Shown: in pieces, positions 1-64,000 of the stretch | Layout: every line of letters begins with the position of its first letter | Numbering within the stretch: position 1 is the stretch's first letter | Source of the DNA: Azolla caroliniana | Taxonomy: Eukaryota > Plantae > Polypodiophyta | DNA length: 64,000 nucleotides | Assembly: GCA_043228905.1 (NCBI GenBank) | Contig: JBHGNT010000009.1 | Coordinates: forward strand, 16,492,001 to 16,556,000 | Direction of reading: 5' to 3' | Made by a program: the position numbers and the translations under genes | Notes under the pieces: generated by a model | Seen by the model: the letters and a program-made list of their open reading frames with translations, nothing else | The model's database searches: none | What the model was told of the DNA's origin: nothing

Positions 1-104
1 GTTGTCGACCCCAAGAGTTGTCTCGTACTAGCCATCACTGAAGGGCACTGTTTTAGCTGTAGGTATTTACATTAAGTAGTCAGTCCGAAAGGCGATGTAA
101 CTAG

Positions 105-593
105 TGTCATGAACATATACCAAAACTCCAAGACTTGTAATAAGGATTCGAACCCATGACCTTGTCAAAGATAATGTGTAACTTCAACCACTAGGATACA
201 TCATATTACATTTATTAAATTGTAAATTCTTATATTAGATCATGAAGAAATATATCTAATAGTGTGAAGCATTGCCACCGCATAGGCTAACGCATGATTA
301 CCAAGTGTCATGCTTGCATGAATGCCAAGTGGCATGCTTGCATGAATGACAAATGGCGAGCATGCGTGCCTATGAGGTGGCGAGCATGCACGTATCCAAA
401 GCATGCTATATAAACATATAGCGAACTATTGATGAACCATTCTGGTTCAACGCTAGTCTTCGGCGTACTCTTGTAAACCTTGTTCTCATTGCTAATACAT
501 GTTCAATATCTTATTTCTCTCTCATTCCTCTCTTATTTTCTATTTCTCATTCTTTTCTTCATGTTAAACTTGTCTTTGGCTACGGCCCTGACA
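105..593 (+). repeat. 5' LTR of element A
   Basis: Direct repeat of 11713-12225, which carries one extra 24-bp tandem unit (GCTTGCATGAATGCCAAGTGGCAT); TATA box at ~407. Confidence 0.95.
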
Positions 594-1168
594 GTTTGAA
601 CCGGAATACCTAACCTTCTTCATTGTAATTTTTTCCTTTTCCAAGGAAGCTCTCATCCTATCTTCTCATAACCATGGCAGTAGTAAGTGAACAAGAATAT
701 ATGCGCGTTCTAGGTGAACTTGAATGCTTGAACACCAAGTTCATGGCTTTGGAGCAAGAGAATCAAAGGCTGCTCGGGAATTGATAACAAGTGAATGTAG
801 AGAAAGCTCAACAACAAGAGGAATTAACTCAAAGGGTTCACCAACTTGAAGCTGCATTAATAACATTGTGACAACAAGCATTACAAGCACCGAATTCGAC
901 AAAAGAACCCAAGATAAGTCTCCCGTCGAAGTTTGATGGTACTCGATCACAATTTCGAGGATTTCTAAATCAGGTACGTCTAGTATTTCAAATGCATCCC
1001 ACTCGATATCCAACAAATTCAGCACGAGTAGGGTTGGTCAGAACTCTATTAACTGGTACAACATTGGCTTGGTTTGCGCCGTTACTTGAGAAAAAGTGCC
1101 CTATTTTGGATAATTTTGATGAGTTTATTAAAGAGTTCCAAGCTTGTTTTGGAGATACCGATAGCATG

Positions 1169-4093
1169 TGTCAAGATTCGAACTCTTGACACGACCATGT
1201 TATAATCTACTATTATGAGTTAACCAAGATATCTAGTACTAGTTATGTATATAATTGTTCCTTATTATTTTGCTAGCATCATGTGCATAGTTGCTCCCTT
1301 GTAGTATTTACACTTGGCACATGCATGCATACCTACATGCTCTATTGTAGATTCACATGCGTGCAACAAGTATGCATGCCATGTAGTATAAATAGAGGAG
1401 TTCACCTTGAAGGAATTCAAGGTGAACAACACCAGTTATGGAGTCTTTCCTTTAGTACTATATTCTTTCTTGTCCATCAAATTTTTCTGGGAGGCTAACC
1501 TTAGGCTCAAGAAACTGTGACGAAGCTAGGCTAGATGTTGGTAGAAGATCGGGCTCTAGGCTAGGTTGTTGTGGGAGACTAGGGTTCGGGGGTTGTGAGG
1601 ATAGGGAGGTACCGACTTGAAGTTCTTGTAAAGAATTTCGAAGATCAAGATATTCTCGGAAAATATCGTTCATCATATGTTGAAAAACTGCGGGAGCGTT
1701 AGTAAGACCAAAAGGCATTACCTTGTATTCGAAATGCCCATACCGTGTTCGAAATGCGGAGTCACCCCACAAAACCCTTCCAAGTCGAAACCGATGCCTC
1801 TTACTTTGCCATTGGCGCCATCTTATCCCAAGCAGACGACAACAACCTAATGCACCTAGTGGCTTACTATTCCCGAAAATTTACGGCATCTGAAATCAAT
1901 TATCCCATTTACGACAAGGAGCTTGTTGCTATCATTGCTGCCTTTGAAGAATGGCGACCCTACTTGGCCGGCGCACAACATCGTGTCCAGGTAGTGACTG
2001 ATCATAAAAATTTAGTTTATTTTTCCACCACTCGTACTTTGAATCGAAGGCAGACCCGTTGGTCTACATTTCTCGCCGACTACGATTTTGAGATCGTATT
2101 TCGACCTGGTGGCCAACATGGGAAGGCTGATGCCCTTTCTCGCCGAGCTGACCTTGCACTCCGCCCTGGGGATGCTGCTTATGCTCAACAATCTAGACGT
2201 TTGTTGAAACCCGACCATTGCATCTGTTTGCCACTTGTATGTTGCAGGATGATTCTTTACTCCAACAAATCACTGATGCATCCAAGACCGATGCGTTCGC
2301 CAACGAGATTCGAGATAGTTTGCAAAACCCCTCCAAGGCGACCAAAAGGAAGGATCTTGACACCTTCACCATACAAGAGGGTTTGTTGTTCCGAGATCAT
2401 CTCTTATACGTCCCAGAGGGCCCATGTCGCACCCGGGTGTTGCGGGAATGCCACGATGACCCACTTGCAGGTCATTTCGGGGTCGCGAAAACCCTCGAGC
2501 TAATCTCTCGGGGGTATTGGTGGCCACAACCATGGAAGCTGGTCAAAGAATACATAAAGAGTTGTGAGGTTTGTGCTCGCTCCAAAGCCATTCATCATCG
2601 GCCATACGGCTTACTACAGCCGCTTCCATGTCCTCGTCGTCCTTGGGCCTCTATCTCTATGGACCTGATAACTGATCTACCCTTGGTCAATAGCTATGAC
2701 TCGGTGTTGGTCGTTGTCGATCGGTTTACGAAGATGGCTCACTTCACTCCATGCTCCAAAACCATTTCCGGAGAAGGAATGGTGCATCTCCTACTCAACA
2801 ATGTAGTACGCTTGCATGGACTCCCCGATGATGTCATCTCGGATCGCGGACCCCAGTTTGTCTCTCACTTCTGGCAGCGCCTGCTACAAACTTTAGGCAT
2901 CTCTGTCAAGTTGTCCTCCGCTTATCACCCCCAAACTGACGGGCAAACGGAGCGTGTCAACCAAATCCTTGAGCAGTATCTTCGATGCTCGGTTAGTTAC
3001 CAACAAGATGATTGGGTCAACTTACTTTCGCTCGCGGAATTCGCCTACAATAATTCACTCCATGCATCGACTGGCGTCACTCCCTTCTTTGCCAACTACG
3101 GTTTACATCCTCGCTTCAACATTTCCCTTCCTACCACTTCCGTGAACCCTTCGGCGGAGGATCGTGCCCGCATTTTGGAAGAAGTACATCATGATTTATC
3201 CTTGGAGCTTAGTCTTGCTAATGAACGATACAAGAAGCAGGCTGATCGCCATCGATCTTCCACTCCACACTTTGTCGTTGGAGACATGGTCTGGTTGTTA
3301 CGTCGACACATCTCTACTACTCGTCCATGTGCGAAACTTGATTACAAGAAGTTGGGACCATTCCGTATCATCGAGTGCATCAATCCCGTCGCCTTCCGGC
3401 TCGCCCTTCCATCCCACTTCCGGATTCACGATGTTTTTCATGTCTCCCTCCTCGAACCCCATTATGCTTCACAACTCCCAGGACGTCAAGCCCCACCACC
3501 ACCACCTGTGCAATTGACGACAGGGGAGGAATACGAGGTCGACCAAATCCTTGACTCGCGTTGGCACCGTCGACACTTGCAATACCTCGTCCTATGGAGG
3601 GGTTACCCCATGTCTGAGGCCACATGGGAACCATCGGAAAATTTACAAAATGCCCCAGAGGTCGTCCAAGATTTTCATCACCGATATCCCCACAAACCAG
3701 CGGCCGATTTGGGAAGGCGGCGGCGTAAGAGGGGGGATAATGTCAAGATTCGAACTCTTGACACGACCATGTTATAATCTACTATTATGAGTTAACCAAG
3801 ATATCTAGTACTAGTTATGTATATAATTGTTCCTTATTATTTTGCTAGCATCATGTGCATAGTTGCTCCCTTGTAGTATTTACACTTGGCACATGCATGC
3901 ATACCTACATGCTCTATTGTAGATTCACATGCGTGCAACAAGTATGCATGCCATGTAGTATAAATAGAGGAGTTCACCTTGAAGGAATTCAAGGTGAACA
4001 ACACCAGTTATGGAGTCTTTCCTTTAGTACTATATTCTTTCTTGTCCATTTGGTTATCTTCTTCGTTGTCTCTTGAGTTTATGATCCGTGACA
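1169..4093 (+). mobile_element. Element B: internally deleted and inverted gypsy chromovirus nested in the gag of A
   Basis: 3' LTR 3741-4093; 5' LTR 1169-1477 (truncated, apparently identical over the shared 309 bp); TSD GCATG (1164-1168 / 4094-4098); PPT AAGAGGGGGGATAA. Confidence 0.93.
1766..3777 (+). pseudogene. pol: RNase H-integrase-chromodomain part of B pol (one frameshift near 2217)
   Basis: ETDAS...YDKEL...TDHKNL...ADALSR (RH); H-H-C-C zinc finger; SDRGPQF and QTDGQTER (IN); GPF; YEVDQILDSR..YLVLWRGY..TWEP (chromodomain). Confidence 0.92.
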
Positions 4094-7000
4094 GCATGAG
4101 AACAACTATTAATAAGATTTGAAGGTTGTGACAAGGGGATCGCCCAGCCTCAGCCTATGCGGTTGATTTTCGCCTTCTTGCATGTGACATTCCTTGGGAC
4201 GAAGAGGCATTGATGGACCAATTTCGTCACGGACTTCGTAATGATGTGAAAGGCTTGCTTCTCACTTTTCATGAAGATCCAAAATCTCTTACTGAGGCGA
4301 TTAGTCGAGCTATATGATGTGACAATCGATTATAGCGACGCTTTGAGCATCAACAATGGTCTCGACCTCGATCAGAGCAGACATATGCATCGGTAACATC
4401 ACTACCTACATCTGGAACTATGCATGTTCCTATATCTAGCCCAATAAGTGGTCCTACTCCAATGGAAATTGATTCTACATGTCGAGGAACTTTAACAGAA
4501 GCTGAAAAGCAGAGACGTCGGGCGAACCGCCTATGTTTATATTGTGGTGGTCCAGGACATATAGCGATAAGTTGTCCCCATTGACCTAGGCGTCAAGTTT
4601 ACCAAGTAAGTGCTAGTACTAAATTGGATCTCGATTCTCCAAATACATCTAGCAATCCTAATAGCCCTACATCTTCAAATCGTTTTGAAGTACTTAGCCA
4701 ACTAGATGAGGTGTTAAACGAGTAAATCCAGCCAAAATAGGAGCCATTTGGTTGGATAACCCATAATTTGTAGAGTCAGTCCATAGTAATGGTTCCATTT
4801 CATCGAACCAAGTTAATAGGGTTTTTGTCGCACATGTCGAGCTTAGTACCTCTAGATGTCATCAGGTCTTCGCATATGCTCTCTTAGATTCCGGAGCCAA
4901 CTCTTGTTTCATGGACCGGAATTTTGCCTTGACACATAATATCTTATTAAAACCATTGCATTGTCCAGTATCAGTCACAGTAATAGATGGTCGACCCATT
5001 GCCTCTGGAAATATAATTGAAGAGTCTGAATCAATTCGTGTAGTTCTTGGTGATTTAGCTTGTGTCATCTCATTCAATATCATACATAGTCCGGAGCATC
5101 TGATTGTCCTTGGTCTACCTTGGTTTGAGCTTCACAACCCCCAGATTGATTGGAGAAAACGAGTTATCCTAGAATCCAAGAAAAACCATATATCAGATTT
5201 CCCTATTACTTATAACCCAAATTTAGAATGCCATCAGATCTCAACAATATCTTTGGAAAACTTACGCAAAGAGGGAGACAAAGAAAAAATGTTTATATTT
5301 GCGATAATAACAATGCCAACACCAACTCAACAAAAGTCGAGTACCTTTCTTCCAACCAAGTATCAAGAATTCCAAGATGTCTTCAATAAAGACAAAGCTG
5401 ATAGACTCCCAAAACATCGACCTTATGATTGTCCTATTGATCTTCAGCCAGGAAAAGATCCACTGTGGGGACCCATTTATAGTTTATCACCTGTAGAGCT
5501 CAAGGTTCTTCGCGACTATATCGATGAAAATTTAGCTACTGGATTTATTCGTCATTCCAAGTCTCCTGCTGGCGCACCAATATTTTTTGTCAAGAAGAAA
5601 GATGGATCGCTTCGTTTGGTCGTAGATTATCGAGGATTAAACAAAATCACAATTCGAAACATAATACCAACACTTTTGGAGCGGTTGAGTGGAGCCAAAT
5701 ACTTTACAAAGATCGATCTTAGAGGTGCTTATAATCTAGTTCGAATTCGTCTGGGTGATGAATGGAAAATTGCATTTCGCACTCGATATGGGCATTTTGA
5801 GTATACAGTTATGCCATTCGGTCTTACAAATGCTCCTGCGGTTTTTCAGCATATGGCCAATGATATTTTCCGAGACTTCTTGGATATATTCACCATCATT
5901 TATTTGGATGATATCTTGATATTTTCCAAGACTCAAGAAGAGCATGATGAGCATGTACGCCAAGTTCTACAACGATTACAAGAATGTGGTCTCTATGCTA
6001 AACTCGAGAAGTGTAGTTTTGATCGCAACCAAGTGGAATTCCTAGGATACATAGTATCACTAGAAGGAATATCTTTGGATCCAGCAAAGGTGCAAACAAT
6101 TCTAGAGTGGGAAACACCACAATCTGTGCGTGATGTCCAGTGTTTCTTGGGATTTGCGAATTTTTATCGCAAATTCATCAGGAACTACTCAAAGAAGGTG
6201 TTGCCTCTTACACAATTAACACATAAAAACCAACCATTCATATGGAATTCTAGTGCTGCTGAGGCATTCGAAAGCCTAAAACATGCGTTCACATCAACTC
6301 CTATTTTGATCCATGTTGACCAAGACAAGCCTTTTATTTTGGAAGCTGATGCATCAGATTTTGCACTCGGAAGTGTCTTGTCACAACCCAAAGAAAATGG
6401 GCTATTATATCCAGTTGCTTTTCATTCACGAAAATTTGAAGCTACGGAAATTAATTATGAGATTCACGACAAGGAGCTTTTGGCTATTGTCGACTCTTTT
6501 GAGCATTGGCGCCACTTCTTGGAAGGTTCTCCCCATCAAATCATTGTCTATAATGATCACAAGAACCTAACGTATTTCCAGAATGCTCGAGTCTTAAAGC
6601 GTCGACAGGCACGTTGGGCACAATTTCTTGCACGCTTTGATTTCTTGATTGTGTATCGCCCCGCAATACACCAGGGAAAGGCAGATGCGCTATCTTGGCG
6701 TTCGTACATGGCACCCTGTTTAGGGGAACCTACTTTTGATCATCAAAAGCAAATCCTCCTTGGTCCTAATCGTTTACAAGTGATGGTCCCTAATGCTTTT
6801 AAGACACCTACGGACTCGATACTTATAAGTACGATTCGTACTGATCTTGAAGCAGATGAATTTGCCCAAGATGTCTTGAATCATATTATTCCAGATCGTG
6901 CTTCTTGTTCAAGGTCGATGAATTCTCGTAAAGATTATAATCAGTTCAGTTGGCATGATAATTTACTTTTTCGAAATAATTTGCTTTATGTCCCTGATGG

Positions 7001-8675
7001 CTGCTCTCAATTCCTTATTTTACAACATTGCCACGACATGCCAATGGCTGGACATTTTGGAGTTCACAAAACATTGGAATTAGTTTCTAGAAATTATTGG
7101 TGGCCACATCTTCGTAATTATGTTGAAAACTACATTCGTAGTTGTGATGCATGTTGTCGGTCCAAGTGTCCTCGACATCAACCATATGGTTTACTCCAAC
7201 CCTTACCAGTTCCTGATGGTCCTTGGAAGTCTATATCTATGGATTTCATTATTGATCTTCCATCTTCCAAAGGTTTTGATTCCATCCTGACTGTTGTAGA
7301 TCGGTTCACAAAGATGACACATTTTCTACCATGCACAAAGACGATTAATAGTCAAGAGAAAGCAGATTTGGTTATGCGTGAAGTGTTTTGGCATCATGGT
7401 CTTCCTGATGACATCATTAGTGATTAAGGACCACAATTTATCTCAACATTTTGGAAACATTTGTTTGGGCTCCTCCAAATTGATTATAAACTCTCGTCAA
7501 GCTATCACCTAGAGACTGATTCTCAAACCGAGCGTACCAATCAAACCGTGGAACAATACCTTTGTTGCTTCATCAATTATCAACAAGATGATTGGGTAGA
7601 TTATTTACATTTTGCAGAGTTTTCTTACAACAATTCAGTTCATCCTTCTACCAAAATTACTCCCTTCTTTGCCAACACGGGTGTTCATCCCCGTTGGACA
7701 ATTCTTGACCACCCAAGAATCTCGAAAAACCCCGCTGCGGAGGATCGCCAACGTCATATCCGAGAAATTCATATTGCTCTTTCTCATCATTTACATCACG
7801 CTGTCGTAGTGTATTTCGTACACTACGTGAAAAAGTAAAAAATAATATAACCGATTTAATTACATATAAATAAATAAAATAATATATCAAGATATTTATC
7901 ACGTGCATAGGGCAGGATTTGAACCCTGTACCTCCACGTAGCCAAACCTCAACTTTACCATTATGCTACCTTATCTTTAGTGTTTTATAAATAGATTTAA
8001 TAACTATAAGTGCTTTATTTGCGCCTACCTTTATTAAAAGGTAAATCATGTATTTTTAGAGTGCGTGAATATTTTATAGAAAAACGCAAGCGACTAAAAA
8101 GTGACTCATGCACATCTAGCGTGCATGAGCACTATATTTAGCAAATAAAAGCAAGGATTAGAAAAGCATCACATGCACATTTAGTGTGCATGAACATATT
8201 AGAAAAAAAAGCATGTAGCTATGCTTAGTCTCTCCCATCACTACATAAGGATGGGGAGCACAATGTAATAGGTGTGTGAAAAATATTTGGGAAATTGGAT
8301 ATATTTCCTAAAACACCAACAATCAATAAAATATACTCGTGGGATTCACGAAGTTTAAGATAATCTATCTCTTTCAATCTAAATTCATATTCTTACATAA
8401 ATATTGATTAATGTAATACTTGTGGGATTCACAAGGTTTGATCTCTTTTCTCAATCTACTCTAATCTATTCTAAATTATTTCAATTTATTACTACGATTT
8501 AGATAAACTAAAACAATTATACTTGTGGGATTCACAAGTTTCTATATCTCTTTCTTATAATCTATTCATATTCATAACTAGATTAGCCTCAAATTCTTCC
8601 TCCTCCTAGTCCAAAACCCCGGTGGTTCCCACCCGACTCACGCAAACGATCCGGAGCCGAAAGGCACGACACAGT

Positions 8676-8693
8676 TGGTGAACCCGACGTGAA
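8676..8693 (+). promoter_or_regulatory. Primer-binding site complementary to the 3' end of tRNA-Trp
   Basis: TGGTGAACCCGACGTGAA; its reverse complement TTCACGTCGGGTTCACCA matches the plant tRNA-Trp(CCA) 3' end as I recall it. Confidence 0.85.
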
Positions 8694-8709
8694 GGCGGGT
8701 GGCAAGGAG

Positions 8710-10362
8710 ATGGAGAATCAACAAGAGGCGATGAACATGATGATGATGATGTTCGAGAGAATGCTACAAGAACAACGCGAGATGTCGGAGATCACGACAG
8801 TAGTACAACGGCTCGTGCAACAGAACGGGCAATTCGATGGAAAGGACGTGTCACGCTATCTACGTGACTACAAAATGGAGATGTTGCGATATGGTATCTC
8901 AGAAAGATTGCAAGTGTTATCTTTCAACCGGGTGGCTACGGATGAGCTTCAAGAGAGAATCCACGAGATACGACAACAAAGCCCGATGTGGGAGTCCTTT
9001 GAAGAAGCTATACGAGACACATATGACTATCTAAGACCGAAGCGGACGAGGACATGGTCCACGAACGGCGGTCAACAGTGGGTGAAAAGCGGCCACCGAC
9101 TACCACCGAAGGAGAGCTTGATGCGGAAGGGTTCGGAGATGCATGAAAAGTCGCAAGTCGACATTGAAGGGGAGCTTAAAACCGAACCAAAGTCGAGGCC
9201 AACAAAGGACGAGGAGGAGGAAGATCGAGGACGAAAGGGTATCCCCACACCGGTTCCAGAGACTTCGGCGGCTGTGCCCGTGCACCAACGTGAGACCGGA
9301 GAGACGGAATGTGTCGGTGGAAAAGTGGAGGACTGGAAGGGCAACGAGGAAGACAAAGTAAATGAGCACGAACGAAGGGATTCCTTCACCATTGTTTCGG
9401 AGACTTCGATACTGGAGCCCGGGTGTCGACATAACACCGAAGATAAGGAAAGTGGCGGCAACGAAACGAAGGTCGAAGCCGATGCATACGAAGGAGAGAT
9501 AGCCAAGGAGAACATGGCTATGGGTGAAACAACGGAAGATGATAATACCGAGGATTCCTACCCACTAATTCTAGAGACTTCGGCGGTTGTGTCCGAGAAC
9601 CAACGTGAGACCGGAGAGACGGGAGGTGGCAACAAGGAAGGTAAAGTCGGAAGCCGGTTCGGATGGAAGATGATCCGTCTGAAATTCCGATGTAAACAAA
9701 AGCATGACAACGCGAAGGTCGGGTCTACGATGGGAGAAGCATGTAATACGGAGCACGCACTACGGCACCAAAAGAAGCACGTGCTACGGCGTAAAGAGAA
9801 GCACACGCTACGGCGCAAAAAGAAGCACGCGCTACGGTGCAAAAATAAGCATGCACTACGGGGTAATACGGCGCATGCACTACGATGGAATACGAAGCAT
9901 GCGCTACGGCCTAATACGACGCATGCGCAACATCGAGAAATAAAGCATGCATTAAAGCCGCACAAGGACCTAACAGCGAGCGCGTATTCGGAGGTCGACA
10001 TCGACGCGTGGGTAGAACCTACGGAAGACAAGCGCGGAGTGGAGAGAGACAACACACCGAGATGCTCAAGAGTACCACAAGGGACCATGACAACCACTCA
10101 TGGCAATGCAAAGAATGAACAAAGAATATGGTGGATCGGATGGCGACAATGGTTCGGGTGGAAAGAATGGGTCTACTCAAAATGGAGAGACAAAGTTGGC
10201 ATAGCGAGACAAACGGAGGATGAAGGGGAGACAACGAGCATCGGCAACTTCGGCACATACCGGAGGATGTGCGGGTTCGGAGGGGGCGAGTGTCGTAGTG
10301 TATTTCGTACACTACGTGAAAAAGTAAAAAATAATATAACCGATTTAATTACATATAAATAA
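8710..10362 (+). CDS. Intact ~550-aa Gag-like ORF of element C with acidic and basic/His repeat regions, running into the 3' LTR
   Basis: Uninterrupted ORF spanning the whole internal region; N-terminal FDGKDVSRYLRDYKMEM resembles a gag capsid start; 8-aa KHALR repeats. Confidence 0.75.
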   Translation: MENQQEAMNMMMMMFERMLQEQREMSEITTVVQRLVQQNGQFDGKDVSRYLRDYKMEMLRYGISERLQVLSFNRVATDELQERIHEIRQQSPMWESFEEAIRDTYDYLRPKRTRTWSTNGGQQWVKSGHRLPPKESLMRKGSEMHEKSQVDIEGELKTEPKSRPTKDEEEEDRGRKGIPTPVPETSAAVPVHQRETGETECVGGKVEDWKGNEEDKVNEHERRDSFTIVSETSILEPGCRHNTEDKESGGNETKVEADAYEGEIAKENMAMGETTEDDNTEDSYPLILETSAVVSENQRETGETGGGNKEGKVGSRFGWKMIRLKFRCKQKHDNAKVGSTMGEACNTEHALRHQKKHVLRRKEKHTLRRKKKHALRCKNKHALRGNTAHALRWNTKHALRPNTTHAQHREIKHALKPHKDLTASAYSEVDIDAWVEPTEDKRGVERDNTPRCSRVPQGTMTTTHGNAKNEQRIWWIGWRQWFGWKEWVYSKWRDKVGIARQTEDEGETTSIGNFGTYRRMCGFGGGECRSVFRTLREKVKNNITDLITYK

Positions 10363-12979
10363 ATAAAATAATATATCAAGATATTTATCACGTGCATAGG
10401 GCAGGATTTGAACCCTGTACCTCCACGTAGCCAAACCTCAACTTTACCATTACGCTACCTTATCGTTAGTGTTCTATAAATAGATTTAATAACTATAAGT
10501 GCTTTATTTGCGCCTACCTTTATTAAAAGGTAAATCATGTATTTTTAGAGTGCGTGAATATTTTATAGAAAAACGCAAGCGACTAAAAAGTGACTCATGC
10601 ACATCTAGCGTGCATGAGCACTATATTTAGCAAATAAAAGCAAGGATTAGAAAAGCATCACATGCACATTTAGTGTGCATGAACATATTAGAAAAAAAAG
10701 CATGTAGCTATGCTTAGTCTCTCCCATCATTACATAAGGATGGGGAGCACAATGTAATAGGTGTGTGAAAAATATTTGGGAAATTGGATATATTTCCTAA
10801 AACACCAACAATCAATAAAATATACTCGTGGGATTCACGAAGTTTAAGATAATCTATCTCTTTCAATCTAAATTCATATTCTTACATAAATATTGATTAA
10901 TGTAATACTTGTGGGATTCACAAGGTTTGATCTCTTTTCTCAATCTACTCTAATCTATTCTAAATTATTTCAATTTATTACTACGATTTAGATAAACTAA
11001 AACAATTATACTTGTGGGATTCACAAGTTTCTATATCTCTTTCTTATAATCTATTCATATTCATAACTAGATTAGCCTCAAATTCTTCCTCCTCCTAGTC
11101 CAAAACCCCGGTGGTTCCCACCCGACTCACGCAAACGATCCGGAGCCGAAAGGCACGACAACGCTCAAGCCACCCATAAGAAATTTGCAGATTGCCATCG
11201 ACTCAACTCATCGTCGGAAAAACCCAAATTTCAAGTTGGAGACCATGTATGGCTCTTACGACGTAATGTGAAGACCACTAGGCCTTGTAACAAGCTAGAT
11301 TATCAACGCCTTGGTCCATATTTAATCACTAAACAGATCAATGGAGTTGCTTTTCAACTCGATCTCCCTCCTCATATACGTCTTCACCTACTGTTCCATG
11401 TCTCACTCTTGGAACCTTATACTTCAAACTCTATTCCATATCGCATTGTTCCCCGTCCACCTTCTATTGAGCTTGATGAAGGCCCTGAATATGAAGTAAA
11501 ATCCATTTTGGACTCCAAAGTTGTGAAGAACAAATTGTATTACTTTGTTGATTGGCTGGGTTATACACCTACGGATCGAACGTGGGAGCCAGCTGAAAAT
11601 CTCAATAATACCAAAGAACTGGTAGCTGAATTTCATCAACGATATCCAAATAAGCCAACTCCTAGTTCATGCATTGCGACTCGTGGAACTCATCGTCAAA
11701 GGAAGGGGATAATGTCATGAACATATACCAAAACTCAAAGACTTGTAATAAGGATTCGAACCCATGACCTCGTCAAAGATAATGTGTAACTTCAACCACT
11801 AGGATACATCATATTACATTTATTAAAATGTAAATTCTTATATTAGATCATGAAGAAATATATCTAATAGTGTGAAGCGTTGCCACCGCATAGGCTAACG
11901 CATTATTACCAAGTGTCATGCTTGCATGAATGCCAAGTGGCATGCTTGCATGAATGCCAAGTGGCATGCTTGCATGAATGACAAATGGCGAGCATGCGTG
12001 CCTATGAGATGGCGAGCATGCATGTATCCAAAGCATGCTATATAAACATATAGCGAACTATTGATGAACCATTCCGGTTCAACGCCAGTCTTCGGCGTAC
12101 TCTTGTAACCCTTGTTCTCATTGGTAATACATGTTCAATATCGTATTTCTCTCTCATTCCTCTCTTATTTTCTATTTCTCATTCTTTTCTTCATGTTAAA
12201 CTTGTCTTTGGCTACGGCCCTGACAACTAGTCTCATTTTCTTGAACTTGATAGGAGGGAGATTACCCGATCTATGTTTAAGCCTCCTTGTACAGTCTCTT
12301 TATAATAATCCTTCCTAACTAATGGGAAAGTAGCTTCATTTTGGGAAGAAAAATAAAACTATTCATATATTGGTGGTATTGGAGGGTGTCTTTGCTAAAT
12401 GTGGGTTGTGTGAGGGTCATGTTGTGGGGATTCTGTCGAGTAATTCTGTGTTAAGGCTTTGTTGCTTCATCTATACATGTTTTCTTGTAGCCATGCAAAG
12501 TGGCTTGTAACATATGAGTTGTATATTATCCTATGTACTTTTTCTTAACTAATGGAAGTAGAATTTTTTTGGAAAAAATAAATAAAATAAAAAATAACAC
12601 TTAAAGCATTAGTGAGCTTCCAATGATTGTCCTAGTTGAGAAAATCTAGAAGAAGAAGCTATAAAAAGGGTAGAAGATGTTGTGTTGTGATGTGTGCGAA
12701 GTGACAAACTTGCGAAAAATGTAAGTTGCACAAAGGCTCAAGATTCTAGTAGAAATGGATATTAAGGACAAAATGAAACTGAAACAACAAAAAGCATGTC
12801 TCTAATGGTAAACCTAGCAATTAATAACAAAACTTCAAAGGGTTCAAAAACTTAATGATATTTTTATTATAAGAGGAAATATACCAGAGTCAAAACTAAA
12901 CGATTTGTTGAAGACATGCTTTGAATGACATGTTTATATACTAGTAGCATGTGCCTGTTGGATATTTGTAGGGTCATTA

Positions 12980-13860
12980 CACCCCTTGGAATATTGTAGA
13001 GTCATAATTGCTTTCAATATTTAGATTATACTCTAAGGTTCTCTATAACATGAATATTTTAATGGTTGAAGCTTTATGCCTTTTCAAGGAGGTCTTGCGT
13101 TCAACTCATCCCAAAGCTTATGGGCTTTTGTCTACTCATGTCACCCTCACCTCCTTTCACGATGAGTTCCATCGAGTCTTAATGCATGAATTAGGACTCG
13201 GCTTATCTACGTATTGGAAATGAAATTCAGTTACCAACTTTGAGGCACTTTCAAGGTTTTCATCAAGTTCCCAAGTTTCATCATCACGTGGATACCCTAA
13301 CCAATCCACAAGATAAAAAAACTTGTTACCAATACTCTAGGAGTCCAAAACAATGTTAAATTTGAATTCAGTGCCATTAACAAGTTCAATCGGAGGTGGG
13401 GCTGGAACAACCCGACACAGAATGGAACCAAAAACGTTTTGGTCCAACAATGAGGTGTGAATAATGGGTTCATATGTGGAGGAAGATCAAGGTGGAAGAT
13501 TACAAATGGACCAAGTCATTGATAATCATATTTATCACAAGGCTTAATGGTCTTCTTATTATATCGCAATAATCACACATGATCCCAACACAAAACTTTG
13601 GTTCCTTTGATGATTCAAGACAATGACAATATGTTGCCTTCTCACAAGCTCTAACAATAACTTTGATTATAGGGTCATGCCATGCCAACATTGTATCTTC
13701 CTGTTGTCTTATAACCTATACATAGTTGTGGTGGAGAGCTTCACTCCTAGACTCTTAAAGTACTTTCTAAAAGTCATTAACATTTATTTCTCCCTAGTAT
13801 GCCATTGTCTTCCCAACACACCCATACTTGCATATAACAACTTCTAGGAAGAACTTGTAT
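12980..13860 (-). mobile_element. Old degenerate chromovirus 3' fragment (IN C-terminus, chromodomain, PPT, LTR start)
   Basis: Minus-strand translation gives ..KPCDKYDYQ*LGPF..PPPIEL..YLVDWLGYPRDDETWE..; purine tract near 13141-13160. Confidence 0.75.
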
Positions 13861-13959
13861 ACTGCCACCATAGTTTCGTTTCTCACAAACCCTCTTTCTA
13901 TCTAGTTTATGAAGTCCCCCATCCATCAAAATTGTATGGTTAGTAGGTAGTCCTCATCG

Positions 13960-14294
13960 AAGCTCATATTGATCCAACAACAGTTCAATATGAAGATGAA
14001 AGAGACGGATCTGACGACCTCCCACATCAACACCTTCAGCCAAGTGTTGTCCGAACTCTCCTCCCAAGGGATTATCTTCAAAGAAGAAATTAAAGCCCTT
14101 GCTCTCCTTTCAAGCCTGTCGGCAAATTGGGAAGTATTCTACACAACATTCGTCAATAGCAGCCCAAATTTGAACTTGGACAAAACAATCAGACAGGTTC
14201 TCACGGAGGATATTCATAAAAAATCGATGGGTTTCACCATTGAGGATTCGGCAGAAGCTCACTACTTGACCAAGCTAGCCGGAAGAACTGGTCG
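13960..14294 (+). pseudogene. gag: Ty1/copia gag fragment
   Basis: MKMKE..HINTF..ALALLSSL..WEVF typical of copia gag. Confidence 0.75.
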
Positions 14295-14432
14295 AGTTAG
14301 GGATAGTATTAAAGGCAAGGAGAATTAGTACTAAAGATAGAGGAGAAGAATGAAGATTAGTACTAAGAAGGGAAAGAGTGTGTGCGAATCATGAGAGGGA
14401 GAGAGAGAGAGGGAGGGAGGGAGAGAGGGAGG

Positions 14433-14464
<32 letters not shown>

Positions 14465-14468
<4 letters not shown>

Positions 14469-14831
14469 ATTATCGTCTTTGAAGGTCAAATTTGACCTAT
14501 GAGACCAAAAATATTACATTTCACGTGATATGTGTAAAAGTGAGTAGTGACTCTAGATGTTCAAGAACTTTACCGATGAATGTTGCAATCGAGAGTGCAC
14601 ATTGTGGTTGTGAGAGGAATTCATGCAAATGAATAGACACCTCGAAACGATGTGATGTAAGTCATTTAAAGCCCACCACGCGTCACACAGGCACTATTAA
14701 AAGCACACGACGTGGAAAGCATGGTTGAATATGATCAAAGGCAGAGCATTGTATCAAAGTGTGATACTCAGACTCACAAACTTGTTTAGGGCAAAGTGTG
14801 CATAGCCGACCACTCTCATCACTTGTGCCCT
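14465..14831 (-). mobile_element. LINE 3' fragment inside the (GA)n tract of E's LTR
   Basis: Homologous to the LINE 3' end at ~41619-41925; flanked by GA repeats. Confidence 0.88.
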
Positions 14832-14945
14832 AGAGAGAGAGAGAGAGATAATGATGACAACAAGAAGCATATTATATTATATGAAGAAAGATACAAGAAC
14901 AACTAGGTGGCTTAAGAATGGCGTTGAACCGAATTGGTTCTGAAT

Positions 14946-15388
14946 TGTTGAGAATCAAGCTCAACATAGTGCAACGTGTGAACACACCTTTTGAGAATCT
15001 ATGATTACTCAAAGGTCAAGAGTCACACCACTACTCTCTACACATTAAATATGTGTCATAGAATCATATTCTATAACACATAACTAATGAGTTACATATT
15101 CCCCGTGACTATGAGTCTTCACATTCCCCAAGAGAGAGTAGTTGCTGTAGTTAGTTAATGAAGAGAGAGGGTGACTATATATAAAGCACCCGTCTCCTAC
15201 TTCATACTAAGTCGGTTGTGACTCGTAATGCTACATTTTGTATTTGCTATTCTACATGTGAATATACACCTTCTTGAGTATTCCTTTTTCTATCTATCTT
15301 GAGTTCTCTCTTCTCTCCTCTAATTGCTCTCACACATACATAACACACATATCGTCCGCTACACAAGAATCATACCCAATTCTTTACA
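14946..15388 (+). mobile_element. Solo LTR (copia-like, related at its 5' end to the J family)
   Basis: TGTTGAG...TTTACA; TSD TGAAT (14941-14945 / 15389-15393); removal restores the host LTR sequence. Confidence 0.85.
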
Positions 15389-18300
15389 TGAATAATGCCA
15401 TATGCCTCTATTTATAGTATTGTCAGGAATACTCCTGAAGTTTCTAGAATTTTCCAGCGTAATCTGGAATATACATGAATTTCCTATAGTGAAATAATAA
15501 ATGAAAATAATACATTTTATAATATAATGCATGGTTTAATGGTAAGTTTTCAACCCTTATAACACAAGGTCATGGGTTCGATTGCTTTTGGATGGAGCCA
15601 TACCATGCCATATCATGAAAGTATCCCCCCCTTTAAACGACGAGTGTTACGAGTCGTCTTTGATTGAGAACCTGGTTTGTCTGGATATTGGCAATGGAAG
15701 TCTTCAAGAAGAGCTTGAGCATTCGCCAAATTCATCATTGGATCCCAAGTACGCTCGCTTGGACTATATCCTAGCCAATTGACCAAATAATAGAGCTTGT
15801 TGTGAACCATCTTGGAATCGAGGATGACAGCAACCTCGCACTCAGGTCTATCTTCAAGTTCGATCGGGGGTGGAGGTGGTGTAATAAGATCTAGGATTGT
15901 GTTGTCCTGATAGGGTTCTAGAAGAGAACTATCAAATACCGGATGTATCCGTAGTTGCGGAGGTAGATCAAGGTGAAAACTGACATCATTAATTTTTCTG
16001 TTAATACGGAAAGGCCCTAACCGTCGATAATCCAGTTTGTCACACGGTCGAGTAGTCTTGATGTGCCGTCGTAATAGCCATACTCGATCTCCAATAACAA
16101 AACAAGATGGAAGCCGATGACGATCCACATAGTCCTTCTCTATTTGTTGGGTGCAATGTAGATGGATAGATAGCTCTGCCTGAATTCATCGTAGCCGCTC
16201 CGAATGATCCTCTACACTAGGAATTGAGGGTAACTCAGGAGTTTGTAACACACACCAACGAAGATGATAACCGGTATAAGCGTAGAATGGTGTAACCCTA
16301 GTAGAGGAGTGGATAGAATTATTATAAGCAAATTCAGCAAACTGTAGAATATCTGCCCAATCATCTTGTTGATAGCTTAGGAAACACCGAAGATACTATT
16401 CCAGTGTTTGATTGGTACGTTCTGCTTGTCCATTTTATTGGGGATGATAGTCAGAGGAGAGATTGCAAGTGACCTTGAGCATTTTGAAGAGATGCTTCCA
16501 AAATTTAGAGACGAAAAGAGGTCCATGATCACTGATGATACTGTCAGGAAGACCATGATGCCGAAATACTTCACGCATAACAATTCCTGCAGTTTCTTCA
16601 CTAGTGATTTCTTTAGTACAGGGCACGAAATGTGCCATCTTAGTATATCAATCTACCACTGTTAAGATCGCATTGAAGCCCTTCGAATCCGGAAGGTCTG
16701 CGATAAAATCTAGAGAAATAGATTGCCACGGTTTGCTTGGGATCGGTAATGGCTCCATCAAACCATATGGATGATGTCTAGGCATCTTCGCTCTGCAACA
16801 TGTATCACATGTCCAAACATAGTCTTCGACAAATCTTTACATATGGCGCCACCAAAATGATCATTGTACTAAATCCAACGTTTTAGTACTACCAAAATGC
16901 CTGGCTATGTATGTGTCATGACAATTTTGTACTGTGTCATGACAATTTTGTACTATTCGAAGGCGACAAGAACCATTGGGAACATACAAAAGTTTCTTAA
17001 AGAAGAGTAATCCATCATGACATTTGAATTGTCGATAATCCATACCTGGTTGTTATGACCGTGAACAAGATGCTCGAGAGGGATCGATTTTATCTAGAAT
17101 AGCTTGAGCAAAAACATTGCACATCTCGCAACGAGCGTGAAGTTTGCCACTCTAACATAGTTTGGACTTTAGGTGGATCCATAGATATGCCTTCCGAGGA
17201 GATGACATAGCCTAGAAATTCCACTTGGTTACAATCAAAACTACACTTTTCCAATTTTGCATAAAGACCATGTTCTCGTAGTCATCTTAGTACAAATAGT
17301 ACATGAGAATCATGCTCCTCCTGTGTCTTTGAATAAATGAGCAGATCATCCAAGTAGATGATCAAACAAATGTCCAAAAGATCTCGGAATATATAATTTT
17401 CCATGTGTTGGAAGACTGTTGGTGCATTGGTGAGGCCGAATGACATAACTGTATACTGAAAGTGCCCATATTGGGTGCGGAAAGTTGTTTTCCATTCGTC
17501 TCTCGGTCGAATCCGTACGAGGTTATATGTTCCTCGTAAGTCAATGTTTGTGAAAACTTTGCGCCATTAATCCTTTCTAAAAGACTCGAGATTAGGGGAA
17601 CCTATTCCTGATGGTGACCTTATCCAAGCCACGATAATTCACGACTAGACGAACTTAGCCATCTTTTTTCTTGAAGAAGAAAATAGGTGCGCCGGCTGGA
17701 GATTTCGAATGTCGAATGAACCCGTTTGCCAAATTTTCCTCTATGTAGGCTCGAAGAACTTCAATCTCGGTTTGTGACAAGTTGTACATCGATCCCCATG
17801 GTGGCTCTTTTCTTGGTTGTAAATCAATGGGACAATCATACGATCGATGGTGAGGAAGAGTACTAGCTTTTACCTTATCAAAAACGTCAGTGTAATGATG
17901 ATACTTCTTTGGAAGTTGAATTGTTGACTCCTCCTTAGCGGTGTTGGAAGGTTTCACTGATATTGCGAATACAAACATTGATTCCTTGCGTCATTCCTCC
18001 CGCAATTGATGTAACAAAATTGTTGAAATCTTATGAGTAGATCCTCGAGGTTGTCGATACCTGATTTCTCTTGTTCTCCAATCTATGTCCAGATTGTGTA
18101 ATTCAAACCATAGTAACCCCAAAACAATTGGATACTCTAGACTACTAATTATATTAAATGATACAACACATGCCAAATTATTTAGGACAACACTAATCGG
18201 CTCTAACTCTTCTACGATATTTCCGGAAGCAATGCGGCGACCATCAATGACTGCTACAGAAGCTGGGCAAGGGAGTTTTCTTAGGGATATCTATTGAGCT

Positions 18301-18886
18301 TGAGAAAAATTCTTATCCATGAAGCACGAGTTGGCTCCAGAATCTAGGAGTGCTAAGACATGTACTGGAGGGTTATTTTTAGTACTAATTGTTACTTGAG
18401 CTAGGAAGACATTGCTAACTTGCTTAGAGGGAATGGAACCACTAATGGGATGCACAGATCTAGGGTTGTCCAACCAAACGGCTCCTATTTTGGCTGGACT
18501 TAGTCGTTTAACTCTTCTTCTAGTTGACTAAGGATTTCAAATTTGTTTGATAGGCTTGGGCTATTAGGACTATCAGACATTCCCAATGAAATAGACTCAG
18601 GTTTAGTGTTATTAGTACTAGCAGCTATTTGATGTACCTATCTTCTTGGCCTATGAGGACAATTCACTACAATATGCCCCGGTCCACTGCAATAAAGACA
18701 TAGTCGATTTTCTTGGCGTCGTTGCTTTTCTTCTTCCGATAATGGTCCACGACGACGAGTGGTGTCGATTTCCATCGGTGTTGGAGTATTTGCTGGAAAC
18801 GAATTATATGACTCCTTTGCAAATGTTTTGCTACAACGGAGGCGTATGTGGGCTCCGACCTTGTTCTTGGCATTTGTAACTAACGT

Positions 18887-19803
18887 TGTCGTGCCTTTTG
18901 GCGCCATATCGTTGCGTGAGTCGGGTGGGAACCGCTGGGGTTTTGGACTAGGAAGAGGAGAGTTTTAAGGCTAATAAGAATATAAATATGTTGTAAGAAA
19001 GGGTTATAGCAAACTCGTGAATCCCACGAGTGTATTGTATTAGATTAATCAATATGAATATAAGAATATAAATTTGGGTTGAAAGAGAATGATATAGAAT
19101 CCTCGTGAATCCCACGAGTATAATTTATTAATTTGTGTTTTTTAGAATTTCCAAATATTTTTTCACACCTTTTACATTGTGCTCCCCATCCTTATGTAGT
19201 GATGAGGGAGTCTTAGTAATCCATGCTTTTTTTTTCTAACTATAGACTCCATGCTTTCCCTATAGATAGACTATATGCTTTATCTAAAGTGATCATGCTT
19301 TTTCTAACTTGTGCGATTTTTTTTTTATCGACTATAGCGTTCATGCACGCTAGATGTGCATGTGTAGCTTTTTCTTTTAGCATGCGTTTTTATTTTAACT
19401 AAAGTTTATCCTACGTGAACTTACCTTTCTATGTGGGACATCTACTTTTTAACACTAATGAAATGCTAGTGTAATGCTTTATCTAAAGTGATCATGCTTT
19501 TTCTAACTTGTGCGATTTATTTTTTATCGACTATAGCGTTCATACACGCTAGATGTGCATGCGTAGCTTTTTCTTTTAGCATGCGTTTTTCTTTTAACTA
19601 AAGTTTATCCTACGTGAACTTACCTTTCTATGTGGGACATGTACTTTTTAACACTAATGAAATGCTAGTGTAATGGTAAGGTTTCACATTATTAACATGG
19701 AGGTGCAAGGTTTGAATCTTGCCCTATGCATGTATTATTTATTTTGACATTTTCTTCTATTTCTTCATATTTACTAAAACGTTACTTTATAAGTTTTTCA
19801 CGT
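18887..19803 (-). mobile_element. LTR of a diverged relative of element C, with an internal ~199-bp tandem duplication
   Basis: Reverse complement of the C LTR end (CCCACCCGACTCACGCAA...GGCACGACA); duplication units start at ~19275 and ~19474. Confidence 0.88.
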
Positions 19804-20542
19804 CTTTGAAGGTCAAATTTGACCTATGAGACCAAAAATATTACATTTCACGTGATATGTGTAAAAGTGAGTAGTGACTCTAGATGTTCAAGAACCTTAC
19901 CGATGAATGTTGCAATCGAGAGTGCACATTGTGGTTGTGAGAGGAATTCATGCAAATGAACAGACACCTCGAAACGATATGATGTAAGTCATTTAAAGCC
20001 CACCACGCGTCACACAGCCACTATTAAAAGCACACGACGTGGAAAGCATGGTCGAATATGATCAAAGGTAGAGCATTGTATCAAAGTGTGATACTCAGAC
20101 TCGCGAACTTGTTTAGGGCAAAGTGTGCATAGTCGACCACTCTCATCACTTGTGCCCCAACGCCCTATCTCACATTGCAATGCATGTGAGCTAAGTCGCA
20201 TGGAAGCAACGGTTTGAATGGTAGATAATGGTATGGGCTCTAACATGTATCAATGTGTACGATTTCCCCGTTCCGCAAAGAATATGGTTTTGTAGTTAGG
20301 TGCAGCATGTGTAGTATAATGTGTGAAGTGTGAGCCTCCACAGTTGTCCCATGTCATGATACATTGGCGTTGCAAAAAGGCCTCATTTATAGAGGAATCT
20401 AATGACGCATCATGAAGCAAGTGTCTCGCATCCCATCTACCAAACCATTTTTCTATATCTTGCATCCAATCGGAACACAAAATTTTGCTTTTATGTGTCT
20501 TTTGTATCTGTTTGCTTGCTTCCCACGCAATTCTAGGAAGTC
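19801..20542 (-). mobile_element. LINE 3' fragment inside the middle LTR of the E/F tandem
   Basis: ORFs 20010-20480 match the LINE C-terminus; carries the same foreign insert as the 14465 copy. Confidence 0.9.
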
Positions 20543-21263
20543 AGAGAGAGAGATAATGATGACAACAAGAAGTATATTATATTATATGAAGAAAGATACA
20601 AGAACAGCTAGGAGGCCTAAGACTGGCGTTGAACCGAATTGGTTCTCAATAATGCCATGTGCCTCTTTTTATAGTGTGCTTAGGAGTATTCTTGACATTT
20701 CTAGAATGTTTCAGAGAAATCTAGAATATACATGGATTTCCTAGGTGAAATAATAAATGAAAATAATATTTTTTGTATTACAATATATAGCTTAATGGTA
20801 GGGTTTCAACCCATGTGATACAAGGTTATGGGTTCAAATCTTTCTAAAGCCATAACATGTTATATCATGACATTACACCCCCCCCCCCCCCCCCAAGATG
20901 ACAAGTGTTATGAGTCGAATTAGATTGAGGACTGCGTTTATCGGGATATTGTCGGTGCAGGTCCTCAAAAAGAGCTCGAGCATTTTCTACATTCTCGATT
21001 AGTTCCCAAGTATGCTCATTTGGACTATAGCCTAGCCAATCGACCAACTAGTACAGGTTGTTGCGAAAAATCTTGGAATCGAGGATGCTAGCAACTTTGA
21101 ACTCTAGTCCTAATTCAAGCTCGATCGGGGGTGGAGGTGGTGTAATACGATTCAGAATAGTGTTGTCTTGATAGGGTTCGAGGAGAGAACTATGAAAAAC
21201 TAGATGTATCCGTAGTTGCGAACAAGACGAAAAGTGACATCATTAATTTTTCCGATAATACGG

Positions 21264-24200
21264 TGTCGTGAAGGATTCTGGCCATAGAGAGAGACAAAGC
21301 TGGATGCACACAAATCAAGTAATATGTACAAACATATGTGAATAGTATAGTGTTAGTTGAGTATTGGTGATTACTAGGTAGGAGTGACTGGTAGGTACTT
21401 TATAGTCACACAATTAAAGGAATAACGGTGATTGAGGGGAGGAGATCAAGGATAGAATCGGGTAGGATGGAAAGTGACTGCCTTTATTGATGATGTAACG
21501 GCCTCCCCTTGTTCTATAAAAGGGGAGGTTAGAGATAATTTTAGGAATCCACGATTCGGGAGGACAAAGTGTTGTTAGTTTGAGTGCCGAGCTCTCTCTC
21601 TTCTCTCTCTGTCTTGTGCTCCAAGAAGAAGGTGAAGCCTCTGCTCGCGTAGGAAGCCCATGAGCTCCCGACCAGAGGTTCACCGTCTTGAGTTCTTGTG
21701 TGTGCATCTCTCGAGAGCGCTTAGCACTACCGCCGGCCGCACCCAGTTGTACTCTTCCTGACTCTCTGTTAATCATTAGTGTTTGTTGAGTTTCTTCTCG
21801 TGTTGGGTATTACCACATTGCCCCTACTTGTTGCGTGTTTGTTCTGCTCTGAACTCATGTTCTTATTCCCGTTCTAATCCTATGGTGTGCGCGTTCAAAA
21901 CCATGAGACCGTTCTGTTCTTCATATGACATCGGTTCTCTGGCGTCCATAAAGAAGATACCATGAGAGTATCTATCTCGGGGCTGTGGCAGTCTCTCCAA
22001 TCTTCGAGGTATGACTGGACTAGTCCAATCGGATGTCGAAGTCGGATGGTTCGAAGCTGAAACATTTGGTTGTGCCAAATCGGATGTTGTCAAGTCGGTA
22101 CTAGAGGTTTTGGCTACCCATGAAGTCGACGTTGTGTTGTGTGTTGGGCCTTCGTGAAGGGTTGGCACATCTGAAAAAATTACCCTTCGGACTTCAATCG
22201 GCTTTTCGGCCTATTGATGCATGGCTGACTCATTGAACATTATGTCCGAACTTCAAATGATTTGTCTATGCTCGGGGTCCCAGAGTCGATATCCAATTTC
22301 GCCATCGGGTCCACAACCAAGGAAAACACATTTCCTAGACTGTGGTGCAAGTTTTCTGTGATCATCCTTCGGGCTAAGGGCATACACCTCGCACCCAAAA
22401 AACCTCAGTTTATCGTAATTTGGCTTACTGTCGGTCCATAATTCCTAAGGTATTCGAAGTCCTAGAGGCCTACTCGGCGACATATTGATTATGTGTATTG
22501 TCGTAAGTAGTGCCTCTGCCCAAAAGCCATCTGATAGTCCAGAGTGTTGGAGCATGGAATTATCTTTTCTTGAATTGTCTGATTCATCCGCTCGGAAATT
22601 CCGTTCTGCTCAAGACTGTGGGGTGCCGTATATTCACGTTGTATGCCGCATTGTCAGTAGAATCTGACGAATTCTTTAGATTTGAACTCTCCTCCATTAT
22701 CGATCGGAAAACATTTCAGTTTTCGGCCGGACTGATTTTCGACCATAGCGAGCCAATCGGAAAAAATTGAGAATACTCGATCTTTGGTCTTTATCGGATA
22801 TGCCCACACCTTCCGAGTCAAGTCGTCAATAAAGTTGATGAAATACAAGGCACCACCGAGAGACTAGTGTGGCATAGGACCACAGACGTCCGAGTGGACC
22901 AAATCGAGGGGACTCAATTCTCTCGGTGCTGATGTGGGATGTGGCGCAGCTATCTCTTTGTTGTACTGGCAATGGTTGCAGAACTGATGATCCAAGAAGG
23001 AGAGTTTGGGGATGTATCTAGCTCTGGATAGGTGCGTAATGTTGGCCTTGTTGAGGTGCCTGAGTCATCCATACCATAGCGATGACACGGGAATATCAAC
23101 CAAGAACAGTTCACCCTCTCTGAGTGTGACATATAACGCGTACAACGAATGTACTTTCGGTCCTCGAGCAAGTAGGAGGTTCCCCCTGTGGAGTGTTCAC
23201 CATCCTAATGAGAAGGCGGCACGATGCCGTCTTCGTCTAATTGTCCGACTGAGATCAAAGCTCTTGAAAGCTCAAGTACATGTCAAACATTATGTAATAC
23301 CAATGTAGAGTTATCTGGAAGGTTGAGCTCTACTGTGCCAATTTCAATAATTGCACAATGCTGCGAATTTTTTACTCGAACTCAGTCGGAATGTCAGGCT
23401 AAGTATTGCCAAAATTGGGATCAATGAGGTGTCACGTGATATGAAGCGCCCGAATCCAAGAGCCATGTGCTCGATTCCTATTGTAAGTAGAATTTCTGAT
23501 TCGATTGGGTTCTCAATGGATAGTATGTTCGGGTCGCTCGACGGTATTTTGGCCGAGGAGCTGACATAATTGACCTCCTCATGTCGGCCACTCTTTTGAT
23601 CAGCTCGTTGAGCCTTTTCGTTTTTGTCCTTCAATGCACAGCAATCGGCTTTGATGTGTTCGAGTTTCTTGCAATAATTGCAGACTCGATTATCCCTGGA
23701 TTTGCTCCGACTTCGCTGGTTGTTTGGTTGCTGTGAAGAACCTCTTCCTCGGTTGTTTGATCGGTCAGTCGAACCTTGTACTGCATACGTGTTATTGGCC
23801 GAATCGTTTGCAAAAAATTTCCTCCAAGCTGCTTCAGTCAGAATTGCGCTCATGACTGAGGAGTATTTAACGACCGCAATCGATGCATTGCACACGGTTG
23901 TGACAAAAGTTTCCCACGAAAGGGGGAGACTACTGATAAGTAGCATTGCTCTTAGTTCATCCTCGATAGTCGTCACTTGAGCCAAATTTTGGGAGCTTAG
24001 ACTTTTGTAGTCATTGAGGTGTGCCTGGACCGATTCGGATTCTTTTATCAGAAGGTTATAGAGTTGTCGTATCAAATATATCTTCGTGGTGGCGACCTTC
24101 TTTTCGTAAGTGTCCGAAAATGTCTTCCATAGTTGGAAGGCAGTCGAACACGATTGCACCGTAAACTACACGGACTTCGATTGATATATCCAAATAGTGG

Positions 24201-27200
24201 CTCGGACAATTCTGTCCAGCTTCTCCCATTCAAGCAGCTTTTACCCTTCTGGAGCATTCTTTTTCGATGGGGTTGATTTGCCCCTTGACTATTAAATAGT
24301 CTTGCATCTGCTCCTTCTAGAAGTTGAAGTTCGATCCGTCAAATTTCCTTAGACTCATCTCTAACGAGTTGGATGTTGACGCCATTTGTGTCGAGTATGG
24401 GAAGCTTTGTTCAGGGTTGGCTACGAACAGTGGTTGGGTGCAGGAGACTAGTTCACTCGAATTCGTTCTAGCCAATTTTGAATACAAGCCGAACCTGATT
24501 CGAAATTCGGGAGACTCGATCCAGAGTGACTACGGTTGACTAGCCTAGTCAAGTTGGACCCGAGTATGTCGATTCCATTTCAAATGTCGATTTTCAAGAT
24601 TTCCAAACACAGAGTATGTGCCGATTATCCAGGCCGATCATGCTTCAGGTGCCTACCACAATGAGAAGAACAGATTCAGCTAATCTTTGTGAATGTTGTC
24701 TAGCCGAATGAGGCATGGAAGGGGGTTGTTCTCGGAGCCTAGACAACAACAAGTGATTATGACAAGCAAGTGACTAGCGTCAGGTGACCTATTCAATTGT
24801 TTTCCAATCCAATGTAGTTCGGCTCAGGTAGACCTTGTGAAGCGAAATCTCACTCCGAGCAGCTACAATCGCAGGAGTGAAGTGCATCCAATTGGCTCAC
24901 TTCAATGGTGATTTAGAACAGTGGAGTGTAGATTTTGCTAGCGTTTATCTTCACAAAAACGATCTTGTAGAGAGTTGCCAACCGAGATCTTCACGGTGTA
25001 TAGAAGAAGAGTTGTTGATAGAAACTAGATAGACGGTAGCAGCAGAATCGAAAGACCCTCAAGCTCTAATACCAAATGTTAGGGACACGGCCGTCTAGTG
25101 CAGAACAAATTAACACTCTTCTAGAAAGAAGATCATAAACAAATACAATCAAGGTAGATTGATGGCAACCGAGACAGAGAACAATGAGCCACTTAGAACG
25201 CAAGAGAGAGAGACATTGGGCACAAGATGAACTATATTATGACAACCAACAAAACTAGGTTACAAAGTCAGTTTATATACTAACTAACTTAGGGCAATTG
25301 CCCTTCTCATTATTTGCATAAATAGCCTGGACCTAGTGTGTACAAAAGGAGACAGTGTGAATACGTCCATTAGAGACCCGCATTCAACACCTGGTGCTTG
25401 CGAGAGAAGATCTGACGAACCAGGTGGAGGGATAGGCCTTAACGAACAAGACAATTGTCTTGGTTTGCCGGTTCCTGATCGAGGACGTGATCTGCCGGTA
25501 CGGGTACCTGGGAAAGATTGTAGTCAATCGAGGGGATTTGGACGCGTAAGAAGCTGAGGAGCTATTTGACTGACTAGGGGTCAAGCTTTCCATCACGACA
25601 ACATACAATCCGAAAGTGAACGGAAAGGTCGAGCGAGGGAATTCCCCGATCGTGAAAGCATTAGAATGAGCGTGTGATGGACAGGTCAACAACTGGCCGA
25701 GGCTCCTACCCTATGCCTTATGGGCCAACCGAACCACGCATAGTTCCGTAACTGGGTACATTCCGGCAGAACTTATGTTCAGGAAGAAACCGATCATGCC
25801 AGTAGAGTGGACAATCACATCATGGATGGTGGTCAACTGGGCGGCGGGGATGAGCAGAGAGGATTTGTTGGCAGCATGAATCCGATAGCTCGAGCGAAGG
25901 CCGGAGGATGTGGAACAAGAAAAAGCAAAATTGTTGACGACACAGAAGCAATGGCCGGTTCGACCAGACACATTGCCTTCGGCCGAGGAAGATTGAGGAA
26001 GGCGACTGGGTGCTAGTCTACGACAACAGTCTTGACAACCAGCACCAGTCAACTCCTGAGTTCGAGCAACAATGGTTCGGTCCTTACGTGGTGACGAGCA
26101 CGAACAACAATGCAACCTACCACCTTGCGCAGCTCAATGGGATGAGGATAGCAGTACCGGTTGTTGGGAAACAGATAAAGGCCTTCAAGAAACGGCATGC
26201 AGCAGAACCGGATACGGAGATCGAAGACGGAAGCGTCGGCGAGGGTGAGGGGTCGTATGAAGACCGAATCAGCAACGGATCGGAGGAGGAATAGAGAATA
26301 GCCGGAATCCCCACCGTTTCACTCCTTGGCACATGCCGGAGGATGTGCAGTTTGGTGGGGGTGGATGTCGTGAAGGATTCCAGCCATAGAGAGAGACGGA
26401 GCCAGATGCACGTGAACAGGTGTGTGCACGGATGCACACAAATCAAGTAATATGTACAAACATATGTAAATAGTATAGTGTTAGTTGAGTATTGGTGATT
26501 ACTAGGTAGAAGTGACGGGTAGGTACTTTATGGTCACACAATTAAAGGAATAATGGTGATCAAGGGGAGAATCGGCCAAGAGGGAAAGCAATTGCCTTTA
26601 TTGATGATGTAACGACCTCCCCTTGTTCTATAAAAAGGGAGGTTAGAGACCGTTTTAGGTATCCACGATTCGGTAGGACGAAGTGTCGTCGGTTTGAGTG
26701 TCGAGCTCTCTCTCTTCTGTCTCTGTTTTGTGCTCTAGGAAGACGGTGAAGCCTCTGCTCGCGTAGGAAGCCCGTGAGCTCCCGACCAGAGGTTCACTGT
26801 CTTGAGTTTCTTTGTGTGTGCATCTCTCGAAGTGCTTAGCGTTGTTGTCGATCGCGCTCGGTTGTACTCTTCCTAACTCTCTGTTAATCATTAGTGTTTG
26901 TTGAGTTTCTTCTCGTGTTGGGTATTATTGCATTGCCCCTACTTGTTGCGTGTTTGTTCCACTCCGAGTTCATGTTCTTATTCCCGTTCTATTCCTGTGG
27001 TGTGCAGGTTCAAAGCCCTAAGACCTGGAGCTCACCGCAATTGTCCGGCATCCTGCCCGGAACAATACACTTCTTCAGATCGTGCGTTAACCGGCGGGGG
27101 TCCGGAATTGTTCTAGATTGAAACCGTACCTAGAAACCGATCCGGCGAAGGTATTCGAACTCCAACCTTAACCACCCTTCTCCCTTACCAGCTCCTTAGT

Positions 27201-27259
27201 CGGAGACCCCGGTGGTCCCCTCCTCCCATTTCTACACATCCCCGTGGAAACCCGCAATA
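21264..27259 (+). mobile_element. Element G: non-chromovirus gypsy, partly deleted (5' LTR truncated at ~21910, integrase 25390-26294, 3' LTR 26366-27259)
   Basis: TGTCGTGAAGG LTR starts; 4-bp TSD ACGG (21260-21263 / 27260-27263); integrase LVLAREDLTNQVEG..YNPKVNGKVERG..WFGPY; pre-PPT motif GGCACAT.CCGGAGGATGTGC shared with C. Confidence 0.87.
21911..25389 (-). mobile_element. Element H: 5' part of a Ty1/copia element (LTR 25077-25389, iMet PBS, gag, PR, IN)
   Basis: PBS TGGTATTAGAGC (reverse complement of 25063-25074); gag ORF 23344-24159 with CNYCKK.EH..C knuckle; FIDD..DNGGEF integrase. Confidence 0.87.
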
Positions 27260-29463
27260 ACGGAAAGGACCTAATCGTCAATAATCCAATTTATCGCATG
27301 GTCGAGTAGTCTTGATGAGTCATCGTAATAGCCGTACCCGATCTCCAATGTTAAAACAGGATGGAGGCCGATGACGATCCGCATAATCCTTTTGTGTTTG
27401 TTGAGCTTGATGTAAATGGGTAGATAGGTCTTCTTGTATCTTGCGTAGCCATTCCAAATTATCCTCTACACGAGGATTTGTGGGTAACTCCGGAGTTTCG
27501 AATACACACCACCGAGGATGATAGCATGTGTAAGCATAAAATGGTGTAACCCTCGTCGATGAGTGGATAGAGTTATTATAAGCAAATTCAGCAAAGTGGA
27601 GAATATCCGCCCAATCATCTTGTTGATAGCTTAGAAAACACCGAAGATATTGTTCAAGCGTTGATTTGTTTGTTCTGCTTGTCCGTCTGTTTGAGGGTGA
27701 TAGCCGGACGAGAGGTTACAAGTGACCTTGAGCATTTTGAAGAGATGCTTCCAGAATTTCGAAACGAATTGAGGACCACAGTCGCTAATGATACTATATG
27801 GGAGCCCATGATGCCGAAATACCTCACGCATGACAATTTCGACGGTTTCTTCACTAGTGATTTCCTTAGTACAAGGCAGGAAATGTGTCATCTTAGTATA
27901 TTGATCTATGATAGTTAAGATCTCATCGAATCCCTTTGAAATTGGAAGATTTGTGATAAATCTAGAGAAATGGACTACCACGGCTTGCTTGGAATTGATA
28001 ATGGTTCCAATAAACCATATGGATGATGCCTTGGCATCTTTGTTCTACAACATGTATCACATGTCCGAACATAGTCTTCGATAAATTGTTGCATATAAGG
28101 CCACCAAAATTATCGTTGTACTAAATCCAACGTTTTAGTACTACCAAAATGCTCAGTTGTATATGTGTCCTGACAATTTTGGACTACTCGAAGGCGACAA
28201 GAACCATTGGGAACATACAAGATTTTCTTAAAGAATAGTAGTCCATCATCGCATTTGAATTGTCGATAGTCCATACCTGGTTGTTGCGATGTGAACAAGA
28301 TGCCCGAGAGGGATCAATTTGCGCTAGAATGGCTTGAGCAAAAGCGTTTATCTTCAAGTCTTCATGTATGGTATTGATAATGCAGGAATCCAATGGAGTG
28401 TCAAAACCCCATGTTGCTTGCAATCGGGATGGTCCCAGGATTACTTGCTTTTGATTATCGAATGTTGTATCACTAGGATGAGGTGCTAGATATGAGCGTT
28501 GCGATAATGCATCTGCCTTTCCTTGTTGCATCCCAGGACGGTATGTAATTTTGAAGTTGAAACCAATGAGGAATTGGGCCCATGGAGCTTGTCGTCGATT
28601 TAATACATGAGCATTCTAGAAGTAGGCAAGATTTTTGTGATCACTGAATATGGTGACTTGATGATAAGATCCCTCTAAAAAGTGCTTCCATTGTGCAAAA
28701 GAGTCCACTATTGCTAGTAGTTCCTTGTCATGTATCTCGTATTTTATTTCGGCGGCGTCAAACTTGCGCAAGTGGAAAGCCACAAGATGTAGTTTTTCAT
28801 CATTGCCTTGTTGTGACAGAATGCTACCAAGGGAGAAATCTGACGCATCTGCCTCAATGATGAACAGTTTTTCCATATCAACATGAGCTAGAATAGGAGT
28901 TGATATAAATGCTTTTTTAAGACTCACAAAATCCATGTCCGGTTCCTTAGACCACACAAATGACTGTCCCTTCTTGGTAAGCTGTGTGAGAGGCAAAATA
29001 AGCTTTGAGTAGTCCTATATAAACTTGCGGTAGAAATTTGCGAAGCCTAAAAAACATTGCACATCTCGCAATGAACGTGGAGTCTACCACTCTACCATAG
29101 TTTTGTCCTTAGTTGGATCCATAGAGATGCCTTCCGAGGAAATGACATAGCCTACAAATTCCTTCTGCTTCCACCCAAAACTACATTTTTCCAGTTTTGC
29201 ATAAAGACCACGTTCTCGAATTCATTTTAGTACTAATAGTACATGAGAAGCATGCTCTTGTTGAGTCTTCGAATAAACTAGTAGATCATCAAACATATAT
29301 CCAAGAGATCTCGGAATATATCATTTGCCATGTGTTGGAAGACTGTTGGCGCATTGGTGAGATCGAATGGCATAACCGTATACTCGAAATGCGCCAGTCT
29401 TAAGCCTCCTAGTTGTTCTTGTATGTTTCTTCATAAAATATAATATACTTCTTGTTGTCATCA

Positions 29464-29508
<45 letters not shown>

Positions 29509-29512
29509 TCTC

Positions 29513-29632
29513 AGCACAACCTAGTGGTAAGTTGTTGTGCTACTATTACTTATGTCTTGGGTTCGATTCTCAACTTACTCATATCCTCTGGTCATATTTG
29601 ACCTCCGAAGACGATAATATAATCTATCTATC
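29513..29632 (+). mobile_element. Putative tRNA-derived SINE with a LINE-derived 3' tail, inserted in (TC)n
   Basis: A-box-like CAACCTAGTGG at 29517-29527 and B box GGTTCGATTCT at 29560-29570; tail GGTCATATTTGACCTCCGAAGACGATAATATAATCTATCTA equals the LINE 3' end; TC repeats on both sides. Confidence 0.75.
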
Positions 29633-30003
29633 TCACTCTCTCTCGCTCTCTCGCTCTCTAATGATTCTCACACACTCTTTCCCTTTTTAGTACGAATCCT
29701 CATTCTTCTCCTCTATCTTTAATACTAATTCTCCTTGCCTCTAATATTATCCCTGACAGTTTGAACCGAATTGGTTCTCAATAATGCCATGTGCCTCTTT
29801 TTATAGTGTTCTTAGGACTATTCTTGACCTTTCTAGAATGTTCCAGAGAAATCTAGAATATACATGGATTTCCTAGGTGAAATCATAAATAAAAACAATT
29901 TTTTTATATTATAATGTATAGCTTAATGGTAGGGCTTCAATCCATGTGACACAAGGTTATGGGTTCAAATCCTTTTGAAGCCATACCATCCTATATCATC
30001 ACA

Positions 30004-32198
30004 ACGACTTGGTTATCACCAAACCCGACCTCACTAAAATCGGCCAAGTCAAGTCCCTAGCTATCGGCTGCATTTGAGATGAAGGACTTGGGGGACCTTC
30101 ACTACTTCCTTGGGATCGAAGTGATCCACACCCCCGACTGCATATTGTTGTGTCAGCGACACTATGTTCTAAATATGTTGTTCAAGTTCAGAATGATGGT
30201 TTGCCAACTAGTCTCGACTCTGAAACGGCTTGCAATGAGAAATGGATCCGACAAATTGTCAGAAGCGTCATATACCTGATTATCACCTGACCCGACATCA
30301 GCTACTCGATCGGGGTGATCGGCCAATTCATGCAACGACCAACCGTTGAGCACCTTGAGTACACACATCGACTACTACAATACGTGAACGGCACTATGGT
30401 TCAAAGACAGTTGTACCTACACGGTATAACCGAACAACTAGTCGGTTGTACTAATGTTGATTGGGCCGGTTATGCATCGGATCGTCGATCAACATCCGGA
30501 TTCATGTTTTCTCTCGGGAGTGCGGCTATTGCATGGAGTAGCAAGAAGCAACCAACAATGGCTCTGTCAAGCACCGAGACTGAGTACAAAGGAGCTACAG
30601 TTGCAACCTATGAAGCCATTCGGCTTCAGAGTTTGTTGCAAGACCTCTGGATCAAAGTACCGACTCTGATTCCGATCTACTGCAACAACATCAATAGCAT
30701 GTAGTTGGCAAAGAACCCCATGTTCCATGCTCTCATAAAGCACGTCAAGGTGCATTATCACTTTGTGCACGAGCGGGTCCTAAGTGGTGAAGTCGAACTA
30801 TAGGATGTTTGAACCAATCGGCAAGTTGTCGACATCTTCACAAAGGCGTTCGGATCGGACAAGTTGCGGCACTTTTCAAAGATGCTTAGGCTATAACATC
30901 TTGATGTGCGGCACTTGAGGAGGAGAAAAGAAACAAGCACCACAGAGAAGGAGAAGGGAGCTGAGTCGACTGAAGATGTCGGCACATCCGATAAAGTTGA
31001 AACAAGCGGCAACAGTGGCAGAGTCAAGGACAAAGCCAATCGGAAGATGAAGGGCAAAGAGAATATATTTGGTTGGTCCCATGAAAGACCAAATCCATGT
31101 CCAATATGCCTTCAAATGAGTGCTCGAAACACCCCACTTATTCTAGTGCTTTTGAGTTGCAAGAGTTGGAATATTCTTTGACATGAGTAAAGTTCTGCCC
31201 AATTTCACGTTGTACTGAAAGAATGGAACTTTCTGCAATGGATCCATCATGGGATTGGTTCAAAACCATCCCCTTGGGTTCCACATCATCCTACTAACTA
31301 GTTGTCGTGCATATAACTAGAGCATATCCCACAATTGAGCTATTGACGGTTGTGGATCCAGTAGCCATTTCTTACCAGAGTTGGCAATAAGGGCCTAAAG
31401 GATGAAGAAGAATTGGAGACAACCAATTTGGACAAAAGCGGGGACGAATCAGTAGAGTTCTTTGATTCGGAAGAGCCAAATCACTTGAAGGCCAAGCGGA
31501 AGAGAAGGCAGCCAAAACTGACACCGAACCGATAGGGTTGAAGGGCGCCAATACCACGACAGCAAGGGAGTTGAGAAGGGCATCATGAGCAGACAAGACG
31601 ACCAAGAAGGTTGAGGTGCGTGGAACCAGACGGGTCGTGGAAAGTGGGACCGAACGAGATGAGGAGCACAAGCAAGGCGTGGAGACGCCAGGAGAAGACA
31701 TGGCATGAAACCGACATAGCAGAAGGAACCTCAAGTTGAGCTTGAGGGGATGTATTGAGATGCAAGCTCAACATGGGACGGATCGGTTGAACAAGCTAAG
31801 AGGCGGAACGGGTGAAGACCGATTGTCTAGGCCCAAATCGGATTGGAGAGCCGGATCAGTGAGCCGGATCCACGAGAACCGGCAAGCCACTAAAGGCCTA
31901 CGACCCTAGCCTAGTAGATAGGCATATTTTTGGGAGTTAGTGTTAGTAGCTCAGTTAGGAGCATTGAAGTACATGCCAATACTTCTGTCAGTCCTTTTAA
32001 GGACTTGTATAAAAAGTGATCACTGAGCACATTGTATGTACAAACAGAGTGTTATTTTTGAAATAGAGATTTTTAGTGTGTTCTACTCTCTCTCACACAC
32101 ACATTGTCTCTCCCGCGTTCACTGTGTATTTTCTAAGCTTTCCATTAAACGTTCATTTGTGTTTTGTTGCTATCCAGTTCTAACTCGTTGTGTCTACA
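30004..32198 (+). mobile_element. Degenerate copia 3' half (RT-RH, 3' extension, PPT, LTR ~31753-32198), J family
   Basis: DDLVIT, MKDLGDLHYFLGIEV, SSKKQ..ALSSTE; LTR homologous to 53066-53471. Confidence 0.85.
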
Positions 32199-32199
32199 A

Positions 32200-33458
32200 G
32201 CTTTCGCACGTAACTCGTAACAGTGTGCATCCAGCTCTCTTAGTTTGGCCACGCTTCTCCCCACACACCTGTACCAGCAAATCACATCTTCGATTAGGAA
32301 TCGGCATACGGCTGCAATCATCTTGTTCGTTAGAGCTCACCTTCCACCTTATTCGACAGGTCCTCCCTTGTAAGCACTAGGTACCTCATTTGGCCTACCC
32401 CCATCGGCATTGTCACTAAGTCTACCATGCACTTGACGTGTATGGCTAGCGAGTAGGTCGAATGCAGCCCGTCACAATGTCAAACTCTGAAATGTACTTG
32501 ACAACTTTCACACGTCGTCATGAAGTGATGCACGTCGTTGTACATTCTCGGCCACTAGTACCTTTCCTTAAGCTTCTCAAATGTATCCCATGTTCCACGA
32601 TGCCCGGACCAAGGACTCTCATGAACTCTCATGAAATTCGGCCGACAGCTTCGTCCGGTCTTCTCTCCTCACCACCACTCAGAGTGGTAGTCCGTTCCAC
32701 TTCTTCAAATGCCACCAGATTACCCCAAGCCATAGGAAGTACTTATAAACCTTCTTTCGGATACGACCCGCCTCTTCCTTCGACCATGACGCATCTGGTA
32801 CCATTGTCCTCAAAAACTTCCCAACCAGCAGCCACTCCCCTACGTAGCCATCTTCGTTGAACACGTGCAAGGTCAAAGTGCTTTGTTCATTCGCCGACAA
32901 TCGGGCCAACTCGAAGAACTTGACTCTGACTTCCTCGCCCTCTGATACCATGGCATCCTCTCCTTCATATCGTGCTCTCGATAGATAATCGGCCATGGTA
33001 TTGTCCTTTTCGAAAATATGTCGGATTTTCGGATTCAGGAACTTAATGTACACCATCCATCTGAGCATATCCAGATCTGGAGTCACGCATCCGGATATCA
33101 TCTCTAGAATCAAGAGATAATTTGCCTCAATAATTACCTCCATCTTCATAAGATAATCTTTGTCGCCCTTCACTAACGAAACGATATCCCACAATTCTCT
33201 CTTAACCTGGGTGTATCCTCGTTGACACTCACTTCATACTTTTGCTCCAAATCGAATGGCGAATCTTGTGCCGCCTTCTTCCTCCTGGTTGATCACCCAC
33301 CCAATTCCGGTCGGACTTGTGTCTACCGTCACATAAATCAGGGACTCTTTCCCATAGATCATCTTCCGAAGAGCTGGTGTTGCATTCAACATCCCCTTCA
33401 GTCTCCTCAAAGCCTCCATGTGCTCTTCTCCCCATTCGAACTTCCGCCCCTTTTTCAA
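32200..33458 (-). pseudogene. pol: Non-chromovirus gypsy pol fragment (RT connection, RNase H, start of integrase)
   Basis: KFEWGEEH..VDTSPTGIGWV; DNTMADYLSR. Confidence 0.75.
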
Positions 33459-33507
33459 TAAGCCATAGAGAGTCTTGGCTTGGCGATATATGCATAATGG
33501 GGAATCA

Positions 33508-34720
33508 TGTTACCGTACGAGATGTACGGGAAATTTATAAGTGTGATGTGTGAGGGTGAAAGACTTAATGTTATTGTTGTGTAATTGTGTAATTCTGAGT
33601 GTGAGTCAATACGTATGTGAACACATGCACATGTGTGTGCAGGTGGACATATACGAAGAGGTGCGAGTGAGTGATTAGTGTGAATGGACAAGGGGGCTTG
33701 CACCTCTATGTATCTACCTCGCTTGTAACTATTTAACCCCTTATGGGGAATGAATGAAGGAATATTTCTCTCTCAATCTCTTTCTCTTGTCATCTCTCTC
33801 TCTCTCTCCCTTATGTTCAACCCCCTTGGGAGGGGGGTGGAGCCATTCTAGGCATCACCCCCCACCCCTCAATGCCTGTCAACATCTTCATGATCTCTCT
33901 CACCATCATACCGTTCATCATCTTCACTATTACACCATGTCTATCTTCATCATCAATCATCATCATTATCATTATCATTAACCCTAACCCTAAAAACCTA
34001 TACACACAACCTTTTTTTTGACGACCCAAATGATGATATCAAAGTTTGTGACCCGACAGAACGAGAATGTTCGTGTCGAGGAAGATCCGCTGACCGAAAG
34101 AGATGTTCGAGTCATGCGTTTCAATCGAGGGAGTCGATCGCAGAGAAGACCGATGAAATTCCGGTTGAAGAAAGATGATGATCAAGGCATGTGGGATCGA
34201 TGTGCAAGGCACTCTCCCACAAGTGTGCCATAATGTGTTACCGTACGAGATGTACGGGAGATTTATACGTGTGTGAGGGTGAAAGACGTAATGTTATTGT
34301 TGTGTAATTGTGTAATTCTGAGTGTGAGTCAATACGTATGTGAACACATGCACACGTGTGTGCATGTGGACATATACGAAGAGGTCTGAGTGAGTGATTA
34401 GTGTGAATGGACAAGGGGGTTTGCACCTCTATGTATCTACCCCGCTTGTAACTATTTAACCGCTTATGGGGAATGAATAAAGGAATATTTCTCTCTCAAT
34501 CTCTTTCTCTTGTCATTTCTCTCTCTCTCTCTCTCTCTCCCTTACATTGAACCCCCTTGGGAGGGGAGTGGAGCCATTCTAGGCAACACCCCCCACCCCT
34601 CAATGCTTGTCAACATCTTCATGATCTCTCTCACCATCATACCGTTCATCATCTTCACTATTATACCATGTCTATCTTCATCATCATTAACCCTAACCCT
34701 AACCCTAAAAACCTATAACA
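33508..34720 (+). mobile_element. TRIM-like element (family K): ~490-bp LTRs at 33508-~34004 and 34236-34720 around a ~230-bp noncoding core
   Basis: Two direct repeats TGTTACCGTACGAG...CCTAT(A)ACA; imperfect TSD AATCA/AATCC; degenerate PBS TTTTGACGACC. Confidence 0.8.
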
Positions 34721-35147
34721 AATCCAAATGTGGTAAATGGCACATGTTGCCCCTAAGAGTCATCGGACCTACATTCCACCTTCATCGTTGAGATGGCCTC
34801 GACCTTTGCCGAAGACGGTTTTCCACTAGGATCTACGACTATTCAAACATCGACTTCTCCCTAGAGAAGGTAAGTCACGCTTCTTCTAGCCTTCGTAGTT
34901 GGTGAGGATTGAACCTACAACCTCACATCAACAAAATGTCATGCTCAACCATTTTGATATGAGCATGCATTTGTATATAATAGTTTAGTATTCTATAGTC
35001 TAACATATAGTACATTTCAGAATCAGAATATTCTAGTCGTTAGTATATTCTAGAAATATTGTACAATATATTCTAGATGGGTATATTCTAAAGATATTTC
35101 TCGAGTATATTCTAGAGATATTCAATATCAAAACATGTATAAATAAT

Positions 35148-38100
35148 ATAAAAGATAATGTGCGGAAGCTTAGATAACCGGCTCAACCGGATAACAACAG
35201 TAGAACAGAAATGAAGGTTTAATGGAAGCTTAAGAATACACATACACGGGAGAGAAAGAGAGAGCAGAAAAGCATAAACATAATTAAATAATAATAACAC
35301 TCTCTACATACAAATGTCTTACATAACACTTTTTATACAAGTCCTTAAAAGTACTAACATGTACTTCCATGCTCATACGAGTGACTGACACTAACTCCAG
35401 GGAATATGCCTACGTACTAGGCTCAACCATAGGCTCCAACGGCCTACCGGTTCTCACTATTCCGGAGTACAATCCGGTTCTCTGGTCCGGTTCTAGCTTT
35501 CAGGTACCTATCCGGTTCTCCAGTCCAGATACTGATCCAGCTCTGGCTTATTCAGCCGATCTAGATCTGGTTGAGCTTGCCCGCTCAACACTCCCCCTCA
35601 AGCTCAACTTGAGGTTGGATCACTATGTGTGTCCACTCGTCCTTTCCTCCGGCTCCTCCTAGTGTCTTCCTACCTTGCTCGCGCTCCTTGACCCATCCGG
35701 TTCTGCTTCCCACGACCCATCCGGTCCCGCACACTTCGATCTTCTTGATCGGCTTGTCTGCTCATAAGGCCCTTCTCAACTCCTTCGTTGTTGTGCCTTC
35801 AATGCTTCTCGACTCGTTGTTGTCGACTTCCACTGCCTCCTCGTCTATTTGGCCTTCTGTTTATTCGGCTCCTCCTAATCAAGCTCCTCTTCAGAATCAG
35901 TTGCCTCTGATTCGTTCCAGCTCTTGTCTAAATTGGCTTTCTCCAATTTGTCTTCAACCTTCAGGACCTTTACCCCGTCGGACCACGCCCGGGTCTTGAC
36001 CTTCTTCCTCATTCGGCTCTATCCTTCTTGACTCTGCCGTTGTCGCCGCTTGTTCCAACTTTATCGAATGTTCCGACTTCTTCAGTTGACTCAGCTTCCT
36101 GTTTCTTCTTGTCTCTCCCTGCTTCGGTTGTTTCCTTCTCTCCGCCTCCTTGTCCAGTGACATTGCCTGTTTTCCTGGTTTTCGTTCTAGTTCCGGTTCT
36201 CCCCGTATCAGTACTGGTTCTCCCCCTCAAGTGTGGCATGTCGAGATGTTGAAGACCAAGCATCTCCAAAAAATGATGCAACTTGTCGGTTCCAAGGGCC
36301 TTGGTGAACATGTCGGCAACCTGTTGATCCGTCCAAACATAGCGGAGTACTATTTCATCGTTGAGGACCCTCTCGTGCACGAAGTGATAATGCACTTCGA
36401 TGTGCTTTATGTGAGCATGGAATATGAGGTTCTCGACGAGTTGCATGCTACTCATGTTATCACAGTAGATTGGGATCAGAGTCGATACTTCGATCCGGAG
36501 GTCTTGCATCAGCCACTGAGGTCAAAAGGCTTCACAGGTGGCAATGGTAGCACCCCAATACTCAGCCTCAGTGCTCGAAAGAGCCACTGTCGGCTATTTC
36601 TGGTTGCTCCACGCAACAACTGCACTACCCAGAGAAAATATAAATCTGTATGTTGACCGTTGATCTAATGTGTCACCAACCCAGTCGGCATGTGTATAAC
36701 CGACTAGCTTCTCGATTATACCGTGTCAGTATAATTGTCCCCGGTCCTTAGTGCCGCTAACATACCTCAATATTCGGTGCGCGCACTGAAGGTGCTCCAC
36801 GGTTGGCTTCTGCATGAATTGACTGATCGCGCCGACCAGATAGCTAATGTCAGGTCGGGTGATTGTTAAATAAATAAGGCTTCCGACAATTTGTCGGAAC
36901 CGTCTCTCGTTGCAGGTCGGTCTGGAGCCGGGACGAAGCTTCAAGTTCCGGTCTAGAGGTGTGGAGACTGGTCGGCAATCCTTCATGCCGAATTTGTACA
37001 GTATATTCAACACATAATGTCGTTGAGAGAGCAATATGCCGTCAATGGTATGGATCACTTCGATCCAGAGGAAGTAATGAAGGTCCCCTAGGTCCTTCAT
37101 TTCGAATGCATTCGAGAACGGGTCTGCTGATGACTAGATATCCACGTATAACAAGATACATATCGGACCTTTCTGGATGAACACCAAAGAGTTGGGCTTC
37201 GAAGCCGCAAACCCCATCTTCCACAACCGATGTGTGATCTACGAAATCCCCACCCCTCAATGCTTCTCAACATCTTCATGATCTCTCTTACCATCATATT
37301 ATTTATCATCTCCATTGCCATCATCACACCTACCATGTCTATGTTCATCATCAATCATCATCATTATCATAAATATTAACCCTAACCCTAAAACCTACAA
37401 CACTATTTTGGCGACCACGATGGGATCCAAGTAAACAAAATCCTACAACACTATTTTGGCGAGCACTAAGGAGAACCCCCTTTGGAGACGAAGTCAAAGA
37501 CTAATACGTGGCAAAGACATGGCAATGACGAATTGTACGAGAATGGTGGCAATGACGTGCGAAGAAATCAAATGGACGATGTGAGGGAAATGGTGATGGT
37601 GATTGGAAGCATTCGAGGTCGAGGAATGCAACACGGTGATGTTGTGCGAGAGGACGTCGCAGAAGGATACACAACGGACATATGTGCAAGTGTGTAGTTA
37701 GCGACAATGTGCATGTGCAGGACCACGTGGTGTGAGAGACAACCAAAAAGACAAAGACGAACAATGACATGGCCAGACGAACAGCGACAGAGAAGGGACC
37801 GGCAAAAAACTTCAGATACAAGTAGTACAGGAACCAATGCCAGCACGACTGAAAAGAAAAGCCCACTAGGAGACTACGAAGGAAGAAGCAGTGTGTGGAG
37901 CAAATGCCGGTAGGAAGTGCTGAGAATGCACAGGAGATGCTTCCAGAAGAAGTGGCGCGGAGACAGTCGGAACCAGAACTAGAGTTGGTTAACATAGAAG
38001 GGCCAACGTAGACAGAGAAGGAGACTCTGGCGCGGAGACAGTCGGAACCAGAACTAGAGTTGGTTAACATAGAAGGGCCAACGTAGACAGAGAAGGAGAC

Positions 38101-41100
38101 TCTGACGCTGACTAGACATTGACGGCCAGAAAAACAGACAACGCTGGAAAGACACGGCCAGATGCACCAGACATGGTCAACCGGATAGACACTATCGAAA
38201 CGGAACGAGGCAACCAAACAAGTTGGATTTCACAAGCACAGAGAAAGACGAATGGACGGGCCAACAGGACGCATACCGACTCAAGTGACACGACTGAAAA
38301 GCAACCGGAACGACGGCCAGACAGTGGCCGGAAGCTGGCCGGAATAGTCAAACAGTGGCTGGAGCAGCCGAAGCGGCCGGAGAAACGGACTGATGACCGG
38401 GAAGACGAAACGGATGCACGGCTGGAAGACAACGGACAGACATCCAGAGAGTGGCCGAAATGCATAGAAGCAGCCAAAGTGGTTGGACAACGGCGGAAGC
38501 ATAACTAGTGCAGCGCCTAGATAGGCAACCGAACAAGGACGGCTGGAGATGGAGCCAAAGACAAAGATAGAGATGCAGACACGGACGCAGACAGCCAACA
38601 TAGGCAATGGACATCGATGGCGATGGCGATGGCCAAATGGGCCAATAGAGACAACGACAACAACGGAGATATCCGGACAGTAGCCAAAGAATGGGGGAAG
38701 AGCAACTGGACAGGCCCGACAGACATAGAGACGGGAAATGAAAATGGCTAAACATATGAGCAAATAGCGAATGGCAGGACAAAAACAACAAGATGAATGG
38801 TTGGACCGGCTAGAATGATCGAATAATGGTCGAATAGAGGCGACCGAATGAACGGACGGACACATCCAGATGAACGGACAGACACATCTAGATGGACGGA
38901 GATAACTGGACTGACCGGACAACGAGAGGACAACTAATGGTCGAACGACGACCAAGCGCATAGATAGGGAAACCGGAAATATGTGGCCAAACAAGCATAA
39001 CACCCCGGAACGGAGGCAGCCAGACCAGACTAGATGGGACGGACAAACGAAGGACGTCGGATAATGACGAAAATGGAGACGACCGGATTGACGGCTAAAC
39101 AACAACCGGAATGGCCGACGAATGACAACGAATGCCAGTCGGACGTTGGCAACGGGAACGGACAGATGAAGGGTTGGCGACGATGACAGAAGACAAACAA
39201 TCAGATAGATAACCGACAAAGATTGACTGTGGCCGAATAGACAGCCAATTCAACAGCGGCCAAACCAACAACTGGAAGGCACAGAGACAGTCAGACAAGG
39301 GCGAAACAGTGGGGCGGAAAGCGGCCGAACAACGGAAATACGGCAGCCGGAGTGGCTACCGGATAGCAGAATGACGACAAAGATGGGCGGTGACGGCGAT
39401 GGCAACGACGAACAACAACAGTGACAAAGACGAACGAAGCAACAGAGATGGACGACAAACAAAATAGAGAAAACAGAAAGAAGAAAGAAGAAGAGAGAAG
39501 AGCAATGCAGAGAAGAAGAAGAATAAGAGTGTTAGGGTACAAGATGTATGAAGAGCAATGCGGTCGCCGGAGTGGCGACCGGATAACAGAATGATGACAA
39601 AGATGGACGGCGACGGCGATGGCAACGATGAACAACAACAGTGACAAAGACGGATGAAGCAACAGAGATGGACAACAAACAAAACAGAGAAAACAGAAAG
39701 AAGAAAGAAGAAGAGAGAAGAGCAATGCAGAGAAGAAGAAGAATAAGAGTGTTAGGGTATGAGATGTACGAAGAGCGAGGGTGGAATGTTATAATGTTGT
39801 TTATGTGTATGTGTAAATGTGTAAGTGTAATTGTGAGTGTGAGTAATTACGTATGTGTACACATGCACACATGTGTGTATGTGGACGGATACGAGGAGGT
39901 GTGAGTGAGCGATTGGTGTGAATGTCCGAGTATCCAACTAGACTTTCTGTCCATTTGTGAACAAGGTGGTGCCTACGTTGTTGGTGTCGAGGATGAACAT
40001 CCTCATGTTCCGGCGCCCTTGCGCGATGATCCGGCTCTCTTCCTCAATGAAGCACCCGAGATGCGTAAATCGCACCTACATTCCCTGGTCGATGATCTAC
40101 CCAACCAACAGCAGGTTCTTTGTGATTGTCGGCACGTGAAGCACATTGATTAGCTTCCCTTGTCCGACATGACTTAACAGAACTTCACCGACATGCACTA
40201 TCGGGTGAGGAGTGTCGTCTCTGGTTTCGACAACTACCGGTTGCTCCGGCGTTTCCAAAAACGTGAACCACTCTTCGTGGCTTGTCATGTGGTTAGATGC
40301 TCCGGAGTCAACGTACCATACTTCCTTTGATCCGATAGGGGTCTTCTTCATTATGTTCGCCTTTTGTTCATCACAAAGTTTGGCCCTTTTCTGGTCTTCC
40401 AGTTTCAGATACTTCTGATCCTTCGGCGTAGTGTGAACTTTGCCGGTTCCCTTGTCCAGCCTTATCGGATCTAGATTTATCCGAATCGGCGTGCTTCTTC
40501 TAGCACTCGCTCTCTCGGTGGCCCTTCTTGCAACAATACCAGAATTCCATTTCGTTCTTTCATTGCCGGTTTTCGGCGCCACTTTGACCCCCTTGCTTGT
40601 GGAGGGTTCAAAACTGTTGTCGGCACTATCTTTGTGCCTCTGGTTCTGCTCTTGCCGACCGCCTATATTGCGTGCCGACCCACCTCGTCCTCCACACCCA
40701 TGGGGCCGATCCGCCTCTATGTACAACATCTGGTTGTCTGATTAAGTGGCCCTTAACCCACTCACATGGTTTTCTTCTAACATGAGCATCGATTGCAGGT
40801 CGAAGAAGGACGATGGATTCTCCCAGGTGCAAATTGTCATCGGGATTGGCCCATACCGGTGTGCTAGACCATCGAGGCAGATCTGGACCATCTCGTCTTC
40901 ATCCACCATCACATTGATGGACCCGAGTGTGTCCTAGATCTCCTTGATCTTGGTGGTGTGGTTAGTGACCGACATGTCTTGTTGTTGAATATTGTTGAGC
41001 TCTCGCCGGAGCTACAACTTTCGAGCCGTGGTACTTGCTGAGAAAATCTTCCAGAGATTTTACCAAGCCTCCTTCGGTGACATTGCATCTCTGATGTAGC

Positions 41101-41380
41101 CAAGCAGGGACATAGGATGCGAGGCAGTACAACACCCTGCTTACTCCTTGCTCCCATACCGGGAAGTCCTTGTGTGCCGAATCCGGCACTGCTTCATTTG
41201 CTCCTTCCACATAGCTCTAGTATCCATGCCCCAACAGGTGCTGGTGCATTTTATATGACCAGGACGCATAGTTGCTCCGATCAAGCTTTTATGTTGGAAG
41301 CGATCTCGCCATGGTTCTGTCCATATCTTCCTTCCTGTTTTTCATCGGGTGTTAGGGTTTGTCTAAGAGTGTCACTTATC
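35148..41380 (-). mobile_element. Element I: degenerate copia (J family); 3' LTR ~35148-35590, RT/RH 36000-37240, gag-PR 39940-41310; integrase missing
   Basis: PPT at 35591-35600; MKDLGDLHYF; WYVDSGASNHMT; gag homologous to 53554-54600. Confidence 0.87.
37243..39940 (+). mobile_element. LARD-like noncoding fragment of family K (LTR 3' part, PBS, purine-rich internal region, LTR 5' part)
   Basis: 37243-37402 matches the K LTR end; PBS-like TGGCGACCAC at ~37408; LTR start TGTTAGGGTATGAGATGTACG at ~39750; internal tandem duplications. Confidence 0.7.
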
Positions 41381-41597
41381 ACATGGATCCGGAAGGAGTT
41401 CGACCGATTCCGGTATGAACCAGCAAATAGGAACATATTAGTAAATATGTTCAGACATGACCGTTGAGGTCATATTTGTAAATAGCCCCAAAGTTTTATA
41501 AGTATAAATATAACTAGGGCAATATTGTTATGGTAGATCATTATCATAGTAGTTGTTATTATCCTTCTTGTTGTACAAAGAGAGAGAGAGAGAGAGA

Positions 41598-43197
41598 TAG
41601 ATAGATAGATAGATAGATTATATTATCGTCTTCGGAGATCAAATATGACCTATGAGACCAAAAATATTACATTTCACGTGATACGTGTGAAAGTGAGTAG
41701 TGACTCTCGATGTTCAAGAACTTTACCAATGAATGTTGCAATCGAGAGTGCACATTGTGGTTGTGAGAGGAATTCATGCAAAGATTGGGCTCGATCGAAG
41801 AGATGTGGAAAGCATGGTCGAATATGATCAAAGGCAGAGCATTGTATCAAAGTGTGATACTCAGACTCGCGAACTTGTTTAGGGCAAAGTGTGCATAACC
41901 GACCACTCTCATCACTTGTACCCCAACGCCCTGTTTCACATCGCAATGCATGTGAGCTAAGTCGCATGGAAGCAATGGTTCGAATGGCAGATAACGGTAT
42001 GGGCTCTAACATGTATGGATGTGTACGATTTCCCCGTTCCGCAAAGAATATTGTTTTGTAGTTAGGTGCAACATGTGTAGTATAATGTGTGAAGCGTGAG
42101 CCTCCACATTTGTCCCATGTCATGATACATTGGCGTTGCAAAAATGCCTCATTTACAGAGGAATCTAATGATGCATCATGAAGCAAGTGTCTCGCATCCC
42201 ATCTACCAAACCATTTTTCTATATCTTGCATCCAACCGGAACACAAAATTTTGCTTTTATGCGTCTTTTGGATCTTTTTGCTTGCTTCCCACGCAATTCT
42301 AGGAAGTCGATGTGAGGGACTTTTTTGAACCTTAAGCATGTATTCAACAACCCTTTCCATGGCCATGATCTCAATGGGAAGCGATCCCGTCTCAAGGAGG
42401 AGGAGGGTGTAGGGCGTTTGTTTCTTAACTTGTAGAAACTTGGTAAGAAAATGCTTTTGGACATTTTCAAACTCTTTCCACATAGACTTAGGGATGCTAC
42501 CGCCCCATACTTCCACCCCATAGAGAAGAACTGGTGTCACCAAAGTGTCAAAAAGATATTTCTTGAGGACCCAACACTTAATATCTCCAAGATTGCATGT
42601 GTTCTCAAATGCATAGTATGCTCGTTTGCCCGCCTCTAAGCGGCGTGTAGCACATTCATTCCATCTATGATTTGAAGGAACTTCAAGGCCAAGATATTTG
42701 AAGCTTTCCACACATTCAAGTGGCTCATTGTTGTACATAATGCATGGTTTATCTCTTTTTTGGCTCTTCACAAGCATAATCTTTGTTTTAGAGCTATTGA
42801 CACTTAATTTAGTATGCATGCAAAATTTTTCCAATGCCTTCATAAGCTTTTGTGCATCTCCTAAAGTATTTGCAAAAAGCACTACGTCATCTGCATATAG
42901 CAAAAGCATAATCACAACATTCCCAATGGCAACTTCTTCAACACATTCTTCCTTTGCAAACTTGGTAACCATTTCTTCCAATTCATCAATGCATAGACCA
43001 AATAGTGTTGGTGAGAGTGGGCATCCTTGCTTAACACCAATAGTGCTTTTGAAAAAATCTGAAAGTTTATCTTTCATGCGCACACAACATATAACCTTCT
43101 CATAAATTCGGGAAATTGCAAGCATATATTCACTTGGCACCTCAAGTTCTTCCATTCGCCTCCAAAGATGCTCACGAGGTACCATATCAAAAGCTTT

Positions 43198-43200
<3 letters not shown>
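41598..43200 (-). mobile_element. 5'-truncated LINE (RTEX-like) with open RT C-terminal half and C-terminal zinc finger, inserted in (GA)n
   Basis: KAFD..GVKQGCPLSP..YADD..FKYLG; LSSH.L..ETGRW..CTLC..E.EYH...C; (TATC)n tail; the paralogous LTR at 59175-59195 shows the empty (GA)n site. Confidence 0.93.
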
Positions 43201-43232
<32 letters not shown>

Positions 43233-45228
43233 CAGAAAGTTTTTCTGTTGTAACTACCGGTTGGCGAAGATAGAGCTCGAGGTAGTTGCCTCTGAGCCTC
43301 ACATTGTTGTTGTACCTCTCCTCTATAGTGATCCTATTCGGAGTTCCAAGAACTCCTATGGTTTTTCCCGATTAGGGTTTTCCACGATAATATTATGTGT
43401 CGTCTTATTTCTGTTTTCTGTTTCTTCCATTGTGTGATCGGGACTCGATTGTGGCCGAGCACTATTTTTATCAATCTGGTATCAGAGCATGGAAGATCCA
43501 TTCGGCAGCATGTTCAAGCTCATCGGCTCCAACTACCCAGTGTGGAAGTCGAAGATGAGGGACATGTTGGTGGTCAAAGATCTCTGGATCCCGGTACAGT
43601 TTGGAGACAAAAGACCAGACAAGATCGATCCCACGACCTGGGAGGTAATGCACATGAAAACGACGGCATACATTCGATGCTTCATCGACATGAGCCTGTA
43701 CAATAACTTTAATGAAGAGAATAAGGTCAATGAGCTCTAGGAGAATATCAACACGATGTTGGAGAACAAGAATGCCGTAAACCGGGTTTCGATATTCCAA
43801 AAGATAGTGAGGCTCTAGTATCAAGACAACACCAGCATGGTAGAGCATATGAACACCTTCCAGGGGTTGATAAACTAGACTACCTCGCTCGAAGTACCGT
43901 TAGTCGACGATGTACTAGCACTATTATTGCTCGGATCCCTTCCGGATAGTTAGGAGACATTGGTTGTCACTCTAGGCAATGTTGGACCAGAAAGAAAGAA
44001 CTTATCCCTGGCGAGCGTGAAGTCAAGCCTGCTAAACGAAGAAGCTCTCTGGAAGGACTGAACCGATCCGAAGGCCTTGGTTACGGAAGACGACCATAAC
44101 CGGGGAAGGGGCCGGAATCGGAGTCCCTAGAACCGGGACAAATCAGGGACGAGGTTGAAGTCAAGGGGGAGGCCCACTTGCTTTTATTGCGGAAAGCCGG
44201 GGCACTTCCAGAAGAATTGCTGACACTTCCGAAAAGCAAAAGGGGGAACCGACAATCCGGAACCAAAGAAGATTTCAAAGAGAAGAGGAACGACGAAAAT
44301 CACAACAAGTGATGAAGAATTGTTGCTAATCATCGAGGAGAGTGAGCTACATCTTGTTGGCGACGAAACGACATGGGTGGTCGACTCTGGAGCGTCATTC
44401 CACCTGACCCCCGAACGAAAGTGCTTCTCATCCTACAGAGCTAGAGATCACGGTTGTGTCAGAATGGGAAATGAAGGTGCATGCCGAATAGTCGGCATAG
44501 GAGATGTGTGGTTGATGACATCAACCGGGTGCAGACTATTGTTGAAGGATGTCCGACACATTTCGGAGGTTTGGTTGAACTTGATATCATGCGGTTGGCT
44601 AGATGACAAAGGCTACACAGGTAGCATCCGGAACGGAGTAATGAAATTCAGCAAAGGAAGCTTGATCATGGCCCGAGCCCGGAAGATCAACACATTTTTC
44701 CTAATGCACGCCCGGATATGCCGGGAAGATGTCATGAGATGACAAGACTCGAACCCATGACCTTATGGTATATGGGTCGAGCTCTTAACCATCTCACCAT
44801 CTATTGTAATTCATAGAATATTATTTTCATTTATGTTTTATTATAAGAAAGTAATGTATATTCCAGATTTCTCTGGAACATTCTAGAAGCTTCAGGATTA
44901 TTCCTGAGAACACTATAAAAGAAGGCACTAAGCATTATGTTGAACCAAATTGGTTCAACACCAGTCTTAAGCCTCTTAGTCGATTTGTACTTATCTTTCA
45001 TATAATATAAGAGCTGCTGTCATCATCCTATTTTCTCTCTCTCTCTCCTCTTCTCACTTCCTCTCTCTCGGGAATCTTACGCAGTCCCGTCCTCTTAGTA
45101 CTAATAGTACTACTCTTCTTAGTACTAATTCCATCTCTGTTTTAGTACTATTCCTGACAGTTTGAACCAATTTTTTCCTCTAGCCTACTTGTCACTCTCC
45201 CTCATCCTCCTACCCTTTCCCCTATACT

Positions 45229-46386
45229 ATGGCTACTGTTAGCGCCCAAGAATACCAATCCGTTTTCTCCGAGCTACAGTGCCTAAAAGAAAAGTTTGTT
45301 GCCTTGGAACAAGAAAACCAACGGCTGATAGGGGATCTGCAACAAATCGCTCTAGAAAAACAACAAACGCAACAACAACATGGGGAGTTAGCGTTACGGG
45401 TACAACAACTCGAAGCAGCGTTGCAACAACAAGGATCCAGTCCCCAAGGATTTCATAAAGAGCCCAAGATTGGACTTCCTGTGAAATTTGATGGAACGCG
45501 TTCGCAATTTCGGGGTTTCCTTAATCAGGTACGCTTAGTCATCCAGATGCATCCTTCCCGATATCCCACTGATGCATCTCGAGTCGGCCTAATAGGCACG
45601 CTACTTAGCGGCTCAGCCTTGGCATGGTTCGCTCCGCTTCTAGAAAAACAATCGCCCTTGCTTAATAACTTTGAAGATTTTATTGGTGAGTTTAAAGCCT
45701 GCTTTGGAGACACCGACAGCATCAGGACGGCGATCAACAAGATCCGGCGATTGCGTCAAGGCGATCGTCCAGCCTCTGCCTACGCGGCGGATTTCCGCCT
45801 ACTTGCTTCAGATATACCCTGGGATGATCAAGCACTAATGGAGTAGTTTCGCTATGGCTTGCGAAACGATGTCAAAGATCTACTTCTAACTTTCCCCGAA
45901 GAACCAAAGTCTCTTACGGAGGCAATCAGTCGAGCAGTTCGATGTGACAACCGCCTTTTTGAACGGCATTCAGAACGTCAATTACAGATACCACGCTCTA
46001 GGCCAGAGCCCACTTACGCCGCAGTCGCGGCTAAACCGTTTGCACGAGACATACCTCAAGCAAATACTTCGACACCGATGGAGATCGATACCATGCGTCG
46101 ACGCGGCCCGTTATCGGAAGAAGAAAAGCAACGACGACGTGCCAATCGATTATGCCTTTATTGCGGTGGACCAGGACATATCGCCATCAATTGTCCCCAT
46201 AGGCCAAGAAGACAGGTAAATCAAATTGTCGCCTGTACTAAACCTGAGTCAATTCTTCCCTTCGGAGTGTCTGATAGTAGTAATAGTACTAATAGAGTGT
46301 CAGATAGTATTCATAGTACTAATAGCCCAAGTATCTCAAATAAATTTGAAATCCTTAGTCAATTAGATGAAGAGTTAAACGATTGA
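45229..46386 (+). pseudogene. gag: gag of D with a single premature TAG at 45844-45846 (likely CAG>TAG)
   Basis: ORFs 45229-45846 and 45859-46386 are in the same frame; the homologous position in A is CAA; CLYCGGPGHIAINC knuckle. Confidence 0.9.
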
Positions 46387-46454
46387 GTCCAGCCAAAATA
46401 GGAGCCATTTGGTTGGACAGCAGCCCTAGATCTGTACAGCCCATTAGTGGTTCC
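46374..46454 (+). promoter_or_regulatory. Putative -1 ribosomal frameshift signal (G_TTA_AAC, 6-nt spacer, pseudoknot)
   Basis: Conserved in A (4713-4796) and E (minus strand, ~18434-18514); stem GTCCAGCCAAA/TTTGGTTGGAC; loop GGAGCCA can pair with downstream TGGTTCC. Confidence 0.8.
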
Positions 46455-49400
46455 ATTCCTTCCAAGCAAGTTAGCAATGTGTTCCTAGCCCAAGTCATTG
46501 TTAGTACTAAAAGTACTCCCCCAGTACCCGTCCTAGCACTTTTAGATTCCGGAGCTAATTCCTGTTTCATGGATCGAAATTTTGCCCAAGCTTCTCAGAT
46601 ATCCTTAAGAAAACTTCCTTGTCCCGCATCTGTAGTGGTCATTGATGGTCGTCCCATTGCTTCCGGGAATATTGTAGAAGAATCAGAACCCATTCAAGTT
46701 GTCCTAGGTAGTTTTGTGTGTATAATATCATTTAATATAATTAGTAGTCCAGAGCATCCCATTGTCCTAGGATTACCTTGGCTTGAGTTACATAATCCAG
46801 CCATAGATTGGAGAACAAGAGAAGTCCGATATCGACCACCCCAAGAATCAACTCGCCGAGTTTCGACCATTTCACTCCATCAACTACGCGAAGAAGGACC
46901 CAAGGAGGCAATGTTCCTATTTTCCATATCAGTACATCCTTCCAGCACTACTAAGAAGGACTCCTCAGTACAACTTCCGGCAAAATATCATCCTTATGCC
47001 GATGTATTTGACAAGGTAAAAGCCGGTACCCTTCCTCATCACCGTCCCTATGACTGTCCCATCGATTTACAACCAGGAACCGAGCCACCATGGGGACCAA
47101 TTTACAACCTGTCACCCACCGAGTTAGAAGTCCTTCGAGCCTACATAGAGGAGAACTTGGCAAGCGGGTTCATCCGTCATTCGAAATCTCCGGCCGGTGC
47201 ACCCATCTTCTTTGTCAAGAAGAAAGATGGCTCACTTCGTCTTGTCGTTGATTACCGCGGATTAAATAAAGTCACCATCCGGAATAGGTATGCACTTCCT
47301 CTTATATCAAGTCTTTTAGAGCGAGTTAATGGTGCCAAGTTTTTTACTAAAATCGACCTACGCGGAGCGTATAATCTCGTGCGGATCCGACCGGGAGATG
47401 AGTGGAAGACCGCTTTTCGCACGCGGTATGGGCATTTTGAGTATACTGTTATGCCGTTTGGCCTAACCAATGCACCCGCAGTCTTCCAACACATGGCAAA
47501 TGATATATTCAGAGACCTCTTGGATATCTGTTTGATCATTTATCTGGATGATCTGTTGATTTATTCGAAGACCCAGGAAGAGCACGACTCTCATGTACTA
47601 TTAGTACTAAAGCGACTCCGCGAGAATGGTCTTTATGCCAAGCTAGAAAAATGTAGCTTTGACTGCAAGCAAGTGGAATTTCTAGGCTACGTCATCTCCT
47701 CAAAGGGCATCGCCATGGATCCAGCTAAGATCCAAACTGTACTAGAGTGGCAAATTCCACGGTCGGTACGAGATGTACAATGTTTTCTAGGTTTTGCTAA
47801 CTTCTACCGTAAGTTTATACAGGATTACTCGAAGATTATTTTACCTCTCACACAACTTACAAAGAAGGGCCAAGCATTTCTTTGGTCCATTGAAGCAGAT
47901 ATGGCTTTTCGGCATCTTAAGAAAGCCTTTACATCAGCACCGATTCTAGCTCATGTGGATACAAGCAAACCATTCATCATGGAGGCCGACGCATCAGATT
48001 TCGCCCTCGGTAGCATCCTTTCTCAACAAGGTGATAAAGAAGAGTTGCATCCGGTGGCTTTCCATTCGCGCAAATTCGATGTCGCAGAAATCAACTACGA
48101 AATACATGACAAGGAGTTATTAGCCATCGTGGATTCATTTGTACAATGGCGGCATTTCTTAGAGGGCTCTCCACATCAGGTCATTGTCTTCAGCGATCAT
48201 AAAAATCTTGCTTATTTTCAGAACGCTCGTGTACTAAATCGACGGCAAGCTCGGTGGGCGCAATTCCTCACGCGTTTCGACTTCAAAATCACATATCGAC
48301 CGGGGAAGCAACAAGGAAAAGCAGATGCACTATCACGACGTTCATATCTTGCACCTCGTCCTGGTGAAGCAACATTTGATAATCAAAAGCAAGTAATCTT
48401 GGGACCAACACGATTGCACACGACGCGGATTTTTCACACCCCGATGGATTCACGGATTACCGATGACATACGTGCAACCTTGAAGACGGATAGTTTTGCT
48501 CAAGACATCCTGGCGCACATTGATACTTCTCGGGCATCCTGTTCTCAGTCTCAACAACCAGGTATTGACTACCGACAATTCGAATATCATGATGGTTTGT
48601 TATTCTTTAAAAAGCGCGTATATGTCCCCGATTGCTCCTGTCGCCTTCAAATTGTCCAACATTGTCACGACACCCATACGGCGGGACATTTCGGTAGTAC
48701 TAAGACGTTGGAGCTAGTGCAGCGATCTTTTTGGTGGCCCCACATGCGCCGTTTTGTCGACGACTACGTTCAGACCTGTGATGCTTGCTGCCGAGCAAAG
48801 ATGCCACGACACCGTCCATATGGCTTGTTGGAACCTTTACCAATTCCAAGTAAGCCATGGCAGTCTATTTGTCTTGATTTTATCACAGATCTGCCGGTCT
48901 CGAAAGGGTTCGATGCTATCCTAACCGTCGTCGATCGATATACGAAGATGGCACATTTTGTGCCATGTACTAAAGCCATCACTAGCGAGGAAACCACCGC
49001 TCTTGTTATGCGTGAGGTTTTTCGGCATCATGGCCTCCCAGACAGTATTATCAGTGACCGAGGCCCGCAATTTGTCTCCAAATTTTGGCAGCATCTCTTC
49101 AAGATGCTCAAGGTCTCCTGCAACCTCTCCTCCGGCTACCATCCTCAGACCGACGGACAGGCGGAACGAACAAACCAAACGCTGGAGCAATATCTCCGGT
49201 GTTTCCTGAGTTATCAACAGGACGATTGGGCCGAGGTTCTCCACTTTGCGGAGTTTGCGTATAATAATGCTATTCACTCCTCGACTCGGGTCTCCCCATT
49301 TTTCGCTTATACCGGTTTCCATCCTCGCTGGTCGGTGATCGACACTCCGGAGCTACCTACCAACCCTCGTGCCGAGGATCATTTGGAGAGGCTACGCAAG

Positions 49401-49955
49401 ATCCAGATGGATCTCTCTACTCACCTTCGTCATGCTCAACACACACAGAAGACTTATGCGGATCGTCATCGGATTCCCTCCTCTTTTGCCATCGGAGATC
49501 GAGTATGGCTCTTACGTCGTCACATCAAGACTACTCGACCGTGCGACAAGTTGGATTATCGACGACTCGGTCCTTTCCGTATTACGGGGAAGATTAATGA
49601 TGTCACCTTCCGCCTTGATCTCCCTCCGCAGCTTCAGATACATCCGGTTTTCCATTGTTCTCTTCTTGAACCTTATAAAGCAAACACCATTCCCGATCGT
49701 GTGACACCACCGCCGCCCCCACTGGAGTTGGACGCCGGCCCGGAGTATGAAGTTGCTGCCATCCTCGATTCCAAACTTGTTCGCAACAAACTCTATTACT
49801 TGGTCGATTGGCTCGGTTATAGTCCGAGCGAACGTACTTGGGAACCCGTCGAAAATGTTGCCAATGCACAAGATCTTCTTGCTGATTTCCACCGAAAGTA
49901 TCCGGACAAACCCGGTCCGCAAGTAGCGCTGACTCGTTCCACTCGTCGTCTTTAA
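46383..49955 (+). CDS. pol: Pol polyprotein of D (PR-RT-RH-IN-chromodomain), in the -1 frame relative to gag
   Basis: 1190-aa open frame: LLDSGA, YLDD, EADASD, HHCC, SDRGPQF, GPF, YEVAAILDS..YLVDWLGY..TWEP. Confidence 0.96.
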   Translation: MSPAKIGAIWLDSSPRSVQPISGSIPSKQVSNVFLAQVIVSTKSTPPVPVLALLDSGANSCFMDRNFAQASQISLRKLPCPASVVVIDGRPIASGNIVEESEPIQVVLGSFVCIISFNIISSPEHPIVLGLPWLELHNPAIDWRTREVRYRPPQESTRRVSTISLHQLREEGPKEAMFLFSISVHPSSTTKKDSSVQLPAKYHPYADVFDKVKAGTLPHHRPYDCPIDLQPGTEPPWGPIYNLSPTELEVLRAYIEENLASGFIRHSKSPAGAPIFFVKKKDGSLRLVVDYRGLNKVTIRNRYALPLISSLLERVNGAKFFTKIDLRGAYNLVRIRPGDEWKTAFRTRYGHFEYTVMPFGLTNAPAVFQHMANDIFRDLLDICLIIYLDDLLIYSKTQEEHDSHVLLVLKRLRENGLYAKLEKCSFDCKQVEFLGYVISSKGIAMDPAKIQTVLEWQIPRSVRDVQCFLGFANFYRKFIQDYSKIILPLTQLTKKGQAFLWSIEADMAFRHLKKAFTSAPILAHVDTSKPFIMEADASDFALGSILSQQGDKEELHPVAFHSRKFDVAEINYEIHDKELLAIVDSFVQWRHFLEGSPHQVIVFSDHKNLAYFQNARVLNRRQARWAQFLTRFDFKITYRPGKQQGKADALSRRSYLAPRPGEATFDNQKQVILGPTRLHTTRIFHTPMDSRITDDIRATLKTDSFAQDILAHIDTSRASCSQSQQPGIDYRQFEYHDGLLFFKKRVYVPDCSCRLQIVQHCHDTHTAGHFGSTKTLELVQRSFWWPHMRRFVDDYVQTCDACCRAKMPRHRPYGLLEPLPIPSKPWQSICLDFITDLPVSKGFDAILTVVDRYTKMAHFVPCTKAITSEETTALVMREVFRHHGLPDSIISDRGPQFVSKFWQHLFKMLKVSCNLSSGYHPQTDGQAERTNQTLEQYLRCFLSYQQDDWAEVLHFAEFAYNNAIHSSTRVSPFFAYTGFHPRWSVIDTPELPTNPRAEDHLERLRKIQMDLSTHLRHAQHTQKTYADRHRIPSSFAIGDRVWLLRRHIKTTRPCDKLDYRRLGPFRITGKINDVTFRLDLPPQLQIHPVFHCSLLEPYKANTIPDRVTPPPPPLELDAGPEYEVAAILDSKLVRNKLYYLVDWLGYSPSERTWEPVENVANAQDLLADFHRKYPDKPGPQVALTRSTRRL

Positions 49956-52900
49956 GGGGGAGATAGTGTCATGAGATGGCAAGACTCGAACCCATGACCT
50001 TATGGTATATGGGTCGAGCTCTTAACCATCTCACCATCTATTGTAATTCATAGAATATTATTTTCATTTATGTTTTATTATAAGAAAGTAATGTATATTC
50101 CAGATTTCTCTGGAACATTCTAGAAGCTTCAGGATTATTCCTGAGAACACTATAAAAGAAGGCACTAAGCATTATGTTGAACCAAATTGGTTCAACACCA
50201 GTCTTAAGCCTCTTAGTCGATTTGTACTTATCTTTCATATAATATAAGAGCTGCTTTCATCATCCTATTTTCTCTCTCTCTCTCCTCTTCTCACTTCCTC
50301 TCTCTCGGGAATCTTACGCAGTCCCGTCCTCTTAGTACTAATAGTACTACTCTTCTTAGTACTAATTCCATCTCTGTTTTAGTACTATTCCTGACAGAAG
50401 AAGTGAAAACGTGGCATTCGACACTGCCGGTGAGTTGTGGCACAAGAGGTTGTGTCACATGAGCCAAAAGGGAATGTAGAGACTTGCTGAATATAACCTC
50501 ATTTTGGAGGTGAAAGATGTGTAGCTTGAGTAGTGCACCGATTGTTTGGCCGGCAAGCAAAACCGAACCTTTCTCCGATCCTGACCACCGTCAAGACGGA
50601 ATGCACCGCTAGAACTTGTGCATACCGATGTATGTCAAGTGGACACGAAGTCACCATGCCAGATCGCAGTACTTCGTGACGTTCATAGATGACCATAGTT
50701 GGAAGCTATGGGTCTCACCCTTGAAGACAAAAGACCAGGTATTATCCATCTTCAAGGAATTCCACGTGAGACTGGAAAGGGAAACCGGCCGGAATCTGAA
50801 GGCGGTTCGAGCGAACAACGGAGGCGAATACCAGGGGCAGTTCGAGGAGTACTACCGATTGAAGGGAATCCGGCTCGAGTTTACGGTGTTGAAGACACTA
50901 GAGCTGAATAGATTGGCCGAAACGATGAACCGGACTGTGACGGGGAGAATCTAGAGCATGTTGGCACATGCTAAGCTGCCCAAGACATTTTGGGCTAAGG
51001 CGCTAATGACAACGACGTACGTGATAAACAGATCGCCCTCAACACCCTTGGATGGAGACACACCACAGAGAGTATGGACCGGTAAAGACGTGTCTTACCG
51101 GCATCTAAAGGCGTTCGGTTGTCTTGCCTATGTGCATGTAGCAAAAGACAAGAGAGAAAATTTGGATCCGAAGTCCCGACCATGCATATTCCTTGGGTAC
51201 GAGGATGATGAGTTTGGCTACCGAGCGTGGGACTTGGTCAACAAAAAGGTCTTCCGAAGTCGAGGCATAATCTTCATAAAAGACAAGACCATTGCCGACT
51301 GGGAGTCAGAGAAGAAAATAGCGGAATATGGGTCGACTGACAGAGATCGGTCGGAAGATACAAGGACCCATCCGGTCGGAAGCCGGATGACACTCGAAGA
51401 ACCGGCCAGATTCAGACAAGAAACCGAATCGACCGAAGAAGAAGAATTGGACACCGGAACTAGACAAGATCCCAAATCAGATTCTGATGAAGAACAGACA
51501 AAGGAGTCGGTGGTCGAAAACCAAGGATAGAAATACCCTCTAAGTGGGAGAAAGGCCCCCCGAAGATTTCCGAATGTAGAGCATGTTTTACAGACCGACG
51601 AGGGGAAGCCGGAAAGCTTCGAAGAAGCAAAGAAAGACACCCACAACCAAGTGGTTAAGTGCTATGTAGGATGAGATGGATTCCTTGCATGAGAACCACA
51701 CATACTAATTGACGAAACTGCCGAAAGGGAAGAGAGCGCTACAGAACAAGTGGGTGTACAAGCTGAAACCGAGAGACGCCAGAAATCCACTGAGGTACAA
51801 AGACCGCATTGTGGTGAAGGATTCCCAGCAGAAAAAGGGAGTGGACTTTGACGAGATGTTTGCCCCGGTAGTCGAGATGACATCCATTCAGACTGTGTTG
51901 AGCATTGCGACAAGCATGGATCTCAAGGTCGAGCAGCTAGTCGTCAAGACAACGTTCCTACACAGTGACCTCGAAGAAGGGATCTACATGCAATAGCCGA
52001 AGGGATTTGTCAAGAAAGGGAAGGAGCACCTAGTGTGCTTATACGGACTAAAGCAAACTCCTCGGCAATGGTATCGGAAGTTCGACTCCTCAGGACCGAC
52101 CAAGGATACCACAAGATACAGGCCGACCACTACGTGTTCATGAAGAAGTTCAACGGAGGCGACTTCCTGCTACTCATGTTGTATGTGGATGACATGTAGA
52201 TCGTGGGACTAGACCGAATCAAAATTGGGAATCTGAAGAAGGCCATGAGTCGGACCTTCTCAATCAAAGATTTGGGTCTTGCGAGACAAATATTGGGATG
52301 CACATAGTCCGGGACCGGACAAAGAAGCTATTGTGGTTGTCACAAGAGAAGTATGTGACGAAGCTGCTCCAATGATTCAGCATGACGGATGCGAAGCTGG
52401 TCGGATCGACACTTCCGGCAAATTGCAAGTTATCTGGAAAACAGAGCCCAAAGACTAAGGCAGAGAAGTCGGAGATGATGAAGGTACCATACGCCTTTGT
52501 CGTCGGAAGCTTGATGTACGCAACGGTGTGTACCCGACCAAATATCGCATATGTTGTCGGAGTGGTAAGTAGATTCATGAGCAATCAGGGAAGAGAACAT
52601 GTTGTCAAGTGGATACTCCGGTACCTGAAAGGCACCTCAAGCATGTGCCTCTAGTTCGGCTCCGGTAAACCCCTATTGGAAAGCATTATGGATTCGTACA
52701 TGTCGGTTGATGCATATACCATCCGATCTACATCCAGATATGTCATGACATATGCAGGGGGAGCAGTATTGTGGCAGTCGAGGCTACAAAAGTCTGTTGC
52801 ATTGTCAACAACGAAAGCGGAGTACATGGCGGCTGTAGAAGCTGACAACAAGGTAATCTGGATGAAGGACTTCATCGGAGAGCTAGGGATTCAGTAGGAG

Positions 52901-53065
52901 GAATTTTGGCTCTATTGCAACAGTCAAAGTGTCATCCACCCCGCGAAGAACGCGGTCTATCATTCCTGAACCAAGCATATCTAGAGGAGATATCACTGGC
53001 TCTGGGAAAAGGTAGAAGATAAAGAGTTTTCACTGACGAAGATCCATACAAAGGAAATGGATTGG

Positions 53066-56000
53066 TGTTGAGAGACAAGCTCAACATCGGCCGGATCGGC
53101 TGAGCAAGCCGAGGACCGGATCGGTTGGAAACCGGTACGCATACCGATGCGTAGGAAGGCCGGATCGGTGCAGAAACCGGGAGGCCATCAAAAAGATATT
53201 CCGCAAGGAATATATTTGGGAGTTAGTGTAGGGGCTCCTTAATGAGCATTGAGGTACTGTCAGTACTTCTGTCAGTCCGAAAAGGACTTTATAAAAGTGT
53301 TCACTGAACACACACTATGTACAGATTGAGTATTATTTTTTGAATATACTTCTGGTTTTTACTCTCTCTCTCTGTCTCTCTCGTGCATACTATGCAAACC
53401 TAAGCTTTCCATTAAACCTGCGTTTTCTGTTGTTCGGTTTCCTATATTGCTTCCGCACGCCATTATTTTCATGGTATCAGAGCGTGAGGATTGAAAACCT
53501 CTGCAGTCGACTTTGCTTGACGGAAAAACCAACGAAGAAGAACAAGAAAATCGATGGACAGAGGAATGGCTAGCTCGCTTCCGACAAAGAAGCTCAATAG
53601 AACCAACTACGCATCTTGGTCCTACAAGATGTACCAGTACCTGCTCGGGCACGGTTACTGGAGCTATGTCGAAGGAGCGAATGACGCGGCACCCGAATCG
53701 ACACACAAAGACTTCCCGGCGTGGGAACAATCGGCGAGCAGAGTGTTGTACTGTTTTGCGTCTTGTGTGGGCGAACAACTATTAAGCTACATTCGGGATG
53801 CAAAAACGCCGAAGGGTGCGTGGGAAAATCTGAAGAAGATCTTCGTCGCGAGCACCACAGCCAAGAAGCTTCAGCCTTGACAGGAGTTGAGCAACCTACG
53901 ACAACGCGATTTGTCGGTGGCTAACTATACCTCGAAGATCAAGGACATATGCAACTCCTCAGCTTCCATCGATGTGAACATCGAGGAAAGTGAGATGGTC
54001 CAGGTCTGTCTCGGGGGTTTGGCGTTGAAGTTCGGGGCGTTCCGAACTGATGTGTGTACCCGGGAGAATACACCGTCCTTTTTTTACTTACAGTTGATTC
54101 TCCTGGTAGAGGACAACCACGCGGGTGCGTCAACAACGAGCATGCACACCGACAGCAAGATGTTGTACACATAGGGAGATAGGCCCCGTAGATGTGGAGG
54201 ACGAGGCGAGTCGGTGCGCAATGGAGGCGGCCGACGAAATCAAGGAAGGAGGCACCGAAATGATGCCGACAGCAATTCCGGACCCTCCGGAAACAGGGGG
54301 AGTCGAGGCGATGAGAACCGGCAAGGGAAACCCACCACGGAATGTTGGTATTGTGGCAAGAAAGGCCACAGGGAGAGCGAGTGCTGGAAAAAGCGCGTCG
54401 AGTCAAAGAGGACCGGTTCCGAATCTAGTTCCGGACATACCGACAAAGGAAACCGGCAACTATCGCACTACGCCGAAGGATCCGGAAAAGCCGGAAAAGG
54501 GTCTGCCTTCGTGACGAGACACGAAGCAAACTCAATGAAGCAGACCACCCCGAAATCGAACAAGGTGTGGTACGTCGACTCCGGCTTGTCAAATCACATG
54601 ACGAGCCATAAGGAGTGGTTCTCGTACCTAGAAAAACCGATGCAACTGGAGACGACACTCCGCATCCGATCACGAATGTCGGAGAAGTTCCCCTAAGCCA
54701 TGTCAGGCAGAAAGGGAAACTCATGAACGTGCTACATGTTCCGACAATCATGAAGAACTTGGTGTCGGTCGGACAAATCGTCGACCAAGGGATGGAGGTC
54801 TGGTTTACACACCTCGGGTGCTTCATTGAGGAAGAAGGCCATGTTATTGCACAAGGGCGCAGATATGGGAGGATGTTCATCCTCAACTCTACTGACGGTG
54901 GCACCGCAATGTTCGCGAAGGGACAAAAAGTCGAGTCAGACATCGACTTATGGCACAAGCAAATAGGCCACATCAACTACCAGCGGCTTCAAGACCTGCA
55001 ATCGAAACAAGTGGTGTTCGGATTGCCCAAATTTAGTGGCCAGAAGGCACAAATTTGTGAAGCTTGCCAACTTGGGAAGCAACACCAACTTCCTTTCGCC
55101 AACGAGCGTAACCAGAGCCAGAACAAGCTCGACTTGATACACTCCGATGTGTGGGGGCCGGCACAAAACGTTAGTCTTGGCAAGAGCCGATATTTCGTCT
55201 CCTTCATCAACGACTACACGCGGCACACGTGGATCTACCTCATTGAGAGGAAGAGCGAAGTCTTCGACTGTTTCCGGGACCTCAAAGGGTTCATGGAAAC
55301 GGAAACAAGAACAAAGATCAGGTGCCTGCGGTCGGATGGCGGAAAAGAATACTTTTCCGGTCAATTCAACAGTTATCTACAACATATGGGAATTCGGCGC
55401 GAATTCAGTTGTAGATACACGCCGGAGCAAAACGGCGTGGCCGAGAGGAAAAATCGATTGGTTGTGGAAGCGGCACAGGCAATGTTGGAGGAGAAGAGCT
55501 TGCCCGAGTTCTACTGGGCCGAGGCGGTAAGGACCGCGGTATACATCCAGAATCAAATCGAAGACAAAGTGTTGGCGCACGAGCTATATTTCGGAATGAA
55601 GCCGAACTTGCGACACTTACAAGTTTTCGGTAGCATTGCGTATGTGCATGTGCCGAAGGAGAAACGGAGGAAGCTAGACGCAAAGGCCGAGAAATGTATC
55701 TTGGTTGGTTACTCGGACGAGCAGAAGGGTTATAAGTGTTATAACCCGCACACCAAACAAGCGCGCGTGAGCCGCAACGTTGTGTTTGATGAGTCCGCGT
55801 CCTGGTACTTGCCTCCGACTCCGGACCTCGCCTCCAATCCGAGTTCTGATGATGAGGTCAGCGAGGCCGAGATGCCTCCAGATGAGCCTGAAATCGGGAC
55901 CCGCGAAGAGAGTCCGATTTCGTTTCAGTTAAGTGGACCGAATGGACGACCGAGTCGGTTCAACCAGTCTGATGAAGAGCCGGCGAGTAGCGGAGACTCG

Positions 56001-58764
56001 GCCATGTATTCCCCACGCAAGAACCTGAGGAGACGGCGTACACGTAAAGAAAAAGGGAAGAAGAAGGTGTAAGATTACAACACGGATAGGAACGAGTCGG
56101 ATCGACGCGAATCCGACTCCGAGGGAAGTGACGACGGGTCTTCGAGACCAAAGTCCACGTCGGCCAAGAAAGCCTCAATAGCGGTTGATGAGCAATTACG
56201 CCGATCTACCTACCAGAAGAACCTAGTTGTGTGGTTCGGATACAATGAGTACGTGGCGCATCATTATGCGTACATGACCCGTGTAGCGGAAGTGCGTGAG
56301 CCGGAGAGCTACGTAGAAGCGGCTAAGGATGCGAATTGGCACGCTGCGATGGAGGAAGAGATGCACGCATTGGCGGAAAATGAGACCTAGGACCTGGTTG
56401 ACGCACCGAAGGGTGTGAAGCCGATCGGATGTAGGTAGATATACAAGGTCAAATACAACACCGATGGCTCGGTCAACCGATACAAGGCCCGGTTAGTGGC
56501 AAAAGGCTACGCACAGAAACACGGCATTGACTACGATGACACATTCACGCCGGTCGCAAAGATGACGATCGTCCGTGTTTTGCTCACGGTAGCTGCGGCA
56601 AAGGGGTGGCACTTACATCAGATGGATGTAAAGAATGCGTTCCTGCAAGGTGAGCTTGAGGAACAGGTATACATGGTACAGCCCCCCGGATTTCACTCCG
56701 GAATGAACACTTCGGTTGTGTGCCGATTGAAGAAGTCCCTTTACGGACTAAAGCAAGCCCCGTGTGCCTGGAACGAGAAGATCACGCAACGATTGTGTTG
56801 GATGGGCTTTGCGACATCAAAATCGAACTCCTCACTGTTCATTCGGAAAGGTCGACTCGGGCGTGTTAGTATTTTACTATATGTTGATGACTTGGTCATC
56901 ACCGACGCCGACCTAGGTGAAATCGACCGCGTAAAGCTCCAGCTTGCGGTATCATTCGACATGAAGGATCTGGGGGACCTTCATTACTTCCTCGGGATCG
57001 AAGTGATCCGCACCCCCGAAGGCATACTGATCATCCAACGTCATTACGCGTTGAATATGCTCTTCAAATTCGGGATGGCAGACTGTAAGTCCGTCTCGAC
57101 TCCTCTGGATAGAACCGTCAAGCTTCGCCCCAATTCCGGAAAGGTATGCGACCTGACGAGGTTCCGACAAATTGTCAGAAGCCTTATCTACTTGACAATC
57201 ACCCGACCCGATCTCAGCTACCCGGTCAGGTTGATTAGTCAGTTCATGGTGCGACTGACCGAGGAACACCTTCAATGCACACAACGCGTACTCCGGTACG
57301 TAAGCGGCACTAAGGACCGGGGACTGCTATATCGGACCAATACAACCTTGCAGTTGGTCGGCTACACCGATGCTGATTGGGCTGGCAACGCCGTCGATCG
57401 TCGATCCACGTCCGGATACGCGTTCTCTCTTGGGAGTGTCGTGATAGCGTGGAGCAGTAAGAAGCAGTCGACAGTTGCACTGTCGAGCACCGAAGCTGAG
57501 TACCGAGGAGCGGTTGTCGCGACATGTGAAGCCATATGGTTGAAGCGGCTACTTAGGGACCTGCAAGAGGAGGTGTCCGATCCAACGCCGATCTACTGCG
57601 ACAACCTCAGTAGCATCTAGCTCGCGAAGAACCTCGTTTTCCACGCACGGACCAAGCACATTGAGGTGCACTACCATTTTGTCCATGAGCGTGTCCTTTC
57701 TGGTGAAGTCGAACTTCAGTATGTTCCGACGGATCGGCAAACTGCCGACATCTTCACCAAGCCCCTTGGACTGGACAAGTTACAGCAATTCTCAGGTGCG
57801 CTCGGGTTGCGTCACCTCGACGTGCCGAACTTGAGGGGGAGAGATGTCCCGAATGACCACGAAAGGAAGCAGGAAAGGAGTGGAAAAGACCGTGATGCCG
57901 GGTCGGATGACGAGTTCGACTTCGGATCAGCTGAAGAAGCCGAGGGCGGATCAACAGAAGAGTCCAAAAGCGAACATAAGGGGAGCAACCGAAAGAAAGA
58001 GTTGAAGCCAACCAAGCATGGGGGAGATAACACCGTCAAGGGCGAGAAGACCGAAGATGAGTTGGAGACAGCCAACTCGGACGAGAGCGAAAACCGATCG
58101 GAGGTAGCCGAGTTGGTTCGGATGTTTGATTCGGATACACTGAATCAACCAAGGGCCAAGCGGAAAAGAAGGCAGTAGGAGAAGCGCCAACACCGCGACA
58201 ACAAGGGAGTTGTGAAGGTCTGTGGGACCAGACAAGCCAACCAAAAGGGTCGAAGCGCGCGGAGTCGAACAGGCCGAGGAGCGCGAGCGAGGCGTGGAGG
58301 AACTGGAGCGGTGATCCGGAAGATCCGGAAGAGCCTCAAGTTGAGCTTGAAGGGGAGTGTTGAGAGACAAGCTCAACATCGGCTGGATCGGCTGAGCAAA
58401 CCGAGGACCGGATCGGTTGGAAACCGGTACGCAGACTAGTGCGTAGGAAGGCCGGATCAATGCAGAAATCGGGAGGCCATCAGAAAGATATTCCGCAAGG
58501 AATATATTTGGGAGTTAATGTAGGGGCTCCTTAATGAGCATTGAAGTATTGTCAGTACTTTTGTCAGTTCGAAAAGGACTTGTATAAAAGTGTTCACTGA
58601 ACACACACTATGTACAGATTGAGTATTATTTTTTGAATATACTTCTGGTTTTTACTCTCTCTCTCTGTCTCTCCCGTGCATACTGTGCAAACCTAAGCTT
58701 TCCATTAAACCTACGTTTTCTGTTGTTCGGTTTCCTATATTGCTTCCGCATGCCATTCTTTTCA
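53066..58764 (+). mobile_element. Element J: full-length degenerate Ty1/copia nested in the RNase H of L
   Basis: LTRs 53066-53471 and 58358-58764; TSD ATTGG; PBS TGGTATCAGAGC at 53472-53483; gag (CWYCGKKGH..C), PR, IN (SDGGKEY), RT (YVDD), RH (DADW). Confidence 0.95.
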
Positions 58765-61019
58765 ATTGGACATGCCGACCAAGGTGTTGTCAGCTGACAA
58801 GCTGGAAGTGTGTCGGAGACAAATCGGACTGGCGAGAGATCCCATGCCAGAGTGAAGGGGGAGGTTGTTGGGAAACAAGTTCCTCCGGATGGGATTCGGG
58901 TGAGAACCGGACAAGCTGGATCAGACGAGGCGAAGGAAGGAACCGGACCGGATGGATCCGGAAAGGTATCCGGATACCGGATCAGATGGATCTAGAAGGA
59001 GTCCGGCCAATTCTGGTATGAACCAGCAAATAGGAACATATTAGTAAATATGTTCAGACGTGACTATTGAGGTCATATTTGTAAATAGCCCCAAAGTTTT
59101 ATAAGTATAAATATAACTAGGGCAATATTGTTATGGTAGATCATTATCATAGTTGTTATTATCCTTCTTGTTGTACAGAGAGAGAGAGAGATACAGAAAG
59201 TTTTTCTGTTGTAACCACTGGTTGGTGAAGATAGAGCTCGAGGTAGTTGCCTCTGAGCCTCACATTGGTGTACCTCTCCTCTATAGTGATCCTGTTCGGA
59301 GTTCCGAGAACTCCGGTGGTTTTTCTCGATTAGGGTTTTCCACGATAATATTTTGTGTCGTCTTATTTCTGTTTCTGTTTCTTCCATTGTGTGATCGGGA
59401 CTTGGTTGTGGCCAAGCACTATTTCTATCAACACATAAGTACTCCGTATCGGAATACAATCCAAAGGTGTGGTTGGAGAGATGGTAATAATCTGCATATT
59501 CAATCCGTCAATTTGTACAACACAGAATCGTCCATGCATAAGATTAGACATTCAAGTACACGAGATACCAAGTACACAAATCTTCCAAATATAATATATT
59601 ACTTGCGTATCCAACAATACAATCCAGACTCCTTATATAGGTAGCCGGTTCTGATACAAAATGGTGTTCATCGGGATTTGCACATCTTTCTAGATTCTTC
59701 ACCCCTTGACATAATAACTCTTCTAATCTATTTTTATTACAACGTTTCGCTTCTCCTAATATTTCTAATTACTACATATCCTCTAATATTCATCCCACTT
59801 TCAGTTCATACTGTATCCGGTTCACACTGCTTCCAGATTCCGATTCCCTCGACTTCCTTCCGGCTTTCCTCTTCTCGGCTCTTCTCCGATTCAAGCTTCA
59901 TTGGGCAACAATATGGCCTCTACACAATAGATTGTTGCCCATGATGGCATAAACAACCAACATGATGTTCTCTCCATGAAGTAATTATGTGAGTTCCTTT
60001 GTGTGATTTTGGTGAGAAATGGGTTATGAATTTGCATGATCAAATACAATAGAAATGATGACCTTCCATTGGGCAACACTTGAGCTTCATGCCAAGTTCA
60101 ACAAGAAATAAAAGTTCTCCCATGGTCATCCTCCACGGGGCCCAAACCATTGTGGAGGGGCCAAAGCCAAACTATAGTGTGGAGGCATCCATATGAAAGA
60201 ATTCATCTTTTTTCTTTGTAGTCAACCTTTGTGGGTGGCAATTGAATAGAGATATCCACACAAAGGAACTATTTTGTTTTAGTAACATGCTTTTTACTAA
60301 TGGGAAACCTTAAAATGAGGTGAAAACACGCAAAGAATAAAGAGAAGTATAGAAGTGTTGATTAGACACTAAAGAGCTTAGGGGTACTCAAAGTAAAGAG
60401 TGTAAATTTGCAATGTGATGTCTCTAAGTTGCAGACAATCAAACAAAGGTTTCCAGAGGGATTGCTTAAAGAAGCTAACTTCATGCAATTGGTTTCGATC
60501 GAAGTTTTCTTTCCTCCAAATCACTTTCTTTTTGTCTTGATCGGAAATCGACCACATTCATCAAAATTAGTGTAGAAATTTGAGTAGCAAGTCATAGAGA
60601 AACAAATCAATCTCATAGTCATGACTTGGGTGGTATGATTGGGCTCATACAAAAGAACGTTTGTGCAAGTTTCGAGAGGACACAAAAGTTTTATGTTGTG
60701 TGCTACGGACTTGGCCATGGTATGATGTTAATAGTTTTGACATTACCTTATTTATATACATGAGGACCTGGTATCTCAACTACATACATTCCATCATTTC
60801 ACAAAGTAATCACATATTCTTCTTCGTCGTCCAAGAGAATGAAGCGGTGTTGGGAGAGGCACATGAAATGAGGTTACCAAAATGGGTGATTATGATTACT
60901 ATTGTACACGTATTTTTCGTAGCTGGTTAGGCAAGAGTGTATGGGAGGGTTGAATATGGCCAGTTGAACGAGCCAGGATGGCGATGGTGACGGCAACTGG
61001 TGACGTTTTACATGCATTT

Positions 61020-61181
61020 ATTTATATACAATATAGATACATACATACACACATGCATGTATTTGTGTGTGTGCGTGCGTGTGTGTGTATATATATATAT
61101 ATATACATGATACAAAATTCAAATACACAAACACATGGATTTATTTATATACAAATACAAATACAAGCACAAAATACAAAT

Positions 61182-61215
<34 letters not shown>

Positions 61216-61410
61216 ACACGATACAAATACACACACAAACACATGCATTTATACAAATACAAATACATACACAAACACATGCATTTATACAAATACAAAT
61301 ACATACACAAATGTATGTATTTATATACATACACTATACAAATACATACACAAACACATGCGTTTATACGAATACATTACAAATACAAACACATGCGTAC
61401 ACACACATGC
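61020..61410. repeat. (TA)n / TACA / ATACAA-type low-complexity microsatellite region upstream of UAP
   Basis: Direct inspection. Confidence 0.9.
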
Positions 61411-61687
61411 ACAAATTTCGGAGGAGGCTGGAACTCTTGTCTTTTTTGTCTGTCTCCTCTTTGTGTTCCTCCTGCGTCCAGTCGATCGATCTGTATACTA
61501 CATATATTATATATATGTACTTCAGAAAGCTGACGAACATCAGATCTCTGTCTGTCTGCCTGTCCGCATCCCTCTGCGCTAGATCTATTTATTCCTACAA
61601 TTTTATCTCGCTTCTGCCTGCCTGCCTGCCTGTCTCTGTGTTCTTTCTTGCGTTTTCCTCATCATCTCTTCTCTGTTTGCTGAAGAT

Positions 61688-61849
61688 ATGTGCGAATACA
61701 GTGGGGAACAAGTGGATCCTCCTCTTCCTCCTGCTACTCCTCCACAGGAGCTTGTGGAGAGGCTGAAAGACTATGGACAGGAGCACTGCCTCGACTTTTG
61801 GAAGGACCTCTCTCCCCCACAGAGAGAATCCCTCCTCAGAAACCTTGAG
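61688..61849 (+). CDS. UAP: UDP-N-acetylglucosamine pyrophosphorylase, coding exon 1
   Basis: PPQELVERLKDYGQEH..FW..LS...R..L resembles the plant UAP N-terminus; GT donor at 61850. Confidence 0.85.
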
Positions 61850-62175
61850 GTTCTCATCTCCTTCCATTCCTTCCCATTCGGTTTCGTTTCGTTCCATTTC
61901 ATTCAAGATTCTTATATCGTCGTATCACATAGCTCCATTCCTTCCCCTTCCTGTTCATTTATTTCCTTTCATTTCATGTTCTGTTCCGTTTGATTCCATT
62001 CCACTTCCTTTCCTTTCGTATCCCAGTCCATTCCGTTCAATTTCTTCGTCAACTGCTCAGTAATGACACTCTTTTGATGTCTCGTTGCAATGGTAGGAGA
62101 TGATAGAGGCTAGCTGGTAAGGCAGTGCGTATGTGCTGAATTGTTTACCTGTTTTCTCTCTGCTTTTCCAAGCAG

Positions 62176-62230
62176 GTCCTAGATCTTCCTCGCATAGACC
62201 GCAGTGTGAAACTGTCATTACGTTCTCAAG
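62176..62230 (+). CDS. UAP: UAP coding exon 2
   Basis: AG|VLDLPRIDRSVKLSLRSQ(G)|GT; phases consistent with exons 1 and 3. Confidence 0.88.
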
Positions 62231-62363
62231 GTACTCTATTGTGCTTTCTTTGCCTACGTATTTTCAATATTCTGTTGATCACACTCTATTTTTACAAACA
62301 GAGAGATCTTTTAGGGGCCAGTTGATGATGGCCATGATCTTTAAAATCTGAGTCATGATACAG

Positions 62364-62518
62364 GTTTTCGTTCATCTTCTGACATTCAACCTGTGCCTGA
62401 TGGCAACATCTCAACTATTGAAGCACGGACACAAGAACAAAAAGAGACATGGTGGAAGAATGGTTTGAAGGCCATTGCAGAAGGGAAGCTAGCAGTTTTA
62501 CTCCTGTCAGGCGGTCAG
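62364..62518 (+). CDS. UAP: UAP coding exon 3 (gene continues beyond the window)
   Basis: AG|..IQPVPD..WWKNGLKAIAEGKLAVLLLSGGQ|GT, the start of the LLSGGQGTRLG nucleotidyltransferase motif. Confidence 0.9.
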
Positions 62519-64000
62519 GTTTGCTTAATTTGCTTAACTTCTGTTATTTATGTTGATCCACAACCTAATGATAGAGAACAGCTCTTAGAGTTTCAAATAT
62601 CAATCTGAACAAACTAAAGCATGAATGCACATTAATTAGAAAGCAGAAAGAAACTGTTATATACAATACGTTTCTCCTTGTGTTCCTTAAATGCTTCATA
62701 CTGCAAGGGCTGGGTGCCCCATAGTGCCCCATAGACAATTTGGATGACATTAGAAATGCTTAACAAATAGAGGATGAAGATCGCCATCACTAATTATGAG
62801 AGTTACAAGGAAGTATTTAGGGGTAAGATGAACTTGAGGCCATCTTGCAATTTATCTTGACATTATGCTCAATCAAGCCATCCACAGAAATTCTTGAGTT
62901 TGAAGATGATGGCGAAGAAAACTTTGAGGATGAGCACTGGTCCATAAATGGCGATGATATTGATAATGATAAAAGGTAGCTCTAGTGATACTTGATATTC
63001 AGTCTTGAGAACTCTGACACTTCCACTCTTTGTTTTAGCCTTCAATTTCTATTGTTTCTTGTTTCCACATCCAAATAATTAGTTTTTTGGAGTTTTCACT
63101 AATTTTTTGTTCTCTATCAACTGACTATCAAGATTTGACATTCTATTATGTTTAATTTATAGATGGAAAATTGTGCTTTTCAAAGGCATTTATTTTCATA
63201 TTAATGTAGACTTCTGTGAACTGCTGCAACATATATATGGAATTTATTATGCAATATTAACATACCTTCTGTTGATATTAGGGCTGTGTATGATATCCCA
63301 TGTATTTCAGAAGTTCTGAATTACCTTTTTTCTGCACTTCACCTTTTTATGTATTTGCTGAGACTTGGAAAAGTTATAATTATGACAAATTTCAAATTGA
63401 CCAGCATAATCAAAAAAATCAGATGGAACCACCAGGAAACAATGTTGTAGATAATAAAATAAATCATGCTGGAAGTTGTGACATATAAAAGGTTTCAATA
63501 ATGACCTTGGAGATAAAATTTACTACATATCTAGGTTGATACATTTATTTTCATGTATATTTAGTGAAGTTCTATGTGTAAACAAAGACCATTGATAGAG
63601 TTCAAAGTGTGACATACACCTCTCCATCTCCTCCACCCTTTCTCAAGTCTCCCTCTCCAGCCTCGATGTTATGTACTATATGAGTTAATAGATGTTTTCT
63701 TATGTATCTCAAGTTTCCCACTTATGATTTCTCTCGTTTTATTACATTCAGTTTTTTGTCTTCAGCTCTACAACTTTGCATTTTTTGGCCTTTTATATCT
63801 GATGCATTCTTAGGGTTTTGCTGATGATGATATCACATTTCATTTCATTTCTGGATTTCCGAAAATCCTTCAACACTTTTAACATGTGCTTGGGTTATGC
63901 AACAGCTAGAAGCCCTTGGTGTCCCTATAAATATGTAATGGGGGATCTATGCATTGTATGAAATGTGCCATCTCCCAATGGTTTGTTAGAGGCTATGGCT

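Follow-up and report, generated by a model that had tools for sequence, protein, structure and literature searches.

A conserved antisense A box/B box cassette of tRNA type in the LTRs of one chromovirus clade, a putative TFIIIC site

Why should LTR after LTR in one stretch of Azolla caroliniana DNA carry the two boxes of a tRNA promoter, facing against the element in which they lie? In this study we focus on a window of 64,000 nucleotides (contig JBHGNT010000009.1, positions 16,492,001 to 16,556,000 of the forward strand; coordinates below count from its first letter). An earlier note, made from the letters alone, had listed instances of an A box, 32-33 nt and a B box near the start of U3 in gypsy LTRs, and had proposed that they are a selected module. 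We scanned both strands with generic patterns that are independent of those instances: TRGYNNARNGG, a gap of 28-39 nt, and GGTTCRANYC. Eleven matches with at most one mismatch were found in the window, and the gap is 32 or 33 nt in all of them, despite the wider range permitted. Dinucleotide shuffles of the window (n = 60) gave a mean of 0.15 matches and a maximum of 1, so that the motif is far above chance and the instances listed in the note, with their coordinates and description, are borne out (Table 1). Relaxing the scan to two mismatches adds the decayed copy at 13055-13107(+), called 'old' here, and a SINE-like head at 29517-29569. The same patterns found no cassette in 569 kb from 79 loci of more distant chromoviruses (37-57% pol identity).

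The copy at 144-198, read on the minus strand, corresponds to tRNA positions 8 to 62, with an A box, 33 nt, AGGT, four bases and a B box. As in a type-2 Pol III promoter, both boxes agree with their consensus and the spacing is tRNA-like. All cassette copies are antisense to their carrier element and lie 15-170 nt from the U3 edge inside the LTR; in 3' LTRs the cassette comes directly past the pol stop and the PPT. The constant place near the LTR start and the antisense direction were likewise as the note had described them, with orientation taken from pol or, for element C, from PBS/PPT. The copy in element B, which the note had called weaker, is weak indeed: it consists of a B-box hairpin at the LTR edge, with eight base pairs around a TTCGAAC loop, and the same arrangement is found in the relative L002. 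In these two elements (window 1169-1191 and 3741-3763; L002 about 4135-4170) the LTR begins with this perfect, T-loop-like hairpin, so that the terminal inverted repeat of the LTR is at the same time a stem like that of a T arm. The integrase-chromodomain ORF of B extends 36 nt into the 3' LTR (3741-3777), overlapping the relic.

Table 1. Cassettes and associated features in the 64-kb window and, in the last two lines, in relatives.
Feature	Position	Strand	Remarks
Cassette, 5' LTR of A (LTR 102-593)	144-198	-	B box 144-154, A box 188-198; 1 mismatch, gap 33
Cassette, 3' LTR of A (LTR 11710-12225)	11752-11806	-	After chromodomain end and PPT
Cassette, 5' LTR of non-autonomous C (LTR 7802-8671)	7915-7968	-	113 nt from LTR edge; 0 mismatches, gap 32
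Cassette, 3' LTR of C (LTR 10291-11160)	10404-10457	-	Found by generic scan
Decayed cassette 'old'	13055-13108	+	Adjoins decayed minus-strand chromovirus pol end 13181-13584; 2 mismatches, B box damaged
Cassette of E (minus-strand pol, 15634-18503)	15532-15585	+	TTTT immediately 3' of B box
Cassette, C-related minus-strand LTR	19666-19719	+	Critical B-box C56 changed to T
Cassette, 3' LTR of minus-strand F (LTR 20629-20872; pol end 20895-21262)	20788-20841	+	
Cassette, 5' LTR of F (LTR 29761-30003)	29918-29972	+	TTTT immediately 3' of B box
Cassette, orphan LTR fragment	34905-34959	-	One-base deletion in loop part of B box
Cassette, 5' LTR of intact chromovirus D (LTR 44730-45160, TSD GAAGA)	44745-44799	-	15 nt from LTR edge
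Cassette, 3' LTR of D (LTR 49967-50397)	49982-50036	-	15 nt past LTR start; PPT 49945-49964 precedes LTR
Weak B-type relic, 5' LTR of B (LTR 1169-1477)	1174-1235	-	Poor A box, gap 39
Weak B-type relic, 3' LTR of B (LTR 3741-4049)	3746-3807	-	As in 5' LTR
AT-rich stretch upstream of D A box (tRNA sense)	44800-44845	-	Candidate TFIIIB/TBP landing site
Complete pol of D (PR, RT, RNase H, integrase, SH3, chromodomain)	46383-49955	+	Fixes orientation; query for relatives
In-pol second cassette	L082:1073-1124	-	0 mismatches, gap 31, no AGGT
In-pol second cassette family	L001:1011-1069 and 6335-6386	-	Protease-RT linker

The carrier elements were delimited as LTR pairs by self-BLAST of the window, and oriented by pol (Pfam, tblastn) or, in the case of C, by PBS/PPT and leader. 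Elements A, B and D lie on the plus strand, and E, F and 'old' on the minus strand. D is a 5.7-kb element in which gag is complete and pol has a chromodomain at its end (Pfam), and a chromodomain is present in A as well. C, which is non-autonomous, measures 3.4 kb and has LTRs that are 99.5% identical; its 557-aa ORF at 8689-10362 (+) has no Pfam match. The copia LTR pair of the window is without cassette. The Atlas clusters nearest to D belong to Basidiomycota, and those nearest to the copia integrase of the same window to Streptophyta, a mixture that is expected for the Tcn1-like chromoviruses of non-seed plants (PMC2864245). In that work, SM-Tcn1 is described with LTRs about 440 bp long and a leader rich in T, and without a PBS recognisable as a tRNA type. 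Judged by their domains and by this description, with a tree that holds no reference Tcn1 sequence, the carriers are Tcn1-like chromoviruses. A rust-fungus host, considered because of the Basidiomycota neighbours and of 'leaf metagenome' contigs, was dropped, since the copia integrase matched Streptophyta and PMC2864245 explains the fungal affinity.

Some further observations concern the surroundings of D. The D family is hugely abundant in assembled contigs of the sequenced organisms coded A, B and E, these contigs being essentially DNA and carrying no strand or end information. Contigs of three runs join the flanks of D without D (44729/50408), with four extra letters at the joint, and the flank is itself a repeat, some copies of which are without D. 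Elsewhere in the window, TG/TA-rich microsatellites at 61000-61410 and 39800-39890 gave sub-threshold Rfam matches to mir-297 and mir-3149, which are low-complexity artefacts.

Relatives of the D pol were fetched as 80 loci from metagenome contigs and 11 contigs that encode the closest proteins. The antisense cassette is present in all seven of the closest relatives, which come from independent assemblies, at 17-50 nt past the pol stop (L001, L081, L082, L083, L084, L085 and L088; pol 67-74% identical to D). L084 is a member of the A family, and L085 and L086 are two contigs of one element. Together with A and D of the window, these seven make nine autonomous carriers, which form one clade (SH-aLRT 100) in two maximum-likelihood trees obtained by quick search, with support from SH-aLRT alone. 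In every clade member examined there is a single cassette, and its place is homologous. The sister group consists of L087, with two B-box-only copies, and L089, with none, while B and L002, with the B-box-only hairpin, fall in a neighbouring clade that also includes L012, where no such relic is present. The cassette was not found in L089 or L091; the contig of L090 stops at the pol stop and is uninformative on this point. The two copies in L087 (L087:4690-4750) are tandem, antisense and B-box-like, of the AGTTCGAATCTC type, 45 and 80 nt into the LTR, and the contig stops short of a possible A-box position. In L003, a cassette-free relative, about four tandem 45-bp repeats (L003:2880-3060) occupy the LTR start, where carriers have the cassette.

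On these trees, the spread of the LTR cassette is accounted for by one ancestral acquisition followed by retention. Its fixed position and orientation come from inheritance from one ancestor and not from repeated independent co-option; a single clade is one evolutionary experiment, so that position and orientation carry no independent statistical weight. The note's statement that the module occurs in several different families, chromovirus and non-chromovirus, thus fails, as A has a chromodomain and the nine autonomous carriers are one clade. The pol ORF of one family contains another antisense tRNA-like cassette, distinct from that of the LTR, in the hypervariable linker between protease and RT; it is read through in frame and adds roughly 20 residues relative to D. 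Its presence suggests that antisense tRNA fragments came into these elements on more than one occasion.

How much of the LTR cassette is under constraint was measured on 13 non-redundant families anchored on the boxes, as mean pairwise identity by region. Identity is 0.37 in the 45 nt upstream of the A box, 0.69 in the A box, 0.55 in the six bases after it and 0.31-0.34 between the boxes; it reaches 1.00 in the AGGT at tRNA positions 44-47 (invariant in 13/13 families), drops to 0.40 at positions 48-51, rises to 0.73 in the B box and is 0.295 in the 39 nt downstream. Outside the boxes the LTRs are saturated, with pairwise identities of 0.30-0.37 over the 13 families. The earlier reading, in which boxes and spacing are kept and the sequence between them is divergent, agrees with these values, and the column-by-column comparison with flanking U3 points the same way: at least 12 of the 13 families are identical in 15 of 27 box columns vs 0 of 111 others. 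Part of the conservation of the box columns is due to ascertainment, the box pattern having served to find the copies. Among columns outside the search pattern, 6 of 11 are near invariant vs 0 of 111 (p = 1e-7), the columns free of ascertainment being AGGT and the D-loop T only. The near-invariant positions are T8, A14, G18, G19, G53, T54, T55, C56 and A58, and the conserved set as a whole comprises T8, A14, the D-loop GG, 44-47 and 52-61. The 45 nt upstream of the A box, poorly conserved in sequence, have a mean AT content of 80% vs 61-63% beside them in the 13 families.

Since conservation is confined to the boxes and their spacing, the intervening sequence having diverged, selection would act at the level of the element. 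The view of the cassette as a tRNA-derived and heritable part of the LTR, already present in the earlier note, is supported by this pattern, which implies such selection. In the dead copies ('old', the C-relative with C56T, and the orphan) the damage falls on critical B-box bases, which fits selection acting through transposition. A neutral tRNA or SINE fragment whose decay is incomplete appears very improbable: a single origin would suit it, as would the tRNA-like pieces elsewhere in these elements, but the surroundings are saturated and yet 15 box columns are nearly invariant at pol identities down to about 69%. More can be said for ordinary Pol II factor sites or another sense-strand signal, with the likeness to tRNA boxes being a matter of ancestry only, as the place of the cassette in U3 is one where enhancers are found, and the TATA box follows about 100-150 nt downstream. 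The constrained set, however, is exactly that of TFIIIC, including 44-47 and the fixed gap of 32-33 nt, and an unrelated factor is not expected to keep tRNA spacing over 13 families; we consider this explanation fairly unlikely.

ARAGORN found 0 tRNA genes in the window, and the Rfam tRNA model gave no match at the gathering score, nor at E up to 10 on short stretches. When ARAGORN was relaxed, C came up at no setting stricter than -ps85, and 'old' and F at none stricter than -ps80; the latter setting gave 36 calls, most of them false, and was uninformative. The cassettes are therefore box relics and not tRNA genes, and a functional tRNA gene was rejected as a candidate, no cloverleaf being found and the T and acceptor stems being unpaired. 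A conserved tRNA fold was rejected too: outer T-stem pairs number 21/39, which is chance level (0.40 expected), and no acceptor complement was seen beside the boxes. The same holds for a conserved Pol III terminator, which was not found, the position of the first TTTT scattering between families from +2 to beyond +600. A tRNA-derived SINE also has A and B boxes and decayed stems, as in the one such head at 29517-29569, but consists of head, body, tail and target-site duplications, whereas the cassette has no body, tail or duplication, and this candidate was ruled out. The cassette comprises positions 8-62 only, is identical in both LTRs of an element, and is passed on as a component of the LTR.

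The lack of a conserved terminator and of tRNA stems argues against a defined RNA product and for a role at the DNA level. A short antisense Pol III RNA with a function of its own, for instance in copy-number control or in pairing with the PPT/U3 junction of the genomic RNA, would account for the presence of both boxes at exact spacing with an AT-rich upstream region; these are the needs of a transcribed type-2 gene and exceed those of a B-box-only TFIIIC site. Moreover, TTTT stands immediately 3' of the B box in E and in the 5' LTR copy of F. Such an RNA would nevertheless have no conserved length or 3' end over the families, no conserved sequence downstream of the B box and no tRNA-like fold, which makes it unlikely.

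Complementarity to tRNA offers another way in which the boxes could be useful, as an antisense A box and B box are by definition complementary to the D loop and the T loop. A precedent exists in the bipartite PBS of Ty3, in which U3 sequence of a Ty3/gypsy element pairs with the T and D arms of tRNAiMet (PMC5371799), and U3 of the carriers might in the same way dock a cellular tRNA through its D and T arms and so bridge the RNA ends in reverse transcription. Ty3, however, is primed by tRNAiMet and its segments match that one tRNA, whereas the carriers are self-primed and share universal tRNA positions only. Their PBS, directly 3' of the 5' LTR at window 45161-45175 (D) and 594-607 (A), consists of GTTTGAACC followed by 4-5 nt, and its complement lies in R of the same element (about 44938-44961 in D, 445-470 in A). 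Differences between A and D in PBS and R compensate each other, this PBS is conserved in L081, L084, L086, L087 and L088, and no TGG complement of a tRNA end is present in these PBSs. A PBS that pairs with its own R, and changes in step with it, points to self-priming in the manner of Tf1. In R, the arm that resembles the PBS forms a hairpin with the primer. Furthermore, positions 49-51 and 63-65 vary freely, so that pairing with any particular tRNA would not reach beyond the universal bases of the loops, and these bases carry modifications in the mature molecule. A docking role of the Ty3 kind is thus quite improbable. Pairing of the cassette with the self-primer was also considered, their GAACC cores being alike, and was rejected, as B-box position 57 varies without change, and hence without covariation, in the primer.

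We therefore return to the DNA itself and to the proteins that read tRNA promoters. Position 47, which lies upstream of the B box, is the site of a base contact with tauB in the structure of yeast TFIIIC on tDNA, and both TFIIIC binding and transcription respond to changes at +44 to +47 (PMC11724288). These contacts would account for the otherwise odd invariance of AGGT. As far as contact data from yeast and human, not plants, can be carried over, the conservation pattern matches the published TFIIIC contacts with DNA rather than an RNA fold. The conserved set is what TFIIIC reads on DNA, and we read the cassette as a putative, outward-facing assembly site for TFIIIC, TFIIIB and Pol III. It would be the internal control region of a tRNA gene that an ancestral Tcn1-like chromovirus acquired a single time, in antisense, at the edge of its U3, and that element-level selection has kept; as judged from sequence comparison, this DNA-level TFIIIC/Pol III cassette is the best reading and one that we hold with slightly better than even confidence. 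It suggests that the carrier elements may recruit the host Pol III factor TFIIIC for their own benefit.

The cassette would then work as DNA. TFIIIC would bind with tauB on 44-62 and tauA on the A box, and would position TFIIIB and Pol III so that they point outwards from the element. The benefit that we infer starts from the chromodomain, which would direct integration into heterochromatin. There the complex could hold the outer U3 edge open or, alternatively, could keep heterochromatin from spreading as far as the Pol II promoter, which lies about 100-150 nt deeper in the element; with the boxes facing outwards, this promoter would be spared from Pol III run-in. A role as a chromatin barrier or in promoter opening may thus be envisaged. 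Budding-yeast tRNA genes can silence neighbouring Pol II promoters, an effect that would harm the element here. To our knowledge, plants have so far given no case of a TFIIIC site with barrier activity. In yeasts, the barrier function of tRNA genes and of B boxes is established (e.g. PMC2040200, PMC4502379). The fuller proposal, that an autonomous clade carries and propagates its own TFIIIC-dependent boundary, which would shield the Pol II promoter after chromodomain-guided insertion into heterochromatin, is tentative and, in our opinion, rather doubtful. If true, this would make the cassette the first known insulator that a transposable element encodes to serve itself, and would give plants their first evidence of tDNA-type barriers.

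The tDNA and B-box barriers and the ETC sites of budding and fission yeast resemble the proposed mode in being TFIIIC-bound DNA elements that are independent of a useful RNA. They are host loci, and ETC and fission-yeast B-box sites are usually without an A box, whereas the cassette is borne by an LTR. We know of nothing comparable that is carried and propagated by a retrotransposon, and of none shown in plants.

Among LTR elements, the nearest likeness is with Helenus/TRIMp3, in which a tRNA-derived sequence with conserved A and B boxes lies in both LTRs, as here (Kojima 2024, PMC10886601). Helenus has one plant example, in Selaginella, and 'not a few' Repbase LTRs hold tRNA-like parts (PMC10886601). 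These elements are non-autonomous TRIMs of 311-1263 bp, in contrast to carriers that are autonomous chromoviruses of 5-6 kb with a Pol II TATA promoter; neither D, with its full gag and pol, nor C comes under the TRIM size of about 1.3 kb. The tRNA-like part of Helenus is in sense and near complete, and the Helenus-1_SMo LTR has a nearly complete sense tRNA with acceptor arms, whereas the cassette is antisense and reduced to positions 8-62, its stems lost. The tRNA-like part of Helenus is proposed to drive the element's own transcript (PMC10886601). According to the summary in the same paper, the Cassandra TRIM has a 5S rRNA-derived Pol III promoter in plant LTRs. Cassandra is similar in that an internal Pol III promoter lies within the LTRs of a plant retrotransposon; it differs as its promoter is of type 1 (5S), in sense, in a non-autonomous element, and drives its own RNA, while the cassette is of type 2 and antisense, in autonomous carriers.

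A search of the literature for an antisense, box-only tRNA cassette in autonomous LTR elements or chromoviruses found nothing beyond Helenus. The earlier note had not recognised the module as a described LTR feature. This stands for the antisense form in autonomous elements, and has to be given up for tRNA-derived boxes in LTRs as such, which Helenus/TRIMp3 already has. What is new, as far as this search goes, is the antisense form reduced to its boxes and borne by autonomous chromoviruses; that LTRs can carry Pol III promoters was known before.

The recurrence of the cassette over what look like separate families is a matter of common descent and not of convergence, which corrects a tempting over-reading. 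As LTRs evolve fast, a 55-nt cassette that stays constant across a chromovirus clade marks a host factor on which the elements depend. If this factor is TFIIIC, the cassette would explain many spurious tRNA-like and SINE-like matches in the genomes of non-seed plants, would provide a natural test bed for the barrier function of plant tDNAs, and would tie the survival in heterochromatin of retrotransposons driven by Pol II to the Pol III machinery.

Follow-up and report, generated by a model that had tools for sequence, protein, structure and literature searches.

In the stretch of Azolla caroliniana DNA analysed here (64 kb, hereafter the window), a 120-nt insert at 29513-29632 combines a 5′ head carrying RNA polymerase III (Pol III)-type promoter motifs with the 3′ end of a LINE residing in the same genome. 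With moderate confidence, we read this insert as a SINE copy in which a degenerate tRNA-like Pol III head is joined to the last ~43 nt of a fern LINE of APE type that homes to (TC)n. It is from SINE/LINE pairs with a structured 3′ tail in common that "stringent" template recognition has classically been deduced. The original prediction had proposed such a pair at this position. It stands as regards the identity of the tail, the use of the LINE target in the LINE orientation and the repetition of the head, while neither a second copy of head plus tail nor a tRNA derivation of the head was obtained.

The insert and its host LTR

Reading of the sequence from 29200 to 29950 showed that a non-repeat block of 120 nt (29513-29632, forward strand) interrupts the TC tract of an F-type Gypsy LTR. 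The upstream target microsatellite at 29467-29512 (+), which belongs to the TC tract of the LTR, consists of (TC)19 followed by CCTCTCTC, while the TC-rich tract downstream at 29633-29659 (+) represents either the remaining target or a microsatellite target-site duplication. Both LTRs of chromovirus E, an intact element, have an uninterrupted TC tract at the homologous position (LTRs at 44730-45160 and 49967-50397), and two further copies of the F-type LTR in the window hold a LINE fragment instead of the 120-nt block in this tract. Therefore, the block is an insertion, and the predicted ~120-bp insert in the (TC)n tract of the F LTR could be confirmed from both the reading of 29513-29632 and the uninterrupted E LTRs. 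Furthermore, LTR copies without the insert exist in public Logan contigs, which skip from 29441 to 29662 and from 29424 to 29669. The insert has TC tracts on both sides, as LINE copies do, although an exact duplication is undefinable inside a microsatellite. One reading frame is open across the insert and gives a 40-aa translation.

The host is the 3′ part of the F-type LTR, located at 29394-29760 (+) and ending in TGACA, which is inverted with respect to its own 5′ part at 29761-30003. This inverted segment with the insert (29397-29760) adjoins a truncated RT region. In contigs from three public runs, positions 29392-29396 are joined to 29761-29764 on opposite strands, which corresponds to the normal contiguous LTR; hence, the LTR copy carrying the insert is a rearranged one.

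A 3′ end in common with the resident LINE

The LINE-derived core of the tail at 29590-29624 (+) starts with a GGTCA-TATT-TGACC hairpin (29590-29603) and is followed at 29625-29632 (+) by a (TATC)2 terminal repeat, the same as at LINE 3′ ends. The core differs from the LINE at 41616-41650 (-) by 1 mismatch in 35 and from a LINE fragment at 14463-14497 (-) by 3 mismatches, with 0 chance matches expected in both cases. In a BLAST alignment of 29590-29632 with the LINE copy at 41596-43200 (-), 42/43 positions are identical (E about 1e-17), in line with the prediction that the last ~40 nt, hairpin included, match the LINE 3′ terminus with about one mismatch. In addition, L001, a LINE-containing contig of a public assembly, has at 1334-1375 a tail identical to that of the insert (42/42). 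The homology between insert and LINE begins exactly at the hairpin, 23 nt past the LINE stop codon, and this 3′ end is common to the insert and a LINE of the same genome. The insert ends with the genuine 3′ terminus of the resident LINE.

Nine tails were aligned, namely those of the insert, two LINE copies from the window, L001, L002 (Adiantum nelumboides), L003, L006, L008 and L009, with the LINE lineages behind them being 70-94% identical. The 5-bp GGTCA-TATT-TGACC hairpin pairs in 45/45 cells of this alignment, and its changes comprise one compensatory exchange of U-A to C-G (GGCCA...TGGCC in L003) and two G-U pairs. The hairpin is thus conserved in all tails compared. With so few sequences, the covariation is suggestive but not significant, since 51 of 500 shuffles do equally well.

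The partner LINE is present in the window as a 5′-truncated copy at 41596-43200 (-) with (GA)n on both sides, in which a TGA stop codon (41674-41676) and a 3′ UTR of 58 nt including the tail (41616-41650) are followed by (TATC)n. An empty paralogous site, (GA)7 at 59178-59191 (+), is the counterpart of this filled site. Two further 5′-truncated fragments are located in LTRs: the one at 14463-14831 (-) lies in a homologous LTR, within its (TC)n tract and in the same orientation with respect to the TC strand, and the other at 19801-20542 (-), the tail of which is cut after the hairpin, adjoins the (CT)n (20543) of a third LTR copy. Thus, three insertions in the window struck one and the same LTR tract: a LINE fragment at 14463-14831, a LINE fragment at 20542 and the insert at 29513, all of them co-oriented.

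Outside the window, a near full-length relative (L003:5863-10320) is preceded by (TC)41 and followed by (TC)n, and it contains an upstream 245-aa ORF1-like ORF, an APE domain and an RT. Moreover, (TC)n follows six of the eight intact LINE tails (among them L001, L008 and L009), the exceptions being L002 and L006. The pair of empty and filled sites, the flanks of the L003 relative and the (TC)n after these six tails lead us to regard the LINE as a fixed-orientation (TC)n-homing element. Apart from the exceptions L002 and L006, it has what characterizes a microsatellite-specific LINE, namely a single repeat type, a fixed orientation and an intact empty site. The insert is located in the LINE's own target, (TC)n, and in the LINE orientation.

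Over 1.3 kb, the LINE contig L001 and the window LINE share 94% identity, and the best named relatives of the RT/C-terminal ORF at 41674-43302 come from the fern Adiantum nelumboides with 72-81% identity. The window LINE ORF carries a CX2CX9HX4C motif at its C-terminal end. A sequence search of the PDB gave weak matches of the LINE RT to L1 ORF2p and R2 and no match of the APE, and together the Pfam and PDB searches did not yield a decisive clade placement of the fern LINE.

Between the LINE fragments at 14474-14830 and 19801-20157, identity amounts to 97.5%; an internal segment of ~80 nt and three tail changes are common to both, while their 5′ ends differ. They lie in LTR copies flanking one internal region. 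This looks like the result of co-amplification with the LTRs of a single element, or of conversion between these LTRs.

The head, its copies and alternative origins

The head comprises the 77 nt at 29513-29589 (+) and lacks LINE homology. Its first 8 nt form a hairpin, AGCACAAC...GTTGTGCT, in which 29513-29520 pair with 29534-29541. The A-box-like motif CAACCTAGTGG is located at 29517-29527 and the B box GGTTCGATTC at 29560-29569, the latter within a T-arm at 29557-29573 (TTGGG-TTCGATT-CTCAA). As predicted, the two boxes are 32 nt apart, which corresponds to tRNA spacing, and the window contains their combined pattern only once, compared with 0 expected; at the motif level, the head therefore has internal Pol III promoter boxes at a tRNA-like distance. 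On the other hand, ARAGORN detected no tRNA in the head with either default or relaxed settings (60% thresholds), the Rfam tRNA model gave no match to it at E<=10, and its acceptor strands do not pair. Consequently, the description of the head as tRNA-like is kept for the promoter motifs, their spacing and the T-arm only, while the tRNA derivation is not borne out, as the head displays neither a cloverleaf nor significant similarity to a tRNA gene. When the head was compared by BLAST with the window and with nine fetched loci, all matches were at chance level.

The 120 nt correspond to 8 sampled index words of the public data, and 2-3 of these words occur in low-coverage runs from several organism labels; no run recorded as RNA contained the insert. 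The region 29213-29932 was compared at 85% likeness with Logan contigs from X1 and X3 (both organism A), from X2 (organism B) and from X11, possibly an RNA run; these contigs are too short for flanks, and 29455-29518 is masked as repeat. Many short unitigs cover the head in each of the three DNA runs (X1-X3, two organism labels), with alternative bases at 29550 and 29552 supported by 12-17 variant unitigs per run. At 29552, the majority base in X1 and X2, two of the three runs, is G, compared with A in the window. The head is a repeated, variable sequence. With respect to copy number, where the original prediction was exposed to the finding of a single-copy sequence, the Logan contigs of X1-X3 speak for repetition, yet a second copy of head plus tail was not retrieved.

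The depth of the head, summed over contigs, amounts to about 1-3% of that of the tail, in which LINE copies dominate, and is similar to but no higher than that of the LTR flanks, with summed contig depth not being equal to copy number. As the head is no deeper than the LTR flanks and the LINE fragments look co-amplified with this LTR family, the insert may have multiplied as a passenger of the LTR. Among the loose ends listed, the one before 29590 is supported by 56-128 contigs with the LINE 3′ UTR as consensus, and the one behind 29633 reads (ATCT)n. No well-supported loose end inside the head or at the boundary between head and tail was found among the best-supported ends listed for X1-X3. 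As ends with only 4-6 contigs are still listed and none of them falls there, most copies of the head seem to continue in the way seen in the window. The repeated head copies thus presumably carry the LINE tail. One contig of X11 follows 29520-29556 and then continues with unlike sequence.

Logan contigs on 29589-29644 also contain tail-to-tail tandem arrays with a period of 41-55 nt, the units of which start at the hairpin (29589-29595). These arrays suggest frequent tail-only insertions or template jumps at the hairpin.

Neither the 64-kb window nor about 60 kb of fetched fern loci contained a second copy of head plus tail detectable by BLAST, and no contig bridging head and tail in another flank was seen. 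The exact A-box/B-box pattern had 0 matches in JGI metagenome contigs, IMG/VR and GTDB, and the 40-aa frame of the insert had 0 matches among predicted peptides, either by word search or by exhaustive HMMER; these blanks weigh little because the metagenome, viral, GTDB and peptide collections hold little fern DNA. A pattern of B box plus hairpin retrieved four loci from metagenome contigs (L004, L005, L006 and L007), all of which were rejected as second copies. In L005 and L007, what appears to be a microbial tRNA gene precedes an unrelated hairpin, the similarity of L004 to the LINE tail is limited to the hairpin, and L006 has a 67-nt LINE tail preceded by a region that is non-homologous to the head. 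At L006:549-640, the region upstream of the tail contains the B-box-like motif GGTTCAATTCT without an A box, and this locus is either an extremely 5′-truncated LINE copy or another chimera.

If the insert is a SINE using the LINE machinery, master copies would be transcribed by RNA polymerase III from the internal A/B boxes, and without an internal T-run terminator the transcripts would extend into the flanking repeat. The LINE ORF2 protein would recognise the common 3′ module, composed of the GGUCA-UAUU-UGACC hairpin, the conserved ~21 nt and (UAUC)n, and the LINE endonuclease would nick a (TC)n/(GA)n microsatellite on its GA strand. Subsequent pairing of the UC-rich 3′ end of the RNA with the nicked GA strand would allow target-primed reverse transcription, and the expected outcome would be an insertion of fixed orientation with a duplication of the microsatellite target.

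A different origin, which we consider possible but rather doubtful, is a one-off chimera: the LINE RT would have copied the tail of its own RNA and then switched, on the 5′ side of the hairpin, to an abundant tRNA-like Pol III transcript, so that any multiplicity of the insert would come only from the carrier LTR. A small-RNA-like 5′ part followed by a very short LINE 3′ end is the expected product of template switching (Buzdin 2002, Garcia-Perez 2007; reviewed in PMC4494074), and the units of the tail-to-tail tandems start at the same boundary (29589-29595), suggesting a recurrent stop or jump at the hairpin. Amplification as a passenger is plausible in the carrier LTR family, and Kojima's criteria for separating SINE families from sums of chimeras (PMC4494074) need more copies. 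However, the head is a degenerate variable repeat and no cellular tRNA, and the divergence point expected at its 3′ end if it belonged to another element is absent among the best-supported loose ends listed. Moreover, the insert is absent from two further LTR copies of the window.

The separation of the head from the hairpin by TCCTCT could instead reflect two neighbouring insertions in a hotspot, in which an older head-only element ending in ...CTCATA and a 43-nt tail-only LINE fragment are separated by a TC remnant (29584-29589). Although the TC tract was hit repeatedly and tail-only or near tail-only LINE fragments exist (the 67-nt tail of L006 and the tandem tails in Logan contigs), this history demands two events within 6 nt and a head-only element that homes to (TC)n without a LINE tail; furthermore, the ends behind 29584-29590 that it predicts are absent among the best-supported ends listed. 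We therefore regard it as unlikely. The position inside the LTR and the depth similar to that of the LTR flanks would also fit an ancestral variable segment of the carrier LTR family, with no insertion at all. This last explanation is highly improbable in view of the 43-nt match to the LINE terminus (E about 1e-17) and the contigs skipping the insert, and it conflicts with the alignment of the homologous LTRs, in which this place is taken either by a continuous TC tract or by a LINE fragment.

Comparison with known systems and LTR Pol III modules

By 2012, only three tail-sharing pairs had been listed for land plants (PMC3472496): the TS SINE of tobacco with RTE-1_STu, and ZmSINE2 and ZmSINE3 of maize with LINE1-1_ZM (Ohshima 2012, PMC3472496). 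Similar to these pairs, the Azolla insert is short and non-coding and combines a Pol III-type head with tens of nucleotides from the 3′ end of a LINE resident in the genome, a conserved stem-loop among them. It differs from them in being located in a fern, in having a head too degenerate for tRNA assignment, and in being known from one complete copy; in addition, its tail ends in (TATC)n and it sits in the microsatellite target of the LINE. We found no description of a fern SINE/LINE pair with a common tail in the literature searched, and the repeat table of C-fern lists LINEs including RTE-X but no SINEs (PMC6890710). A new SINE/LINE pair is therefore probable in this fern, and microsatellite homing would be its uncommon property if the family is confirmed.

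The Kibi, Koshi and crocodilian Tx1 families are microsatellite-specific LINEs (Kojima & Fujiwara 2004, cited in PMC4494074). The fern LINE resembles Kibi of fish in its insertion into (TC)n with a fixed orientation (PMC4494074). Those families are animal elements of the Tx1 clade; the fern LINE has an ORF1-like ORF, an APE, an RT and a CX2CX9HX4C motif. The insert also resembles L1 chimeric retrogenes such as U6-L1, with a small-RNA-like 5′ part, a 5′-truncated LINE 3′ end and target-primed insertion. However, those retrogenes are one-off products containing genuine cellular small RNAs, whereas the 5′ part of the insert is a repeated degenerate sequence.

Helenus and TRIMp3 are LTR elements with a tRNA-like Pol III module, for which a SINE insertion into the LTR was proposed as origin (Kojima 2024, PMC10886601). 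The insert likewise is a tRNA-like Pol III module inside an LTR, but its host is a degenerate LTR of an autonomous-type Gypsy element, and the other LTR modules in the window are not derived from it. With the insert, a Pol III-type module has landed in an LTR, and PMC10886601 is a precedent for the general idea. Tentatively, and with clearly less confidence than we place in the SINE copy itself, we propose that ferns may possess a SINE family with microsatellite homing, mobilised by a (TC)n-specific LINE that acts through the conserved 3′ hairpin module, and that the landing of these SINEs in the TC tracts of LTRs would be a live example of how Pol III modules are built into LTR retrotransposons, as in the proposed origin of TRIMp3.

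If the SINE inherits the homing of its partner, the pair would offer a compact testable system for RNA-tail recognition, reduced to a 5-bp hairpin, about 21 nt and (UAUC)n. Such inheritance would also account for the way in which (TC)n tracts in LTRs turn into insertion sinks in giant fern genomes. If the insert is a one-off chimera, it would still be a snapshot of the birth of a SINE.

The original prediction had further considered such SINE heads as a source of the Pol III modules in LTRs, an idea that finds no support at this locus, where head and modules have promoter boxes alone in common and the modules are without LINE tail. The B-box motif GGTTCGANTC occurs 5 times in the window compared with 0.5 expected, and besides the one in the insert, the four others lie antisense in Gypsy LTRs (145-154, 11753-11762, 44746-44755 and 49983-49992, all on the reverse strand). 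Further tRNA-like LTR modules are located at 15569-15583 and at 29917-29977 (+), the latter with an Rfam tRNA score of 18 bits, which is below threshold. What the head and the LTR modules have in common is limited to 15-17 nt around the B box and an octamer of the A box, and the LINE tail is absent from all LTR Pol III modules in the window. As promoter boxes alone are common to both, a direct derivation in either direction was rejected.

In general, tRNA-like A/B modules at tRNA spacing are present inside the LTRs of several Gypsy families of the window, mostly in antisense. These modules resemble those of the Helenus/TRIMp3 type, with the difference that their hosts are LTRs of autonomous-type elements. 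Sub-threshold Rfam matches to mir-297, mir-3149 and mir-1277 at 61000-61410 and 39801-39871 lie in tandem repeats and are most likely low-complexity artefacts; those to mir-297 and mir-3149 (61.0-61.4 kb), which score far below the gathering threshold in a repetitive stretch, were dismissed.
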